A DNA stretch of 64,000 bases from Amphiscolops sp. MND2022. Its lineage: Eukaryota. Each line of letters starts with the position of its first letter. The stretch's first letter is position 1. Positions 1 through 64,000 of the stretch are shown here, piece after piece. A program made the position numbers and the translations under genes. The notes under the pieces were generated by a model that saw nothing but the letters and a program-made list of their open reading frames with translations, searched no databases and had not been told where the DNA came from. The stretch spans positions 22,942,001 through 23,006,000 of the forward strand of contig OZ076409.1 of the NCBI GenBank assembly GCA_964187785.1, given 5' to 3'.

Positions 1-2
1 AG

Positions 3-377
3 GAAAGCACTATCAATGAAAGCTGCAGCGAGCGCACGACAAGAAATTACGTCACCGAGAACGAACGCGTCAGCAATGAAAGTTACAATGAGCGTACGAC
101 AGAATATGACGTTACCGAGGACGAAATATCCCCGAGAGAGAACAATAGCAGTGACGAACCGTCCCCCCCGACTCAAACGTCACAGCGCACTGAGAATGAA
201 AATGACGTCACTAATGATTTACAAGATACGGAAAACGTTTCAAACAAAGGCGCAGATATTACCGTGCCCGGAATATCAAAAAATGGAAATTCAAATGAAA
301 ATTCGAGCCCTAGAGGAGGGAAATACAATCTTCGACCTAACCCTACCCCCAACTTTACTGATGAATACAGATACTAG
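3..377 (+). CDS. pol: C-terminal tail of Pol (post-integrase) of element C, partial
   Basis: Open frame 3..377 (no Met, so absent from the ORF track) ends SPRGGKYNLRPNPTPNFTDEYRY*. It matches PRKTAKYNLRPNPKPN (A) and SPRKSHYNLRNNPTSN (B). Confidence 0.8.
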   Translation, partial: ESTINESCSERTTRNYVTENERVSNESYNERTTEYDVTEDEISPRENNSSDEPSPPTQTSQRTENENDVTNDLQDTENVSNKGADITVPGISKNGNSNENSSPRGGKYNLRPNPTPNFTDEYRY

Positions 378-613
378 TCAGAAAACTTGAATTACCAGTC
401 CCTTTACTTCACTTCCAGCCCTTGAGGACTTTTATTTTTTACTTGGGACTACTCTGACTGATTTTTCTTATCGATTACTGGAACTAATTATATACGAAAA
501 GAGAGACTCAGTGGCGAATAATACAAAGCCACACAAACAGGCAACAAAGAAGAAATAAATATAAAGCAATTTACAACAAGTACAGTCTAGAAACAAATGT
601 ACTCTTTGTACAT

Positions 614-3600
614 TTAAGATTTAGAAGTTCCAGGAGCGTTTGCATCACTGGACTTTGCGGCTTCAGTCTCACCAGCTGCCCGAAAGCCAACTTTCTTGCC
701 TTTACCAGGGGACAGCTTACGTTGTTTCCCCCCTTCTTTGGACGAGGAATTGGAAGCGGACTCGATGTCAGGACGGACACTCTTGCCCAGAGCCTTGTAG
801 ACTGCAATTAAAGTTTTATGCAAATTAGCCTTGCCGAAACTGTCTACGTGTGACCAAGGGTCTCCTGGGACGTTGCCAATACTGAATCGGAACTCCAGAT
901 CTTTGAAGGTGCCCAGGGAAGCTTCTGTAGTGCACACAGCCACTGAATTAGCCACATTAGCTAGGTAAGACTGTGCAGGCATGATGACATCGAAAAGTCT
1001 ACTTCGGGGATCATTACAGTCAACTCCAGAGAATTTGATGGCTGGAAGCTCTGGCAACTTAGAAGTCAGGCACAGACAACTCAACTGGAAGATGTAGAAC
1101 AGATGTTTCCGCAACTTCAATTCAGGCATACCAATCAGAAAGGCTACCATGTCGGTGAAGACCTCTGGGGTATCCTTGACTCCAGAGTTGGCTTGGCGGA
1201 AGAACTCCACGAAATCGATGTACTCGTCTCGGGCATCAGTCTCTGGGGAATTCTCTAACCAGCCTCGCAAACTAAAGGATCTGTACAGAGCGGAGAAACA
1301 GTATGTGGCTTGCTCAAGCGGCAGACTCAGGAGGGCTACTGGATCGAAACTGCCCAGACCTCTTACGATACCGGCATTCAAGCTAATGTCGGCCAGGAAG
1401 ACTTTCAAAAGGTGGACGAGGTAACCTCGGGCCTTGGTGGCGAAATCGTCCCGAAGGGCCTCAGCTGCTGTCTCCGTCTCTTCAGGCGTCAGTTGCTTCT
1501 CGCTATAAATTCTCCTGACGCGAGCATGGCATGCGGCATCCAAATTTTCTTTGAGCTTCAAGCGACTCAAGAAATCTCGATTAGACAGTTGTCGCCAATT
1601 CTGTCCTTGCAAATCTCCCAGCGACTTCCAGTCCAGAATATCAGGCACGTGTCTGGGAAGTAGTGCTCGACCTGCCAACTTGCGAATGAAAGTATGGAAC
1701 TCTCGGAAGGTGTAGAAGCCACTATCCCTTCGTTGCGCAAACTGACTCTCGAAGCTCTTGGTGTCTGGAAAACAAAACATTACCATCCTGAAGGGTCTTT
1801 ATGAAACCATTAGACCTAGCATGTCAATCTACTATATCTAGCATGAGCCTCAAATAGTGGTAAGACAAACTGGGACCATGAGGTCCGTAGACAAGAGAAA
1901 AACAATATACTAACAATCGCGGACAATTCGTGCGAAGAACTCCAGCTTGATGGTGAAGAAATCATCAGCTATGATTTCCCACTCGAGGCTTTGGGGCTTG
2001 TTTTTGACCCCCTGGTGGACCTGTGGTGGTGCTATCTTCGTCAGATGTTGGTGCACAGACTTCCAGTTCGCAATTAGTTCCGAACATATGGCTGGTACAG
2101 CGGCAATCTCCAGGTGATAGGTAGTCATCGCCTACAATCAACATGCTTATTGGAGGCAATTCAAAACTGGACCTACAGTCTTACGGACAGTGACCTTACC
2201 TTGACGAATTCTGGCATCAGGGCGGCCCAGGGCTGTCCACCGCAACCGTCCAGGAAGGTAATCAGAAACTTCAACTGAGAGAAGAAGCTGATACTGCCAA
2301 ACACGCTGCCCCATCGTTCATGCATCAGGTCTGGCAGACAAAGAGCATCAAATCGGAAAGGGTACTCAATCCCTTTTTGGAAGAGGCAAGAACGTTCAAG
2401 AAGAGGAATCACCTCTGCAGGACACCCGGACACGCTCACAATCTGAGGTTGCGTTGATAGGACGGACAAGAGGCGGGAAAGTACCAACAGGAAACCAGCT
2501 GCAGGCTCTGAAGCAGTCCGGTATCGTAGCAAACGGACGACATTGAGGGATTCGCCCTTCCAGAACCGGATCGAGATGAAGCTGTAGGTGCCTCGCATTT
2601 CAAACTCCAGAGAGTACTGACCCGTGACACTGACTTGATAGGCGATGTCAGCGATGCCGCAGAGGAAGATGTGATGAAAGATCGTCTAAAACAAAATCAA
2701 CCAGGATGAAAATGAGTCGGGTCTACGTTAGGACTAAAGGACCCTGAGGCTAGAAACCGCCGATACTTACTGTCAGTTTGGAGGAGCCCCAATCGTAAGG
2801 AGAGAACAGACTCTGATGATTGGTAACAGTGCCAATCTGTGACCATAGCGACTCAAGGACGTTTAGATCTCCACAACGGGGAGCGAAGAGAGCAACCATG
2901 GAGATTTGAACAAACAGTCTGATCTCCTCCTGCCCAGCGATGGAGCCAAGGCCAGCCATATGGTCCTCGTAGAAGGGGTTACTGCTGCCAGTTTCGACCA
3001 AAGGGACTTGCATAAAGAAAGGCTTCTCTTTCTCAAGCTCCAAGGGGGTCAACAATTGGCCCTTCTTCCCCCTGACTTCGTACACAGTCCGGCCAGTCAC
3101 CTTGTCCTTCTTCCTTAGGTGCTCATATCTCCAGCGCTGGTCTTTGCGAAAATGCGACTCACACTGGAAATGGCGAACAATCTCCCGGGCTCCTTTTGAG
3201 AAAATGGAAACATTCGTCTTACATATCTGGCAGTAGAACTTATGTTTGTTGTGTTCTGGATCAAGGGGGCCAGTGACGAATGTCCGAGTCCACTGAATTC
3301 CTTTGAAATAGGCTTCTTTCATTGCTTTGCCTGTGCGTACTGGAAGCCGACGACGTTTGCGAGGTGGACTTGAGGCAGAAGCTTGGTCAGCGGTCAATGT
3401 GGCTAGAGGCTCATAGTCAGTCGAGCAGAATCCTGGACTAGGGACTTGCTGTGCGGACGATGGGCCAGGTGTTGATGTCGAACCTTGATCTGGAGGACTT
3501 GGAGGAGGATTGATGCTCAGATCCTTGCTGGTTCTCTGAGAATTGATGACGAACTCATCTTCCGAACTGAGGGCTCCGCTAGTGTACCCCTCAGTCCCAA

Positions 3601-4546
3601 CGTCACTGTCTTCCGCACCTGATCCAAGGCTGCCGCTCTGCTTACGGAAGATCTTGATTCGCTGCTTCCCGGATCCTTGAGGAGTACCTTGGGAGCGAAT
3701 TCCTGCCCGGATCGCTTCTTCCAGCATGTTCTTCATTTGATGAAGGGAAGAAGTAATGGTCTCCGTGGAGACGGCACGCAAGATGGAATGGACTTGCCCC
3801 TGATTGAAGGCTACAGTCGCATGGCCTACCGGGAGGATACATGGGTTGGTCTCATTGAAATGCTGATTTATCAGCGTTCTAGCAGAGGCAGATAAAGGTC
3901 TGGTTGGACTGAAGAGCTTCGGAGAACATGTGCCAGGTATCTCAGCCGAGGTGGATGGCTTGACATTCTCATGGGTCTCAGTCCCAGTGGAGCTTATCGC
4001 ATCCAGTGCAATCACGAAAGGTGGTTCCTTGATGGTCTCAGCACCGGAACTATCGAGTATTTCTTCAGTGTCGCTGGTATCAGTTTGGAAGTAATCCGCC
4101 TTGGTGACGGAAAATCCAGCTTCACTGGCAGCATCACCGCCTCGCTCAATCTCAGCCTCAGGAGACTCCTTGTCTTGCGACCCAGTCGTGACCTGGGGAA
4201 TTGGTTCCGACTCAGAAGTTTTCTCAGCGATTGACTTTGGTGCATTGTCTACAATGGCAGATGTAGTAGGGGGCAAGAAGGAGATGTCAAGTCCAAGGCC
4301 CTGGCAACCCAAAGTCTGCAATTGACGGTCAATGTAAGCGGAAATGCTTTCATCCGTAGAAGGGCTTGGGGTCGGAGCAGCCTTATCAGGATCATCTCCT
4401 GGCGGCACAAGTTGCGTGGACTCAGGGTCAACAGGGATCGAAGTGGCCTGACTAGTACCAGCTTCTTTGGGGATGGCAACTTCTTCTTCAATCATGGATG
4501 TAGTAGCGGTGGCAGGAACAATATCGTTTTGCTCTTCGGACGACAT
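614..4546 (-). CDS. Antisense spliced gene of element C: BED zinc-finger, hAT-transposase-like protein, 1209 aa (exons 4546-2771, 2685-2200, 2131-1915, 1764-614)
   Basis: GT-AG introns 2770-2686 (GTAAGT..TTTTAG, phase 0), 2199-2132 (GTAAGG..TTGTAG, phase 0) and 1914-1765 (GTTAGT..TTCCAG, phase 1) join four track ORFs into 3630 nt with no internal stop. BED motif FYCQICKTNVSI..EIVRHFQCESH. Homologous to the genes in A and B. Confidence 0.85.
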
Positions 4547-5616
4547 GTCTAAACAGAAAGAGATAAACTCAAGCGGATAACTTCCTGAGAAAGAGTCCAT
4601 TACCGCGTTAAAAAATCTTCCGGAAGTAGATATTTCGAACTCAAGTGAATACTTGTGTTATGGGACAGGAAGTACGTGAATGAAATGAGAGCCCTGATCA
4701 AGCCTCAGATTAATTCAATACTAAAATAGAAACAAAACCTGAAAAGCTACTGACCTGTTTGAAAGCAAAGAAGGATGTCTTGAGAAGGGAGTACTGTGTA
4801 CAGTTAGACTGGTGGTCACTGAATTGGAAGCTGAGCGATCAGTAGAGAAGGATGACGAAGCTGGACTGGTGACAATACAGCAGCAGTTGTAGAGAGAAGA
4901 CAAATTCTTCTTTGATGAAGGACAAGAAAGATTGCTGAAGATGAATTAGCAAAAGGGACTCAGTGTCGATTGTCCTAGGATAACCCAAGAAATCCACAAA
5001 AGACGTAATTGGAAGAAATTACAAATGACTACTTTAAATGAATACGGAGTAAATACGACTAGAAGACTAAAAGACTAGAGATGATTAAATACTGGACGAT
5101 AATACAAAGAGTAACTGGAAAGAATTTGAAAATAATGAATTGAAAAGAGAATTGGCAATGTGACAAGATGTCAAAGTTGGAGTTCGTGGCTATACAATTT
5201 GGTGTCAAATTTACAAGATATTTACAATTTACACTATTATGTGGATAGAGTCTGCCAGCAATATCTACATTCTTCCATTTATCTTATTTCGAAACTTTAC
5301 CATTTTATTAGATATTTCATGATTTTACCAGGATTTTATTTAATTTCAGGTCATTTTATATTATTCCTTATATGGATTTACGACCTTGGGAAGCCATTTT
5401 TATTCAAGAGAAATTTTGCTGCATTCCTATTGGTTGATCAGAAACGCTGATGGACGGCGTGGCCGTCTGCCATAGCTTCACCCTCTTGAAACTTTTAAGT
5501 GCTTGTTGAGTGTTAATAAACACTTGAAGCGGCACTCTTAATATGGAGGTGTTGACAGAACTGATGTAAGCCAACAAGGCAGTTGTCGGCGTTATCAAAG
5601 AAGGCAAGACGGAAAG

Positions 5617-6660
5617 ATGAAAGATATTACCAAGATAGAATTTGTTATTGAAAATTTATCCTTCTCGGGAGACGTAAAACCCCGGGAAACTGAGAAGAAA
5701 ATCCCGCTAGTCGACGGAGGAAGAAATCGCCATTGTTTCAGTTTCAATCTCGAAATTCAGCTGCTTATCAAATTTCAAAACCTAGAACTAACAACTTCCA
5801 AGATTGCCAAAAAAGCAATAATGAATAAATTCCTTGCAAGTCAATTTGACTCAGAGTCCCCTGAGTATTACCCTGAAGATTTTCAAGGAGCAGCCCCGGG
5901 AGACGGTGTTATTTGCATCTCTAGTGACGACGACATGGAGTGCGCAAGCAGGGCGTCCGTGGATGACTTGGAGAGCCTGTCTGATGACGACGAAATGGCC
6001 CTCTTGGCCCAATGTGTGGAAAGACAACTGGACTTGCCGTCGACTTCAGCAGGAATTCAAGTCCCCTCAGCTTCAGGAAAGCAAGAAGTGACCCGAGCTA
6101 CTACTCCCAGGCTTGCATACGTGCCGGGACCGATGTTCGACGCTGGGTACTTTGAGCTGGGAATGGGCAGAGGACCAATTGCGAGGGATTCACGGCTTAG
6201 AAACGACCATCCAATCAACTTGTGCAGCCAACTGATCCCGTTGGTCGACACACCCATGTCGCCCCCAGCAATTGATAAATATCCTACGGGCGACTGGAGG
6301 ATAACCGCGGAAGCCACTTGTGGCAGCTCCCAACGACACGAAGGTGGTATTCACTTCCGTGGACCGACCGCAGCAGATAACCCGTATATTACAGGGTGCA
6401 CAGATTGTCTCGTGTGTGGAAAATCTGTGGAACAGATTCAGGACGAAGCGGTCATAGATTATCTACACAAGACGTCCGTCCGAGGAGAATCCGCCGAGCA
6501 GTTCAATGCGAGACGACTAGCCTTCTTGGAAGGAATGAAGGTGGGCTGCTTTATGCTTATTCCAGGGGGAGTGTCCCAGGCGTCCGCCTGTGATGGCAAC
6601 ACATACTCAATCTGCCATAGCTACAAGAAAGCAGAACCCTTCACCCTTCCATTAAATTAG
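5617..6660 (+). CDS. Acidic accessory ORF of element C spanning the PPT into the 3' LTR (start possibly 5821); function unknown
   Basis: 347-codon ORF with VICISSDDD and CTDCLVC. Its GVSQA codons overlap the PPT/LTR boundary, in the same position as the ORFs in A and B. Confidence 0.65.
   Translation: MKDITKIEFVIENLSFSGDVKPRETEKKIPLVDGGRNRHCFSFNLEIQLLIKFQNLELTTSKIAKKAIMNKFLASQFDSESPEYYPEDFQGAAPGDGVICISSDDDMECASRASVDDLESLSDDDEMALLAQCVERQLDLPSTSAGIQVPSASGKQEVTRATTPRLAYVPGPMFDAGYFELGMGRGPIARDSRLRNDHPINLCSQLIPLVDTPMSPPAIDKYPTGDWRITAEATCGSSQRHEGGIHFRGPTAADNPYITGCTDCLVCGKSVEQIQDEAVIDYLHKTSVRGESAEQFNARRLAFLEGMKVGCFMLIPGGVSQASACDGNTYSICHSYKKAEPFTLPLN
6564..6571 (+). other. Polypurine tract of element C
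   Basis: AGGGGGAG immediately before TGTCCCAG. Confidence 0.6.
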
Positions 6661-8131
6661 AAAACTTACAAGGAAAACTATTATTGTTGCTCTAAAAAGT
6701 CATGTAAAACTCTATATATTTCATTTTGTGCAAGTTATATTATGTAATTCTATGCATTAATACGAGTTAATTGGACACCAAGGCGTACAGGTAAAGGAAA
6801 CGCGTTCAAATGTTTTCTTGCCTGTCGCCTTGGTCCGCAAGTCCGACTAACTCGTCATCCAATCATAGCGCAGTGTTATGTAACCTTTACTCGTGCTGGC
6901 TTAATAGAATTAAAAGACTAGACGGCTATATGCCGCCTGCTAATAAAGCGCTGGGCTGTACCAGTCTATTGGACACTGAGTCCGCGCTTTAATTGAGAGT
7001 GCTATTCTATCTAGCAGTACTGGTTATGTAATAATTAATCTTTTGATAGCTAATAAAAGGCGCTATTAGTCCTCAAAGGACTGATTTAATATTTTAGACT
7101 TAGTTTGATGGTGTTGCTTTATATGTAATTTGCGCGATATATTTAGAATATATGTAAAATTACCATCTATACATGTAATAAGCATTTCATACATGTAATA
7201 TGTATTTCATACATGTAGCACGTTGATTAGTATGCATGTAAGCAGTTACTTGTCCTAACGGACTCATGGTCCCACCGCCATATTTGCCGCCAAGAGGGAC
7301 CTTTGATCTACATGATGTAATGTTGACGTTTCCTGCTATTTATAGATTGTAGCTATATTTAGAAAGCCTTTAAGGCTATTTTTAGATTATGACCACCATT
7401 TTATTGAGTGTCATGCAAATTCAAATATATATAACCGGGACTGGTGGGCTCGGGGACAGAATTAACCTGATGATACTTTGATGTGTTACTGTTGCGAATT
7501 GTTTATTAAAACTACCCGTTCATTTTCACTTTGCAAGCCCAAGATATTAATTTAAATTCTTGCCTCTTGCAATAATCTCTTATGCCTTCCACTAGACGAC
7601 AGAAAGCCAAAGCTAGGAGATCTAGAGAAATGGACATACTGTCCGACTATGATAACCTAGATGTGATGCTGGGAAATGAAAATAACAATCCCATTGAAAG
7701 AGAGCTAGCTGAAGCAATAGATCAGTCATCGGCCCACGGGGACGGTGATACGAACGTGTACCATGAAAATGAGTTTAGAGGTTACTTACATGAAAATGAA
7801 CCTTTGAGACAAAACGAAGTCAGGCAATCCTTTGAAGCCTTTTCAAGTGAGTTTAATCTTAGATTGTCTCAAGAAATGGAATCTATGATGTCAATAATGC
7901 ATAGCCAAATAAATAGGGCTATATCGACAGCTATAGCTGAAAGAGTTATTCCAGAAATCCAGAATATTGCAAACTCGATGTCCTCTATGGGACACAGGGA
8001 CACTGAGGCCAGTTCGTCTCCAAATAGTCAGGAGAACAGGGAAAGCGCACCCGGGCCTAAAATAAAAATTGCAAAGAAAGATTCAAGATCTGTAGGAGAT
8101 TTAAGAGATACCATGGGTCATGGTTCTTACA
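6572..8131 (+). repeat. 3' LTR of element C (~1560 bp, boundaries inferred)
   Basis: Begins TGTCCCAG (cf. TGTCACAG in A and B) and ends TCTTACA in the same Gag phase as A and B. TATATATAA at 7426-7434, ATTAAA at 7505. No second copy in the window. Confidence 0.65.
7582..8131 (+). CDS. gag: LTR-encoded Gag N-terminus (3' LTR copy; frame runs on into flanking DNA to 8256)
   Basis: MPSTRRQKAKARRS start resembles MPERSSKRKARRDS of B Gag; helical middle region; 183 codons + A at the inferred LTR end. Confidence 0.6.
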
Positions 8132-9672
8132 GATTGACAATTGACAATCTTGCAGCCATAGATTCATCAGCCGAAACTACACAATTGATCCAAAGATGGA
8201 AAAAGATCGTGAAACCCGGAATGTATCGCATGACCGGAGGAAAACGGAAGACATAACACGTGCCAAAATTACGGAATGAAAGGAGAGTAATCGAGGTGAG
8301 ATTACAACAAATAATCCGGGGCCGTGAACGAGGAGACTTGAGGCAAAGAATTGGTCCTCAACACAGCGGAGGCTTTCAAACCCAAACAAGACGGTCGGAG
8401 CAATTGACTGTAGACCCCTTCTGGGAAATGGACCGACCGTCACCGGCCCGACAACAAGACATGCCAGGACCGTCATCAGCCACAACGAGTCCAGAGCAGT
8501 ACGCCCCAACGCCGATAGAAGAAGGCGAAGTCGACTCCAAGACGGACTAAAACCCGTGCATTTTGGGTTCCCACAATGAATTGGGCACGTTAAGTTGGGA
8601 TAAAGAGCATCCACTACGGGAAATTGTACACGCTCCTAAAATACCAGCACAGGAAGAAAACAACAAAACAACTGGTACCTTGGGCAGGTCTTACGAGAAA
8701 CTGAAAGAATCTTTTCAAAGGACCTGCAGCTACTAATGACAGAGACCACTAATGATCCAATCCTAGTGAAGACACTAGTTTGCTTGAAACGCCAACAACA
8801 CGAGCTGATACCGGAGGAATACCAGCAACACAAAAAGAAACTGTCAAGCCCACAAACAAGCTCAGCCAACACACCTATGCCTTGAAGCAGCTTGAACCCA
8901 CTGACAATACCGACGACAAACATGACGCTATATCGTGCCATAGAAGACGCTAATGGCGCAGACCAAGAGTATTTTATCCGGGACGAGAACGGTAAGGTAT
9001 TTACTGATAATAACACAAACCCGAACGCATTAGAAGATAACCTGGAAAATTCTGAATTAGATCTAGCAATCAACCTGAGCTCAAGCACTGAAATTGAAAC
9101 TGACCAAAAAAAAACGAAGAAAAGAATCAATACACAGATCGACGAGACTAACAAAAACTAATCCAATTGTTAAATATAACAGCCCAGTTTGTCATGACTA
9201 CAAGAAACACCGTAAAAAGACTGACCTCGGAGACCACGCCGATTCAACCAGAATTCGAACCAGAGAGGAAAGACAGCAACCCATAAACCGGCCACAGAAC
9301 CAAATTCAGACGTTACGACCGACCATCAACCGTAACAAATAAAACTGCAAGGAATGGTTAACCGTCCACCAAACACTGGGCCAGTCGAGGAGCGACCGCC
9401 ACAACGGAAAGCAGAGCGTCCCCATTGGCAGAATATCAGCTAATAGTAGAAGGGGGAATGTAGAGGACAAACGAACTTACTTAGACTGTAGAAACTAATT
9501 AGTCTGCTTTCCTATTTGTATTCATTTATTTTTTTGTTATTTGATTAAAGTACCTGCCCTGCCACATAAGTGCAGAAGAAGCTATATGCTTAGTGATACA
9601 AAAAATAGTGAAGAACAGTTAAATTTAGAACACTGAATTCCTTCTTTTTATGAGGCTATCAGGATTACAACA
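8132..9672 (+). mobile_element. Deleted/degenerate Gypsy-like element (pol fragments, PPT, short LTR ~9459-9672) into which element C probably inserted
   Basis: Fragment KDLQLLMTETTNDPILVKTLVCL resembles the RNaseH-integrase connection. AGAAGGGGGAA (9448-9458) precedes TGTAG, with a candidate ...TTACAACA end. Confidence 0.5.
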
Positions 9673-10199
9673 TTATGTTTTTTGAAGCCGAAAATTCATT
9701 TTATCATGTATGTTTGGATGGTCGAGTCAAGGTCCATTGTGATACCCCTTACAAAGTTGGAGCATTCTTCAGATATGAAGATTATGAAGATGTACCGTTT
9801 TCGCATATTTTTTTAATGGAAGCGTTTGTTGTCTCAATGAGATGACCCTCCGCCACCATCGGCTTCGTGGTGCCCAGTGTCATCTTGAGTGAAATGGAAC
9901 TTCATCCGGCCAGAGTTATGGGGAAACAAGCCAAACGGGCTGAGACCTTCCGACACCAATCACAACTTCACTTATTTTGTTTAATTTTACATATTTACTA
10001 ACTGTCATGTAACACCAAACGTAATACGCATACTATCTTATGACGTCCCTCTGTGAAAACATGACCTTCAAATTACAAATCCGACGGGTAACTCAAGTGC
10101 ACCTAAGTATATACCTTGAATTTTTAAAATACTTTTTAAAATACGGCATTTATTTTATGTCGGCGCTTCATGAAGTGAAACGCGACAATTAGATCGACT

Positions 10200-10641
10200 T
10201 TTTTCAATCCACACGAACTGACCAAAATAGTCTACAAAGTTCTTCGAAATTTTAAGGTGTCAAATTGAACCATTTGGCCTAGGCAACTGAACCAAAAAAG
10301 TTTTTTTTTCCCGCGTAACATACAATACCGGCCGAGACTAAAGGGTCCCTCTTTCAGTTTTTTTCTTTTCCGGCATTGTGAGACTTTTTTTCGAAATATT
10401 TTTACTGACTTCAAAGGGACCCCTGCAATTTTTTAAAATGTTTTGCGACTGAAAGGTTAACAATTTGAAAGGGTCCCCCTTTGAGCACGCCAGGGGTCCG
10501 CGCTAGCGGGCTCCCGGTGCGCCGAATTGGTCCAACTTTCGGGTTATTTTGGTACTGTAAAAAATACTTCACACTTTGTAGTACTTTTGCTGTTTGTAAG
10601 CCTTACGTATGGCGCCGACTTATGTCGTTCCCGGCATGTTT
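10200..10641 (+). mobile_element. HINE/DINE-1-like (Helentron-associated) non-autonomous element, 3' part; left boundary approximate
   Basis: Ends GGCGCCGACTTATGTCGTTCCCGGCATGTT, the reverse complement of the ends of the copies at 18741 and 40078; shares the AAAGGGTCCC core motifs. Confidence 0.5.
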
Positions 10642-10724
10642 TTAAGTTGCCCTTGTTTCATGTTGAGAGGAGTCAAGTAGGACTTGCGGTCTTAAAAATG
10701 AGAATTATATGCAATGCGGCCTTA

Positions 10725-11554
10725 CCCAACGATCGAAGACATGGTACGTTTGCCAAAAACCATGGTAAATCGCTAGCTAGCCTTGCCAAGATCTTACCAT
10801 GATCTTACCAAGATCTTGCCAAGGATACCATGATTATGCAAGATCGTGCCAAGCATACCATGTTTTACCAAGGGTTTTATCAAGGGTTGATGCCAAGATT
10901 AACCATGTTCTTGACAAGGGTTCCACTGTAGCAAATCCGTTTTTTCAGTAACTTCTAATCTCTAATTCTATTTATTTTTATTGCACCTGTTTCTACTGCA
11001 TTCTCGAAATTCAGTAATTTCAACAAGTTACCTCAATAGGTGAGGTATTACCGAGATTAACAAATCATAGCTAGAAAAGCTGGTTTTCACACCGATATCG
11101 CAAACCCGCAAGTTGGACTAGCTTGATTCGGAGTTTGCTTTGTATGATAATTTATGATAGTAGTAACGATGCCGTGCTCTCAAGTAACAAAACTCGGTCA
11201 ATAGGTGCAGCAAATTATTGAGAAGTGTTGCATACTTTTCAGTTTAAAAAAATTTTTTTCGATAAAGGTTATGTCCGAAGTTATCGCAACGGCTTATTCA
11301 GAAATTGGAGATGACAAGGAATTTTTATGAAAAGAAAAAATTATACAATTATACAGCTCACGCGTCTTACCATGGTTATCTTGCCATGATCTTGCCATGA
11401 TCTTAGCATGACCTTGCCATGATCTTGCCATGATCTTGACAAGCGTTCCATGTATCATGATTAGTCATGATCTTGACAAGGGTACCATGGTTAACCATGA
11501 TTTAGAAAGATTAACCATGATCTTGGCAAGCGTAGCGTGTCTTCGATCGCTGGG
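10725..11554. mobile_element. Non-autonomous TIR element with CCC...GGG ends (CMC/EnSpm-like)
   Basis: 32-bp TIRs (28/32 match), TA on both sides, subterminal 11-bp CCATGATCTTG repeats. Confidence 0.7.
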
Positions 11555-12366
11555 TATGCTGTACCATATTTTGGAAAACAAGACACCGAAAACCGCAGAA
11601 GAGCTACGTAGAAATGGTTAAAAATTTTTAAGTGTCTTCTCTGTGTGCTCTGTGAATTCTTATGTGTAAGACGTCATGTAGGAGTATACGAGAACTAATT
11701 CTTTCAAACATGATATCTCGTTGGTTCATAACGGTGAATAACGTCCAAATAAGGCAATCATCTACTGGTTTTGATGTTTTTAGGAAGGCCGTCTTGGAGG
11801 GGCTCGACCCAGTACTGGAACTCTTAAAAGTCTTGAAAAACGTTGAAAAAATTATACAATTATACAGCTCACGTGTCTTACCATGGTTATCTTGCCATGA
11901 TCTTGCCATGATCTTACCATGACCTTGCCATGATCTTGCCATGATCTTGCCATGATCTTGACAAGCGTTCCATGTATCATGATTAGTCATGATCTTGACA
12001 AGGGTACCATGGTTAACCATGATTTAGAAAGATTAACCATGATCTTGGCAAGCGTAGCGTGTCTTCGATCGCTGGGTATGCTGTACCATATTTTGGAAAA
12101 CAAGACACCGAAAACCGCAGAAGAGCTACGTAAAAATGGTTAAAAATTTTTAAGTGTCTTCTCTGTGTGCTCTGTGAATTCTTATGTGTAAGACGTCATG
12201 TAGGAGTATACGAGAACTAATTCTTTCAAACATGATATCTCGTTGGTTAATAACGGTGAATAACGTCCAAATAAGGCAATCATCTACTGGTTTTGATGTT
12301 TTTAGGAAGGCCGTCTTGGAGGGGCTCGACCCAGTACTGGAACTCTTAAAAGTCTTGAAAAACGTT
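11334..12366. repeat. Near-identical tandem duplication (units 11334-11844 and 11845-12366)
   Basis: Units differ by one extra 11-bp repeat and a few substitutions; the duplication copies the right TIR of the MITE plus flank. Confidence 0.9.
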
Positions 12367-12950
12367 AACTTTTTATTGAACAATTTGTAAGAATCCTGGA
12401 AAGATTTTCATCAAGAGGGCCCCAAGAGCACGTACGATCTTGCAAAATGTTACTAGAAGTTTCAAAGGAAAGGCTAACAAATGTGAATCTCTGGTTGAAA
12501 CTGTTTGAACTTTTTACAAGTTTTGGTGTCATGCCGTAAGCATGATCGGATAATTAGAATTCAATGATGCTGTCAAACACAGCATCAAATAGCGTAACTA
12601 TCCAAAATGCAAACAAAGGAAGAGCAACATGCGTGGTTTTCATAACGCAATGAAATCGAAACAAAAAAACGAAGGGAGGCGACCGGAATATAAGACGTTA
12701 ACTACACCGCGTCACAAAGTACAAACTGAAACATTTTCCATACGTTTCAAGTTGTTGGTTTTAACGACTGGCTTATCCAACGGTTACTCCAAAACGTATA
12801 GTTGCCTACTACATCATAACAAGTTTCAATGTAACCATTAACACTCAAAATATCATTCGCTCTTGAAATTGAACCTTCGATAATACTATTCTCTCTTTTT
12901 GAAACAGTAAACTATAGAATCCTTGTTGTTACTTACTAAATTCAACCAAC

Positions 12951-13213
12951 ATGAATGATAACATTGACAACGATGAGACTACTAACCTTCCCGATTTCCA
13001 TTTTAACGGGTTGAACAATGAAATAGACGAGGAACACTTAGATTTCTAAGAGAGGGAACATGAGAGAATCAGATTTGAAAAACTCTTCAGCAATATGAAC
13101 CTTCAAATTGGAGAATTGACTTGACCAGTCTAGTTAGAACGCTGACTGAGAAAAGTTCCTCTAGCAAAAGGGAAAGACCTCGGCCTCTTATCAACCGCGA
13201 CGTCGTTCTGACA
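12951..13213 (+). pseudogene. Possible LTR-end remnant carrying a decayed Gag N-terminus of the same clade
   Basis: Interrupted frame MNDNIDND..EREHERIRFEKLFSNMNLQIGELT..LVRTLTEK ending in ..CGTTCTGACA, similar to GQREILKMIENLTSK of B. Confidence 0.35.
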
Positions 13214-14181
13214 TTTAGTAAGTTACCGAGCTAAATGAATATGATATCATAGAATACCCAAGGTAACTTCCATGCATGAACTTTTCACTGATTCAGTTGA
13301 ATAATTTCAAACTGATCAAAAAATACATCCTAACTTTGGCGGCGTTTTGGAGCTAAGAAATTTTCAGATTCTATGTTTTCATCAATTTTACCACCATTTT
13401 AATGCAAATCAATTTCAGTCACTTCGTAGATTTCAAAGTAGCGTCATTTTCAGCGTGCAAATTGAATAACGGTGATCACATAGGTTGTATATTCAATAAC
13501 CTGAAGTGTGAAAACAAAATGATTGAGACGAAGTGGAAGTTGAAACATTTTAGGTTTTATGTTTTTGATACAAAACATCAGCCTTGCAGGCAAGGGCACA
13601 ATGTCAAAAACTTCCCAGCAGATTCAATTAGGAATTGAAATAAACAAAACTGTCGCCAACTGCGACATGATCGGCGTAGCTAATACATCACAGATTCTCA
13701 GGCAACGAGCTTCTCAGGCGAACAGTAGCAAAGTGATTGCAAACAAAAACAACGTTTGTTTTGCTAGGTGAATTTTTTGTGAGACTTTCGACGAAAGACT
13801 TACAGTAATTTTTATTTGGACATTTAAGATGGTTGGGTGAAGCAAAGCAAAAAAAGCCAGATCTTATGAACGATTTCAAGAGTTAACGGGAATATCTTAC
13901 ATTATGCAAATTCTTTGCCAGAGTTTCAAGATATTTTCCACTGGGGAATCATTTCTAAAATTTTCAATTGTTATTTTGATAAATTGCCTATATATCTGCC
14001 AATAAGTCTTAGATGATTCTATCTACCTGGTTTGAGCGTTATTTCCTTCAAACGCACGAATGAAACAGTTGCCGGTGTTATCGTCTTTAGAGGGGCATAT
14101 CAGCGTTTCAGAAGCAAAACAATCGGATGGTTAAGTTAGAGTTATTGATCCGTTCAATAGTTTTTGAAGAGCTACCCTGAT

Positions 14182-15135
14182 AAAACTGCTTGAACTTTTT
14201 GCATGTACTTGAATATTGCCAGCAACTTTTATGATGATTTTGTAAAACTCATACGGAAACTTTCATGCGAAAATATTTCCCAGTTGTATTAAACTTTTAT
14301 CAAACTGATGCAAAAATTCATCAGTTAGGGCGGCAATTTTAAGTTTTGCAAGTTTCATTAAGCAGCAGCTATCATTTTAAAAGCATAAAACTTTATATCA
14401 GTTTTACCGCTAATATAATGCAAAATACCTTCAGTCGCGTAGTAAACTGCAAATTAGCGTCATGTTCAGCGTGCTCTTTGAGAGCACATCAGATGAAGAG
14501 TTGAGAAAACAAAGTGTAAGTACAAAGTGATCGTATCGGTAATGATGTGGAATTTATTTTCAAATTTAATTGCAGTTGTAGAAAATGCTTTGTAATTGTA
14601 CATGATTTACCGGCCGTTATTCACTGAAAATAAATTAGGGTTGCACGAGTCCGAAAATAAATTTGAGTTGCACCAGTCCGAAAATTAATTTGGGTTGTAC
14701 CAGTCCAAAAAATTACTTATCATAATTGTTGTATGGCTCGGTTGCTCCGCTCCCGTCGCCAAGTAGCAAGCAACATTGAGGCATGGCTACACAGCACGTC
14801 GCTCCGCTTCGCTTCGCTCCTGCATTTAGGGCACTAGTAGTGTGTGAAGATAGCTGACTAGGGGAAATTGAAAATTTCGTTTTTTCTCATCTTTGCACCG
14901 ACATCGTTCCGGTTCGACCCTGTCAGCCAATCAGATTGGTCAAGTGAAGATAACTACGTTTAAACGACGCTGGGATTTCTGAAATCTTATTGGACGAGCA
15001 AATTTAATTTTACTCTTTCGGACTTGTCATTTACCACCCGAAGTGCGCTGAATTTTCTAGGTTTTATAAACAATTACCTTGCATGCAGGTCTGCAGAATG
15101 TAAAAAGTTCCTGCAATTTCAACTAGGGTAGTTCA
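14182..15135. repeat. Dispersed repeat, copy 1 (with ~420-bp insertion at 14612-15028)
   Basis: Aligns to 43148-43695 on both sides of an insert flanked by ATTTACC direct repeats. Confidence 0.75.
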
Positions 15136-16334
15136 AATGAGTGTACTGTGATGCTTTAAGAGGTGTACAACTAAACAGAGCGAAGTCAGAGGGATTTTCA
15201 AGTCTTTTTTGGTTTATTAACGATGATTAACAAACCAGAATAACGAACAATCTTCTAAACTCAAAGATGAGCTGGATTATGAACCAGAAAAAAATGTTGG
15301 TTTGAGAAATTGCCAGAGCACTGCACGCAAACAGTTTCAACTGAAAAACTCTAGCAGCAAGTAAATCACAAACTGGAACATCGGGCAATGTTTAAAACCA
15401 TGTCGTTTAAGTTGGTACATCCAATATATGGAATCAGGAAATAAGGATGACTGTGCATTAACCTTATAAATTAAATACAGGCGGAATAGAAAACATTTGC
15501 GCTCTTTTTTTCACAAAAAACATTTGTCCCAGGTTTCAAAAAAATAGCTTCGAGTATTCCAGTCAAGTTTTATTGTGCTAGTGACTTAGTTTTCAGAATT
15601 TTGAAGAAATATTTTCATTCAAATCTATTGCAAAAATAAAGGAAGTAAGTTGGATTGTTTTACTTTGTATACAACAAGTGAATTGTAGAAGTATTTCACC
15701 TTGTATGAAAGGGCATAGATCAATGAATGGAAATTCAACACAATTCAGTGACAAATAAAGTGAAATTTTTTGAAGCCAAAATGTCTTTTATACTACTTTT
15801 CAAGTTTTCCACGTACTATTATTCCTCTTTCAACTCAGTATTCACTATGAGGATTTTCAACACAACTCTAATTTTGTGATTGAGTTTAGTAGCCATTTCT
15901 TTTAAATATTGTAACAAGCTACGGTTAAACCCGTAAAGTGATCAACCCGTAACCCGTACCTCCAACCCGTAGCCCGTAACCCGTAGTTTTTGGTTACGGG
16001 CTGAAACTTCTGACTGATTCATATGTTAGCATAAAATTCAACAATGCCAATAACAGCGCACATGTCAAATGTTTATAACATGACATGTGAATTGTTCACT
16101 CATTTATTCATTTTTAGCTCTTTGGTCAAGTGGTTTACTCAGGTTATTCATCTCATCACTTCCTTACTTACGCTGGTTTGGTTATTTTTAAGAGTTACTT
16201 TATGCGTGATGGATGAAAAAACGCACGCTGGTTATAATTATGCCAAATTATAAGACTTATTTAGCAACGTTCAAGTTTTGCGCAGAAAAATATTCTTTTA
16301 ATCCGCAAGGTACCGGTTATTCTACTCTGACGGC

Positions 16335-16562
16335 TTGAAAGTTTTCGCTATGTTTTGGATGGCTTCCCGACAAGATGCAGCTGTTGAAAGGGGAGTCAGC
16401 AAACACAAGGCAATTCATTCGAAATTTCGAGCAAAGCTAGAAAATGAATTTGTCAAAAAAGTTCTCGTTATCGGAGAGAATTTGCTTTCTTTCAAGGAAG
16501 AAGAAAGTGAAGAGGAAGACGATGAAAACATTGTACAACCCTTTGACTATGAAAAAAATTAA
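16335..16562 (+). pseudogene. hAT transposase C-terminal dimerisation-domain relic
   Basis: AAVERGVSKHKAIHSKFRAKL matches the hAT SxAxVERxFS..IHxKxRxxL pattern; short AACCCGTA/CAGCCCGTA repeats nearby. Confidence 0.6.
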
Positions 16563-17118
16563 ATATGAAAATTAGCAATTTCAGACTTTTGATTTAAATT
16601 TCTTTTGTAAAATTTTGTATTTTCTCAGCCATAATTTCAGCCCGTAATTTCAGCACGTAATTTGAACCAGAGGTGCTCAATATTGAATTGACAATATATT
16701 GTTCTGAAACAATAAATTATTAAAATTTTTCCTAGGAAAAAATACATTATTGCAATAATGTCAATTATTAGTTAAGGAACGACATTTATTGTCTAACGCA
16801 ATAAGAAACAATAAAAACAATTTGAAACAATCAAAACAGTTTGTTTACTAGTTTCACGTCCCAGAAACTTTCGTTGACAATCAGAAAAAATTGTCCTTAT
16901 AGATGACGATGTAAACTTCGCATCCGATACTGAGACAGTACATGCTTTGCTCTGCTGAATAACTGGACAGCAACAATTGATGTCACTGGAACCCATTTCG
17001 TATCTGGTATGTTGACGGTAGTTTTTGATTTTTTTTGCGAGAATTGAATCTGCAATGTCGCTATCGGGATCGCTATCACTGAGAGGTGTGACAACATCTG
17101 GGAATGCTTTTACCAAAA

Positions 17119-17694
17119 CTACTTCCTCGTGGCTTTCCAGAGCTTGCTGGCATTGCTGTTTGTAGAGTGCGTTTTCAAAATCAAGGGAATGAACGACCGC
17201 CCAAGGTATTTTTCTAGACCTGGGTACTTAGCTGCAAGTGCATCAAAAAGCGTCCGGCTCTCTATCTTGGAAAATTGTTCATTTTGCAGCTTCAATGTTC
17301 CAAGTTTTTGCATGATGGATTTTACCTTGAAAATATCTTCTGTATCACCCTGGTCTTTGATGTATTTTCGAACAGCTAAATTAAGTCGGTGAGAATCGCA
17401 TTCAAGCAGAGGAACACAAACTTTGTCCGCTAATGCTTTAACACTTGCATTGTCCTCCACAAGAAACGCAATCGACGACAGAGGTGTTGAAAATATGGAA
17501 ATTGTTTGTTCCAAGAACAGTTTGTGAACATCTGCGTCAAAACGCTCTTCGTCAGGCAATGGCGAGAACGCTAGAAGTGGAAACGTTGCCTGCTTGGTCT
17601 TCTTGTCCGGGAAGCAGGCAAAAATTGTAATATAATGCGTGGATGTTCCATTGTCTGTCCACCCGTCTAGCATCACTCCAAACTTGCGGGGCAA
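17119..17694 (-). pseudogene. Degenerate hAT-like DDE transposase (catalytic region)
   Basis: FGVMLDGWTD (first Asp), FLVEDNAS (second Asp), CDSHRLNLAV (CxxH). Candidate terminus CAGAGGTG at 16668. Confidence 0.75.
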
Positions 17695-17726
17695 AACAGT
17701 TTCTCTCGCAAGGGTTACTGATGACG

Positions 17727-17917
17727 TGTAGCTTGAAAACTACTTAAAAACAATTTGGAGGACGAATATGAATTGATGAATATTAATTGAAAGATTTCTT
17801 GAACTGTCTGTTTTGAGAGGCTAACGCAAAGTGAATCTCAATCAAGTCTGAGACTTAGGCAAAGTACAAGTAGTTATTTACAAACAGTGTTAATCATTTC
17901 TTCATATCACTACTACA
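17727..17917 (-). repeat. Short LTR with adjacent PPT
   Basis: TGTAG...CTACA termini; GGGGGAA precedes it on the minus strand (17918-17924). Confidence 0.4.
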
Positions 17918-18740
17918 TTCCCCCGTTCAATATATAACAAAAGAACTCTGTTAATAAATGTCTAGTTTACAACATGTGTAACTTTGAAATGAACAATGGT
18001 AAAATTTTTTATCACTTCACTGGCTTCTAGTCTTCTACAGCAGTTTATTATAGATGGATCGAGTGCAAACTCTTTAGCAACACGTCAGGCTATTGACCTA
18101 AAATGGTAAGAGTGACGTGCCATCCAACCATGTTGCATTCTAATTAGGCCATTGCTACATCTTTATAATGCATTTGGAAAGTTGGAATATCTAATCAGCT
18201 GTTTTTGCTGATTGGCATAGGATTAAAAGTCATCAGATTTGCTCCTAAAATTATATACAGCTCCTAATCCGCGTATTTTGTAAATGAAGATAACGCAATA
18301 TCATAAAGTATACAAAAAGAGTATTAAAAAACCTTTCCATACAAACGAGACACAAGATAATTTCTCATCAAATATACAGCTGCTAGCTACCTATTTTGTG
18401 AATTAGGATAATACTATACAATTAGAGAAATTATATACAATAGAGAAAAAAGCGCGACCTTTCCATACAACCGAGGAGAAAGCATTTTATCAAAGTCACA
18501 AGTTCGGAGTATTTTCCTACACAGCGATTGTTTCTGTGAGAAATTTTGCAGTTATTGGAAATTTTTTGTCCGGAGGCCCCCATTCGGGTTTTTAGCACTG
18601 TTCAACGTTTTTCGCGAAGTTTTTTCAAAAAGATATTAATTGCAGACGTGGCTTTTTTATGTCTTCAGTTTGGGAAAAGCATTTTTTGAATCCCAAGGAC
18701 GCTTCCATCTGTCATTTGGGGGCTTCTTGAACATATTTGA

Positions 18741-19240
18741 AACAAGACGGGAACGTCTCAAGTCGGCGCTATATCTAAGGCTCAAAAAGCGCAAAACATT
18801 TTTTTGGAAAAAAACTTGAAATTTTCGAACAAAAAAATTTCTTTCGGAAAATGTCGCACAGTGCCGAAAAATGTAAAAGGGGGGACCCTTTTTGATTTAT
18901 AAACACGCATTCTGTAGCAAAATAACAAAAAACTCAAAGGGGGGACCCTTTGGGGACATTAAAAAAATTTCGAAAAAAAGTCTCACAGCGCCGAAAAAAA
19001 ATCGAAGGGGGGGGGGGGGGTTAAAACTTTAGTCCCGTCCGGGCTTGTATGTAACGTTTAAAAAGTAAATGAATGCGCTCCCCGTTTGCCTTTAGCGGTC
19101 CAGTAGTTTAGTACTTATTTAGTAGTTGAACGTTAATTTTAACGTTCGTCGCTTCGAGTCTCTCTTAAATAAAAAAAAGAAAAAAAAACGAGTGACTGTA
19201 ATAGTCGGGCTCTTTTCTTAAGAAAAGCGCCGACTAAAAA
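18741..19240 (-). mobile_element. HINE/DINE-1-like (Helentron-associated) non-autonomous element
   Basis: On the minus strand: TTTT, subTIR AGTCGGCGCT with a nearby inverted copy, then 3' subTIR AGCGCCGACT, a short hairpin and a CTTGTT end. Confidence 0.65.
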
Positions 19241-20251
19241 CTGCTCTTTTTGAGCTTCTATCTATTGTATGGTATATCTATCGTTACCTCAATCGTAGTA
19301 GCGATCCTTGAGGCGCACGCTAAAATAATAGTACTTCAGCATGCGTGTATTGGTCAATCCGGTTATAATGAAATTGAAAGAGGGTTCTTAACTTTTTTCA
19401 TATTAAAAGTCTTGTTTCAAGAAGCGTGGGGGATCATAGTGAGTCCAAATTGCTATTTCACATTGCGACATTGCGAAGCATGCTAATTGACACAGTGGGT
19501 CATGGTTGTTAGTTCCACCCTTTGTATCGGTACACCTTGTTCCGTGTTCTTCTTTCAGAGAATCACGAATGCAGAGCTGAACAGTAGGTCACTTTCTTGT
19601 TCATTCAATATTCTTATGTCATCGTTTTAAATCACAAACATGATGCCCGAACATGATGATGCTTTTAAAAAAGTCGAAATTCAACTTGAAATTTTAAAAT
19701 ATCTCAATTGCTTACCGAAAAAGTTATCAAAACGAAACGAAATTACCTTAATACAGAACAGAGATTCACTAATAAAAATCAACTTATTTCTCTTGAACAA
19801 TACTTGTCTGAAGACTGTATAATTGTGAAAAAAATACCATGATATCCGGCGGAGAAGGCGGAAATGAAGATTTGTTCAACTTCGCAATAGGAACTGTTGA
19901 TGCGAAAGTGTGACCCGAACAGTTGACGGCGTGTCATCGACTGAACCCAACAATGGACATCATGCAATCTGCGCCGATATTATTTTAATTCATCCACTCC
20001 GAAGAAAAATTTTCATCGGGCATCGTGAAACACTTACAAAACTTCCAAGCTCGCAGTCAATGGAACAGAACGTTTACGAACAATTTTCATCCGTTCGTAC
20101 TACCAAAAGGTGCGGAAGGATAAGTTAATCATGAAAATTGAAGACCTAAACGATTTGGTAAGAAGCAAAGCTATGGTCCTTTCTAATTGAATTCCCGCAC
20201 CTGCTAGGAAAAGACCTCTCCGTAAACTTTTCCAGTTTCAAAAACGTCTAT

Positions 20252-22486
20252 AGTTACGACTATTACACGGGTCGTTATTTTGGGTAGAGTTTATTCTAAC
20301 TGACTTAGTAGGAGTATAGAAACTTCTAGTTTCGTTTTCGGTATCCTCATCAGGTTCTTCTCTGACATTGGTGTTTGTTTTAGCTTTAAGCAATTTCAGT
20401 ATTTCCTTTTGGGAATCTGCTAGAAGACTCCTGAGCTCAGACGTTATTTCATCCTTCAAAGAAGTTTTCAAACTCTTCAAGACACTACTTTCAACTCTGG
20501 TGGATTTTGCCCTCGAAGGTCCTGGAGAGCCGACGTCCTGGTCAACGGAGTTGTTGTTTTCTATTACGATCGGTGAAACTAAATACTCTCGGAGCTAATC
20601 GTGAACTAACACTCTCAGAGCTCTCCTGTTGATTGTGATCACTGATATCTTTATCAAAGTTGAGAATAATGTTTAAAAGCAAATAAAATGCAAAGCAGCT
20701 GGATTTCACAAGTGAAAAAGACTGAGACCCCTTATCATCATCGCACATTATATTTATACCCTCCTAGCATCATTTGATCACGATTAAATCCTCGAATTTC
20801 CCCAAGTAATTAGTCACTTCCTGTATCTTCGATGAAAAAATTATTTTGTTCCCAATTTTACGTCGATATTTCGTCAAATTTTGAGACACGACAATTTTAA
20901 TTTAGTATTAGTCATCAAACTTGATCATATAATTTCATCCCGGCGTCCTATTGTTTCCTCCCAAGCAGGAAGTAGTTATTACTTCAGTCTGTCAAACCGG
21001 ATATGATTCCCTGTTTTATTGCGTTGGTTCGTAGGAAAATTGACGCTGAGATGACGCTGAGATGACGCTGACGTGAACGACTAATCCTGATTTTGAATTT
21101 TTACTCAGAGAAAATATGAAAATTTCGTTCGCTTGGACTATTTGGAGAAGCTAGGAGAAAAAGGAGGACTAGTCTTTTGGTAAATGCACTTAATTAAATT
21201 GATTAGCACTTATAATCATCATATCTAAATTGGCACAATTATGGTCCGACGTATTAAAGACGTCAAATTGAATCAACTTTAACAGGAACGTTAAACAGCA
21301 ACACCAACTTTGAATAATGAAACGCTTGATTAAAATCACTAATACGTAATTAGGGCGCCATTAAATATGAGCATACTAAATGCGATACGAATACAACACT
21401 GGAAAAATATAATTCCATTACTAAAATATTTCAGCATTTGATTTTCCTAATGCTTCAAGGCGACGCTAACTTGTACAAAATAGTGTCAGAAGTATACAGT
21501 GAGAATTATAAAATATAAATTCATGGAGTGTTCTTCAGAATAAACAATGACTTCCTTTTTAAATGATGTGGGAAAGTTTCGTTCAATTTAAGTCTTAACA
21601 AGATCATCTAAACCGGCGTTTTTGTTTGACGACAGGTAGACGTATTTCTAAAGATATTTTTATTTCTATTCTAGTTTAGTTAAACGTAGTCTGATCGGTC
21701 TCGTTTTTCCTAAACCATTAAACCAGTGTTAAATTCGTCTTTCTAGCTGGATTAAAACGGTTATTTAGATGGATTTTGGACGTAACGTGGACGTACGTAT
21801 TAGTATTAGCCTTAGTCCTTCTGAATAGTGGACGTAGCTTGGACGTAGATTTGGAATGAAATCTAGCTAGTTGCCATAACAGTGACGTAATACCATGGTT
21901 CGATTAGGAATACTTTCTAGCTAGTCGGCTATTTGGTGACGCAACGCTGACGTCACAAGTGTACTAATATTTTCATGTACCACCAATATTGGTTAACTTA
22001 GTGACGAGGCATCGTCCTAATTCTTCATTAATTGCCGTTCAAAGTGCAATTAAGCTGCCTTTTCTCAGAAGAAGCCTAATGTCTTTGGTGTGTCATCTCA
22101 AGTGTATTTTCTGTTTCAGATCTGATTGATGTTCTTTCGTAGAGATAATTTTGGATATGTTTTCATTTAGATTAATTTTTGGTTTTCTATTCCAAGAAGC
22201 GTTTTATTTTAGTTTTCAGGTGGCAAATGTTCCTATCTTGACGCAACAAAACACAACGCTGGAAATGCGTGAAATCATAATTGGCTCAATTCATTTCCTA
22301 TTTTCATTTCCATTTGAAATTTGTGCAAGGTAGTTGTGTATTTTGTTTTTCTAGTCACAGTTTATTTTAAGTTAGTTTCAAGTTTACCAGTTAAAGTACG
22401 ACTTTGGAAATCTCAAAAAACCTCCGTGACCTCTTCCGAATCTCAGACGTTGAAAACACACGCCAGACCGGGAGCGGGCTGTGACA
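20252..22486 (-). repeat. 3' LTR of element A (~2.2 kb)
   Basis: Left part matches 33970-34850. The right boundary is inferred from TGTCACAGCCC (minus strand), identical to the start of B's 3' LTR. TATAAAT at 20752-20758. Confidence 0.75.
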
Positions 22487-23129
22487 GAGCCGCTCTTGTG
22501 GAAATGGTGGCTCTGCCCGGGATTCGCAGTTGGGAGTAAAGCATCAGAGTAGCAGCGTCCTTATATTCTCTCTTCTCCAGGTCGTGCAAAGTGCTTATTG
22601 GTTGTACATTCACTTTCTTCAGCGGTCCAGGGGGAGTGACAAAATAGGAGCTTACATCGTCTTCTCTTACTTGGTCCAGAAAATCTGCTATGACTGCACT
22701 CGTTTTGGATTCAGTGCTGGGGGGTTCATGACTTTCCACTAAGAATACCCCCAAATTGTCGTCAGCATCACGTCTGCTTTTGTTTTCTAGTACGTCTGGG
22801 CTTTCTGGGCGTTCTATCATTGTGCTATGAGGGGATTCATCAGACGATTTATGGTAATCTTCTGGGCCTAATGATTCAAGACTCGAATCTAGTCTCACTC
22901 GTTTGCAGTTGGATTCCAACGAATCAGCAGAGATATCAAAATTTTCCTCTTCATCAGCTGAAGCTCCTGTTGAAGAATGGGATATTTCCAGTACAATCCT
23001 AGAGTTTTCTTGATAATTCTTTGGAACAGGGGTAGAAGTCCTTTCTCTTTCCGTCATAATTTCAATTTCTTCTTCTTCTTTGGCAGAGGAGATGTCCACG
23101 AGTTCATAAACGTCTCTGATGTTGCTCAT
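22443..23129 (-). CDS. Acidic accessory ORF of element A running into the 3' LTR
   Basis: Intact 228-aa Glu/Asp/Ser-rich ORF; the LSQP codons straddle the LTR start as in B. Confidence 0.6.
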   Translation of the reverse strand: MSNIRDVYELVDISSAKEEEEIEIMTERERTSTPVPKNYQENSRIVLEISHSSTGASADEEENFDISADSLESNCKRVRLDSSLESLGPEDYHKSSDESPHSTMIERPESPDVLENKSRRDADDNLGVFLVESHEPPSTESKTSAVIADFLDQVREDDVSSYFVTPPGPLKKVNVQPISTLHDLEKREYKDAATLMLYSQLRIPGRATISTRAALSQPAPGLACVFNV

Positions 23130-23571
23130 TTTGTCGTTCAGCTGTCGCTTGTAATCTGATTGTTTAACAATGAATTTTAGGATTGAATAGGATTATAGAA
23201 AATGTTGGGATAAATCCCTTCATTCTGATTGGTTGATCAGTCGTTTTAATCCTTTTTTATTCCCAGGTATTGACGTTTTGCCAATGTCGCGTTTTTATTG
23301 GCTGGGAATTTAATGATTCGTTTAATCAAGTTTGTCAACGTTATGCTGACGTCAGTTTCGCTAGCTTTTAACTAGCTTTGATTTTTGTCACCATTTTGAT
23401 GACGTCAATGTAGATTATAGGATTAATATTTTATCCCTGATAACCTTTTTGTCGACGCTATGACGACGTCAATTTCGTTGGTTATTAGCCAACTTCAATT
23501 TTTGTCACCGTTTTGATGACGTCAGTCTCGTGTTCATTTTCTTTTTTCCAGATTCTTTTGCTGTTTGTTCA

Positions 23572-26500
23572 ATGGACTCTCGACCAACTACACCTCTTGT
23601 GGTTGATCCCGGGGCTCAAAGTGGTCATGAAACCCCATTTGTGTTTTCCGAAGCAGATGTGCGCCGAAGCGATGCAGCTGATATCCGTCTGCCTGCGATT
23701 GGTAAGTTCATCATTCCTTGATCCTATAAGGTTTTGTGAAATACACTTTTAACATATTGGCCTTTTCCTGTATCTGTATTTCCACATCTTAGATTTTCTT
23801 GACGCGTCGATGAATGGAATGTGATTTTCAGTGCTCTGCGCTACACCTCCTCTTCTTTCCGTCCCCGCTGATTCCTCAGCAGAGAAAATCGTTGCTCAGG
23901 ACGTTGCTCCTGTACAGTTGTCCGTCCCTCATATTCTTCCCTCTGTGCCAGAGGTTGTCAGTTGTCAGTTCAACGTCAGCAACTCGGGTTGACACTGGCC
24001 TCCGAGAAGAGTGTGAAGTTGTTCCTGAGGCTCGTAAACTGGGCTTGTGGTGTCTTCCCCTAAAGTTCAGCAGATGTCTCAGAGTGTTCAAAAGAAATGT
24101 GTGTTGTCAATGGCCCCTCGTGGAGGCGAGGGAACATCCCCCGGCAAGAATAAAAACTGTGCAGGGGGCGCGTATGGTTTCTGGTGTGGCTTCCTCAGAT
24201 GTCTCTCTTCGCTTCTCATCATTTCTGTCACGGTTTGTCTAGGACATGCCAGAAACGTGCGGCTTCACATGCTGCTAAAGAAGGTTAGGTTGTTTATAAT
24301 TGGACTAGGGTTGTATTTTCTGATCAGGTTTTTACTATGTGAATTTCTAGTTGTTTGTAGTAGTAGCCGCTCAGCGTGAAACGTCAGGAAGCGTCGTCGC
24401 ATAAACTGTACACCCAGCAGACTGCAAGATTGTGCTGGTTCTAAGGGTAATGTTCAATTCACATAGTTTCTTAGGGGGGTTTGTCCTATTGTATTGCCAT
24501 TATGTTGTATTTTTATTGATAGTGACAGTGACGACTCTGAGGATTTTGCTCTGGCTGATATGGTCCACGGGGTCTCAGCGTTGGGCGGAATGATTACGTC
24601 TGGAGCTGAAGATCACAATGTGGAACCATTTATACTTAGTGAGTCATTTGTTGACTTTTACTCATGTTGTGCTCGTGTACGTTGTGTGTTGTCATCTTTG
24701 GGTTTGTTTGCATGCGCTTTTGAATTACGTGTTTTTGTAGGGATGCAGGCACTCGTGGCTCGCTTGGAGAGGAGTTTGAAGAAAGCAGTCAGTTCTGGTC
24801 CACGAGTACGCAAGTACAGTAGTCGTCATCACTTGAGGAAGGACATGGTTAGAGATCATCCAGTGCTGAGCGTGTTCGTCAGTGGAGCTAGTAATGCAGT
24901 TTCCACTCAATTCCATTGCATGATTTGCCGACGGGATGTATCTATGCTGTTCCGTGGCTCCAGGGAATGGTCGTCATTTTGCATCAAACAGACACTGGGA
25001 GCAGGATGTTGCTTGTCGTGTTCAGAACGATATGCCTACGTTCAACCGTCAAATGGAGCCCCTTGTTGTGACGTCTGAGCAGCGGACCAAATATATGAAC
25101 AGTGAGCGGTTGAATAAAGACGAGGGATTAAGTTTCTCAGAAGATCTGTTGCCCAGTTGTACTCGCGTGGAATTCACTGTGCCTTTGCTGACAATGGTAA
25201 CTTGCATTGCAGAGTTGTGTCGTTGTGGAGGTATTGTGCTTCTGCGAGGTATTGAAGTATCGAAAACTTAATGGCTACTCTGGGACGCAAAGACTCTCTT
25301 TACAATTTACAGTGGGATCGCTCTGAGACTCTGGTTGGTGTTTTTTTGCTTTTTTGTGTGGTTTCGATCGGGTTTTTGTTGTTTCAGTCGTTGATTTGTC
25401 GTGCTCTCTTCCCTAAGGTTCTGCAGTCTATGGTGTTGCGAGTTGTGAGGTTCGGCCATTACAGTGTGACGTTCGAAGAACGGTCAGATGGTCAGTACTG
25501 TTTCGTTCGCACATGGGAAGGCATTTCCTTACTGTGCCTGTGTGGGAATGTGGAAGCCCCTGGACAGCGTGTGCCTCATGCGGAATTATCGTCCCTTTTG
25601 CGAGTGGTGTCCAGTTTGCCCTCTGGATTGATGACTATCAGTATTCGTGGTGGGAGCCCGTCCTTGTTGCGAAATATGGGCGCTGAGCGGTCGGATGGAC
25701 GTCGTTTCATCGTTGCTCGAGAGTTTTCCTCGGAGATGTTTCTCCACTGGTACCGGGTGGCGCATCAAGAGATCTTCGGGATGTTAAAGGTAACCACCAT
25801 GATTGATTACCTGATGTTACGTTTGCGTGGGGCTTTGCAAGAGCCTTGGATGGAGGACGTCCCTGCGCTACGACGTTGCGTGGTCGCTGGTCGAGTGACT
25901 TTTGCCGAGCTTCGATCTCGTGATGTTTCTGATCTCGTGATTGTATGGGACAGAGTCTGTGCATATGTCCGCTACACTGGCCCTCGTCACATTAAAAGTG
26001 CTTTCGACAAAGTACGTCGCCTTCATTTTCGGTTTTTATTTGCGTTCTTCTTTCGCTGGTTGAGATTTACTATCCCTTTGGATTGTGACAGAAATTTTTG
26101 ATCGCTCGTTGCTTGTAATTTGTATATCATCTTTATTGACGTCCTTGTTGTTTTTAGATGCGGGGCACAGATTGTTTAGTGAATAGCGAGTTGACGAATA
26201 AACTTCGTTCGAAACTTCTGCTTCATATTCCTAATTTGTGTAAGTCATCAGTGTTGCATGATTGTTTCGGACTGGGCTTTGTTCTTGTATTCTGTTATTC
26301 CTGATTGATACTTGTGTTGTTTCTGGCCTTACTGTGTTCTTTGTTTTTCCTGTCCTGCTTTGGGTTATTATGTAGTTTTGTTTAGACCACACCACATTCA
26401 AGAAGCAGAGGGCGGGGCGAAGTGACTATGGCTTTCACGCGTACAGTGAAGTCTGCCAGTTCATTTACTGCCTTCTAACTCGCAGTCTGAAATTGTCATG

Positions 26501-27737
26501 TCTTCCAGAGCTCAACGACTGGGAGTCGTACATGGACGCATCTAAAGTTGCCAAGTTGGAAAAGATTACAACCAGTGAGTTCCTGTTGAATGACGATTTC
26601 GGGCTGGAAATGAGTCAGTCTAGTCATAGTGAAGTCTGTGATTTCCGCAATCGTTGTCGGGAGTTTGTGGATCATTCGGTGAACGTTTTGCTGGTTGAAC
26701 ACGTTCTGTCCGCAGATTTTTCCTACGGAATCTACTGCTTCTGTCCGGAACTCTTATTGGAGGGAGATGACCAGCGAGTCTTCCGATTTTTCTCCTGTTT
26801 AGTCCGTCTTTTTGAGCGCAGTCGTTGCGTTTCTAGTAAGAAGAGTTTACTACGTTTGTCGTGGATGTTCGGAAGCGGCACGCTGAGTCAGAGTTGAGTG
26901 CCGAGGATACTGGAGACGTAGTGACGTTTCTGTTGGCCGACTACAGTTTCACGTCACGAAAGCATTTGGTGGAAGTCTTCAAATTGTGCTGTTTTATTGT
27001 GGAACAGCCCCTCTTGTTTTGCCCGAGATTATCAAAGAATCGGATAATTGTGCTGTACCCCCCCCCGCTGTAGTGACGTCTTGTCTGAAAGGCGTTCAGA
27101 GTTTGGTGTCCTCTTCTTCGTATAAACAGGGTGCGTTCTTCACTGAGGGTACTATGGAAAAAGTCCGGGATTCCATTGCCTGTAGTCGTCAATTTATGTC
27201 TTCTTCGGCTTTTGATCCGTGGGATGTAACGCACCTGCTGATCGTACTGAGTTCGTCACTCGTCACACTGTTGCTTGTGATATCATTTTGGCGCGCAAGA
27301 ATGAAGAGGCTAAGGAAGGGTTACATGGAGCCAACCGTTCGCCACGTTTTGTACGTTTTGCTGCTTCCAGTGATTCATCTGCGTCTGGATCGGGAACTTT
27401 GCCAAGGACTCTAATCCCTGAGACATCTTTTGATTTTGTCTCGCCCAAAGCGATATCTACAGATTGTGGTAGCCCTGGCACTTCGAAAGGTGGAAAAAAA
27501 TCGTCCCGAATGACCTTGTAGTCTTTGTTGAATCCGGGGAAGACCGGTGAGAGAGTGGAGACAGATGCTTCTGAGGCGTTACGAAGGAGTGAACGGGAAT
27601 CAGTCAAGATGAGTGGTAAAGCAAGTGGTGATTCGTCAGTTGTCAGTAAGAAGAGTTCCGGAAAAGGTCGCGCTTCCGATTCAAGAAATAGTCCGAACGG
27701 AGTTACAGTCACTGAATTGATTTGCGTTTTGAATTGA
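23572..27737 (+). pseudogene. Antisense spliced BED/hAT-like gene of element A (frameshifted)
   Basis: FHCMICRRDVSM..RHFASNRH; introns 25334-25387, 26012-26157 and 26240-26385; C-terminal RKHLVEVFKLCC, FDPW and PGTS blocks shared with B and C. Confidence 0.8.
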
Positions 27738-27957
27738 ACCTTTGTTGCAGTAATTATTTATTTTCATTATTTGTTTCCGTCTTCGGGCGGTTGAGTATAG
27801 TTTTAGTTTTGTTGGAAAGATTTCAATTTGTATCGAAAAAAAAACGGAAAATTAAAGGAGAAAAGAAAAATTACGAAGGCCATAGTATGCCTGAATTAGA
27901 AAATTGGACAATTGTCAGGTTCGTTTGATCTGGACTCATGATATTGTTTTTTTCTCT

Positions 27958-30900
27958 TTATTGAGTCGAAGTCATAGCGTCACGTCGTCGAAAATCAGGA
28001 TTAGCATTAGGTTTCGGGTTAGGTCGTAAGTTGTATTTCGCTGTTTTTCGTGGATTATATCCGACGACTGTAGGCGGTGATTTGGAGGGAATAGGTGGAC
28101 TTTCAGTGGGTGCGGGGCGACGTATATATGGATTATCTTCCACATCTGTGGTAAGATTTGAGGATTCTGGTGACGATGATGTCGCGTCATTTGTATCTTC
28201 GCTTTGATTTTCTGCTTCATTTTGCGCTGCTTTTTCGTCATTTACGTCTATTACTTCCTGTGTTACAGCTTGTTGGTTATTGCTCGTGATATATGTTATG
28301 TTACGTTCATCTATTGGTTTTCCGAAGTCTAGCTCCCAAGAAACTGCATACCATTCGTTGTGCGACACTTTGACGTCCGGATCTGGAAGATATTCGTTTG
28401 ATCGTTCTGTGACGTCAGGCATGCGTTGTACTGGCACGTGAGGACGTATTCTGATTCTATGTAGTGTTTGTGTATATAGTGTGCCTATTTTCCGTATTGT
28501 ATAACTGTTATTTGATAGCACTTTTACCACTATGTACGGTTCTGTCAAGATGCAATCTTGAAATGCAAACTTTGTCGACTGGTTGTCGGCGTTCGGATTG
28601 AGGATATAGCAGTAGTCCTTTATTTTGAGCGGAGCTGCAGACGCTTTACGATAATAGTGTTTTTTGTATTTGGAGTAAGACAGCATGATATTGTCTTTTG
28701 CTGCCGCGCGCACTTCGTCAATTTGTTTTTGCAGCTGGTCGGCTATATCTGAGTTGGTTGTGGTTTTCCATTTTGGAAAGACGCCTACTTTTAAATCAAG
28801 CTTTTTGTAGGGTATTTGTCCGTGGAAAACTGTGGATGGTTTGCAACCTAGGGTTTCGTGATAGGTCGTATTTTAGTTCTTTACTGCAATTTGGACATAT
28901 TTGTGCCACATTGAAAGTCTCTTACCCGTCGATAATATTGAGGCTTTCTTGATAGAGGCATGAGTTTGTTCTAGGATTCCGATTGTATGTGCGTGTTTCG
29001 TAGACGCGTGACTGATTTGGATTTCTAGTATCTGCGTTATTTCTGCGACGACTTCTGATCTGAATTGTTATCCTTTATGCGATAGGATTAGTGTATGTAG
29101 ATTTGCGTGTCTCGTCATGACGTCGAAAAGACATCGTCCAATTGTCTTTGCTGTGGCGTTCTGCGTTGGGTATGCAAATAGATAGCGTGAGAATATATCG
29201 ATCACTGTCACGATGTTCTGATATCCTGCAGAATTCGGCAGATTTGGCAGATTTGGTAGTATGTTGATTTCTAGTATGTCTTCCGATCCCAAGACGTGTT
29301 CTGTATTGTTGATCATTTTTGGTCTGATTTGATTATTACTTATTCTTTTGTATTTGATGCAGTCTTCACATTGTTGTACCCATTGTTTGATTCTTTTTGC
29401 TAATTCAGTGTAGTAGTATTTTGATCTGCATTCTTGGATCATTTTTGTGATTCCTGGGTGTTTTCCCAATTGTCCGTGAATTGCTTTGAGAAGTTCTGTA
29501 ATTAGATGCTCAGGGATTAGTATTTGATGATGCGTGACTTGGCTTAGTATTTAGGCATTAGAATGCCATTTTTGACTATTAGTCTGTTTTCATGGACTAA
29601 GAGACGTTTCGTTAGTTTATAAGAGTGATTGTCATGTTCTTCACAGATCAGTTTTCTTTTGATTGCTTTGAAGACCAGATATGAGACTTTTTCGACTCTG
29701 ATACGTGCGTCTTCTTTGATTGCCTCAAAAGTGTATGATGCTTTATTTATTGGAATTGGGGTCGTTTTTTTGATGGACAGTTTTGTTTCTGTCGTTTCTC
29801 ATCGCGCGCATTCTGTCTTGCTTGTTCTTTTTGCAGTAGGATTTCTTCTTCAGTTTCGATCGTTTCTTTTGAAAGGAAAAAACTTGTTCTTCGTATGCGA
29901 CGTCTGTTGATTGTTGGTTGACTTGTATTGGTCGGATTGTGATGTCATTTTTGATTTTTAGCTCGACTCTTTCTTTAGGGTTGAGGTCGATTCGTGATAG
30001 GAAATTTGCCGCTGTGTTTTGCGTTCCTGCTACGTGCATGACGTAGAAATTGAATTGTAGCTCGTAGTCACATGCGCTCCATGATGTGGGGGGAATCGCC
30101 TTTTTTTAAAAACAAACGTTTTACCGATTGGTTGTCAGTCATTACCAGTGTAGGTAGAGTTGTCTCCCACAATAAATGGCTGTATTTGAGAAATGCATGA
30201 TATATTGCCAAAAACTCTTTACAACCAATTGACATTTTCAGTGGTGCTGGTGAAAACACCTTTGATCCAAATGCGATTTGATCCACATCGTTTTCTTCTT
30301 CAATCATTAGCGCAAATCCTGAGGCGCGGAAAATTGGCGTCCGTCATCAGGACGTATTGGCGTCCTGTGATTGGTTGTTTGAGAGCCAATCCACAAGCTT
30401 CGGCTAATGCTGCGTTGATCGCTTTGTAGTTGTCCAGCAGCTCCTCCGTTACTTTGAATTGTCTGTCTGCTATCAGGAGTTCAAAGAATCCATGCAGTTT
30501 TTCGGACAAACCCGGGATGTAGTTGCGGTAGTAGTTGACGAATCCGACTTATCTTTATACTTGCTTCTTAGATTTCGGGAAACGGACAGTTGCTAGGAAC
30601 TTTTGGATTTTGTGGTCTTGAGGATTATTTCTCGTGGTATGGTTCTTCCAAGAAAATCGACCTCAGTTACTGCGAAATGCCATTTATCGATAGATAGTTT
30701 GAGTCCTGCTTGTCTAATACATTCAAATACAGCTCGAATGTTGCGCATTAGTTGTGTCACAGAATTGGCGGCTCTTCCAATGTCGTCCACGTATTGCGCA
30801 CACTGGTCAGCTTTGATCACTTTGTCTAAGTACACCCAGATAAAACTTGAAAAAGCGGATAGGGCTCTATTTTCTCCTTGCGCTAGTCGTTTGTAGGCAA

Positions 30901-32935
30901 ACGTCCTGCTTGCGAAATTGAAAGCCAGCATTTCTATTGATAGTCGATCTGGCATTTGTAGGCAGTGATATGCCTGAGAGCAGTCTAGTGTGCTAAACAA
31001 CTTTTTACCAGCTAGGTGTTGTGCTGCATCGGATGACAGGGTGCTGACTGGATGATTATTGTTGATGTAATTGTCCGAGATTAGCGCCTTGATTTTTCGT
31101 AGGTCGACAAGTAGTCGCAATTTTCCATTTGGTTTGCGCTGCGCAGAAATGGGGCTTGCGTATTTTGAGAATGTCAGAGTCGCTAATATGCCGTACCTGT
31201 GCATTAGCGCTAATGCGAATGTTAGGTCTTCTTTCAAGTTAATTGGTACCGGTAAGCTTTCTGTATAGATTGGACGTTCATCTTTCGGAGTTAGTTTTAC
31301 ATTAAAGGTGTTGTTTATGCCTATGTCAAGTCGGTGACGCGCGAAAAAATCATTGTATTCAACTATTGTTTGCTCTAGTTGCTTCCTGTCATTTCCTTCA
31401 ATTTGGGAAACTTCCCATTGAAACTTTTGTAGAATTTATTTCCTTGATTCTTGGTCTTTGGTTGGATCTACTTCTTCTTTTTTAATGAGTTCAAGGATTT
31501 CCTTTAAAATTCATCGTTGGATTGGCGTATGCTCTTCTTCATTTCTTGGATTCTCAAGTGTAGGGAACCAAAAATTTTCATTGTTTTGTTCATTCTCACT
31601 GGATTTCATTAGTTCGTTCACATACATGTGAGTATCATCAGGGTCTTGTAATAGTGTCAATGCGGCGGCGTCAATGGGTCGTATCTGTTTCGTATCCTCA
31701 AGTTTGAGTGTTTGGAGTTTTGCCAATTTAGTATGGTTTTTTATTGTGTGAGGGAAGTCTGTCAAATTGGCCATTCTGATGTTTATTCTCTTGTTGTGGG
31801 CTGTTGCTAGTGCTGGAGTGACAATAATGGTACCTGTTTCATCGAATTGTGGTAGTGGTTGTATCGCACCAGTGATGTCATTTGTATTCGTGGTAGTTAC
31901 CATTCCGCTTACTGTTGTTGTTTGTCAGGGTAACAGCGTTTGATTGCTTTCTGCCATTATTTGGAGGGTATTAGGGTTGCAGTTTTTCATTTCGTCTGTC
32001 ATAGTCAACGTCATTTCGACGTGTGGGAAGTTGATGGTTCCGTTGGTTGTGTCTATTACCGCCTGATGGTTTCGCATGAAATTCAGTCCCGTAATGGGAA
32101 AAGACGTCTTTGATAGGATGACAAAGGTATCCGTGAACCTATAGGTCCTATGTTGAATTGTATGTCGGCTGTGGCTATTGGTTGTTCCAGCTGGGCATTT
32201 GCGCATTCTGTTTTGAAAGGAGGTTAGGGATACTCCTTTATGATGCAATTATCGCTGCTCATTTTGATTGCATTGTAATCCGACCACGACATCGCATTGA
32301 TGAAAACTCCTGAGTCGACGAGTCCGTCCATTGTTATTTCGCCAATTCCAAGTGGGAAGTAGAACATTCTACGTCGTTTTTTGAGTATTATAGTCGATTG
32401 TAGAGATATGTAGGTGTCTCCGTCTTTTTCGCCTATGTACTCTTTAATTGAGTTGAGTGATGCGGGGATTTCGTCTGGGAAGATAGGTCTCGTGGTGGTG
32501 CCGTAATTATTTTCCTCAGGTGGTTGTGACGATAGTTGTTCGTCGTTATCGTTTGTGTTCTGGTCCGGCGATGTTGCAATGGGTTGTTGTTCGAATGAGA
32601 AGGTTGACAGATCGTATATATCTGGTCTGTCCCATGGCTCGCATCTATAGTCTTTATCGTATACGTAGATTCGTTCTTGATCTGATTGTGATAGGGGTCT
32701 TTTTGTCGTCTTCTGTTGGTCGTTGGAGTCTTCTATCCAAGTTGGGTATTCCTTTTGTTGTTCGTGTTTGGCGTTATATCTTTTTATGGTGGCGATTGCC
32801 TGTCTTCGCAGCCAGTCCTCAGTTGCTATCCCATTGCATTGTAATTTTGACTCAGTGTTGTGTTTAGTTTGGGGGTCTTCGATTGAGTACGCCGTCGCGT
32901 CTACTGTTTTCCCGAAGCCAGGCTCAGCGTAATCA
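27958..32935 (-). pseudogene. pol: pol of element A (PR, RT, RNase H, integrase), decayed
   Basis: LVDSG protease; LDCSQAY/YVDD RT; MTDAN/KEFLAI/TDNQ RNase H; HPG..CEDC integrase zinc finger; EPYIVVK (GPY/F-like). Confidence 0.93.
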
Positions 32936-34198
32936 GTTTTTTGGTTCATCGGGAGTTTAGATTGTCGTTGGTTGGGCGGAGTTGTCCGTCTTTCGTTCTT
33001 GTTGGTTGTGACGCTTAGGTCGCGGATCGTTGGCAGCATTGGCTCCATTCCAACAATCTTCCGGTTTGTGGGGTTTGCCACAAGTGTCACATATGAGTGT
33101 GGTGCCTGCGCTTTTATTTGGGCCGTTGTGTCTTCAGGTTTGGAGCCACTTATATCTTCTCATCTTCTTACAATCGGCTTTGAAATGGCCGAACTTGTTG
33201 CAATAAAAGCAATATCCGTTTTTGGTGTTCTGAAAATTGTTTTCTGCTGGTTTGGTTTCAGTTTTTGATTGGGCCGGTTCTATTTTGTTGAGTGGAACGA
33301 GAATTACCTCGTCTGGTGCTCCAAGTCCGTTGAGTCTCATTTCTTTTTCCAGTTGAAGCACAATGTCATTATACGGCTTGTCTTCAAGGTATGCCCTATT
33401 GAGTATTTTCTTGACATGGTCGGGCAGTTTGGCGTATATGGCTTTGTCAATGAAATGTTGGGCTTCGGCACCGAAAACTTCTTCAACTGTTTTCTGGATT
33501 TCATCCAAGAATTCATATAATTTTTGTGTTGAGGTGTTAAATCTAAGTGTATCCCATTCACATTGCGCTTTTGCCATCGACAAGTAGTCGCCGAAGCGAC
33601 GTTTAAAAAAAGTCATGATTTCGTCCAACGAGTCGTTTTTGGTGTCATCTATTGTGCAGAACGCTTGTAGGGCGTCTCCTCTGAATAAGGAGTAGAAATC
33701 GTTGATTTTCTAAATTTCCGTGAGATGTGGGTACATCTTGATGTTATTACGCAAGAGATCCTCAAATAGCTCGAATTTCGCTGATTTCCCATCAAAAGTT
33801 GGGAGAGATGCTGTTGAGGTTTTCGGCATGGGTAACGTAGTGCCGTCGTTCCTATCTGTTGCGAAGAGCGTCCTGGCCACTACGGGGCGTTCTTTTGATG
33901 CCGGTTGGCTTGAGACCTTATTTTCGGTCTTAGGTTGAGTGATGGAGTAGTTTAGAACTCATGTCACAATGTTACGACTACTACACGGGTCGTTATTTTG
34001 AGTAGAGTTAATTCTAACTGACTTAGTAGGAGTATAGAAACTTTTGGTTTCGTTTTCAGTATCCTCATCAGGTTCTTCTCTGACATTGGTGTTTGTTTTA
34101 GCTTTAAGCAATTTCAGTATTTCCTTTTGGGAATCTGCTAAAAGACTCTTGAGCTCAGACGGTATTTCATCCTTCAAAGAAGTTTTCAATCTCTTCAA
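32933..34198 (-). pseudogene. gag: gag of element A (begins in the LTR), decayed
   Basis: FFKRRFG..AQCEWDTLRF capsid-like region, CFYCNKFGHFKADC knuckle, and a frame crossing the LTR end (..SRNIVT*). Confidence 0.85.
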
Positions 34199-34850
34199 GA
34201 CACTACTTTCAACTGTGTGGGATTTTGCCCTCGAACGTCCTGGAGAGCCGACGTCCTGGTCAACGGAGATGTTGTTTCCTATTACGATCGGTGAAACTAA
34301 AACTCACTAACACTCTCAGAGCTCTCCTGTTGATTGTGATCACTGATATCTTTATCAAAGTTGAGAAAAATGTTTAAAAGCAAAGAAAATGCAAAGCAGC
34401 TGGATTTCACAAATGAAAAAGACTGAATCCCCTTATCATCATCGCACATTGTATTTATACCCTCCTAGCATGATGTGATCACGATTGAATCCTCGAATTT
34501 CCACAAGTAATTAGTCACTTCCTGTATCTTCGATGAAAAAATTGTTTTGTTCACAATTTTAAGTCGATATTTCGTCAAATTTTGAGACACTACACTTTTA
34601 ACTTAGTATTAGTCATCAAATTTGATCATATCATTTCATCCCGACGTCCTTTTGTTTCCTCCCAAGCAGGAAGTAGTTATTACGTCGGTCTGTCAAACGG
34701 GATATGAATCCCTGTTTTTTTGCGTTGATTCGTAGGAAAATTGACGCTGAGATGACGCTGAGATGACGCTGACATGAATGACTAATACCTGATTTTGAAT
34801 TTTTAATCGAAGAAAAAATGAATATTTCGTTCGCTTGGAATATTTAGAGA
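33970..34850 (-). repeat. Truncated 5' LTR of element A, with degenerate PBS TTGTGACATGAGTT at 33956-33969
   Basis: Similar to 20252-21150. The PBS differs at 2 positions from B's TGGTGACAGGAGTT. Confidence 0.85.
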
Positions 34851-36165
34851 TAAGTCTGATCAGAAAAATTTTGTCCTTTGTTTTTAGATCACTTGAGGAA
34901 TCAAACTTTCCTCTGTTGAAACAAGCTTTTACACCCCAATTTAGTAGTTTCTCTAGCGTTGTAAATAATTGTGCGAAATTTCATTAAATAATATTGCTGG
35001 ATACAGGATATAGCTAATAACAAGAGAGTTGAGTAGCATTAGACATGTTTTATCTGGTAGAAACGAATTCACTGAATATAACATTTTATTACCACGCGCC
35101 ATTTTCTTTAAAATATTTTTCACTTCATACTCATATGTCAAATTTTGATCTAAAGATATTCTTAAAAACTTCACAAACGACGAATGCTTTGTCAAATGAT
35201 TTTTAACACGAAATGTTAGGTTTTTTGTAGAACTGTTATTAGATCTTTTACAGAAAACAATGGGTTCAGTTTTACTCTCGTTGAGGTTTAATCGATGCCT
35301 TTCAAAATAGTCAACCTAGTTGGCATCATTTGTTTCAAGTTGACTTTTGGCAGTATTGAGACATTCATTGGAGACAAAAAGAAAAGAGTCATCAGCATAT
35401 TGAACAAGTTCACATTTTTCTTGAATTGCGTTCTGCATACTATTAACGTGAAGATTAAATAGAAGAGAACAACTTTTTGCGTTCTGTTACTTAGGTAACT
35501 TTATTTTTAAAAATTAGCTATTTGATGGAATCCTAATTTTTCGAGTTTCACCAGAAGAAATTCGTGGGAGATGGAATCCAAAGCTTTAGATAGATCGAGA
35601 AAGGCTGCAGCTACCACTTTGTTATCATCAATATCAGATCTTTTTTCCGTAGCATACAAGAGAGCGTCTTGGCGCATGACATCACAATGATCGCCCAGTA
35701 AGTATTAGCCCACTTAGCCCTTGAACCAGTATGCGCGAGTTCGAATCTGTGACGCTTCTTTTTGATTTTTTTGATTTCCTTGTTCCCGTAATATTGAATT
35801 GTATTATCGATCAATCATACTATCTGACATTTAATCATAATGCTCATTTCTCAGATACAATTTATCTATCGTTGCTCACTTTCATGTACAGTATTTACAC
35901 TATTGTAAATGTTGTCCCTTTGGCTTTAAATGCCCAAATTGCTGGTTAACAACATGCCAACAACCTGTTGCCCAATATCATCTCTAAATTCACTCTTTTG
36001 TATTCATACAGTTACAGTCAAAAAACGGTATCAAATATAGTCTTTTTGTTTGAGGCAAGATCCAAATCATCAGAAGCTTGAACTCTATCTTTGAGTTCTC
36101 TCAATGTTTAGTTCGAACTCTGTCTTGAGTTCCCCCGTTGTAGCTTGAGAGCTACCCTGAAACAT

Positions 36166-36189
36166 TGGTGACCTCGACGTGATGTGAAC
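36166..36189 (+). other. Primer-binding site complementary to tRNA-Trp
   Basis: TGGTGACCTCGACGTGATGTGAAC right after an ..AACA LTR-like end; close to the complement of the eukaryotic tRNA-Trp 3' end (TGGTGACCCCGACGTGAT). Confidence 0.75.
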
Positions 36190-36226
36190 AGCAGAAGGTT
36201 CAGGAAGTGCAGACGGCTCTGGTGGT

Positions 36227-36860
36227 GTGCAGAAGTTGCCTCAACTGAAGCGATCACGAGGGGCTCATCGCGGCGTTCTGACAAGACGGGCAGCAGAAAT
36301 CCTGCAAGCCGGTGGAGCACTTGAAGATGTCCAACCCACATTGGAGTTCCTGATCGATCGTCGCAAGATGCTGACAGAGATGGATCCGCAGGTTCAACTC
36401 ATTGAAGACGACGATGAACCAGTAGCCGATGTGGCAGTCTGACCACGAAGTGGCAGTCTGACCACGATGTCTACCAAGCTGACTCTTCCTTCATTCAGTG
36501 GTGAATGCACGCAGTGGGTCTCTTTCTGGCGCCAATTGACAACTCTCGTTGACAGCAAGAGTGATATGACCAACGTACCGACGTTGAGAAGCTATCCTAC
36601 CTCAAGTTGTCACTGGAGGGTGATGCAGCTCAGGTAGTTTCATCTCTGTTGGTCACTGATGCAAACTACGACATCGCGAAGCAAAAGCTAGAGGAGCGCT
36701 ACAACAACAAGCGTTCAATCGTGAAGGCGCACTTAGCGGCAATTCATGCCCTACCAGCCATTAAGAAGGAGTCAAATGCCGAGCTGCGCAAGCTGTTGGA
36801 GTCGACGAACGAACATGTGCAAGCACTAGAAGCATCGATGTTGCCAGTCAACCAGTTGTC
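36227..36860 (+). pseudogene. gag: BEL/Pao retrotransposon gag fragment (DUF1759-like)
   Basis: KLTLPSFSG..WVSFW and SLEGDAAQVVSSL..NYDIAKQKLEERY downstream of the Trp PBS. Confidence 0.75.
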
Positions 36861-39800
36861 ATGTCATGCGCAAACACATCGGTTGTCGAGTACGTTGCTC
36901 TGAAACCAAACTGAATTTGGCTTAGTAAATATTTCTCTCGAGATGTTCTAGGATTTGATTGCAAAATAGGTTTTCAAAAACTTTCGACAATGCTGAAGTT
37001 ATTGATATGGGCCTATGATTGTTTGGTTCTTCTGCATCGCCATTTTGTTTATATTGGTATTACATGAGCTCTTTTAAGATGTTTTGGAATTTTTTCCTGT
37101 TTAAGAAATGCATTTCTTAGAATTGTGAGTGGTTCAGCAATGACGTTTATAGAGCCTTCAAGCGCCCATGCAGGAATATTAGATGGTCCAAATGGTTTCT
37201 TTTTACTTGAGCTCCTCACTAATTTTTTGCATTCATACAGAGGTATCGGATGAAAAGCAAGTTTTTGTAAGTTTGAGATCGAAGAAATATTAAACGTTTT
37301 TCTTTTGAAAAAAATTGCCTTGCCCAATAAAATCGCCCTGTTTTGAAAATCTATAATTGAGGAGGTTTGCTAAATTAAGTTTACGAATAAATTGTTGTTG
37401 TATGTCTTCGTATTTGAAGTCATTTGGATTCATATCTAGCCTAATATTGTTATAAAGACGTTTGGTCTCAGTAGAAACCCACTTCTGATGAAAATGAATG
37501 GTTAGATTACTCTTATCCTTGCGGATAATTTTTTTTTGATTTTGACTTTTTATCGTAGATTTCTTTCAAAAAGTTTTTTAGCGATGGTTGCAATTCAATA
37601 TTACTCATTATAGAAGTCGGAAAATGATCATTTGGTTTATTAGCTGATGTACGGAACGGGGTGTCAGATACAAATAATGAAAAGGAATGAGCATTATTTT
37701 AATCCTTGATAATTTAATCGATTAATGACTCCGATTTATTGCTTATTCTGGTTGGTTGATCAGTGTTGATTGATGTTAACCCATAAGGCAAAATAACAGT
37801 CTCAAGATCATCTCTTTCCCTTTGTTTCAGATATTTTATATTGTAATCGCCCATCATTGTCAGTGGTTTAGTTTCTATAATTGCATGATCAATAATTATG
37901 GATAACTCTTCAAGAAATTGATGGTAAAATGCTTTCTTCGGATTGTAGCTAAAATAAACAATTGCGTCTGCTTATTTTTCAAGCTGCATTCGATCCAGAG
38001 GATCTCAAGAGTTCTTTATTCAGATAGTTAAGATGGTTGCGCGTTTTGGGACTAAGGCACGCAGGAATTGTTAGCATTACTCCTCCACCATTTTCTTTAT
38101 TTAGTGATTCTCTATCAGTCCGAAATGTTTTGAAATGAGTTGGGCTCCTTTGCCATGACTTTTGTCATCGCTGGTTTTTAGCCAAGTGTCTCAAAAACCA
38201 AAGGTGGTGTTTGCACCAAGATCGTTGATGAGATTTTCGACTGTCGATATTCTTTTTAGTAGACTTTGTGCATTTAGGTGGAAAAACTTCACACTCCTAA
38301 TGTTCTTCTCGAACAAGGTTGTTAAATACTTGTAGTTTATTAGAGGTCCTGGATTTATATCAATGTCGCGGCTTAAAGAGTGTTTCCATTGCAAAAACAT
38401 GTTGAAGGTGGTTAAAAAAGGAAAAACTAGACTCGCCAATTGATGTTTGTTGCGAAAATTCCAAAAAAGGAATATTCTCTTAATTAGTGGAGAGACTACG
38501 GATATAAAAAATTATTATTCTTTAAACTCTTTGGTATGGTTCGTATCTCTTTGGGGATTGTCCATTTTTTGGTTGCACAGGCACTTCTTTTGATACTAAT
38601 AAACTAAGTTTCAAACCAGAAAGAATGAAAAACTTTAAGCTTTTTTTTCATGTTTTTAGGTTAGAAATGCCCGTGCTCCGATTGAAGTTGAACATCATTC
38701 AATGCAGTTACCACACGTCGCCCATATAGTGGAATGTAGTCCGTGGCTGATGATGATAGTATTGATATTGATTCATGTGTGCTTATTTCGGGTACTTTGT
38801 AATTTGATTCCAATAACATGAATTTGGACAATAGTAGGTTGTATTGATTCGGGGCAGTTTATTAGAATATCATGTGATGTATTTCAGGCTATTTCGTTTA
38901 ACCAGTAAGCCGAGATGGAAGTTGAAGTGAATGTCATCGAAGTATAAAGTTTCCGGATTTTTCGAAGGATTTTACTTGCTTGTTCAGATCGATGATTTGA
39001 ATAATTCACCATCTAAAAGAGGATACGAAACAATAAACCCACAAAAAAGGCTCGAGAAGATTATAGCCTATCCGGTTACATCCAGTTATGTTTGAAACTC
39101 GAGAAAGTGGTTAAAAAAGAGCGGTGTGACGTTTAAAATTCACAAATGATAGAAACAGAGAACATTATTTTTTGGATTAAACGTAGAATGCCCAATCATT
39201 GAAACACTACTTGAGACCAACAAAAACTGAACCTTTGGGTTGCTTTTAGACCACAATCTGATGCACAGAAAAAATTCTTATACAATTGGAAAGAAGTATT
39301 GTTACACATATAATGGAGCCCCAAAAATTTTGTAATATTGCTGGGATATTTGAATAATGCCTAACTAGTCGAAAGACGTTTTGGACTGCAAAAACAGTTT
39401 AAGTGCGTTCGATTTCATTATCAACCCCAATTCAACCAGACTTCCAGATAAGTCCTCAACTTCACTTTCGATTTTTGAATTCCTTCAAAACGTTCGATTG
39501 AAAGCAAAAAATGAAAAAAAACACTAGCATTGCAATATACGAGAAAATATCAATATGAAGGAAGAAAAGCGTTGAAATCGTCGTCTCTCCTAGATCAATA
39601 ACTGTACAAAATGAGAACATCCGGATTACCAACGGTCGATGACCTGGTATACGCGGTCAAAAAAGTGTGGTTAGGGTAGCTCCAGAAAAAACCAACAGAA
39701 ACTATAAAACCCTAACAAGAACGGTTGACAAACAGAATTGAAAATGCAACTACCAAGCCTCCTTCTCGAGAAAAAGATAGAAGACTTCGCTGCGAAATAC

Positions 39801-40077
39801 ATAAAAATCAACGATATAAGGTGAGTTCTTTAGTTGAGGTAGCTCAACAAGAACACAACTTCCAAAAACTTCGATCCTATCTTCCTGCAAAGACATATAG
39901 CACCAAACCCAGAAATACAAAAAGCTTCAAATGTAGCAAAACTCAAAAACGTTTCCTCTACTATTGTAGCTAAACTTTCAGCAACAACCAATCCTAACGC
40001 AAACTCAAATCAAAAAACGCAACTTCAAAACTCTAAGTGATATCACTAATAATTCATGAATTAAGCAAAATTGGAAC

Positions 40078-40677
40078 AACAAGATGGGAACGTCTCAAGT
40101 CGGCGCTATTACGAAGGCTAAAAAAGATCGATCCCACGCCTCTTCCTCAGTAAAACGCAAATTACTTCGGATAGAACGTCAAAAGTTCAAATATAGCGCT
40201 TTACTCCGGATAAAACGTCAAATGTTCGGAAAGTATTGAAAAAATTATTTGCGGGTACCTTTTGAAAAAACTTAATTTCTGACCAAAAAATTAATTTGAA
40301 ACAGTGTCAAATTGCCGAAAAATGTTAAAGGGGAGTCCCTTTGGGCTTTTTGAAATTTCAGTTTGTTGCAAAATTAATAAAGTTGAAGGGGGACCCTTTG
40401 GAGACAAACAAAACGTTCGAGAAAAAAGTCGTCCAGTACCGAAAAATGTCAAAGGGGGGACCCTACAGTCTCGTCCGGCTTTGTATCTTACGTTAAAAAT
40501 AGAATAAATGAAAGGGGCCCTCTGCACTAACTTAGATGCGTTTCCGCTTGGGGTTCAGTAGTTTAGTAATTCTATAAAAAGTGTCCTTTACGCATACATT
40601 CTATTATCTGAAGAAAAAAAACTAGCTACTGTTTTAGTCGGGCTTTTTTCTTGCAAGAAAAATTCGACGACTAAAAA
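40078..40677 (-). mobile_element. HINE/DINE-1-like element, same family as 18741-19240
   Basis: Same termini: AACAAGATGGGAACGTCTCAAGTCGGCGCT...TAGTCGGGC..CGACTAAAAA. Confidence 0.65.
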
Positions 40678-41574
40678 TGAAAAACAAAAATGATATGGCA
40701 AGAATGGCATGAAGTTGAGATCCTGATGTGTTGTTCATCAATCCTTGAAAATAAAATAGCTCAGGTTTTTACAATGACTGCATTGAAAAACCTTTTTTCA
40801 CAGTGGAGTACAAAGGAAAGAAATTTTCAATGGACAAACTTGTATCACAGAACTGGAAAAAAACATTCAGTCCTCTTTTCAAAAATGTTCAATAATGGTT
40901 CCAGATTCTGTTGACGATTCTGTTTTGAAATCCAGCGAGCGTTTCCAATGATTCCGTGAAATCCAATGATTTTACAAAAAAAGGCTCAAATCAAATAGAA
41001 AACTGGTTTTCGATTACCAAAAACGAATCCAATTATAAAGGTTTAACTTTCGGACCCAAAAATATGAAACAAGTCGTGTCACTGAACGAAACGGGTATTT
41101 AAAAAAAACAAACGAACGTACTTGGGTCTATTCGCAGATAGCAGGGACGCGATGTTTAGAATATTAATTGTGAACATTCTGTTAAGTATGTGAAAAATTA
41201 CTGTTCGAAGAAACTGGCGCTTTCCTTGAAATATGGGAACTTTTTCGCCGATTTTGGTAGGTTTGTAGTCACACTTGAGAAGCTCTCACCTTCATCGACT
41301 GCTCTGAAAGGAATATTCGTCACACTGGTTTTATTCAAAGCGATCTGAAAACTGAATGGACATAAGGAAACATGAAAAACTTACTTTCATTAGTAACAAA
41401 ATCATTGACAATCCGTGAAGTACAATTTTTGGCGTTTGCTCTTTATAAATGCGTAAACAGAAACTGAACAGGCTCAAAAGCAGGCAGATTTTGGCATCTA
41501 CTTTCCACAAAACGAAACGCGACAGTGATCAAGATAACTCGGGAGGCGATAGATGGTTATCAGTTTTTGGATTG

Positions 41575-42625
41575 CCCGGGTCGACCCTCCATGGATATCT
41601 TAGTAAGATCTTGGCAAGATCTTGCCAAGATCTTGGAAAATTCTTAGCTAAGATCGTGACAAGATATTGCCAAGAATTGCAAGATGCCATGGTAAGATCT
41701 TATCCAGAGAGCCATGTTTCCAAGAAAAATCTTACTAAGAAGCCCAATATGGCAAGAAAAATCTAACTAAGAAGCCGAATATGGCAAGAAAAAAATTTCT
41801 ACGAACTGCTCGATATCGAAAAAAAGTAGAATCAGAAAACCATTAAATTTAAAGCTATTGAAAATCCAAAACTCACTTAAAACTATAAAATACAAGACTC
41901 TTTTCAACCATTAGAAAAACATCAAAAACAACTGAAATATCTTTTTTAATGTCACCAAAAAAATCTAACATCCAAAAACTAACAGGCTCAAAGAAAGCTG
42001 GAAATATGATTTTTACAAAAATTTCAAGATTTTAAGGTCTTTCCTTTGTAACTTTCCGATAGTGGGTCTGGACGTTTGAGAGCATATTTCTCCGTCTCTG
42101 GAATCGACAGGAATGATAAATTACAAGTTTTGAAAAGCCCTTGAAATTACCTTTCATTTGGTACATTCGGCATTTTTCAGTCTTAAACAGGTGAGGAATT
42201 ATTAGGATTCTCGTCAGAATTTCTGAAGCCAGACTACGTTATCGTAATTTTTCACGCATTTTTGCATGCAAAATTTTTTCAGCAGGTTTAAGCATTTTGA
42301 TTAATGAAAACGAGTAGAAATAGTCGTTGTTGGGTGAAATGAGCCTTTAGATTGAGTCTCGGTTGCTTGTACCGAAGGTATAGTGTTTTTTAATAATCTT
42401 AAAATTTTGTCCATCGTGATAAGATACGATCTTGGAATAAGTATTAATACTTATTCCAAGATCGTATCTTATCACGATGGACAAAATATCACGATACTAA
42501 GATAATTATCTTAGTAAGATCTTAATAAGAATCTTGCCATGGGATCCATGGCTGCCAAGATGTACTAAGAATTTGGCAAGATCTTGCCAAGACAGCCAAG
42601 ATGCTAGTAAGAGGGTCAACCCGGG
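41575..42625. mobile_element. Non-autonomous TIR element with CCC...GGG ends and 2-bp TSD (CMC/EnSpm-like)
   Basis: TIR CCCGGGTYGACCCTC (14/15), TG on both sides, subterminal AAGATCTTGCC repeats. Confidence 0.7.
42404..42487. repeat. Perfect 84-bp spacerless palindrome
   Basis: 42-bp arms centred between 42445 and 42446 (GTATT|AATAC). Confidence 0.95.
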
Positions 42626-43147
42626 TGATCATAAAGATGTCTTGATAAAACTATTCGAACAATTGAACAACACACCTCTTCTACATCACAGCCAACAACT
42701 GACAATGCATATTAATTCAACAACAGGTGGTGGAAGCTGGGAACTTTGTCATCTACCTATAACTATATTTTACCTAAACCAAATTCAGTTGAAACACCAT
42801 CAGAAGAGCATTAACTGATTGATAACTCTCGATTTATACCCTACAGAATATTTGCTTTTGCGTATAGATAACCTTATATGTGAATGAAATTCGTCATTTA
42901 TTTCTCACTGACAGCACATAAATGTTATTAGACTCATTCTGTGTCCAAATGAATTTTTTGCTTTTTATGACATTATCGAAACTAACTTCTTAGGTAAACG
43001 CCTTTCAATCTAGAAAAATCTCCAGCATGAATTTCGGGAAAAATTCATGGTTACGAGTACTTAAAGCAGTGTCTCTTGTTCGACCATACATAACAAAAAT
43101 GACCCTAATTGTTTGACATAATTGTCTAAAAGAGCAAACCCTTGTTG

Positions 43148-43695
43148 AAACTGCTTGAACTTTTCGCATGTACTTTAATGTTGCCAGCAACTTTTATTAT
43201 GATTTTCTAAAACTCTTACGGAAATTTTCATGCGAAATTTTGTCCCTGTTGTATTTAACTTTTATCAAGCTGCTTGAAAGATTCATCAAAGTTTTGGCGG
43301 AAATTTTAAATCTTGAAGTTTTGCAGGTTTCATTAAGCAGTAGTTATAATTTTGAAAGCAAATAAGGCGCTATCAATTTTACCGCTAATTTAATGCAAAA
43401 TAACTTCAGTCGCATAATAAACTGCAAGTTAGCGTCATCTCTAGTGTGCTATTTGAGAAGCGGTGATCACATCAGATGAGTAGTTGAGAAAACAAAGTGT
43501 TAATGCAAAGTGATCGTGTCGGTAATCTAGTGTAATTTATTTTCAAATTTGATTACAATAGTGTAAAATGCAGTGTAATTGTACATGATTTATCAACCGA
43601 AGTTCACTGAATTTTCTAGGTTTTATAAAAAATTACCCTGCATGCATGCCTGCAGCATGTAAAAAGTTCCTGCAGCTTCAACTAGGGAAGTTTCA
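43148..43695. repeat. Dispersed repeat, copy 2 (uninterrupted)
   Basis: Aligns to 14182-14611 plus 15036-15135. Confidence 0.75.
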
Positions 43696-45350
43696 CGCCT
43701 GGAAGAAGTCAGAATTGTATGGAACGGTCACATTGTTGACGCAAACGTTCTCTGCAATTACAAACTTAGCAATTTTATATGTGAACTAATGTAAGATGAA
43801 GGATTATACCGATAACTTTTATTTCATTGGACCAAAAGTTCATAGCAACGTTGTAAAAATATGTTATTCTGAGAGTGTATTTCTTCTACATGTTGCAGTT
43901 ATAACGCAGATGAATCCTTTTGTATGATGTCCTTGACATTAGCGCCGGTAGTCCGGCAGTGGATTATCGCCATCTACCATAAGTTTGCTGCGGTTATTGA
44001 TGTTTGTAGCTTGTGAGCTACTAATTTTGATCTAATTTCCCCCAGAATTTGGAATTTTATTTTTTTGTTCAATGCCCCTTTTTAAAAACTGTTTGAACTT
44101 TGGTCCTGAGGATAGTAGCAAAATCAGATGCACGGTACTTTTAGCAATGAAAAACCAGGATCGGTTAGATAGTTTCTCTTTGGTGCGGGACCTCCTCACA
44201 CGGAACGTAACTCTAAGGAGGTAAAATGGATCTGCAACGGATGGGAGCCAGACAAGGGCAAATTTCCTATTTCTGCCGATTCCTCCCTTCTTATGTCGTA
44301 CTCAGCGCCCTATCACGGCTTGACAATACAAAAACACTCAGTCTACTCTTTACTACTACATTAAAATCTTTACATTAATCAGTCTAATCTCTACTACACT
44401 AGAAAGCGGTACTGACATTGTTTTGAGGGCGTCGAGCTTTGCCCATATGTTCAAAGTTCTTTTCTTTGCAGATCTCGTGAAATGTGTCTGATTTTTTTTT
44501 CGATTTCTACCTCATATTTCTGAAAACTCAAATAGATACGGACACCATTCTCCCTCCGAAAGTACAACAAGGATGTGGGCTGGTTCTTGTACCAACGAAG
44601 TTTCCGTCATCAAGTACGCCTACGTTTTTTTGCCTACGGAATCCATGGTTTCAAAAAATATACAAGGGTTCTGCAGGCTACATTTTAGCATAGTAACGTC
44701 GAAAGTTTTTTCGTTCTGGATTTTTAGGCAAAAAAGGGATGAAAAAATTATCATTTTTTCCCATTTTAGCTGATATTCCTCAGAACTGAAAACATACGGA
44801 AACCTTCCTCCCTTAGAAAAGGGATGTAGGATTATTTTACTACCATCATAGTTTCCTTTTTTTAGTTCTTTCATCGAAATTTCCTGATATGAGGCTAGAT
44901 TAAAAATTCAAATGGTTTTGGGCCCTGGAATATACACAAATCGTAACACCTTCTGCAAATCATTGAACGTTTCGGCTCGAAGCCAAGCGCGACATGCCGT
45001 CGCGTCTATGTGTAATAGTTCTTCAGCAGTTGTTTGAATAAAGCAAATGTTCCTATAAAAAAGACTCCATGTCTTCCAACAAATCTGAAAATTTTATCAC
45101 ACAATTTGATTTCAGTTTAACCCTTGAAAACTAATGGTCGCTCCAGGAGTGTCCATTAGTGTAGCTTGCCAGTCATATTAAGTGGAACGTACGATGTCGA
45201 GCTGCCAGAGGCATGATTCCAAACACCAATTAGTTGGAAGTTTCATTGTCACTTTGCCTTTTCAGTTGTGATGTTTCGAAAATGTGTAAGTTGCTATGGC
45301 ATTACAGATAGTTATTACTATAGCAACATTCCCTGCAGTTTTATTGCTAC

Positions 45351-47259
45351 TGTGTTGACCGTGATTCGAGAGTAAATCACTTGGTTCAACCGATCTATAC
45401 CTATAATCCGTGTTTCCTGCGTCCTCGTCATCGGGGTCATGACGCACGTTGTTAGGTGGTTTTTCTGCCAGTGTATCAATTTTAGAAGTCAGGTTCTCTA
45501 TCATCTTCAGAATCTCGCGCTGTCCGACTTCTGCGTCTTTGATTCTTTTACTTACAGACTTTTCTATCTTTTCAGATAATTCCGTAAAATCTCTATCAGA
45601 CAAACTAGGTGCGTTTTCAGTTGTCATGCTAGAAGATTCAGGTTCGTCTAAGGAGTTCACAGGGGAATCCCTTCTGGCTTTTCTTTTGGAGCTACGTTCT
45701 GGCATCTTACTTAGGCTTGGTAATTCTCGATTTTCTTTTTAAGGAAATTAGAGCAAGTTCTCAAGTGACAAAGCGTGATGTTTCAAGATTTTTAATTATC
45801 GTTAAACGGAAAATAATTGTTTCGCAAAATAACAAAATTCAACTAAAATGGCTTTTAGCTCCCATTGTATTTATACATTCCATCCCGGAAAGCGGGGAAA
45901 AGACACGAACATACTTCAGATTTTGTTCAGTCCGGCGTCCGTCCGAGGCAGGGAAACAGGAAGTTCAGTTCCGCTTTGTCGAACTCAGGCTTTCAGCTTG
46001 TTCATGCTTTCCGAAGAAAGCACGCGTCCACTTCCTGTCTGAGTTGCGACTCCGCTTCCCTTCGCCTCCAACTTCCCGCCTCTTCAGGACGCCGAACTGA
46101 AAAAACTATCAAAGACACGCGCAATGAGTCATTGAATGAGATTGATTAACTGCACAATATTGGGAAAAAATGATGACAACCAATTTTCCTTTACAAATAT
46201 TTCTCTAAATTAAATAAATCAGCAACAATTTGGATGAAATTTAACACAAATCACACATTAAGTTTTAAATGAAAGAGTAGAATTGCTTCTACAGTATTTA
46301 CGGCTCTGATTTTTGGTTAAGATCACGAAGCCTGGTCCCAGGCCAAAGTCCGGGACGGACAAATTTGTTCAATGAGTAAAGCAACTATTAATTATAAACA
46401 GCATCAGATACATTGTTCAGAAAGGTATTTAATGCAATTAAACGGCAACAGATTCAGGGAACAGGATATACATGTTATTAACACTTGGTTTGATATTCGG
46501 TACTAAATCTTTGGTCCAGGCTGCGGTTCAGGCCTGTTTATAGATTAATCAATATTTACATGTAAAAGAACGTTGTATGCGATATTTTAAACGACGATAT
46601 AGTTCAAGATCATAGATAATAGTCTCTAGATTCATTTCGAGACAAAGTTACATGATAGCATCATCATCTTTCACTTTCGTGATTGATTTATTGTATGTAT
46701 ATCTCAGGCCGCATCCCAGGCCGCGGTACGTGATGTTCTATTAAGTTAGCACAGAAATCTCAATTGTTGGTATATTTGCACTCGTATTGTTAATAAATCA
46801 CTGCACTAGACATTAGTTCATTTACATGTATTCATTATAGCGCGCACTTGTATATTAGTTTGCTGAGTTTACAATTCTCAGGCTGCCTGCCAGGCCGCCG
46901 CTTTAGTGCGAGTATTTGAGGCCGGCTGCGTATTAATCAGTTCCCTCTTTAATTTCTCGGTTCGTTCACTGAGCGGTGCAATTCGATTATTATTATTACA
47001 TAGTATTGTAATATTATTAACTGCACGAATAGCTCCGTTATTCCGTAAGTACGTATTTATATAAGTGTACATTATTATGATAATAATACTACTATGCATA
47101 TATTTATTTATTTACCTTCAAATTTATATTGTTTAACTCTTTTGTTTCTGATTGTTTGTCAGCTGTCTATTTCCTCTTCTTTTGTTCTTTTCCCAATTTA
47201 TTCTTCGAAGACTGGGTTGTGTTTGTTGCAATACTCGCAGCTCAGACGGGGCTGTGACA
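45351..47259 (-). repeat. 3' LTR of element B (1909 bp)
   Basis: Direct repeat of 58902-60808; contains a second copy of the Gag N-terminus (ORF 45262-45705 reads out into the flank). Confidence 0.97.
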
Positions 47260-47782
47260 GTCCTCGGCTTCTGTACCCAGTTCCCTCAGGAAGGAGAAAT
47301 TGGGAAATTGATCGAATCGGGGTCTCAAATAGCGTTGGGAGATCGTCAGTTAAGGAATTGTAGGATCGCCAAGATGAGTCTGTCTCCCAATCGCTTCCCG
47401 AATAGTACCCTTCTGAGCTACTGTAGAAACTTATTGGGCTATCAACGTTGTAGTCGGGATTATCGTAAATTTCACGGTCGAATTGCCTGACCGGACTCAC
47501 AAATGTGTCTTCGGGGATCACTGGGTTGTCTTGCGTGAAACGTCTGATGACTCCCGTCTCGCTTTCTGTGCTCGTGGTATCGGCCGGCGCTTCTTCATGT
47601 ACTAGGACTACGTGGTAGTCCTGTGTTTTAATGATTTCATAAGTAATGTTAATTTGCCGCGTGGTAATTAGGTTATAATCTGGTGGCAGTGTACCTGCTC
47701 TTTGTTCGGGCTGCTGCTGTTGATCTCGTTCGAGAATGAAGACGTCTTCGTCCATTTTGCTGCTTGAATTTGGATGATTCAT
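47198..47782 (-). CDS. Acidic accessory ORF of element B running into the 3' LTR
   Basis: Intact 194 aa; the last 62 nt (LSQPRLSCEYC...) lie inside the LTR. Confidence 0.65.
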   Translation of the reverse strand: MNHPNSSSKMDEDVFILERDQQQQPEQRAGTLPPDYNLITTRQINITYEIIKTQDYHVVLVHEEAPADTTSTESETGVIRRFTQDNPVIPEDTFVSPVRQFDREIYDNPDYNVDSPISFYSSSEGYYSGSDWETDSSWRSYNSLTDDLPTLFETPIRSISQFLLPEGTGYRSRGLSQPRLSCEYCNKHNPVFEE

Positions 47783-48001
47783 TGTAGTAGTAAACTAAGC
47801 GTCAGTCAATTTTTAGTACAACTGATTTGCTTCGCTTGGAAAATTTGTTCACACGGTTTGTGTCAACTCCATGAATTGTTCAGCTGGCAGACTGAACAAC
47901 TCTCCTTATATAGTAAATAACTTTTGATAGTAGAAATTTCCTTGCTTTACGCCACATCTTCTTTGATTTTATGCTGGTTGTTGTTTTTAGATTGTTTGAA
48001 A

Positions 48002-51000
48002 ATGAGTTCAACTGAAGCTGAAAATGTTGTCTTGAGTCAAAGTCGGGCCGTCGGATTGAAGGAGAGCGAGGCCGAGGTCGAGTCTGTGGTAGAGCCTGTC
48101 GCGCAAGGTGAGCGGACAGTGGTTGCTTCTGACGAGGTACAAGGTGGAGAGGCTGGGGATGCAGCTAATGAAGAGCCCGTGGGTCCTGGATTTAAAGAGA
48201 AGGGCAGTTCGAGTGAGGACGGTGAAAGCTGCGCTGAGACGGAATCGTACCATTCAGCAACGAGTGACGGTCGTCATGATCTCAACTACCTAGCGGACAA
48301 GAAAGGTAGGCTTTCTAGAAATTAAATGGTGGCCAGCCTTTCTAGGGTTTGTTGAACGCGTTCTTTTACTTCTACTTTCACAGTGACTGATGATGAGCTT
48401 GACGAAGATTATGCCCCTAGTTTGTCTACGAGGTCGCAGAGCAAGAAGAAATCACGGTCCAGTCGGGTGCTTTCAACGAGTAGTGCGAAGCCTTCTAAGC
48501 GTGTGCGTTTGGCTGACGTGATTTCTGGAGCGATTCCCAAGCCTCCTATGATGGGCGACAGTTCTGGGGGAGATTTTGAACCCGCAACAATTTCTGCATC
48601 CAAAACACTTGCAAGTAGGTAATCTTTCTCTTTCTTGTCTCTATGAAGTTTTCTTCGGGTTTTCATTTGTGGTTGTAGGGTCTACATTCCACTTCTGTAT
48701 ACTTCATATTCGCTTTTGTTGTACTTGCCGATCCTTATCCTGGTCTGGGGGATTGCTCCGATCCAGAAAATGATGTGTTTGCTGTTGAGGCTGCAGTTGG
48801 GACGCCGGCCCCAGAAAGCGACGCGTTGTCGGTGTTGCCTGAAGGTCTTTCTCGTCAGACACGGACACAGCACAATCGTCCAGCTGTGGGGCTCGAGCCT
48901 TCAGTGGTCCATAATGAGTGGGAGAGAGGCACAGTTTTTAAGTTTCTGTTGTACAGTGTTGCTCATTGTAGTTATGTCGTAGGTTCGTTGTATTCCGTTA
49001 TGTAGTGTGTCTTGATTTGGTGAATGGGGTTGTTAACGTGTATTGTGATATTTTAGTTGGTCTGAAGTCTGTTCCTCCGGGTTCCCCCATGGTGATGACG
49101 GCAGCTCAATGCGTCATTCTTGCGCGGAGTGCGGCCCGGGCAGAGCGCCGTGAAACTTTAAAGGAGACCAAGACCTTGGCGAAGCGTAAGTAGTAGTGTG
49201 TCTTGTTGATTGTTTTTCCTGTCATCTGATTTCTATTATTTCTGGCTGTATTTTGTATTGTATTGCTTTGTTTATTACTTGCCGACTGTGTCTGTATTCT
49301 TCTGTTCTGCTTGTATTCTGATTGTTGTAAAGGTGTGTGATGTTTAGAATTTGAAGAATTATCACAGTTACTGAAGTCGAGGGGCATCGATGCAGAGGAC
49401 CCTGGTTGGGTCATGGATCCATTGGAGGCCAAGAAGGAAAAGTTGCTGGCGCGAGATGAGGAGCGCCCCAAGAAGCAGTCCGAGCGACATGTATTGACCA
49501 AAGCCATGAGCAATCACCCAATCCCGAAGTTGTTTGTGAGTCGGAGGAGCGACAAAGGGCCGAACGGTTTCAATTGTTCGATCTGTCAAAAGGACGTGTC
49601 CTTTTTATCGCGTGGGCCACGGGGTATCTGGAGACACTTTAAGTGTAAAGGACACTATGCCAAGGATCGCCGTTATCGCTACGATCATGATGAGATGATC
49701 TTTACTGAGAAATTTGATGCCATTCCCGTTGTCGAATTGACGGTGGAACATCGTGCTGAAATTGAGCAGACTCCGCCTGTGGTGTTGGGCAAGATGAACA
49801 AGTTTTTGGAAGACGAAGTTGACGCGCTGGTCAGTGTTCCATCCAACGTGCCTCCGACTACCCTTGTAGGCTGTCTGTTCGAATTGCTGCGGAGTGGTGG
49901 GTCACAGGTGTTTCTCCGTCGTATTTGGAATCAGTTCCGAACGACCCTGCCTGTGGAAAGTCCCTATGCTTCAGTGACCTGGAGCAAGACAGAAACGTTG
50001 GTCGTCCTTGTTCAGACCCTCTATCCTCGGGTGTTACGTCGTGTAAAGTCATGGCTTGGGGACGGCCCATTCAGTTTGGCGTTGCATAGTTCTTACTCCG
50101 GTGTGAAGTGCATCGTCCGTTGCTGCCCCGGTGACTCTTTGCGTGAAGTGCACCTTGTGGATGAAGATCCGAGGGATGTAGCTTGTGGGGCGGAGGTACA
50201 GTGTCTGGCCCGTGCTCTGTCGCTAGTCTCAACTCGGCGGGGGCCCGCTGCTATTCTGGGTTGCTCTCCTGTGCTTTTTAACGCCTATGTGGACTGGTGT
50301 CGCTCAGTGGGTCGGCCTTCTCCTATCGTGGCTATTTCGTTTACTGGAGATGTATTGCGTCGACTTGTAGGTGAATCCAGCTTGGCGTGTGTGGGTGCAG
50401 TCGATCCTTTTGCTACTGTAGATTACCTGGCTCACCGTCTCATGAGGATCCGCAGTCAGGCGTGGTTGCTGGATCTGCCCAAATTCCGCATGTGTCTGGA
50501 AACTGGAGTCGTGCCCTTCGCCTCATTGTGTGATGTGCTGCAAGAATTGTTAGATCACTGGCCTGATGTGAAGCTCAGTTTGTCAAATGACGTTTTCGTG
50601 ATGAAGAAGGTTGCGAATGTTGTGGACCTAGATTCCTTGCTTTGTTCTGATCGCTTGGGTCTCCCTCGCTTGTCGCTATTACATGTGGTGTTGCTGTGCT
50701 TTCGCGCCAACTTCAAGAGACTGTTTGACTCTGGTGCAAAGGATTATGCCTGTAGGAACTATTCCGACTTTTGCTTCTTCTATTGGAGCCTTTTAAGTGA
50801 GCCAGGTGTTCTAAAGGCATTGCGGGGTTTCGAGGACACTCCCCGGCGGGCCTTCCTTCGCGAATGCCAGAGCTATTTGTTGGAATTGTTGAAGCAGTTG
50901 GGGTCTTCTGCCTATGCCAGTTCTCGGGTCGCCCGTTCCCTTAGTTGTCTTAGCGTGGACATGCTCTTGGGTGGCGATGCTGATTATGTAGTGGAATTAT

Positions 51001-51695
51001 TTCAAGAACTGGTTACATGTCTTCAAGAAGCTGGCTACCTTGATAATGTGGATCGCGAGTCGTCGGTGAATGAGTTTAAGTCACTAGTAAAGGATCTTCG
51101 TCAGTTATCAGCAGATTCATCGCAGATTGTTGATGTGTTTGAGTATTTGGAGTCTGTGCATAGCTACCAGTGTCGGATACATGTGAAAGAAGTCGTTCAT
51201 TTGGTTCGTGTTGTTGTGTGTCCTGCTCCTGAGCCCATGCCTCCGGTCGATGTTTCATTCAGTGGGACTCAATTGCCTCCTTCTGTTATCCGTTCCGGTC
51301 TGTATGCAGTTCAGTCATTCGTGGTTCATCCGAAATTTATGTCGAACGATTTGTTGACTGTGGAGTGTCTCGCTGAATTGAAAGCTAACTTGCCCGTTGG
51401 ACATCAATTTTTAGCGCGCAGTTCATTTGATCCTTGGGCTGGGGTCAGTCGCCATTCCAGTGAGGAGATTTTTGCAAGCCTGTTTGGCTGTTATACTGCA
51501 TACTATAATGGACAAGTTGAGGAGTGGAGGATACGGACGTCAGGTCAGTCGGCTCGTCGAGGATGCTCTGGTTCCATTGTTGCTGATGGCGCCTCGTCCA
51601 CTGCTGTTGCTGAGAGTGGATCCGATGTTCCTGGGACGTCTTCTCAAAGTCAGAAAGGGAGTAAGAAGAGTCAGAAGCACGGGAAATCTTGCTGA
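48002..51695 (+). CDS. Antisense spliced BED/hAT-like gene of element B (5' exons partly uncertain; last exon 49348-51695)
   Basis: Phase-compatible GT-AG introns 48306-48383 and 49186-49347; acceptor at 47990 before the ATG; FNCSICQKDVSF..GIWRHFKCKGH BED motif; 760-aa open frame. Confidence 0.85.
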
Positions 51696-52029
51696 ACTTT
51701 TGTTGTTGATTGATTTTGTTGATGAACTTTTGATTGTATTTATATTGTATTTACTATTTTGTTGAACCCATTATTGTTCTCTTGTTATTCCTGGGGTTCC
51801 GCGTGTCGGTTCCTTTCAATCATCAAAAGAATTGAAGAATAATGCTCCTGCTGTAGGGGGTAAGATAGAAAAGCTCAGTTGAGTATAGGGCTTGTCAATT
51901 TAGCATTTAGCCTCTGAATTGTTTTCATCCAAGTCGTAGAGTACAGTAGAGTGAGTGAAAGCCATTGTAATTTGAAGAGATTTGAAGTCAGGTCAAAGGA
52001 TTGTGGTCCAGGCCAGTGCCTGGGCCTGA

Positions 52030-55000
52030 TTAACTTTCTGATCTCGGACTGCCGTCTGGGCCGCGGTCCGTCAAAACCTGTAATTCTGGGCCGTTGTCCA
52101 GTCCGTCGGAAGAATATGCCAAGTTTGTTGAATTGGCTGTTAGGGCAATGTAATAGGCATAATCTGGTTTCCAATTTGACGTCGGGTTATTTCGAAGGTT
52201 GTAGTGGGATTTCCGGGGGGATTGAGGTGCGGGTGTATTATTTTCGGGTTCATCATCGGTATCGATTAGTGGGTCCTGTGTCTGGTCACTTGGGTGGTTA
52301 GGAATGATTTCGGGGTCGTATACTAGGTTAGGGCTTGGGGAGCCGGGGTCATTGATTGTTTCTGGGGTTGGTTGGATCACTTCAGGTTCGGGTAATTGTT
52401 TGTTTTCGGGTTGGTTAGGGCATTCTTTGTAAAGTTCTTCCCACGCCATTGCGAAGAGGTCGTCGTGCTGTATGGCTACCTCTGTATCCTGCTGGAAGTC
52501 CTTGGGTGGGACTGTAATGTCAGGCAGCTTGTGGCTGCTTGCGAAGGGGCGTAGCCTGATTCTGTGCAGGATCTGTGTGAAATTCGTATGGAGTTTGCGT
52601 ATAAGATAGTTGTTGTTGGGTAGGGTTTTGACCACGATATATGGTCCCGTCCAAAGGTATTCCCGAAACGGCAATTTCGTCGCTTGGCTATGCGCCTTTG
52701 GATGCAAAGCATAGCAGTAGTCGTTTACTACCAAGGGGTGTGCTGATGCTTTCCGGTCATAATAACGCTTATGTCGGACGTAGGCTTGCATCAGGGCTTG
52801 TTGGCTCTGGTTGAGGATTTCTTGTGTTTGTTGTAACACTCCCTCAGCTATTTCGTGGTTGGTTGGGGCAGTGGCCTGGGGTTTAAGGCCGTACTTTAGG
52901 TCGAGTACGTTGTATGGCACTCTTCCATGGAAAACTCGGCTGGGTTCGCAGCCTAATGATGTGTGGTAGGAAGTGTTGTAATTTAAGACTGCCATTGGTA
53001 AGAATTGGTGCCACATCGTTCGCCTCTCTCCTGTCATGATTTTTAGGCTTTCTTTGAGCGAGGCGTGTGTCCTTTCTAGGATGCCTATCGTCTGGGCATG
53101 TTTGGTGGTGGCATGTTTCAGTTGGATTCCGAGAATGGCTGTTGTTTGTTGCATTGCCTCCGATATGAACTGGGATCCTTTGTCCGTGATTATCGTTGTG
53201 GGGAGATAGCAGTGTCTTGTGATGATATCTGTAAGGACCCGTGTGACAGTCTTGGTGTCGATTCTGGCGACGCTATACGCGAATAGATAACGGGAGAATA
53301 CATCCATCGCTGTGATGACTGCAGTGTATCCTCCCGAAGGGTCGTCGAAGGGGACGATGTCCATTTGTAGTGCGTCTTCTGGGCCCATTTCTATTTTGGA
53401 CATGTCGATGAGCGGGGGTGTAATGTTGGCATTTGGTATCCTTTTCGTCTGAGCGCATTCTGGGCATTGTGCAATGTGGGTGGCTATTCGGGCGGCTAGC
53501 CCCGGGAAGTAGTACTTTTCGCGGCATTGCTGGATGGTTTTAGCTATACCTGGATGTTTCCCGAATTTGCCATGATGGTGTTGTATGAATTCATCAACCA
53601 GTTGATGGGGGAGTAGTACTTGCAAGTACTTGACTTTCCCTGTATCGCCAAAATATTGTCGATACAGGAGTCCATCTTTTATGATGATGCGGTCATCTTG
53701 TGTGAGGTATTTGGCCGCTCTGGGGTCGTCGTTCAGAAGTTGGGTGTCGTACGGTTCTTTTAGGATTTTCAGTTTGAGGTTTCTGAGGACGGGGTCCTGG
53801 TCTTGGTACGGTCTCAGACTGCGCGGGAAGCTTGTGTCACTGTGAAGTTGGCGCCGCTGTTCTTGCTCTGGGTCTTGGATGTTATTGCAGACCAAGGGTA
53901 GATTCTCGGGTTGGGAGATGGTTTGGGCAGTTTCACTCTTGGGGTCGGAGTTCTGTTCATGGGGTGTGTAGATCTGTTTTCTGGCTTGTTGTTTACGCTC
54001 CCAAATGTCTTCTTCGGTCTCAGTGTCGTCCTCTGGTAAAAAATAGAACTGATTTTCTTCATGGATGTCGGAGGATTGTATGTTTACCTGGATCGGCGTT
54101 GTTTGAATGTCTTCTCTGATTTGGAGAAGGACTTTTTCTTTGGGGCTAATGTCTAATCGGGAGAGGAAATCGGCTGCTGTATTCACCCTTCCCGGCACAT
54201 GGGCGATTTTAAAGTGAAATTGCAGTACAAAATCGCAGGCATTCCAGAGGGAGGGTGGTATCATCTTGGTTTGAAAAAACCTGGTGACTGATTTATTGTC
54301 GGTTAAGACAAGGGTCGGTTTGGATGAACCCCACAAGATGTGACTATATTCCATAAAAGCGAAATAGATGACTAAAAATTCTTTGGCATAGATTGACATC
54401 TTCAACTGGGATGGTGAAAAAGTTTTAGAGCCAAATGCCACTGGAGCGTAAGTGTTCCTGGTGGATGTGATCTTTTGCTCCGGGTCTTCTTCAGTCATCA
54501 AGGCATATCCGGCATTCCTGAAGCTTGCGTCTGTCATTAGTACGTACTGCCGGTTTGGCAGTGACTGTTTGAGCCAAAGGCCGCATGCGTTTTCTAACGA
54601 TTTGTTGATAGCTTCGAAAATGGATATGAGTTCCTGATCTATCTTTACTGGCTTGTCTGATTTGATGAGTTCATGAAATGGGGCGATCTTTTCTGATAAT
54701 CGGGAAATGTAGTTTCTGTAGTAGTTTACAAAGCCGATGTATCTTTGAAGTCCCTTCTTCGTCCGGGGGAATTTGATGGTCTGAAGGTGTTTCTGGATCT
54801 TGTGGCTTTGGGGTGCCACCCCTGCTGGGGAAATTGTTCGCCCAAGGAATTCGACTTCCTTGGCGCCGAACTGACATTTGGCCATGAAGAGCTGGAGTCC
54901 TGCTGCGCGGATGCATTGGAAAACCTCTCTCAAGTTGTTCTTTAACTCCTCGGGAGTGTTGGTGGCGATTCCAATGTCATCCACGTACTGAGCGCATTTG

Positions 55001-57766
55001 CCCGCCTTTATGGCCTTGTCGAGGTATTCCCTCATGAAACTTGAAAAGGACGACAATGAGCGGCTCAGGCCTTGGGCTGCTGGCGAAGTTGAATGCTAGA
55101 AGTTGAACGGACTTCTGGTCTGCCATTTGCAGCACGTGGTAGGCTTGTGAACAATCAAGCTTGCAAAACAACTTCCTACCGGCGAGGTGTTGCGCCGCGT
55201 CTGTTAGTGTGCTCACTGGATGATTGTTGTTAATGTAATCATCAGATATCAGATTGTTGATTTTTCTGAGGTCGACTAGTAGGCGCAGGCGGCCGTTTGG
55301 CTTCCGTTGGGCGAAAATGGGGCTGGCATACTTGCTGAACGTGAGCGTGGTTTTAATCCCGAAGTAATGCATTAGGGCCAATTCGACCGTCAGATCTTCT
55401 TTCAGGTTAATGGGGCAGGGCAAACTCTGTGAGTAGACGGGGTCGTCTGTTTTCGGTGTGAGTTTGATTTTGAAATCATGGTTGATTCCAATGTCCAGTC
55501 GATGCCTTGCAAAGATGTAGTTGAACTCTATGAGTATTTCTTCGATGTCTTTCTTGTCATCTTCGGAGAGTTGTGAATCGTCCCATTTGAAGTTTTGGAG
55601 GAATGTTTTTCGTTCCTCTTCGCTGTTGTTTGGGTCGAGTTTCTGGATTTCTTCCAGTTCTTTGATTTCTCGGAGAATTCGGTTCTGGATCGGGGTGTGG
55701 GTAGCAGGGTCTCCGGGGTGGTCTGGTGTGGGAAACCAAAAGTTTTGATTGTGAGATGGTTTTTCTGGGGTTTTCAGGAGCTCGTTGATGTATACCATCG
55801 CATCTTCGGAGTCGTCTTCGGCGAGCACTTTGAGTGCTGCTGTGTTGAGTGGTTTGAGTTCTTTTGCCTCTTCGGGGGACAGGATTTTGAATTCTGCTAT
55901 TGTTGTGTTTCGTATGATGGTATAGGGTGTAGGGGTGGTATTTGTTACTCTGATGTCGATTTTTCGGTTTGAGGCTGTTGAGATTGAACTGGCTACCACG
56001 AGGGGGTCGCCACTGCAGTGGTTGGTGGCTGGGTTGATGACACCGGTTGTGTCGACGTTGGATGGTATATCTGTGGAGCCTGTTACTGTTTGTGTCGTTT
56101 CAGGGGGAATAGTGAGTGGATTCTTTATTTGTACTTTGTACAGTTTCCTGTTAAGGGTATATTCATCGGTTTCGATTGAATATGTGAGGTGGGGGAAGTG
56201 TAGCAGGCCCTGGCTCACGTCCAGGATGGCGCTGGTATTTTTAAGGAACGTGAGGCCAAGTATTGGGCCTGTCAGTCGTTTGGCTACGATAAATGTTTCC
56301 TTAAAGTTCCAGTCTCCGATTTCGAATTGGAGGATGATTGTTTTGGTGGGCGTTTCAATGTCGCCATTTGCGACTTGGAGTTTGAAAGGGGTGGTTCCAA
56401 CTCTTTAACTATGTCTTTGGGGGACATTTGGAGGATTTTATTGTAATCGGTTTCGGAGATGCAGTTTACAAGGGCGCCAGAGTCAATAAGGGCGTCCAGG
56501 GTCAAGTCCTGGAAGTCCATGGGGGCGAAGAGCATTTTGTTCTTCTTTTTGAGGGATACTGCTGAAAAGATTGGTATGCACTCTTCTTTTGTTATGGGGT
56601 CTCTCGTGAGGTATTCCGCAATCTGGGCCAGGGGGTAGGACTGGGGTTCGTCCTGGGGTGGTATGTCGTTTACAACACCGGTGGGGGATCCAGATTGTGT
56701 AATAGTTGCGGCAGGGTTGAGGGGTCGAGGCTCCTCGACTTCGTTTCCGGTCTGCCTACTGGAGAGAGAGTTGGGAACGTTGATTTCTCTGACTGGACTT
56801 TTGTTGTTCCTCTGATTTTCTGCAGTCTGCTCAGGGGGGGTAGGACCTGGGAACGTCCTGTTGCGGTGTGCCGTTTGCAGCACCTGATGGGAATTCAGAC
56901 TGCATGTTGGTTGCGTCAGCTATGATGTGTCGATCGGTGTCGATTTCATCTTCTAGCTGACTATTGAGGATAGTGGGTGAGAGCTGTGTCTCGTATTGAA
57001 CGGAGGGTTCTAGGAGAAGGGATCTCTTTTTTCGTTTGGTTTTTGGTTTGGAGATGTTTGTCGCCGAATTGGGTGTAGGTGGGGCCAGGTCCACGGCTTC
57101 GATCGTGGTCCTGTCGGTGAGGTTTCTATGTTGGTGGCTGTCTGGTGCCACGTCCATTGTTGGGGATCGTATGATACCGGCTCTGATAGGGTTTATTGGC
57201 TGGTCTTTTGGTGGAGAATGGGGAGCCGTGGTATAGGATCCCTGGTTCTTGAGTATAGGTTTGACGTTGTTCTGTGAGATATCAACTAGGATTTCTGTCA
57301 CGTGTTCGGCGTCCTGGTTGTAGTCTGGGATAGGTTGAACGGTTTTGGACCTGTGACGTGGTTCGGTGGAAATATTCATCCCTGTTTTTCTGATGTACTC
57401 TTCAAATGGCGTGCATTCCTGCTGTTTGAACGTTAGGGTCGTCTTGTCATACAGTTGAGGGTTGTAGTATGGGTCGCAGTTGAAGTCAGAGTCGTGGAAG
57501 TAGGTTTCAGGGGAAGTGCTTTCTGTTAGGGGTCGTTTAGGAGTATTGTAAGCAGTCGGGTTGTCTAGGTACCACTGAGGATAGTCTTTCTTCGCAGTGT
57601 TTTGGCGATTATATTTGTGGAGCTTGTGAATCTGCCATCTTCGCTGCCAGTCGAGAGATGGTTCTTCATGTCGCTCGGTGTTCCTTTCGTAGTCATAGGA
57701 GTTTGGGGGTTCGGATGTTGTGTACTGTCGGGTTTCGACAGTGTCCCCAAATCGAAGATGTGGCAT
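52030..57766 (-). CDS. pol: pol of element B: unknown domain, aspartic protease, dUTPase-like spacer, RT, RNase H, integrase, GPY/F; three frame disruptions
   Basis: LIDSGA; LDCSQAY; YVDD; MTDAS/KEFL/TDNKS; HHGKFGKHPG..CPEC; MDIV/TDKGSQF/ILER; WTGPY. Breaks near 56835, 56390 and 55078. Confidence 0.95.
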
Positions 57767-57768
57767 AT

Positions 57769-59256
57769 TTAGTTTTTTGATTGGCTGAGCTCCTGGGTTT
57801 GGTTTTGAGGTTGAGTGGTCTGCGGGAGCATGGGTTGGTAGCCCGTTTGGCTATTCGTTTGGTTGTTATATGGGTGTTGATGTACTGGTGTGTTGTCTGG
57901 GGGGTACTGACCTTGTGTATTCTGTGGCAGCGGGATGTTATTCGGTGAAGTTGCTTTAGGGGTCTTCCACCATTGGGGTCTGTTTGCCCAGTTGGCGCCA
58001 GAATAACATTCCTGTGTCGTATGGCTCTTTTTGCCGCAGGTTTCACATGGGTTTGTTATTTTAGTCGGTGCCCTATTGCCTCGGTTGCGGGCTTCTCGAG
58101 CAGTTTTCCGGCAGTTCTTTATTACATGGCCTGGGTAGCCACATCCGAAACACGGGCCTGCTGGTTTGGGCGGATTGGCGGTTTGTTGTGGGGCATCTTG
58201 TACATCGATTTGGTGTACTCCTGTTATGTTGGTTTCGCTTGGGGCCAGGAGTCCGTTTAACTCCATTTCACGCTCCAGGTGTTGGACCATCAGTTCGTAC
58301 GACTCTGTCTCTAGTCTTGCCTGGTTAAGGACTGGTTTTAAGTGCGCTGGCATTTTTGCAAAGAATGAGGTTTCTATGAACTTTGGGGCGTCGTCGCCAT
58401 ATGCCTCTTGTGCCAATTTCTGGTATTGCTCCAGGAAGTCTTGGAAGGTTTGGCGAGTTGGGTCGAAGTAAAGCTGTTCCCACTTACATCTTGCGGTGGC
58501 TATAGATTGTGGGCGAACGTATCGTCTTCGGAATGTGGTAATGATGTCGTCTAAACTGGCGCGGTTTGCGTCTGTCATATTGCGATACGTCTGTAGGGCA
58601 TCGCCTCTCAGGAGGGAGTGGAAGTAGTGAATTTGCTCTTCCTCTGAGATATTTGGATATACTTTGAGGCTCGTCATAAACAGGTCCTCGAAGTGCTCGA
58701 ATTTGTCATTGCGGCCATCAAATGTGGGCATGGTTGTTGAGAGTGCCTTCGGGAGTCTGGGCAGTCCCGCGCTCTGTTGTGTGGCATTCTTCAGGGATTC
58801 GAGCAATTTGTTCACGATATCGTCTGGATATCTCATGTTGGGCGGGGGTAGACTTGATGATCGGGTGGGTATGTCCTGGGTTGTGGTAACTCCTGTCACC
58901 ATGTGATGACCGTGATTCGGGAGTAAATCACTTGGTTCAACCGATCTATACCTATAATCCGTGTTTCCTGCGTCCTCGTCATCGGGGTCATGACGCACGT
59001 TGTTAGGTGGTTTTTCTGCCAGTGTATCAATTTTAGAAGTCAGGTTCTCTATCATCTTCAGAATCTCGCGCTGTCCGACTTCTGCGTCTTTGATTCTTTT
59101 ACTTACAGACTTTTCTATCTTTTCAGATAATTCCGTAAAATCTCTATCAGACAAACTAGGAGCGTTTTCAGTACTCATGCTAGAAGATTCAGGTTCGTCT
59201 AAGGAGTTCACAGGGGAATCCCTTCTGGCTTTTCTTTTGGAGCTACGTTCTGGCAT
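57769..59256 (-). CDS. gag: Gag of element B (495 aa), initiating inside the 5' LTR
   Basis: MPTFDG..LRGDALQ capsid-like region; two CCHC knuckles (CFGCGYPGHVIKNC, CETCGKKSHTTQEC). Confidence 0.95.
   Translation of the reverse strand: MPERSSKRKARRDSPVNSLDEPESSSMSTENAPSLSDRDFTELSEKIEKSVSKRIKDAEVGQREILKMIENLTSKIDTLAEKPPNNVRHDPDDEDAGNTDYRYRSVEPSDLLPNHGHHMVTGVTTTQDIPTRSSSLPPPNMRYPDDIVNKLLESLKNATQQSAGLPRLPKALSTTMPTFDGRNDKFEHFEDLFMTSLKVYPNISEEEQIHYFHSLLRGDALQTYRNMTDANRASLDDIITTFRRRYVRPQSIATARCKWEQLYFDPTRQTFQDFLEQYQKLAQEAYGDDAPKFIETSFFAKMPAHLKPVLNQARLETESYELMVQHLEREMELNGLLAPSETNITGVHQIDVQDAPQQTANPPKPAGPCFGCGYPGHVIKNCRKTAREARNRGNRAPTKITNPCETCGKKSHTTQECYSGANWANRPQWWKTPKATSPNNIPLPQNTQGQYPPDNTPVHQHPYNNQTNSQTGYQPMLPQTTQPQNQTQELSQSKN
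57772..57778 (-). promoter_or_regulatory. -1 ribosomal frameshift slippery site A AAA AAC at the gag/pol junction
   Basis: TCA AAA AAC TAA; the -1 frame continues L-N-M-P-H-L-R-F into ORF 56831-57766. The same heptamer plus stop occurs in A at 32936-32942. Confidence 0.8.
58888..58901 (-). other. Primer-binding site of element B (TGGTGACAGGAGTT; tRNA-Leu-like, identity tentative)
   Basis: TGG directly follows the LTR's CA and resembles the Leu-type PBS TGGTGTCAGGAGT; it also encodes Gag M-V-T-G-V. Confidence 0.7.
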
Positions 59257-60808
59257 CTTACTTAGGCTTGGTAATTCTCGATTTTCTTTTTAAGGAAATT
59301 AGAGCAAGTTCACAAGTGACAAAGCGTGATGTTTCAAGATTTTTAATTATCGTTAAACGGAAAATAATTGTTTCGCAAAATAACAAAATTCAACTAAAAT
59401 GGCTTTTGCTCCCATTGTATTTATACTTTCCATCCCGGAAAGCGGGGAAAAGACACGAATATACTTCACATTTTGTTCAGTCCGGCGTCCGTCCGAGGCA
59501 GGGAAACAGGAAGTTCAGTTCCGCTTTGTCGAACTCAGGCTTTCAGCTTGTTCATGCTTTCCGAAGAAAGCACGCGTCCACTTCCGGTCTGAGTTGCGAC
59601 TCCGCTTCCCTTCGCCTCCAACTTCCCGCCTCTTCAGGACGCCGAACTGAAAAAACTATCAAAGACACGCGCAATGAGTCATTGAATGAGATTGATTAAC
59701 TGCACAAATTTGGGAAAAAACGATGACAACCAATTTTCCTTTACAAATATTTCTCTAAATTAAATAAATCAGCAACAATTTGGATGAAATTTAACACGAA
59801 TCACACATTAAGTTTTAAATGAAAGAGTAGATTTGCTTCTACAGTATTTACGGCTCTGATTTTTGGTTAAGATCACGAAGCCTGGTCCCAGGCCATAGTC
59901 CGGGACGGACAAATTTGTTCAATGAGTAAAGCAACTATTAATTATAAACAGCATCAGATACATTGTTCAGAAAGGTATTTAATGCAATTAAACGGCAACA
60001 GATTCAGGGAACAGGATATACATGTTATTAACACTTGGTTTGATATTCGGTACTAAATCTTTGGTCCAGGCTGCGGTTCAGGCCTGTTTATAGATTAATC
60101 AATATTTACATGTAAAAGAACGTTGTATGCGATATTTTAAACGACGAAATAGTTTAAGATCATAGATAATAATCTCTAGATTCATTTCGAGACAAAGTTA
60201 CATGACAGCATCATCATCTTTCACTTTCGTGATTGATTTATTGTATGTATATCTCAGGCCGCATCCCAGGCCGCGGTACGTGATGTTCTATTAAGTTAGC
60301 ACAGAAATCTCAATTGTTGGTATATTTGCACTCGTATTGTTAATAAATCACTGCACTAGACATTAGTTCATTTACATGTATTCATTATAGCGCGCACTTG
60401 TATATTAGTTTGCTGAGTTTACAATTCTCAGGCTGCCTGCCAGGCCGCCGCTTTAGTGCGAGTATTTGAGGCCGGCTGCCAGGCCTCAGTTCCGTCTTTA
60501 ATTTCTCGGTTCGTTCACTGAGCGGTGCAATTCGATTATTATTATTACATAGTATTGTATTATTATTAACTGCACGAATAGCTCCGTTATTCCGTAAGTA
60601 CGTATTTATATAAGTGTACATTATTATGATAATAATACTACTATGCATATATTTATTTATTCACCTTCAATTTTATATTGTTTAACTCTTTTGTTTCTGA
60701 TTGTTTGTCAGCTGTCTATTTCCTCTTCTTTTGTTCTTTTCCCAATTTATTCTTCGAAGACTGGGTTGTGTTTGTTGCAATACTCGCAGCTCAGGCGGGG
60801 CTGTGGCA
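58902..60808 (-). repeat. 5' LTR of element B (1907 bp)
   Basis: Direct repeat of 45351-47259. Confidence 0.97.
59419..59425 (-). promoter_or_regulatory. Candidate LTR TATA box (TATAAAT), ~165 bp upstream of the gag ATG
   Basis: Similarly placed TATA elements occur in the LTRs of A (34453-34459) and C (7426-7434). Confidence 0.5.
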
Positions 60809-63800
60809 GCTACTTCCATCTAATGAACTTTGCAGCATAACTAAGGAAGTCCTTGTCACATTAAGAAACCAATTCAGAGACTTCGTGGAAGCAGAAATTA
60901 ATACCAGTAAAAAGTCACTCGTTCAGGATGACCTTTTTGTATCATGACCAGTAAAATTTAAAAACACAAAAACTAGTTTTGCTGCAGAGAATTCCATCAA
61001 ATCTTTTCAAAATGGTTCTAAGTCAAGTTCTAATGTCAAACACGAACATCTAAGTTCAAAAAGTAGCTGAGGATTTGTGTTTTCCTTTGTTACATTCGTA
61101 AGTCAGTCGTTGTGGGCCTTGGAAACGCTAGTTCTTCCACCATCTAGTAAGCTGTGAAAAATTCTTACTACAAGAGCATGTTTTTACTTTGAAATTACGT
61201 CAACAAAATAAAATTGAATGAGGAGAATTTGTTCTGTGAACGTTCGATCAGTGAAAACACTTTGGTGCCTTTGCTAGTTCCCTAAGGCAGCTTTAAGTCG
61301 ATCCACCAACAAAGCCTTTTTTCGCTCTGAGCTTTTTGTACCATCTTCAACGTGAACTCTGTTTTCTCTCATGGGGACAGTAAGTCTTAGAGGCTGATAA
61401 TGGAAACTAAAAATAGAGTGTTCCCATTTATGCGCTTTGACCTAAAATCGTTTGCAATGCTTTACAAGAAAGAAGGCAGGGCTGTCGAGACTATTTTTAA
61501 AATTTTCTGTGAAACTATATTGCTGCAAGAGTTCAATGGGTTAATTTTCCTGTTAATTTTCTAAGTTCATCTTGTTAAACTAATGCCGTCAGAAGAATTC
61601 CACCAGTTCCCCCTGATGATCAACTTCTCTATGATTTTTGACAACATTCTGATTTTTCGTTGATTTCTACCAACATTTTAGCGAAATAGGCAACTTTCCG
61701 CCCCGAACTATTTCAGTTGAAACATATTCTTAAGGCTCGAGCGTTTCCACTTATCAACGAACTTAAGAAAAAAATCTAGGTTTGGCTTCGAAAGTGTGTA
61801 AAGTATCCTTTTGTTTTGGGTATTTTATGGTTCTAACTACTACACCATGCACCCATAAAAATGACATTCTCGTTTCATATTGGTTCAATTCACCAATTGT
61901 TTATGTAAAAACTTGAAAAGTTCTTTCAAAACGCATGTATATAGTCAACTACCTAGCGATCAAGACTTTCTAAAAACTAAATATAAAAAACTTAAGACAC
62001 ACTTGTAACGTAGGTGTCTCTTACGCTGAACACTACAAAAGCTTTGACTGCTTAACGAGTTAACGGTTGCCCAGCAGCTACTCTGAACTCAAAACTTCTT
62101 AGCTTTTTATTTCTGATGATCGAGAACTAAATACAAAAATACGAAACGAGTGGCTGCGAAAATTGAATGTCCTTATTGGGCCTTACCTTAGCTTTCGTTT
62201 TAATGAACTGTAACGATAAGCGCTGGCGCTTGAACCGCAACTTAGAGTGGAGGAATTAGAACAGCAAATATAATCTGGGACCAAGATCTCCGCGGCCCTA
62301 GCTCATTTTCCCTCCGAAGGAGCCAGTCCCAAGGTGGGGGAACCGTCTTGTAGGATACTCTCTGGCCTGGTCCTAGTCTGTAACTGCTAAAAGTAACAGG
62401 CATCTTGCATGACTCAAGACCACTGCTCAACTAGCCTTTAAAAATCGGGCTGAAAATCGGTGAAGGTTGAACCGTAGTATTGGAGAATCTGATAAAATCG
62501 CCAAATTGGATAAACAGATGTTATATAACAGCTCTCGAGCACATTAATTTATCACATCGAAAAATACAACAAGAAATCAAGAGTTCAGAGTCATTTGATG
62601 GAAATTGACCTCAGCTTCCCAGCGCTAGCGCTAGTTGCCACACAGGATACCGCAGGAACACTCAGGCGAACATCTGGAACACTGGTTTTCTCTACTGTAG
62701 TAACGGATATCTCCTAGAGATGGACACAATACCGTGTTCTGTATGTGTTGGGGACGTCTTTTAGTCGTCTCCGGTGCTTGTTCGTCGCGAGCAGCGATTT
62801 CTGCTTTTTTGGGGTGCTTTTTCTGGCAGGTACTTCGTCTTGAGCATGTTTGAGTGCCACGTCAAATTTGAACGAATTTTTGACAAAATTTCTAAACATG
62901 TCGGTTGATATTGCTGTACCAGAGCTTGCCGTTACATCACTCCCCAGGCTCCTGGCTTGTCGTCCCTGGCAAGCGGCGTCTGGGCTCGTCTGGAAACTGC
63001 ATCACAGTGACTGCTGGGAACCATCATCCACACATCAGGGAACAAGGACGAGTCCTTGTTTTTCGGCAACAATTTTGGTCAGTTTTTGCGGTTTTTCTCA
63101 ACAAAAAAAACTTACTGCCTAGCTACTTGTACAAAACGCGAACGAGGTTTTAGCACCAGCTCGAGAGCTAAAGTTTTCAGCCGGTTAAATCTCGTTTGGG
63201 CAGCCAATTTGCGTAAAAACTTTATTTGCGACCAAAGTCAGCTAAAATTTCTTTTCCTAAGCATTTGAAACTTGTAGTCTTCAATTCATTTCTGGCGATT
63301 TAAAACTTTTTTTAGAGCTTGCGGGCTCTTACAGTAAACAACCAAATTGATAAAGAACACTAGACTAGAAAGAAAAATGCAACCAAGAGGGATAAAACTT
63401 CTTTTGATGGTGACAACTCAAAAACACCGCGAACGGTGTGCAACAAAAATAGCAGTTTTCTGAATAATAGTTTCTCTTTTCTTTCTGCTTGGTAGCTCAA
63501 ACCACTGGTGCAGGCGTACTCTATTGGCCGTACACCCAGTGCAACACTAATGGTACACTAATCATATAACCATAACTATGAACAAAAATTGCACTTCGTA
63601 TTGTAGCACCGTTCTGGATGAGAAGTTCTAAGGCACTGTTTTGTTGGCAGTTTTTCGAGACTGGGAGCGCGAACGCTCCCGTTAGCGGCTGGGTTCATTG
63701 AGCCGAACTGCGTCGGGTCCGCTCTTTGGTGGTATCATCGGGGGTCTGTTCTGCATTATCAGTCGACACTGACGCTCGACGTCGGGGAGAGACTTCTCTG

Positions 63801-64000
63801 GCAACCGTTTCAGAGTCCGACAGATCTTCGGGGAGCGATAACTCGGCGATGGGCTGCACTAGCGCTGCATTGGGAGTCAACTCAGCTGCATGCTCTCCTG
63901 ACTGCTGCTGCGAGGACTGAGGACTAGTTCGTGACGATGACGGGCCAACTGGTTCTGGCTCCAAGTTGTGGGTTGGAAGGTTAATGGTGATCGGTTGAGA

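Follow-up and report, generated by a model that had tools for sequence, protein, structure and literature searches.

A probable accessory gene of Ty3/Gypsy elements, head-to-head with an antisense gene and reading into the 3' LTR

Introduction

Lentiviral nef is the last sense ORF and overlaps the PPT and U3. A Ty3/Gypsy coding region likewise crosses the PPT into the 3' LTR in CRM group A chromoviruses, where the C-terminus of integrase, with its CR motif, forms the overlapping part of the polyprotein and the PPT is highly conserved (PMC3059260). Plants, fungi, and rotifers provide examples of additional ORFs in either orientation, sense or antisense (PMC7264820, PMC11963269, PMC5408684). In Grande (with gene23), RIRE2, and Retand, which are plant or fungal elements, the stretch from pol to the LTR is long and holds an antisense gene as well as sense ORFs other than env; the accessible text on them describes no sense ORF that enters U3 (PMC7264820, PMC11963269). 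Grande gene23 has its own promoter and a nuclear product (PMC7264820). Internal, non-LTR promoters also drive the 3' genes tas/bel2 of foamy viruses (PMC3798896) and env of the Oikopleura element Tor (PMC4402516); Tor Env is a membrane protein, and the sections available on these two systems describe no head-to-head antisense partner. VANC of the VANDAL DNA transposons of plants is an element-encoded factor acting on host silencing (PMC13547354). For acoels, the accessible part of one genome paper reports abundant LTR elements and has no such accessory-ORF detail (PMC9911081).

We analyzed a 64-kb stretch of DNA from Amphiscolops sp. (the window) with three LTR elements, B, A, and C, each bearing a sense ORF at its 3' end. 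The initial annotation had compared these ORFs to nef. The likeness holds for position, directly in B and by deduction in A and C, but does not extend to the sequence family or to a Met-Gly start: Pfam searches, PDB searches, and fold searches with the C model gave no significant match, the proteins start with MN, MS, and MN, and the host element is Ty3/Gypsy without env. Identity with Nef was rejected on the lack of a Nef family match and of an N-terminal Met-Gly.

The other systems also differ from the elements in the window. Unlike the overlap in CRM group A, the ORF of B is separate and lies about 4 kb past the pol stop, and the PPT position is degenerate in A and B. The pol of B stops at 52030 and the ORF starts at 47782, which rules out an integrase extension of the CRM type. 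Compared with Grande, RIRE2, and Retand, the antisense protein is apparently hAT/BED-like and the sense protein lacks any recognized domain. There is no sequence link to the foamy virus or Tor genes, and the internal promoter proposed here is putative. Any likeness to VANC would be functional only. Extra ORFs and read-through into U3 thus have precedents, and we did not find the present layout and proteins described. Specifically, the literature covered (Repbase, GyDB, most subscription journals, and supplements being outside its scope) held no description of a separate sense ORF that ends in U3 and stands head-to-head with an antisense gene.

Results

The window contains three Ty3/Gypsy LTR elements. 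B and A are on the minus strand and C is on the plus strand (Table 1). B is complete in outline, A is older, and C is represented in the window by its 3' end only.

Table 1. Coordinates of features of elements B, A, and C in the window
Feature	Coordinates	Strand	Remarks
B 5' LTR	58902..60808	-	GTAGC before it; PBS-like TGGTGACAGG after it
B gag-pol (gag, RT, RNase H, integrase)	52030..59256	-	spread over several frames
B antisense gene	48003..51695	+	probably spliced; putative exon structure
B head-to-head gap, sense ATG to antisense ATG	47783..48002	.	220 nt; candidate bidirectional promoter
B sense accessory ORF	47198..47782	-	194 aa; last 62 nt inside 3' LTR; 50 relatives, 46-94% identity
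B PPT position	47260..47274	-	11/15 purines, no pure purine run; read as Y-R-S-R-G-L
B 3' LTR (TG..CA)	45351..47259	-	target duplication GTAGC after it
A decayed gag-pol and 5' LTR remnant (33970-34850)	27958..34850	-	pol order by tblastn
A antisense gene, decayed	24560..27222	+	tblastn with B and C antisense proteins, E 2e-15 and 7e-8
A gap upstream of sense ORF	23130..23830	.	candidate internal promoter
A sense accessory ORF	22443..23129	-	228 aa; frameshift near 22455-22460, hence early end
A 3' LTR	20253..22486	-	3' end by match to 5' LTR remnant; putative 5' start
C antisense gene	614..4600	-	ORFs 4600-2750 and 1786-614
C sense accessory ORF, conserved part	5821..6660	+	279 aa; last 89 nt beyond TGTCCCAG at 6572
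C putative 3' LTR	6572..8131	+	both ends putative; gag start at 7582; AGGGGGAG before TG; TTACA end by analogy with A and B

The two LTRs of B matched at 1875 positions with 31 mismatches (98% alike), had TG..CA ends, and were flanked on both sides by the 5-nt duplication GTAGC. The pol domains after gag were in the order RVT_1, RT_RNaseH, Integrase_H2C2, rve (Pfam), and gag matches were also present. By pol order, LTR ends, target duplication, and a PBS-like site, B is a Ty3/Gypsy element. No tRNA gene was found in the window for pairing with the PBS-like site, and a search of viral contigs for relatives of B pol gave seven pattern matches, none of them confirmed. The gag ATG of B (59256) lies inside the 5' LTR, and the gag starts of the window elements presumably resemble those of acoel elements. 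The repeats in the window point to an invertebrate animal.

The 3' LTR of A had 828 matches and 51 mismatches to the 5' LTR remnant over their common part; the 5' LTR is broken at about 34850 by inserted mobile DNA with RVT_1 and DUF1759 pieces. There were nine stops and four frame changes in about 1316 aligned codons of A gag-pol, roughly one break per 100 codons.

The sense ORF of B crosses the start of the 3' LTR, and those of A and C probably do so in the same way. Three acidic ORFs, at 47782-47198 (-), 23129-22443 (-), and 5617-6660 (+), had been reported, and all three are there. D+E made up 17%, 19%, and 14% of residues in B, A, and C, and K+R 8%, 11%, and 10%; 2000 base-shuffles of each region never produced an ORF of that length. 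The frame of C is open from an in-frame ATG at 5617 (347 aa), as annotated, but the conserved start is elsewhere: comparison of the sequences indicates that translation most likely begins at the Met at 5821, 68 codons further on.

In B, the motif TGTCACAG is the LTR start, proven by the two LTRs and the target duplication; in A and C we infer this role. The start in A was put at TGTCACAG because it is the sole occurrence in the element; it nearly complements the GTAAC(A) end of the LTR. The junction codons are cTG TCA CAG in B and A (TGTCACAG) and gTG TCC CAG in C (TGTCCCAG), giving L-S-Q, L-S-Q, and V-S-Q, and the ORFs end 62 (B), 44 (A), and 89 nt (C) past TGTC(A/C)CAG. The initial annotation had read (L/V)-S-Q at the LTR-initial TG of all three elements, with these distances. 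The distances, the codons, and the LTR start of B stand, whereas the LTR starts of A and C are deduced. It had also placed the ORFs across the PPT, and the ORF of B does cross that position, but only in C is the TG directly preceded by a canonical PPT (AGGGGGAG). The 15 nt before the TG contain eight purines in A and nine in C.

The initial annotation took the identical phase in the three elements as an argument for function. Equal phase has a chance of 1/9 if the elements are independent, so that this argument has little force by itself; once the phase is given, (L/V)-S-Q follows from the LTR terminus. The varying base in TGTC(A/C/G)CAG is the wobble position of the Ser codon. Typical tails past the junction are 19-23 aa in the B family, 33-35 in A, and 27-30 in C, and cysteines follow S-Q within a few residues in 23/50 B, 10/25 A, and 123/222 C proteins. 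In a deep C alignment, residues 251-262, the first twelve LTR-side codons, were the most conserved block (0.78, compared to 0.25-0.55 elsewhere), as expected under double constraint. We think it probable that the first bases of the LTR serve both as the integration end and as codons for x-S-Q and then conserved cysteines, in an ORF that crosses the PPT position and stops 19-35 codons into U3; this is seen directly in B and would apply to A and C.

The A copy in the window had been called intact and, given its decayed gag-pol, a sign of retention. Judged against its relatives, it is frameshifted about ten codons inside the LTR, and the relatives read about 20 codons further. Eleven of the 17 junction-bearing proteins of the A family (n=25) run 33-35 aa past the Ser, whereas the window copy has only 13 and carries the family-type tail in another frame. 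At the break rate of A gag-pol, at most one break in 240 codons has a probability of about 0.32. An open frame in A is therefore no sign of retention, and the copy itself carries a break.

The sense ORF is conserved at the protein level. Protein searches gave 50 relatives of B among 93 candidates (46-94% identity), 76 of C among 1881 (26-96%), and 25 of A among 354 (40-100%, the window's own protein among the 25). These searches took called ORFs of 0.55-1.75 times the query length only, so broken copies are uncounted, and protein matches carry no DNA flanks, so position within elements is deduced and many may stem from one genome. Preservation in other copies had been set beforehand as the test, and length and junction were kept among the 50, 25, and 76 relatives of B, A, and C: the junction motif was present in 31/50 B, 17/25 A, and 51/76 C proteins, as well as in 55 of 146 additional ones of C type; a good number of those lacking it are fragments.

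A profile built from 40 C sequences retrieved 474 representatives at E<=0.001 and 236 at 1e-10. Clusters of 128, 163, 74, and 136 members contained full-length proteins in 13, 10, 14, and 12 of the 15 listed for each. Hundreds of protein copies were thus found, a count of proteins and not the share of elements that carry the ORF. Alignments were made from near-full-length picks (29/50 B, 39/76 C, 18/25 A, and 44/222 for the deep C alignment). Under neutral drift to 62%, 45%, and 45% identity, the probability of no stop would be about 0.009, 0.0001, and 0.0008.

Differences between copies were concentrated at third codon positions. Against one contig (depth 2; at least 11 differences), nine of the 11 listed differences from the C ORF were at codon position 3 (P=0.0014). 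Among metagenome contigs, one of 291 stretches was confirmed as a C relative (L001, an independent locus of 1310 nt, shorter than LTR and gag-pol context needs). C and L001 differed at 36, 22, and 56 first, second, and third positions of 85 codons, in a protein-guided alignment that partly favors this pattern, and, of the eight codons just inside the LTR, three carried synonymous changes. In viral contigs, 79 pattern matches to the C family gave no confirmed relative.

The retention of length and junction at 26-100% identity and the excess of third-position differences argue for purifying selection. Family-level conservation and codon-position bias bear out the annotation as a conserved accessory gene, and from these sequence comparisons we hold with high confidence that the sense ORF is a genuine gene of the elements, maintained because selection acts on those that replicate.

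The sense protein would be made from a subgenomic RNA. In layout, the three elements appear to run from an LTR through gag, pol, and the antisense gene to a short divergent gap, and from there through the sense accessory ORF into the second LTR. With about 4 kb of antisense gene in between, the sense ORF could not be translated as a gag-pol extension of genomic RNA, so a subgenomic RNA would be needed. Such an RNA would start in the head-to-head gap common with the antisense gene and end in the 3' LTR. In the gap of B, TATATA lies about 130 nt upstream of the sense ATG and an acceptor-like AG lies 101 nt upstream of it. That of A has three TGACGTCA and four CCAAT boxes, with TGACGTCA borne by two 77-nt repeats, and the 1.2-kb gap of C has four reversed CCAAT boxes. 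The TATATA in B, the TGACGTCA and CCAAT boxes in A, and the reversed CCAAT boxes in C fit a common divergent promoter, for which Grande gene23 (PMC7264820), Tor env (PMC4402516), and the foamy viruses (PMC3798896) offer precedents. We regard a gap-started subgenomic RNA as the most likely source of the protein, with about an even chance of being correct.

Expression could instead resemble that of env, if splicing of an RNA begun in the 5' LTR joined a donor just upstream of the gag ATG to an acceptor upstream of the sense ORF, so that gag-pol and the antisense gene were both removed. One donor-like GT(A/G)AG site lies between the TATA box and gag in the 5' LTR of B and in that of A (TAA/GTAAGA directly before the gag ATG in B, TTA/GTGAGT in A), the acceptor-like AG of B lies in an 11-mer that is also in C (0.14 expected), and third ORFs of LTR elements are typically spliced (PMC5408684). 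However, the LTR of C has no such donor in the range tested, the 3' LTR of A differs at the donor, and the gap of A has no acceptor that passes the filter. The intron would measure about 11 kb, and the antisense gene requires a promoter in or beyond the same gap anyway. We consider splicing possible, at well under an even chance.

A single ancestral overlap is likely. The three ORFs have little sequence in common, as had been noted: tblastn gave no match between them, and hhalign comparison of the B, A, and C family profiles gave a probability below 1%. Cross-HMM scores were low (C vs A 13.8, A vs C 13.0, and C vs B 9.4 bits), each above 20 of 20 local shuffles; the remaining three directions were not above controls. 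Homology of the sense families is thus not demonstrable by sequence. The C-vs-A match begins at an N-terminal hydrophobic and SS-acidic motif. A second motif, [DE][ST]PxS, was present in 20/25 A, 17/50 B, and 119/222 C proteins, compared to 1.3, 2.0, and 5.8 in shuffles; these motif counts include close relatives, and the patterns were derived from the same alignments.

The elements themselves are kin, based on the homology of their antisense genes (tblastn) and on gag, which in A and B crosses the opposite end of the LTR in the same phase. The common phase of the sense ORFs would come most simply from one ancestral overlap in a fast-evolving gene, and we consider this likely. If the three genes were instead unrelated and independently acquired, the common L/V-S-Q would be just the translation of a conserved LTR terminus in one of three open frames. 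The lack of a significant profile match between families, the 1/9 chance of equal phase, and the ease with which short acidic, SP-rich motifs arise all speak for separate genes. Position, orientation, size class, partner gene, and motif order are nevertheless all alike, and the A-C cross scores, although weak, exceed controls and are anchored at a motif resembling a SUMO-interacting motif (SIM). We consider independent acquisition rather unlikely.

The sense protein would be soluble, acidic, and mostly disordered, with short linear motifs (a SIM-like core with an SS-acidic run, and [DE][ST]PxS); the C protein would add a small domain of CxxC and two helices. None of 151 family proteins had a 19-residue mean hydropathy above 1.6, and with no membrane segment in any of the 151, an env or env-like ORF is ruled out. 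Pfam had no family for any of the three ORFs; on the deep C alignment it gave 12 scattered weak families, each in at most two of 45 members, and no match to a Nef model. A PDB sequence search gave no match at E<=10.

Structure was modeled for the C protein only (mean pLDDT 60.7). The model was mostly of low confidence, with two confident helices (203-217 and 225-241) after the CxxC. Foldseek found no match to it at E<=0.001 in PDB and BFVD, the best hits of a wide VIA structure search were generic helical pairs (Z 4.7), and the ESM Atlas gave no usable match for residues 120-279. These null fold searches are no proof of a new fold.

SUMO is central to transposon silencing in animals. A SIM-like pattern (e.g., VICISSDDD, LVDISSEEE) was present near the N-terminus of 47/76 C and 12/25 A proteins, compared to 0.3 and 0.2 in shuffles; here too the counts include close relatives and the pattern was derived from the alignments. 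The strict pattern was in 0/50 B proteins, 35 of which had an EDVFILD-type stretch. A SIM is a four-residue hydrophobic core beside an acidic or Ser stretch (PMC12751080), and the N-terminal motif of A and C, a candidate SIM, fits this definition.

The SIM-like motif, together with the role of SUMO in silencing, leads us to a tentative proposal for the likeliest job of the protein. It may work in the nucleus as an adaptor for host chromatin factors that are SUMO-modified or phospho-regulated, switching the element on or blunting silencing, and it might act together with the antisense protein. It is more doubtful that the sense protein is a structural or targeting factor, for particle assembly, nuclear import, or integration-site tethering. 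CRM group A has a putative targeting domain in its LTR-overlapping frame (PMC3059260), and the CxxC with the helical hairpin could form an interaction module. However, about 4 kb separate integrase from the ORF, the acidic charge speaks against direct nucleic-acid binding, and there is no transmembrane segment.

Discussion

Taken as a whole, the reading that we moderately favor is that the accessory protein is ancestral, nuclear, and for the most part disordered, and is translated from a subgenomic RNA. Judging from its motifs, the gene may aid self-regulation of the element or its evasion of host silencing. That the ORF is no protein gene, and is open through a cis RNA or DNA constraint near the PPT and U3 or in young, undecayed copies, is very improbable: conservation is highest at the LTR terminus and the LTRs of B are 98% alike, but the frames are open at equal length at 26-65% protein identity and the third-position excess is found both far upstream of the junction and across it.

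Accessory genes of retrotransposons are known to be easily overlooked, and plants have supplied most of the cases described so far. The sense accessory proteins reported here are high-copy and deeply conserved and have no known relatives; they belong to a fixed cassette that includes an antisense gene, and their C-terminus is coded by the integration end of the LTR. Plus-strand priming appears to tolerate a PPT position that is bent to suit the reading frame. If the reading of the SUMO motif is true, an LTR element would have a handle on the SUMO-dependent silencing machinery, a directly testable case of counter-defense by a transposon in an animal.

A bolder and improbable extension is that these animal Ty3/Gypsy elements carry a cassette like that of a complex retrovirus. 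A bidirectional internal promoter would drive a captured hAT/BED-type DNA-binding gene one way and the SUMO-binding accessory protein the other way, the two acting as a sequence-specific anti-silencing or transactivation pair, and both LTR ends would also be coding (the accessory cysteines in U3, the gag N-terminus in U5).

One public sequencing run over 600-9000 (element C) covered 12 of 30 bins, with no joints or piled ends. A loose end at 6562 runs on in the ORF frame as a diverged relative and so is no marker of the start of the C LTR. The features of the antisense protein resemble those of hAT/ZBED proteins, which we take as a lead; the last ORF of the B antisense gene (49413-51695) encodes 760 aa, with a CxxC..H..H finger.

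Both LTR ends are coding in element B and probably in the related Ty3/Gypsy elements A and C

Both ends of the LTR are coding in element B, and probably in A and C, because gag begins within the LTR and crosses the LTR end. The LTR-internal part of gag comprises about 118 codons in B, and the LTR end and primer-binding site (PBS) are traversed in one phase that is common to B and A, with C consistent. A literature search on gag beginning in an LTR or crossing the LTR end found no paper. The PBS-like TGGTGACAGGAGTT of B and its variant in A may correspond to a Leu-like primer tRNA. In both elements, a Pro/Thr-rich frame of 310-340 codons lies between gag and protease, and a Pfam search of this frame gave no match.

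Features of the elements and their surroundings
Feature	Element	Coordinates	Strand	Remark
gag start within LTR	B	59256-58902, 45705-45351		
gag start within LTR	C	7582-8131		
gag start within LTR	A	about 34250-33970		
PBS-like TGGTGACAGGAGTT	B	58901-58888	-	
PBS-like variant	A	33969-33956	-	
Pro/Thr-rich frame	B	56834-57850	-	
Pro/Thr-rich frame	A	32227-33159	-	
Large antisense gene	B	48003-51695	+	
Large antisense gene	C	614-4600	-	
Large antisense gene	A	24560-27222	+	
Two 77-nt repeats with TGACGTCA sites	A	23331-23524		upstream of sense ORF
Decayed RT-bearing stretch	A	34850-37400		interrupts 5' LTR; RVT_1 E 0.005
DUF1759 gag piece	A	36565-36900	opposite	inside RT-bearing stretch; E 1e-20
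184-aa ORF		17119-17673	-	resembles a hAT-type transposase fragment by eye

The sense ORF at the 3' LTR

A JGI metagenome contig (L001, 555-1289) encodes a complete 244-aa relative of C's sense protein, with 44% core identity, an IYLSSDESE motif near the start and junction codons G-V-S-Q, both as in the C family. Four cysteines are well conserved in this family (residues 135, 196, 199 and 257 of the 279-aa protein), the last having its codon past the putative LTR edge, and it is possible that they form a zinc site. Upstream of the sense ORF of A there are also several CCAAT boxes.

The antisense genes are homologous

The antisense genes of A, B and C are homologous to one another (tblastn, E 1e-12 to 2e-15), contain a CxxC..H..H finger, and are probably spliced. 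ESM features of the protein pointed, as a lead only, to hAT/DUF4371/ZBED5-FAM200 proteins (0.93, 163 of 256 features), and a Pfam search gave no match of that type. The gene may be a captured DNA-transposase derivative.

Elsewhere in the window, a Pfam search of the 184-aa ORF gave no match. There are also arrays of an 11-nt unit (10771-12199), a 522-nt tandem duplication (41588-42602) and a near-perfect 100-nt palindrome (42396-42495).

Follow-up and report, generated by a model that had tools for sequence, protein, structure and literature searches.

The origin and function of the antisense accessory genes carried by LTR retrotransposons have long been puzzling, and one such gene in Amphiscolops sp. 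MND2022 raises the question of where it came from and what it does. We analysed a 64-kb window (OZ076409.1:22,942,001-23,006,000, within a 1.07-Gb assembly), in which a preliminary description had taken the open frame at 49413-51695 (+) for a domesticated, catalytically dead hAT transposase with a BED finger, co-opted as a DNA-binding regulator, anti-silencing or targeting factor.

An antisense gene inside a Ty3/Gypsy element

The frame, 760 codons of a 784-codon open frame, sits antisense inside element B, in the stretch that separates pol from the 3' LTR. Element B is a Ty3/Gypsy LTR retrotransposon, with LTRs, primer-binding site, gag and the reverse transcriptase (RT)-RNase H-integrase order all present (Table 1); its pol is broken into several frames and forms a single long frame in the sibling B75. 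Elements A and C carry homologous antisense genes in the window, and the B-type protein profile matches their frames with E values of 9e-5 to 3e-23, which bears out the proposed three-way homology. The gag-pol of element C lies upstream of the window, and its LTRs, read from the upstream DNA, are 99.7% identical. The motifs quoted earlier were all found (FSLALH at 50070, IVRC at 50112, YSVTFE at 25460 and YSLEFE at 2616), as were the C-terminal pieces (KHLFYIFQLSCLCL at 1108 and KHLVEVF..KLCCFIV at 26960). An amphipathic C-terminal helix does exist, but the quoted ones come from C and A and lie outside 49413-51695, that of B being at 51180; the F/xDP-like motif occurs as FDP at the hAT-like site in the C type (D 98/180, P 121/180), but is missing in B.

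In the upstream alignment of five B-clade copies or alleles, the Met at 49413 is not conserved; what the copies share is a start at 48002, followed by four introns of GT-AG type that alternate with coding-like blocks. The antisense open frame is real, but its gene probably begins at 48002 and has four introns upstream of that frame. The five predicted exons total 3,216 nt (1,071 codons plus stop) and their phases close. The window copy of element B is decayed: two splice sites are non-canonical, pol is split and, relative to the siblings, 36 residues are missing through a 108-nt in-frame deletion near 50798.

Types A and C have three additional introns in the core, at matching positions, which B and B' read through; at the first of them the coding sequence is colinear in B/B'. 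As judged from these alignments, the difference between B/B' and A, C and D is a precise loss (or gain) inside a retroelement. The predicted introns persist through retrotransposition because the gene occupies the strand opposite to the genomic RNA, and the case shows a way for introns to last inside a retroelement. The block between the antisense and sense genes, near-invariant in the five copies or alleles despite differing downstream cassettes, is likely a bidirectional internal promoter. Each window element has a short sense ORF ahead of its 3' LTR (in the other two, 5542-6660 (+) and 22443-23192 (-)), divergent from the antisense gene and under purifying selection; that of element B gave neither a Pfam match nor a usable match in the Atlas embedding search.

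Table 1 Coordinates of the features in the window
Feature	Position	Strand	Remarks
Element C antisense gene	614..4657	-	homologous to B gene; exon boundaries 2771/2685, 2200/2131, 1915/1764
Element A antisense gene	24467..27414	+	decayed homologue of B gene
3' LTR, element B	45351..47259	-	98.3% identity to 5' LTR over 1,910 nt; 5-bp target duplication
CAGGC(C/T) repeats in LTR	46328..46900	+	mostly pairs 12 bp apart, ~190-bp intervals; candidate binding sites
Short sense ORF before 3' LTR	47198..47782	-	pN 0.21 vs pS 0.67 against B79
Conserved block between divergent antisense and sense genes	47800..47960		TATA-like site at 47906
Predicted exon 1	48002..48305	+	acidic, 23% D+E; start codon and donor aligned in 5 copies/alleles
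Predicted exon 2	48384..48614	+	five-copy alignment
Predicted exon 3	48725..48928	+	both flanking splice sites non-canonical in window copy
Predicted exon 4	49057..49185	+	five-copy alignment
Predicted exon 5	49348..51695	+	zinc finger and hAT-fold core; holds the frame first described
Zinc finger C-x2-C-x16-H-x5-H	49575..49655	+	ligands kept in 80/83, 79/85, 84/87, 82/89 family rows
His at inferred Hermes D180 site	50085..50087	+	end of strand 1; Asp in 1/95 rows
Leu at inferred Hermes D248 site	50256..50258	+	end of strand 4; Asp in 2/86 rows
Pro-rich loop at inferred place of hAT catalytic-Glu helix	51222..51272	+	model without helix at 637-657, pLDDT 87
pol, element B	52030..57850	-	RVT_1, RT_RNaseH, Integrase_H2C2, rve (Pfam)
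gag frame, element B	57769..59289	-	DUF1759 E 9e-7; Retrotrans_gag E 5e-4
Primer-binding site, element B	58890-58901		just inside 5' LTR
5' LTR, element B	58902..60809	-	pairs with 3' LTR

A predicted hAT fold without a catalytic site

The structure model of a sibling protein (P0002) contains, beyond the finger, an RNase H-like core with a large helical insertion, as in Hermes, and the predicted order of N-terminal C2H2 finger, helical domain, RNase H-like strands, helical insertion and C-terminal helices is that of hAT transposases. On this modelled fold, the antisense protein descends from hAT transposases and is not an active member. Unlike Hermes and other hATs, it has an extra acidic N-terminus and a C-terminal extension and rides on a class I carrier, and neither terminal inverted repeats nor an 8-bp duplication were seen. 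Among the similarity searches, only the Atlas search points to hAT, with neighbours that include FAM200, ZBED5, GTF2IRD2-like and C17orf113 clusters. Pfam found no hAT match among 21 window frames, its hAT profiles (Dimer_Tnp_hAT, DUF4371 and others) matched 0/145 family members at E<=0.1, and PDB sequence searches returned nothing relevant. Against hAT frames of the same genome, mostly Hermes/Ac-like by motif, neither the family profile nor hhalign gave anything significant. Searches for DUF4371 and zf-C17orf113 had no matches anywhere, controls included, and with the Hermes/Ac-like bias of the comparison a closer donor group would lie beyond the frames compared.

The zinc finger is kept, with its four ligands retained in 92-97% of family rows. 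Its assignment to the BED type was not established, the best structural matches of the H-x5-H finger, themselves weak, being TUT4, TUT1 and spliceosomal U1-type fingers. Homodimer prediction for residues 125-345 scored 0.00, in a run where the predictor did not use the alignment.

Two reports (PMC6027215; PMC2533014) give D180, D248, R318, W319 and E572 as required for Hermes activity, and an ordinary hAT from the same genome aligns to Hermes with all these motifs intact. The corresponding sites were counted in a set of 543 family segments filtered to 335 non-redundant ones, their places being inferred to about 2-3 residues from motifs, secondary structure and alignment end points rather than from residue-level superposition. 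The first catalytic Asp is missing, as had been described, with Glu in its inferred place in 20/95 rows. Both inferred sites are Asp in 0/81 rows and both acidic in 0/81 (6/81 with one residue of slack); in the neighbouring columns 223-226 Asp occurs in at most 17/95 rows, so that a small mapping error does not restore the first site. CxxH (0/77 rows), RW (0/65) and ERxFS (0/179) are absent from the family alignment, as first reported for CxxH and ERxFS, and the modelled Pro-rich loop is shorter than the Glu-bearing helix region of Hermes. The protein is very probably catalytically dead; the predicted fold and the lack of an acidic pair at the DDE positions both support the original idea of a dead, co-opted hAT transposase.

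Distribution and selection of the antisense gene

Candidate loci for six lineages numbered 59, 105, 138, 109, 69 and 51 in the genome, counts that are lower bounds from lists that may overlap. All 23 fully read elements have gag-pol, antisense gene, short sense ORF and LTR in the same order, and integrase adjoins the antisense gene in 39 of 40 further loci, both sets having been chosen through that gene. It is absent from nine loci of unrelated Gypsy clades; two extra sense ORFs (~800 and ~350 aa) follow pol in unrelated clades at L189-L191 and L196. Of the 12 regions examined, 10 have a target duplication of 5 bp and the other two are unreadable; that of Hermes is 8 bp. The deep groups A, B, B' and C+D appear in both the RT and the antisense tree (midpoint root), which is consistent with a single ancient capture. 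Between allele classes pN is 0.14-0.41 and pS is saturated near 0.7-0.8, values by which the antisense gene is under purifying selection throughout the Gypsy clade.

At least 2,360 library representatives match the family at E<=0.001 (the best 150 were viewed). Since the family is invisible to Pfam, similar genes have probably been overlooked in annotations. Two library proteins have best matches of merely ~50% and ~40% in this genome, which suggests that the family exists in other hosts. From metagenome contigs, 387 pattern matches were obtained, of which none was confirmed.

The pol frame is uninterrupted in several elements of types C, D and A, and the C family is very young, with many copies 99-100% identical in protein across chromosomes (window 614-1798; loci L031-L050). 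Copy B94 (L079-L081) has an internal tandem duplication of ~2.5 kb spanning gag.

Exchange of antisense alleles between elements

The window element is 88-99% identical to copy B76 across LTRs, gag, pol and sense ORF, and identity drops to 52-74% over the antisense coding region (~48050 to 51850); pS is 0.11 for RT against 0.77 for the antisense gene. The same contrast was found in the pairs C49/C71, C76/C59 and Bp2/Bp7. Within B', Bp5a groups with Bp10 in the RT tree (support 100/99), whereas the antisense tree joins Bp5a to Bp2 (100/99) and Bp10 to Bp5b (99/99), a conflict read from topologies and support rather than a formal incongruence test. The 39 B-clade loci and the window fall into seven star-like antisense classes, 61-72% identical to each other in DNA, and six integrase classes, the window's integrase class occurring with three antisense alleles; these loci were picked via the gene, and allele counts do not equal population frequencies. 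Where integrases are at least 95% identical, 122 of 236 pairs have antisense genes less than 80% identical.

The pattern is one of whole antisense genes passing from one element to another, the break points lying in the conserved flanks; template switching during reverse transcription would be the cause. The LTR and sense ORF also reassort as a module, so modularity is not peculiar to the antisense gene. That many old alleles have persisted suggests, short of proof, balancing selection. Among alleles, conservation is 85% in the finger, 83-94% in the following helices and 60-75% in the dead core.

Repeats in the LTRs and the role of the protein

CAGGC(C/T) occurs at 5.2-5.8 per kb in the LTRs against 0.09-0.39 per kb in two flanking stretches, about ten times in each B-clade LTR and mostly as 12-bp-spaced pairs. 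In B' LTRs, whose elements have a different finger sequence, CAGGCC is absent and other 12-bp pairs give the top spacing in 3/5; A LTRs show a lag of 11 and C and D LTRs nothing clear, all spacing counts being inflated by overlapping words. No motif is common to the LTRs of all clades, CATGTA being the most widespread (6/8 LTRs). BED domains of Hermes act on subterminal repeats, and the paired LTR repeats would fit a self-encoded binder of the kind known from the Hermes BED domain and VANC motifs; host factors explain them equally. At young C family insertions (38/40 flanks readable; L216-L255) we found a weak 5-bp preference, which speaks against the sequence-targeting role envisaged at first. 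The 38 sites favour G/C at the first base and T/C at the second, and the third base is never G.

Our preferred reading, held at slightly less than even confidence, is that the antisense protein is a nuclear DNA-binding accessory factor, a regulator or counter-silencer, on the element's own LTR. In the ancestor of the clade, a hAT transposon would have inserted once downstream of pol, in reverse orientation, lost its ends and active site, and then been retained. A spliced mRNA from the internal promoter would encode a protein of ~1,100 aa, whose N-terminus is acidic and of low complexity and is followed by the zinc finger, dimerisation-like helices and the dead core. The finger and helices, best conserved among alleles, may bind the paired short LTR repeats and thereby support transcription or resist silencing, like VANC for VANDAL, and the variable core may be a surface that meets host proteins. 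More tentatively, the Gypsy clade may have made a hAT transposase an intron-containing antisense specificity cassette, with many old alleles maintained through frequency-dependent selection and traded among elements, much as phage immunity regions or retroviral env, so as to give each element a counter-silencing or self/non-self identity of its own.

A protein-level arms race, in which the dead transposase body binds and blocks a protein of host defence or chromatin, or makes related elements exclude one another, with rare alleles favoured and DNA binding secondary, is unlikely but a serious rival. It would account for the coexistence of the seven allele classes on near-identical backbones and for variation that peaks in the dead core rather than the finger; yet saturated synonymous sites leave no usable signal for positive selection, overall pN is far below pS, and homology-limited recombination alone yields cassette-like inheritance once alleles have diverged. 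The other main rival, also unlikely, is a post-transcriptional helper: the finger would bind element RNA, or the protein would become part of the particle or intasome, and so assist export, nuclear entry or integration. The weak resemblance of the finger to TUT and U1-type fingers favours this, as does a transposase body naturally suited as a clamp on DNA ends or target DNA.

It is improbable that the element took the gene from its host after a hAT had been domesticated there, and now uses the host function of that gene. Such a donor would be ZBED/ZNF862-like, as the Atlas neighbours and the multi-intron structure would allow, but the same Atlas clusters also contain ordinary transposases, and a non-exhaustive search met no free-standing host copy, pol or integrase lying alongside in all 23 elements and 39/40 loci. 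A neutral passenger (a decaying nested insertion) or a still-active enzyme with substituted acidic residues, suggested by the decayed window copy and by Glu at the first site, is very improbable, since strong purifying selection and splicing frames conserved across alleles refute the passenger and the missing acidic pair and hAT motifs oppose activity.

Relation to known systems

Genes of the ZBED, FAM200 and GTF2IRD2 types are host-domesticated, fixed hAT genes. They reuse the same scaffold and form the nearest Atlas clusters; here, by contrast, a second transposon has done the domesticating, and the gene exists in many alleles.

Plant Ty3/Gypsy elements have antisense accessory ORFs (Grande gene23, RIRE2, Retand TRP28), which likewise lie between pol and the 3' LTR, have their own internal promoter and occur in most copies (PMC7264820; PMC11963269). 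Their origin is described there as unidentified, with similarity to other TEs lacking, whereas here there is a whole predicted hAT fold, with introns and exchanged alleles. The position that marks the aORF-3R type was found in 23/23 full elements, which were selected through the gene, and the conserved TATA-like block is a candidate for the promoter of its own. VANC is also a TE-encoded accessory protein, proposed to act via short repeats in the element that encodes it (PMC6719617). That element, VANDAL, is a DNA transposon, and the likeness is one of proposed action and candidate motif arrays rather than of any homology seen. The plant mobile domain occurs in both class I Gypsy and class II MULE elements, but it is not itself a transposase and moved from host to MULE (PMC5418596). 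The ORF3s of bdelloid LTR elements (GDSL, DEDDy) are captured non-env genes in animals, but differ in being catalytically intact enzymes; the main text of the paper on them nowhere uses the word "transposase" (PMC5408684).

A full-text literature search, with most hits judged by title and the opening of the abstract, brought up no paper on a gene of hAT descent within an LTR element; an earlier description in subscription journals, Repbase entries or supplements is possible. Its behaviour as a swappable cassette is a new observation. The origin of the antisense gene here can be identified as an entire class II transposase, a structural model and candidate binding sites are at hand, and the natural allelic series on near-identical backbones makes function and specificity directly testable. 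It is a case of a transposase domesticated by another transposon, not by the host.

Other features of the window

On visual inspection, a 206-aa frame at 17119-17739 (-) has motifs resembling those of hATs (a D-G-W-T-D strand, D-N-A and C-x-x-H); the Pfam search gave no match, and on its motifs it is likely a decayed DNA transposon. Arrays of an 11-bp repeat occur at 10771-11976, 41588-41685 and 42563-42602, a 510-bp duplication at 11334-12366 and a near-perfect 100-bp palindrome at 42396-42495.

Follow-up and report, generated by a model that had tools for sequence, protein, structure and literature searches.

The gag gene of a retrotransposon in the 64-kb window (by which we mean the whole stretch of DNA that was analysed) begins deep inside its own 5′ LTR and is read in one frame through the LTR end and the primer-binding site (PBS), and the sequences of its relatives indicate that an LTR-coded Gag N-terminus is a clade-wide trait. 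We regard it as highly probable that the observations as a whole are best explained by a U5-coded gag start shared across this gypsy clade, giving a single Gag with an N-terminal self-association module.

Self-BLAST of the window revealed a 1.9-kb direct repeat (45351–47260 and 58902–60809, 98.3% identity), and base-by-base reading placed LTR termini of the form TG...CACA at both copies, delimiting an element (B) that runs from 60808 to 45351 on the minus strand; global alignment of its 5′ and 3′ LTRs gives 33 differences. The pol region matches Pfam RVT_1, RT_RNaseH, Integrase_H2C2 and rve in that sequence, while the protease, for which there was no Pfam match, was read directly from a DSG motif upstream of RT; the RT–RNase H–integrase polypeptide finds Ty3 Gag-Pol as the best of 22 solved matches (E 2e-38). 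Between gag and protease there is a low-complexity ORF of 339 codons, in the −1 frame relative to gag. Gag ends (57769–57781, minus strand) with an A-AAA-AAC heptamer ahead of the stop; the ORF that follows is in the −1 frame, and the heptamer is likely, as judged by its sequence, to be a −1 frameshift site; many relatives of this Gag terminate in K-N. B is a Ty3/gypsy-type LTR retrotransposon (Metaviridae), an assignment that follows from TG...CA LTRs with a 5-bp target-site duplication, the RT–RNase H–integrase order, the Ty3-like Pol and the Gag knuckles; LTR termini of TG...CA with a 4–6-bp duplication are a published criterion for this group (PMC12440569), and B has both. A Ty1/copia (Pseudoviridae) identity was ruled out, the integrase not lying ahead of RT. 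BEL-type Pol carries Peptidase_A17, DUF1758 and DUF5641, and a BEL/Pao (Belpaoviridae) identity was rejected on the lack of a Pfam match to any of the three, although the Gag does pass the DUF1759 cut-off.

The gag ATG lies 355 nt inside the 5′ LTR (118 codons and 1 nt), and the frame continues uninterrupted across the LTR end and PBS, such that the junction CAC A/TG GTG ACA GGA (LTR end at the slash) is translated as H-M-V-T-G. The sequence-only reading of this DNA had proposed both the position of the ATG and the in-frame coincidence of CA end, PBS and H-M-V-T-G, and is borne out by the base-by-base LTR ends, the target-site duplication and the open frame. The remaining two sense frames of the LTR-coded stretch contain 9 and 18 stops, and of 20,000 base shuffles the LTR frame was left open in 6 for B, 0 for element C and 14 for a related locus, L001. 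The 118-codon frame is also open in the 3′ LTR, where 4 of the 118 codons differ from the 5′ copy (too few for a selection test). The putative PBS begins with TGG and may resemble tRNA-Leu; no tRNA gene was found within the 64-kb window. The stretch ahead of 47259, where the 3′ LTR begins, is purine-rich with interruptions and may be the polypurine tract. We also note that the first bases of the LTR, TGTCAC (47253–47259, minus strand), are the reverse complement of GTGACA in the PBS (58893–58899, minus strand), which may be chance.

Table. Features of element B and of the corresponding parts of elements A and C, in coordinates of the window
Feature	Position	Strand	Details
5′ LTR of B	58902..60808	-	1907 nt, TG...CACA
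3′ LTR of B	45351..47259	-	1909 nt
Target-site duplication GTAGC of B, 5′ side	60809..60813	-	base-by-base reading
Target-site duplication GTAGC of B, 3′ side	45346..45350	-	base-by-base reading
TATA-like box TATAAATA, putative promoter	59418..59425	-	169 nt before gag ATG
ATTAAA, putative poly(A) signal	59342..59347	-	no other AWTAAA hexamer between the TATA box and the LTR end
B gag ORF	57769..59256	-	495 aa; Pfam DUF1759 E 8e-7, Retrotrans_gag E 5e-4; 794 homologues
LTR-coded part of B gag	58902..59256	-	118 codons and the A of the junction ATG
KRK motif, aa 7–9, basic N-terminal patch	59230..59238	-	nearly invariant columns K7 R8 K9 (alignment A1)
Amphipathic helix, aa 37–80, predicted self-associating coiled coil	59017..59148	-	sequence columns and models
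B junction, terminal LTR A and PBS, TGGTGACAGGAGT	58889..58902	-	reads M-V-T-G-V; V120 T121 G122 invariant in alignment A1
Capsid-like region, aa ~166–335	58252..58761	-	most conserved part of Gag; weak fold matches
Two CCHC zinc knuckles	58006..58152	-	read from sequence
B pol region, four overlapping frames	52030..57850	-	protease (DSG motif), RT, RNase H, integrase; interrupted by frame changes
3′-LTR copy of B ORF	45262..45705	-	118 LTR codons and 29 flank codons, 147 aa; called as P0241
Antisense ORF of B, hAT-transposase-like lead	49341..51695	+	784 codons; between integrase and 3′ LTR
Element A, decayed LTR-coded stretch and junction	33961..34303	-	LTR end 33970; without start codon; stop at 33961
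Element C, 3′-LTR copy of LTR-coded domain	7582..8131	+	183 codons and terminal A

The same arrangement recurs in elements A and C. In A, a same-phase but decayed junction had been read, and we find AAC A/TT GTG ACA in the gag frame, preceded by ~110 open codons with no Met among them and followed by a stop three codons past the junction Ile, with two other stops in gag; in P0367 and P0085, which are intact relatives of A, a Met stands 125–126 codons ahead of N-M-V-T-G. The copy in C belongs to a 3′ LTR, and hence no primer site follows TAC A/; its end, earlier inferred at 183 codons, is confirmed by a search with these 183 residues that returned 194 longer proteins, 112 of the 120 listed longer relatives showing a junction pattern of the Y/H-M-V-T-G kind at the expected place (among the other 8, 6 have MVTG or MVRG and 2 enter unrelated sequence). 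In L001, at 36% identity, CAC A lies 388 nt after the ATG and leads into the 13-nt TGG-starting motif seen at the B junction. The order along L001 (1–11842) is pol end, antisense ORF, single LTR and gag, for which a tandem pair with a common LTR and an assembly wrapped through the repeat are possible alternatives. DNA related to B was found at 2 loci from metagenome contigs, and none among viral or prokaryote genome contigs.

Across relatives, the junction Met is preceded by 114–188 codons in 195 Gags (all those retrieved with both a Met-KRK-type start and the junction motif). Among the best 120 of the 794 homologues of B Gag, 77 combine a Met-KRK-type start with the junction motif and 20 another upstream start with it, while 7 begin at the motif and 16 lack a scored motif. 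A second sample, of 112 listed members from eight Gag clusters (14 each from clusters of 38–168, with P0053 and P0253 left out), contains 89 proteins that cross the junction after initiating within the LTR-coded stretch (at Met1 in 74 and at a later position in 15), 5 that end at the junction, 3 that begin at the PBS Met and 15 that begin further down; all such homologue lists consist of gene calls and are biased to open frames. A profile search of cluster representatives gave 3342 matches, and 27 of the best 150 have at least 45 residues before the core, 17 of these fitting a loose junction pattern (several only at the first residue of the protein); these matches gave no indication of host range. 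The residues that NAC can encode, Y, H, N and D, occupy the position before the junction Met in 240 of 245 proteins; this agrees with LTR termini ending in ...ACA (PMC3601003), and we take the junction motif to be a DNA constraint read as protein.

The short relatives locate the LTR end independently. Of 120 listed short homologues of aa 1–118, 82 reach the junction and then enter unrelated residues (of the others, 15 go on with MVTG, 16 end or lose similarity ahead of the junction, and 7 are poorly aligned). In these LTR-only products, the first tail residue fits an A-starting codon in 79 of 80 cases, against 41% at later tail positions (p ~3e-29; the count is 81 of 82 with P0301 and P0306, whose tails begin MV), and in cluster P0253 a further 14 of 14 tails switch over at the junction codon likewise. 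LTR end and phase are thereby fixed at many independent insertion sites, with the LTR pair of B itself unused. In-frame tandem junction motifs, 8, 9, 10, 14 or 17 residues apart, occur in 21 of 506 proteins (P0078, P0080, P0110, P0118 and others; three more of the 24 proteins with repeated motifs, at spacings of 23, 35 and 122, are left out of this count) and are possibly arrays of LTR-end and PBS units. Separately, P0093, P0110, P0114 and P0120 share an H-G-D-R stretch near aa 102 that equals the junction read in the other open phase, and could be either the remnant of a former LTR end or coincidence.

Residues M1, K7, R8 and K9 are nearly invariant in an 18-row alignment (A1), in which columns 40, 43, 47, 51, 55, 65, 68 and 69 are hydrophobic in 18 of 18 rows. 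Within the group of A1 at 47–61%, identity to B is 67% over aa 1–12, 25% over aa 13–36, 49% over aa 37–80, 7% over aa 81–118, 97% over MVTG and 78% over the capsid region, the linker around the junction being the fastest-changing part of Gag. Alignment of the LTR parts of B and A gives z 8.7 in the gag frame against z 3.4 in the next best frame, with 34, 41 and 16 identities of 76 at the three codon positions; B against L001 gives z 6.6 and 44, 51 and 30 of 94 (both codon-position counts come from an alignment guided by protein, a procedure that raises the identity at positions 1 and 2). There was no blastn match among the LTRs of B, A and L001. The N-termini of B and C compare at z 1.4, which is not significant, leaving position and a similarly basic start as the grounds for homology of the C-type domain. 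Divergence within clusters amounts to 6.7% of aligned residues for the LTR part and 2.9% for the internal part, which indicates weaker constraint on the former. We conclude from these comparisons that the LTR-coded part of gag is evolving as protein, and we infer that its KRK patch is NLS- or RNA-binding-like.

AlphaFold2 predicts a single helix over aa 37–80 (pLDDT 91–94 over aa 41–70), flanked by disorder on either side, the junction included. Three copies of aa 30–90, a copy number chosen by the analyst and the only stoichiometry modelled, score 0.41 against 0.01 for the best control, with runs agreeing in at least 84% of contacts and a partner pLDDT of ~70. On calibration with microbial proteins, 21 of 30 solved pairs and 0 of 23 single chains attained the mark applied to this trimer; with eukaryotic proteins, 17 of 29 pairs and 0 of 30 single chains did so (1 of 7 for pairs without an older solved relative). 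The models support self-association of the helix and do not show it. An Atlas search with aa 1–125 reached a best score of 0.81, below the useful range; a fold search with the whole Gag model returned no match at E 0.001 or better, its top Foldseek rows being capsid C-terminal domains (weak, E 0.36, TM 0.70 of target).

The placement of control signals bears on which part of the LTR is coding. In B, L001 and C, respectively, the ATG is preceded at 169, 191 and 156 nt by a TATA-like box and at 91, 55 and 77 nt by an AWTAAA hexamer, although the leaders are AT-rich and this placement is suggestive only, chance being possible; in A, a TATA-like box lies 489 nt before the LTR end, and in C two AUGs fall between the box and the gag ATG. 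If ATTAAA is the poly(A) signal, the R/U5 border lies ahead of the gag ATG, and the motifs suggest that the coding part of the LTR is in U5 only; fixing U3/R/U5 borders requires RNA (PMC3601003). The sequence-only reading had envisaged a domain of 120–180 residues coded in R/U5. Its LTR-coded domain stands, on protein conservation, frame-specific similarity and copy statistics (114–188 codons), while the inclusion of R is at odds with what the motifs suggest.

On this basis, transcription of B would start ~30 nt past the TATA box, near 59395, R would be short and end after ATTAAA near 59320, and U5 would comprise ~420 nt, 355 of them coding; 59256 would be the first AUG of the B RNA, as would the gag ATG in L001. 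A single Gag would then consist of the basic patch, a coiled-coil helix, a fast-evolving linker containing LTR end and PBS, the capsid and two zinc knuckles. Its N-terminal domain is most likely a self-association module in the matrix position, aiding Gag assembly, and the KRK patch might serve nuclear entry or RNA binding. The primer would bind at codons 119–123, minus-strand strong-stop DNA would be ~490 nt long, and the coding U5 would be copied into both LTRs. Such a layout probably arose once the LTR end and PBS fell within a disordered, tolerant Gag linker: the fast linker and the tandem junction motifs fit a duplication and shift of the LTR end in such a linker, a step that stays conjectural because out-of-frame duplications are invisible in proteins.

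Among other accounts of the junction, the sequence-only reading had raised a second start at the PBS Met, giving two Gag isoforms, for which we find no support. A shorter Gag made from the junction Met via internally initiated or spliced RNA would resemble Ty1 p22, the product of an alternative transcript (PMC4599808); nearly all relatives have the Met in frame, always with G at +4 and, in N-M-V-T-G families, with A at −3, L001 has just one AUG between the first start and the junction Met, and B carries a donor-like GTAAG 5 nt ahead of its gag ATG. Yet CA directly followed by TGG always yields ATG, which makes the junction ATG a by-product; and since one of the three junction phases reads into TGA, two phases are left for a read-through element, one of which was inherited, and the in-frame Met needs no second start. 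Four AUGs in B, two of them in frame and with A at −3, and 17 in C lie between the first start and the junction Met, the context of the latter in B has C at −3, neither an acceptor-like site nor a second TATAAA was found in the B region, GTRAG was not found in the leaders of L001 and C, and the gene calls beginning at this Met are the 3 of 112 listed cluster members above. We consider two isoforms unlikely. A still slightly less probable alternative is that 3′ or solo LTRs are expressed, a free N-terminal coiled coil with a random tail poisoning Gag assembly and limiting copy number. Every LTR keeps promoter-like motifs and the entire domain, 82 of the 120 listed short homologues are open LTR-only frames, and the domain is modelled as self-associating; open frames in 3′ or solo LTRs follow, however, from copying alone and are accounted for by young age, and the putative poly(A) signal lies ahead of the ATG. 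The same improbability attaches, in our estimate, to the wider notion of LTRs as dispersed mini-genes (copy-number control scaling with LTR number, and an N-terminal module for host fusion), whose premise is that the LTR brings together a promoter, a start codon and an entire Gag domain able to self-associate.

That the LTR frame is vestigial or accidental, with genuine Gag beginning at the junction Met, seems to us very unlikely. Weaker constraint in the LTR part is in its favour, as are the absence of a start codon there in element A and the fact that most Ty3/gypsy Gags begin with the capsid (PMC10309623). Against these stand the rarity of open frames among the shuffles (6, 0 and 14 of 20,000 for B, C and L001), the frame-specific similarity with saturated third positions, the conserved Met-KRK start and hydrophobic period, and the Met 125–126 codons before the junction in P0367 and P0085, the intact relatives of A. 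A miscalled LTR border, whereby the repeat extended into gag by copy-specific duplication or assembly error, is barely conceivable: the PBS directly follows the LTR end, nothing was found in favour, and TG...CA termini with a 5-bp target-site duplication, together with 79 of 80 independent tails switching at the same codon, exclude it.

Beyond gag, the antisense ORF of B has homologues in A (24743–27222), C (2762–3238) and L001 (4505–5785), at the same place and in the same orientation with 25–30% identity. It contains a C2H2-like finger and has an Atlas feature score of 0.93 to hAT/ZBED5-FAM200 clusters, with no Pfam match and no match among PDB sequences or solved structures, and appears to be a hAT-transposase-like gene that was captured and is present across the clade; additional ORFs in antisense orientation are described in the plant elements Grande, RIRE2 and Retand (PMC7264820). 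Acidic, Ser-rich sense ORFs occur just before the 3′ LTR in B (47198–47794, minus), A (22443–23192, minus), C (5542–6660, plus) and L001 (7518–8249, plus), the three in the window having no Pfam match, and are possibly a second accessory gene. Outside the LTR elements, a 206-codon frame at 17119–17739 (minus strand) reads by eye as a decayed piece of a hAT-type transposase, with no Pfam match. The window also contains a 522-nt tandem duplication (96%) at 11334–12366, a 100-nt palindrome at 42396–42495 and a dispersed repeat at 14167–15133 and 43130–43692 (81–89%).

The usual view of the LTR as non-coding and of gag as internal does not hold for this clade, in which a quarter to a third of Gag is LTR-coded, ~10 times the Ty1 overlap, and integrase end, primer site and codons are stacked at one junction. 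One implication is a strong-stop DNA of unusual length. In addition, intact coding modules reside in solo LTRs, and Gag is truncated wherever only the internal region is annotated. In-frame tandem junction units in relatives offer a testable route for movement of the LTR border.

MMTV Sag and HIV Nef are LTR-coded accessory genes located in U3 and read from the 3′ end of the genome, whereas in B it is a structural gene that starts, in the 3′ part of the 5′ LTR. Ty3, whose pol has the same domain order as that of B and is its best solved match, starts gag downstream of a short LTR. Some database entries record ORFs beginning in LTRs; a full-text search of the open literature by literal phrases found no description of a gypsy-type gag start located hundreds of nt within the LTR. 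In fish elements, a survey places proteins outside the LTR apart from one pol overlap (PMC11117352). Gag of Cer1 (C. elegans, Ty3/gypsy) resembles that of B in having an additional N-terminal domain before the capsid, absent from most Ty3/gypsy Gags, and differs in that 5′UTR positions 957 and 1175 lie beyond its 492-bp LTR, so that its Gag start is apparently outside the LTR (PMC10309623).

The closest parallel is Ty1 of Saccharomyces cerevisiae, cited in the sequence-only reading as a gag start in the LTR by a short stretch, rightly so: GAG begins 40 bp before the 5′ LTR end (~13 amino acids; PMC10512236). Both place the gag start ahead of the LTR terminus, which is itself coding, as is the sequence that follows. 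Unlike Ty1, a Ty1/copia element, B is of Ty3/gypsy type with the RT–RNase H–integrase order and 1.9-kb LTRs, and its clade has 345–565 nt (114–188 codons) LTR-coded, comprising an entire predicted helix and linker. Ty1 is also controlled by p22/p18, a truncated self-encoded Gag able to inhibit assembly in trans (PMC4599808). An internal transcript gives rise to p22, the C-terminal half, whereas the candidates in the B clade, both hypothetical, would be an N-terminal LTR piece or a junction-Met form. The layout of the B clade is a real, clade-wide counterpart of the Ty1-type arrangement, at ~10 times the scale.
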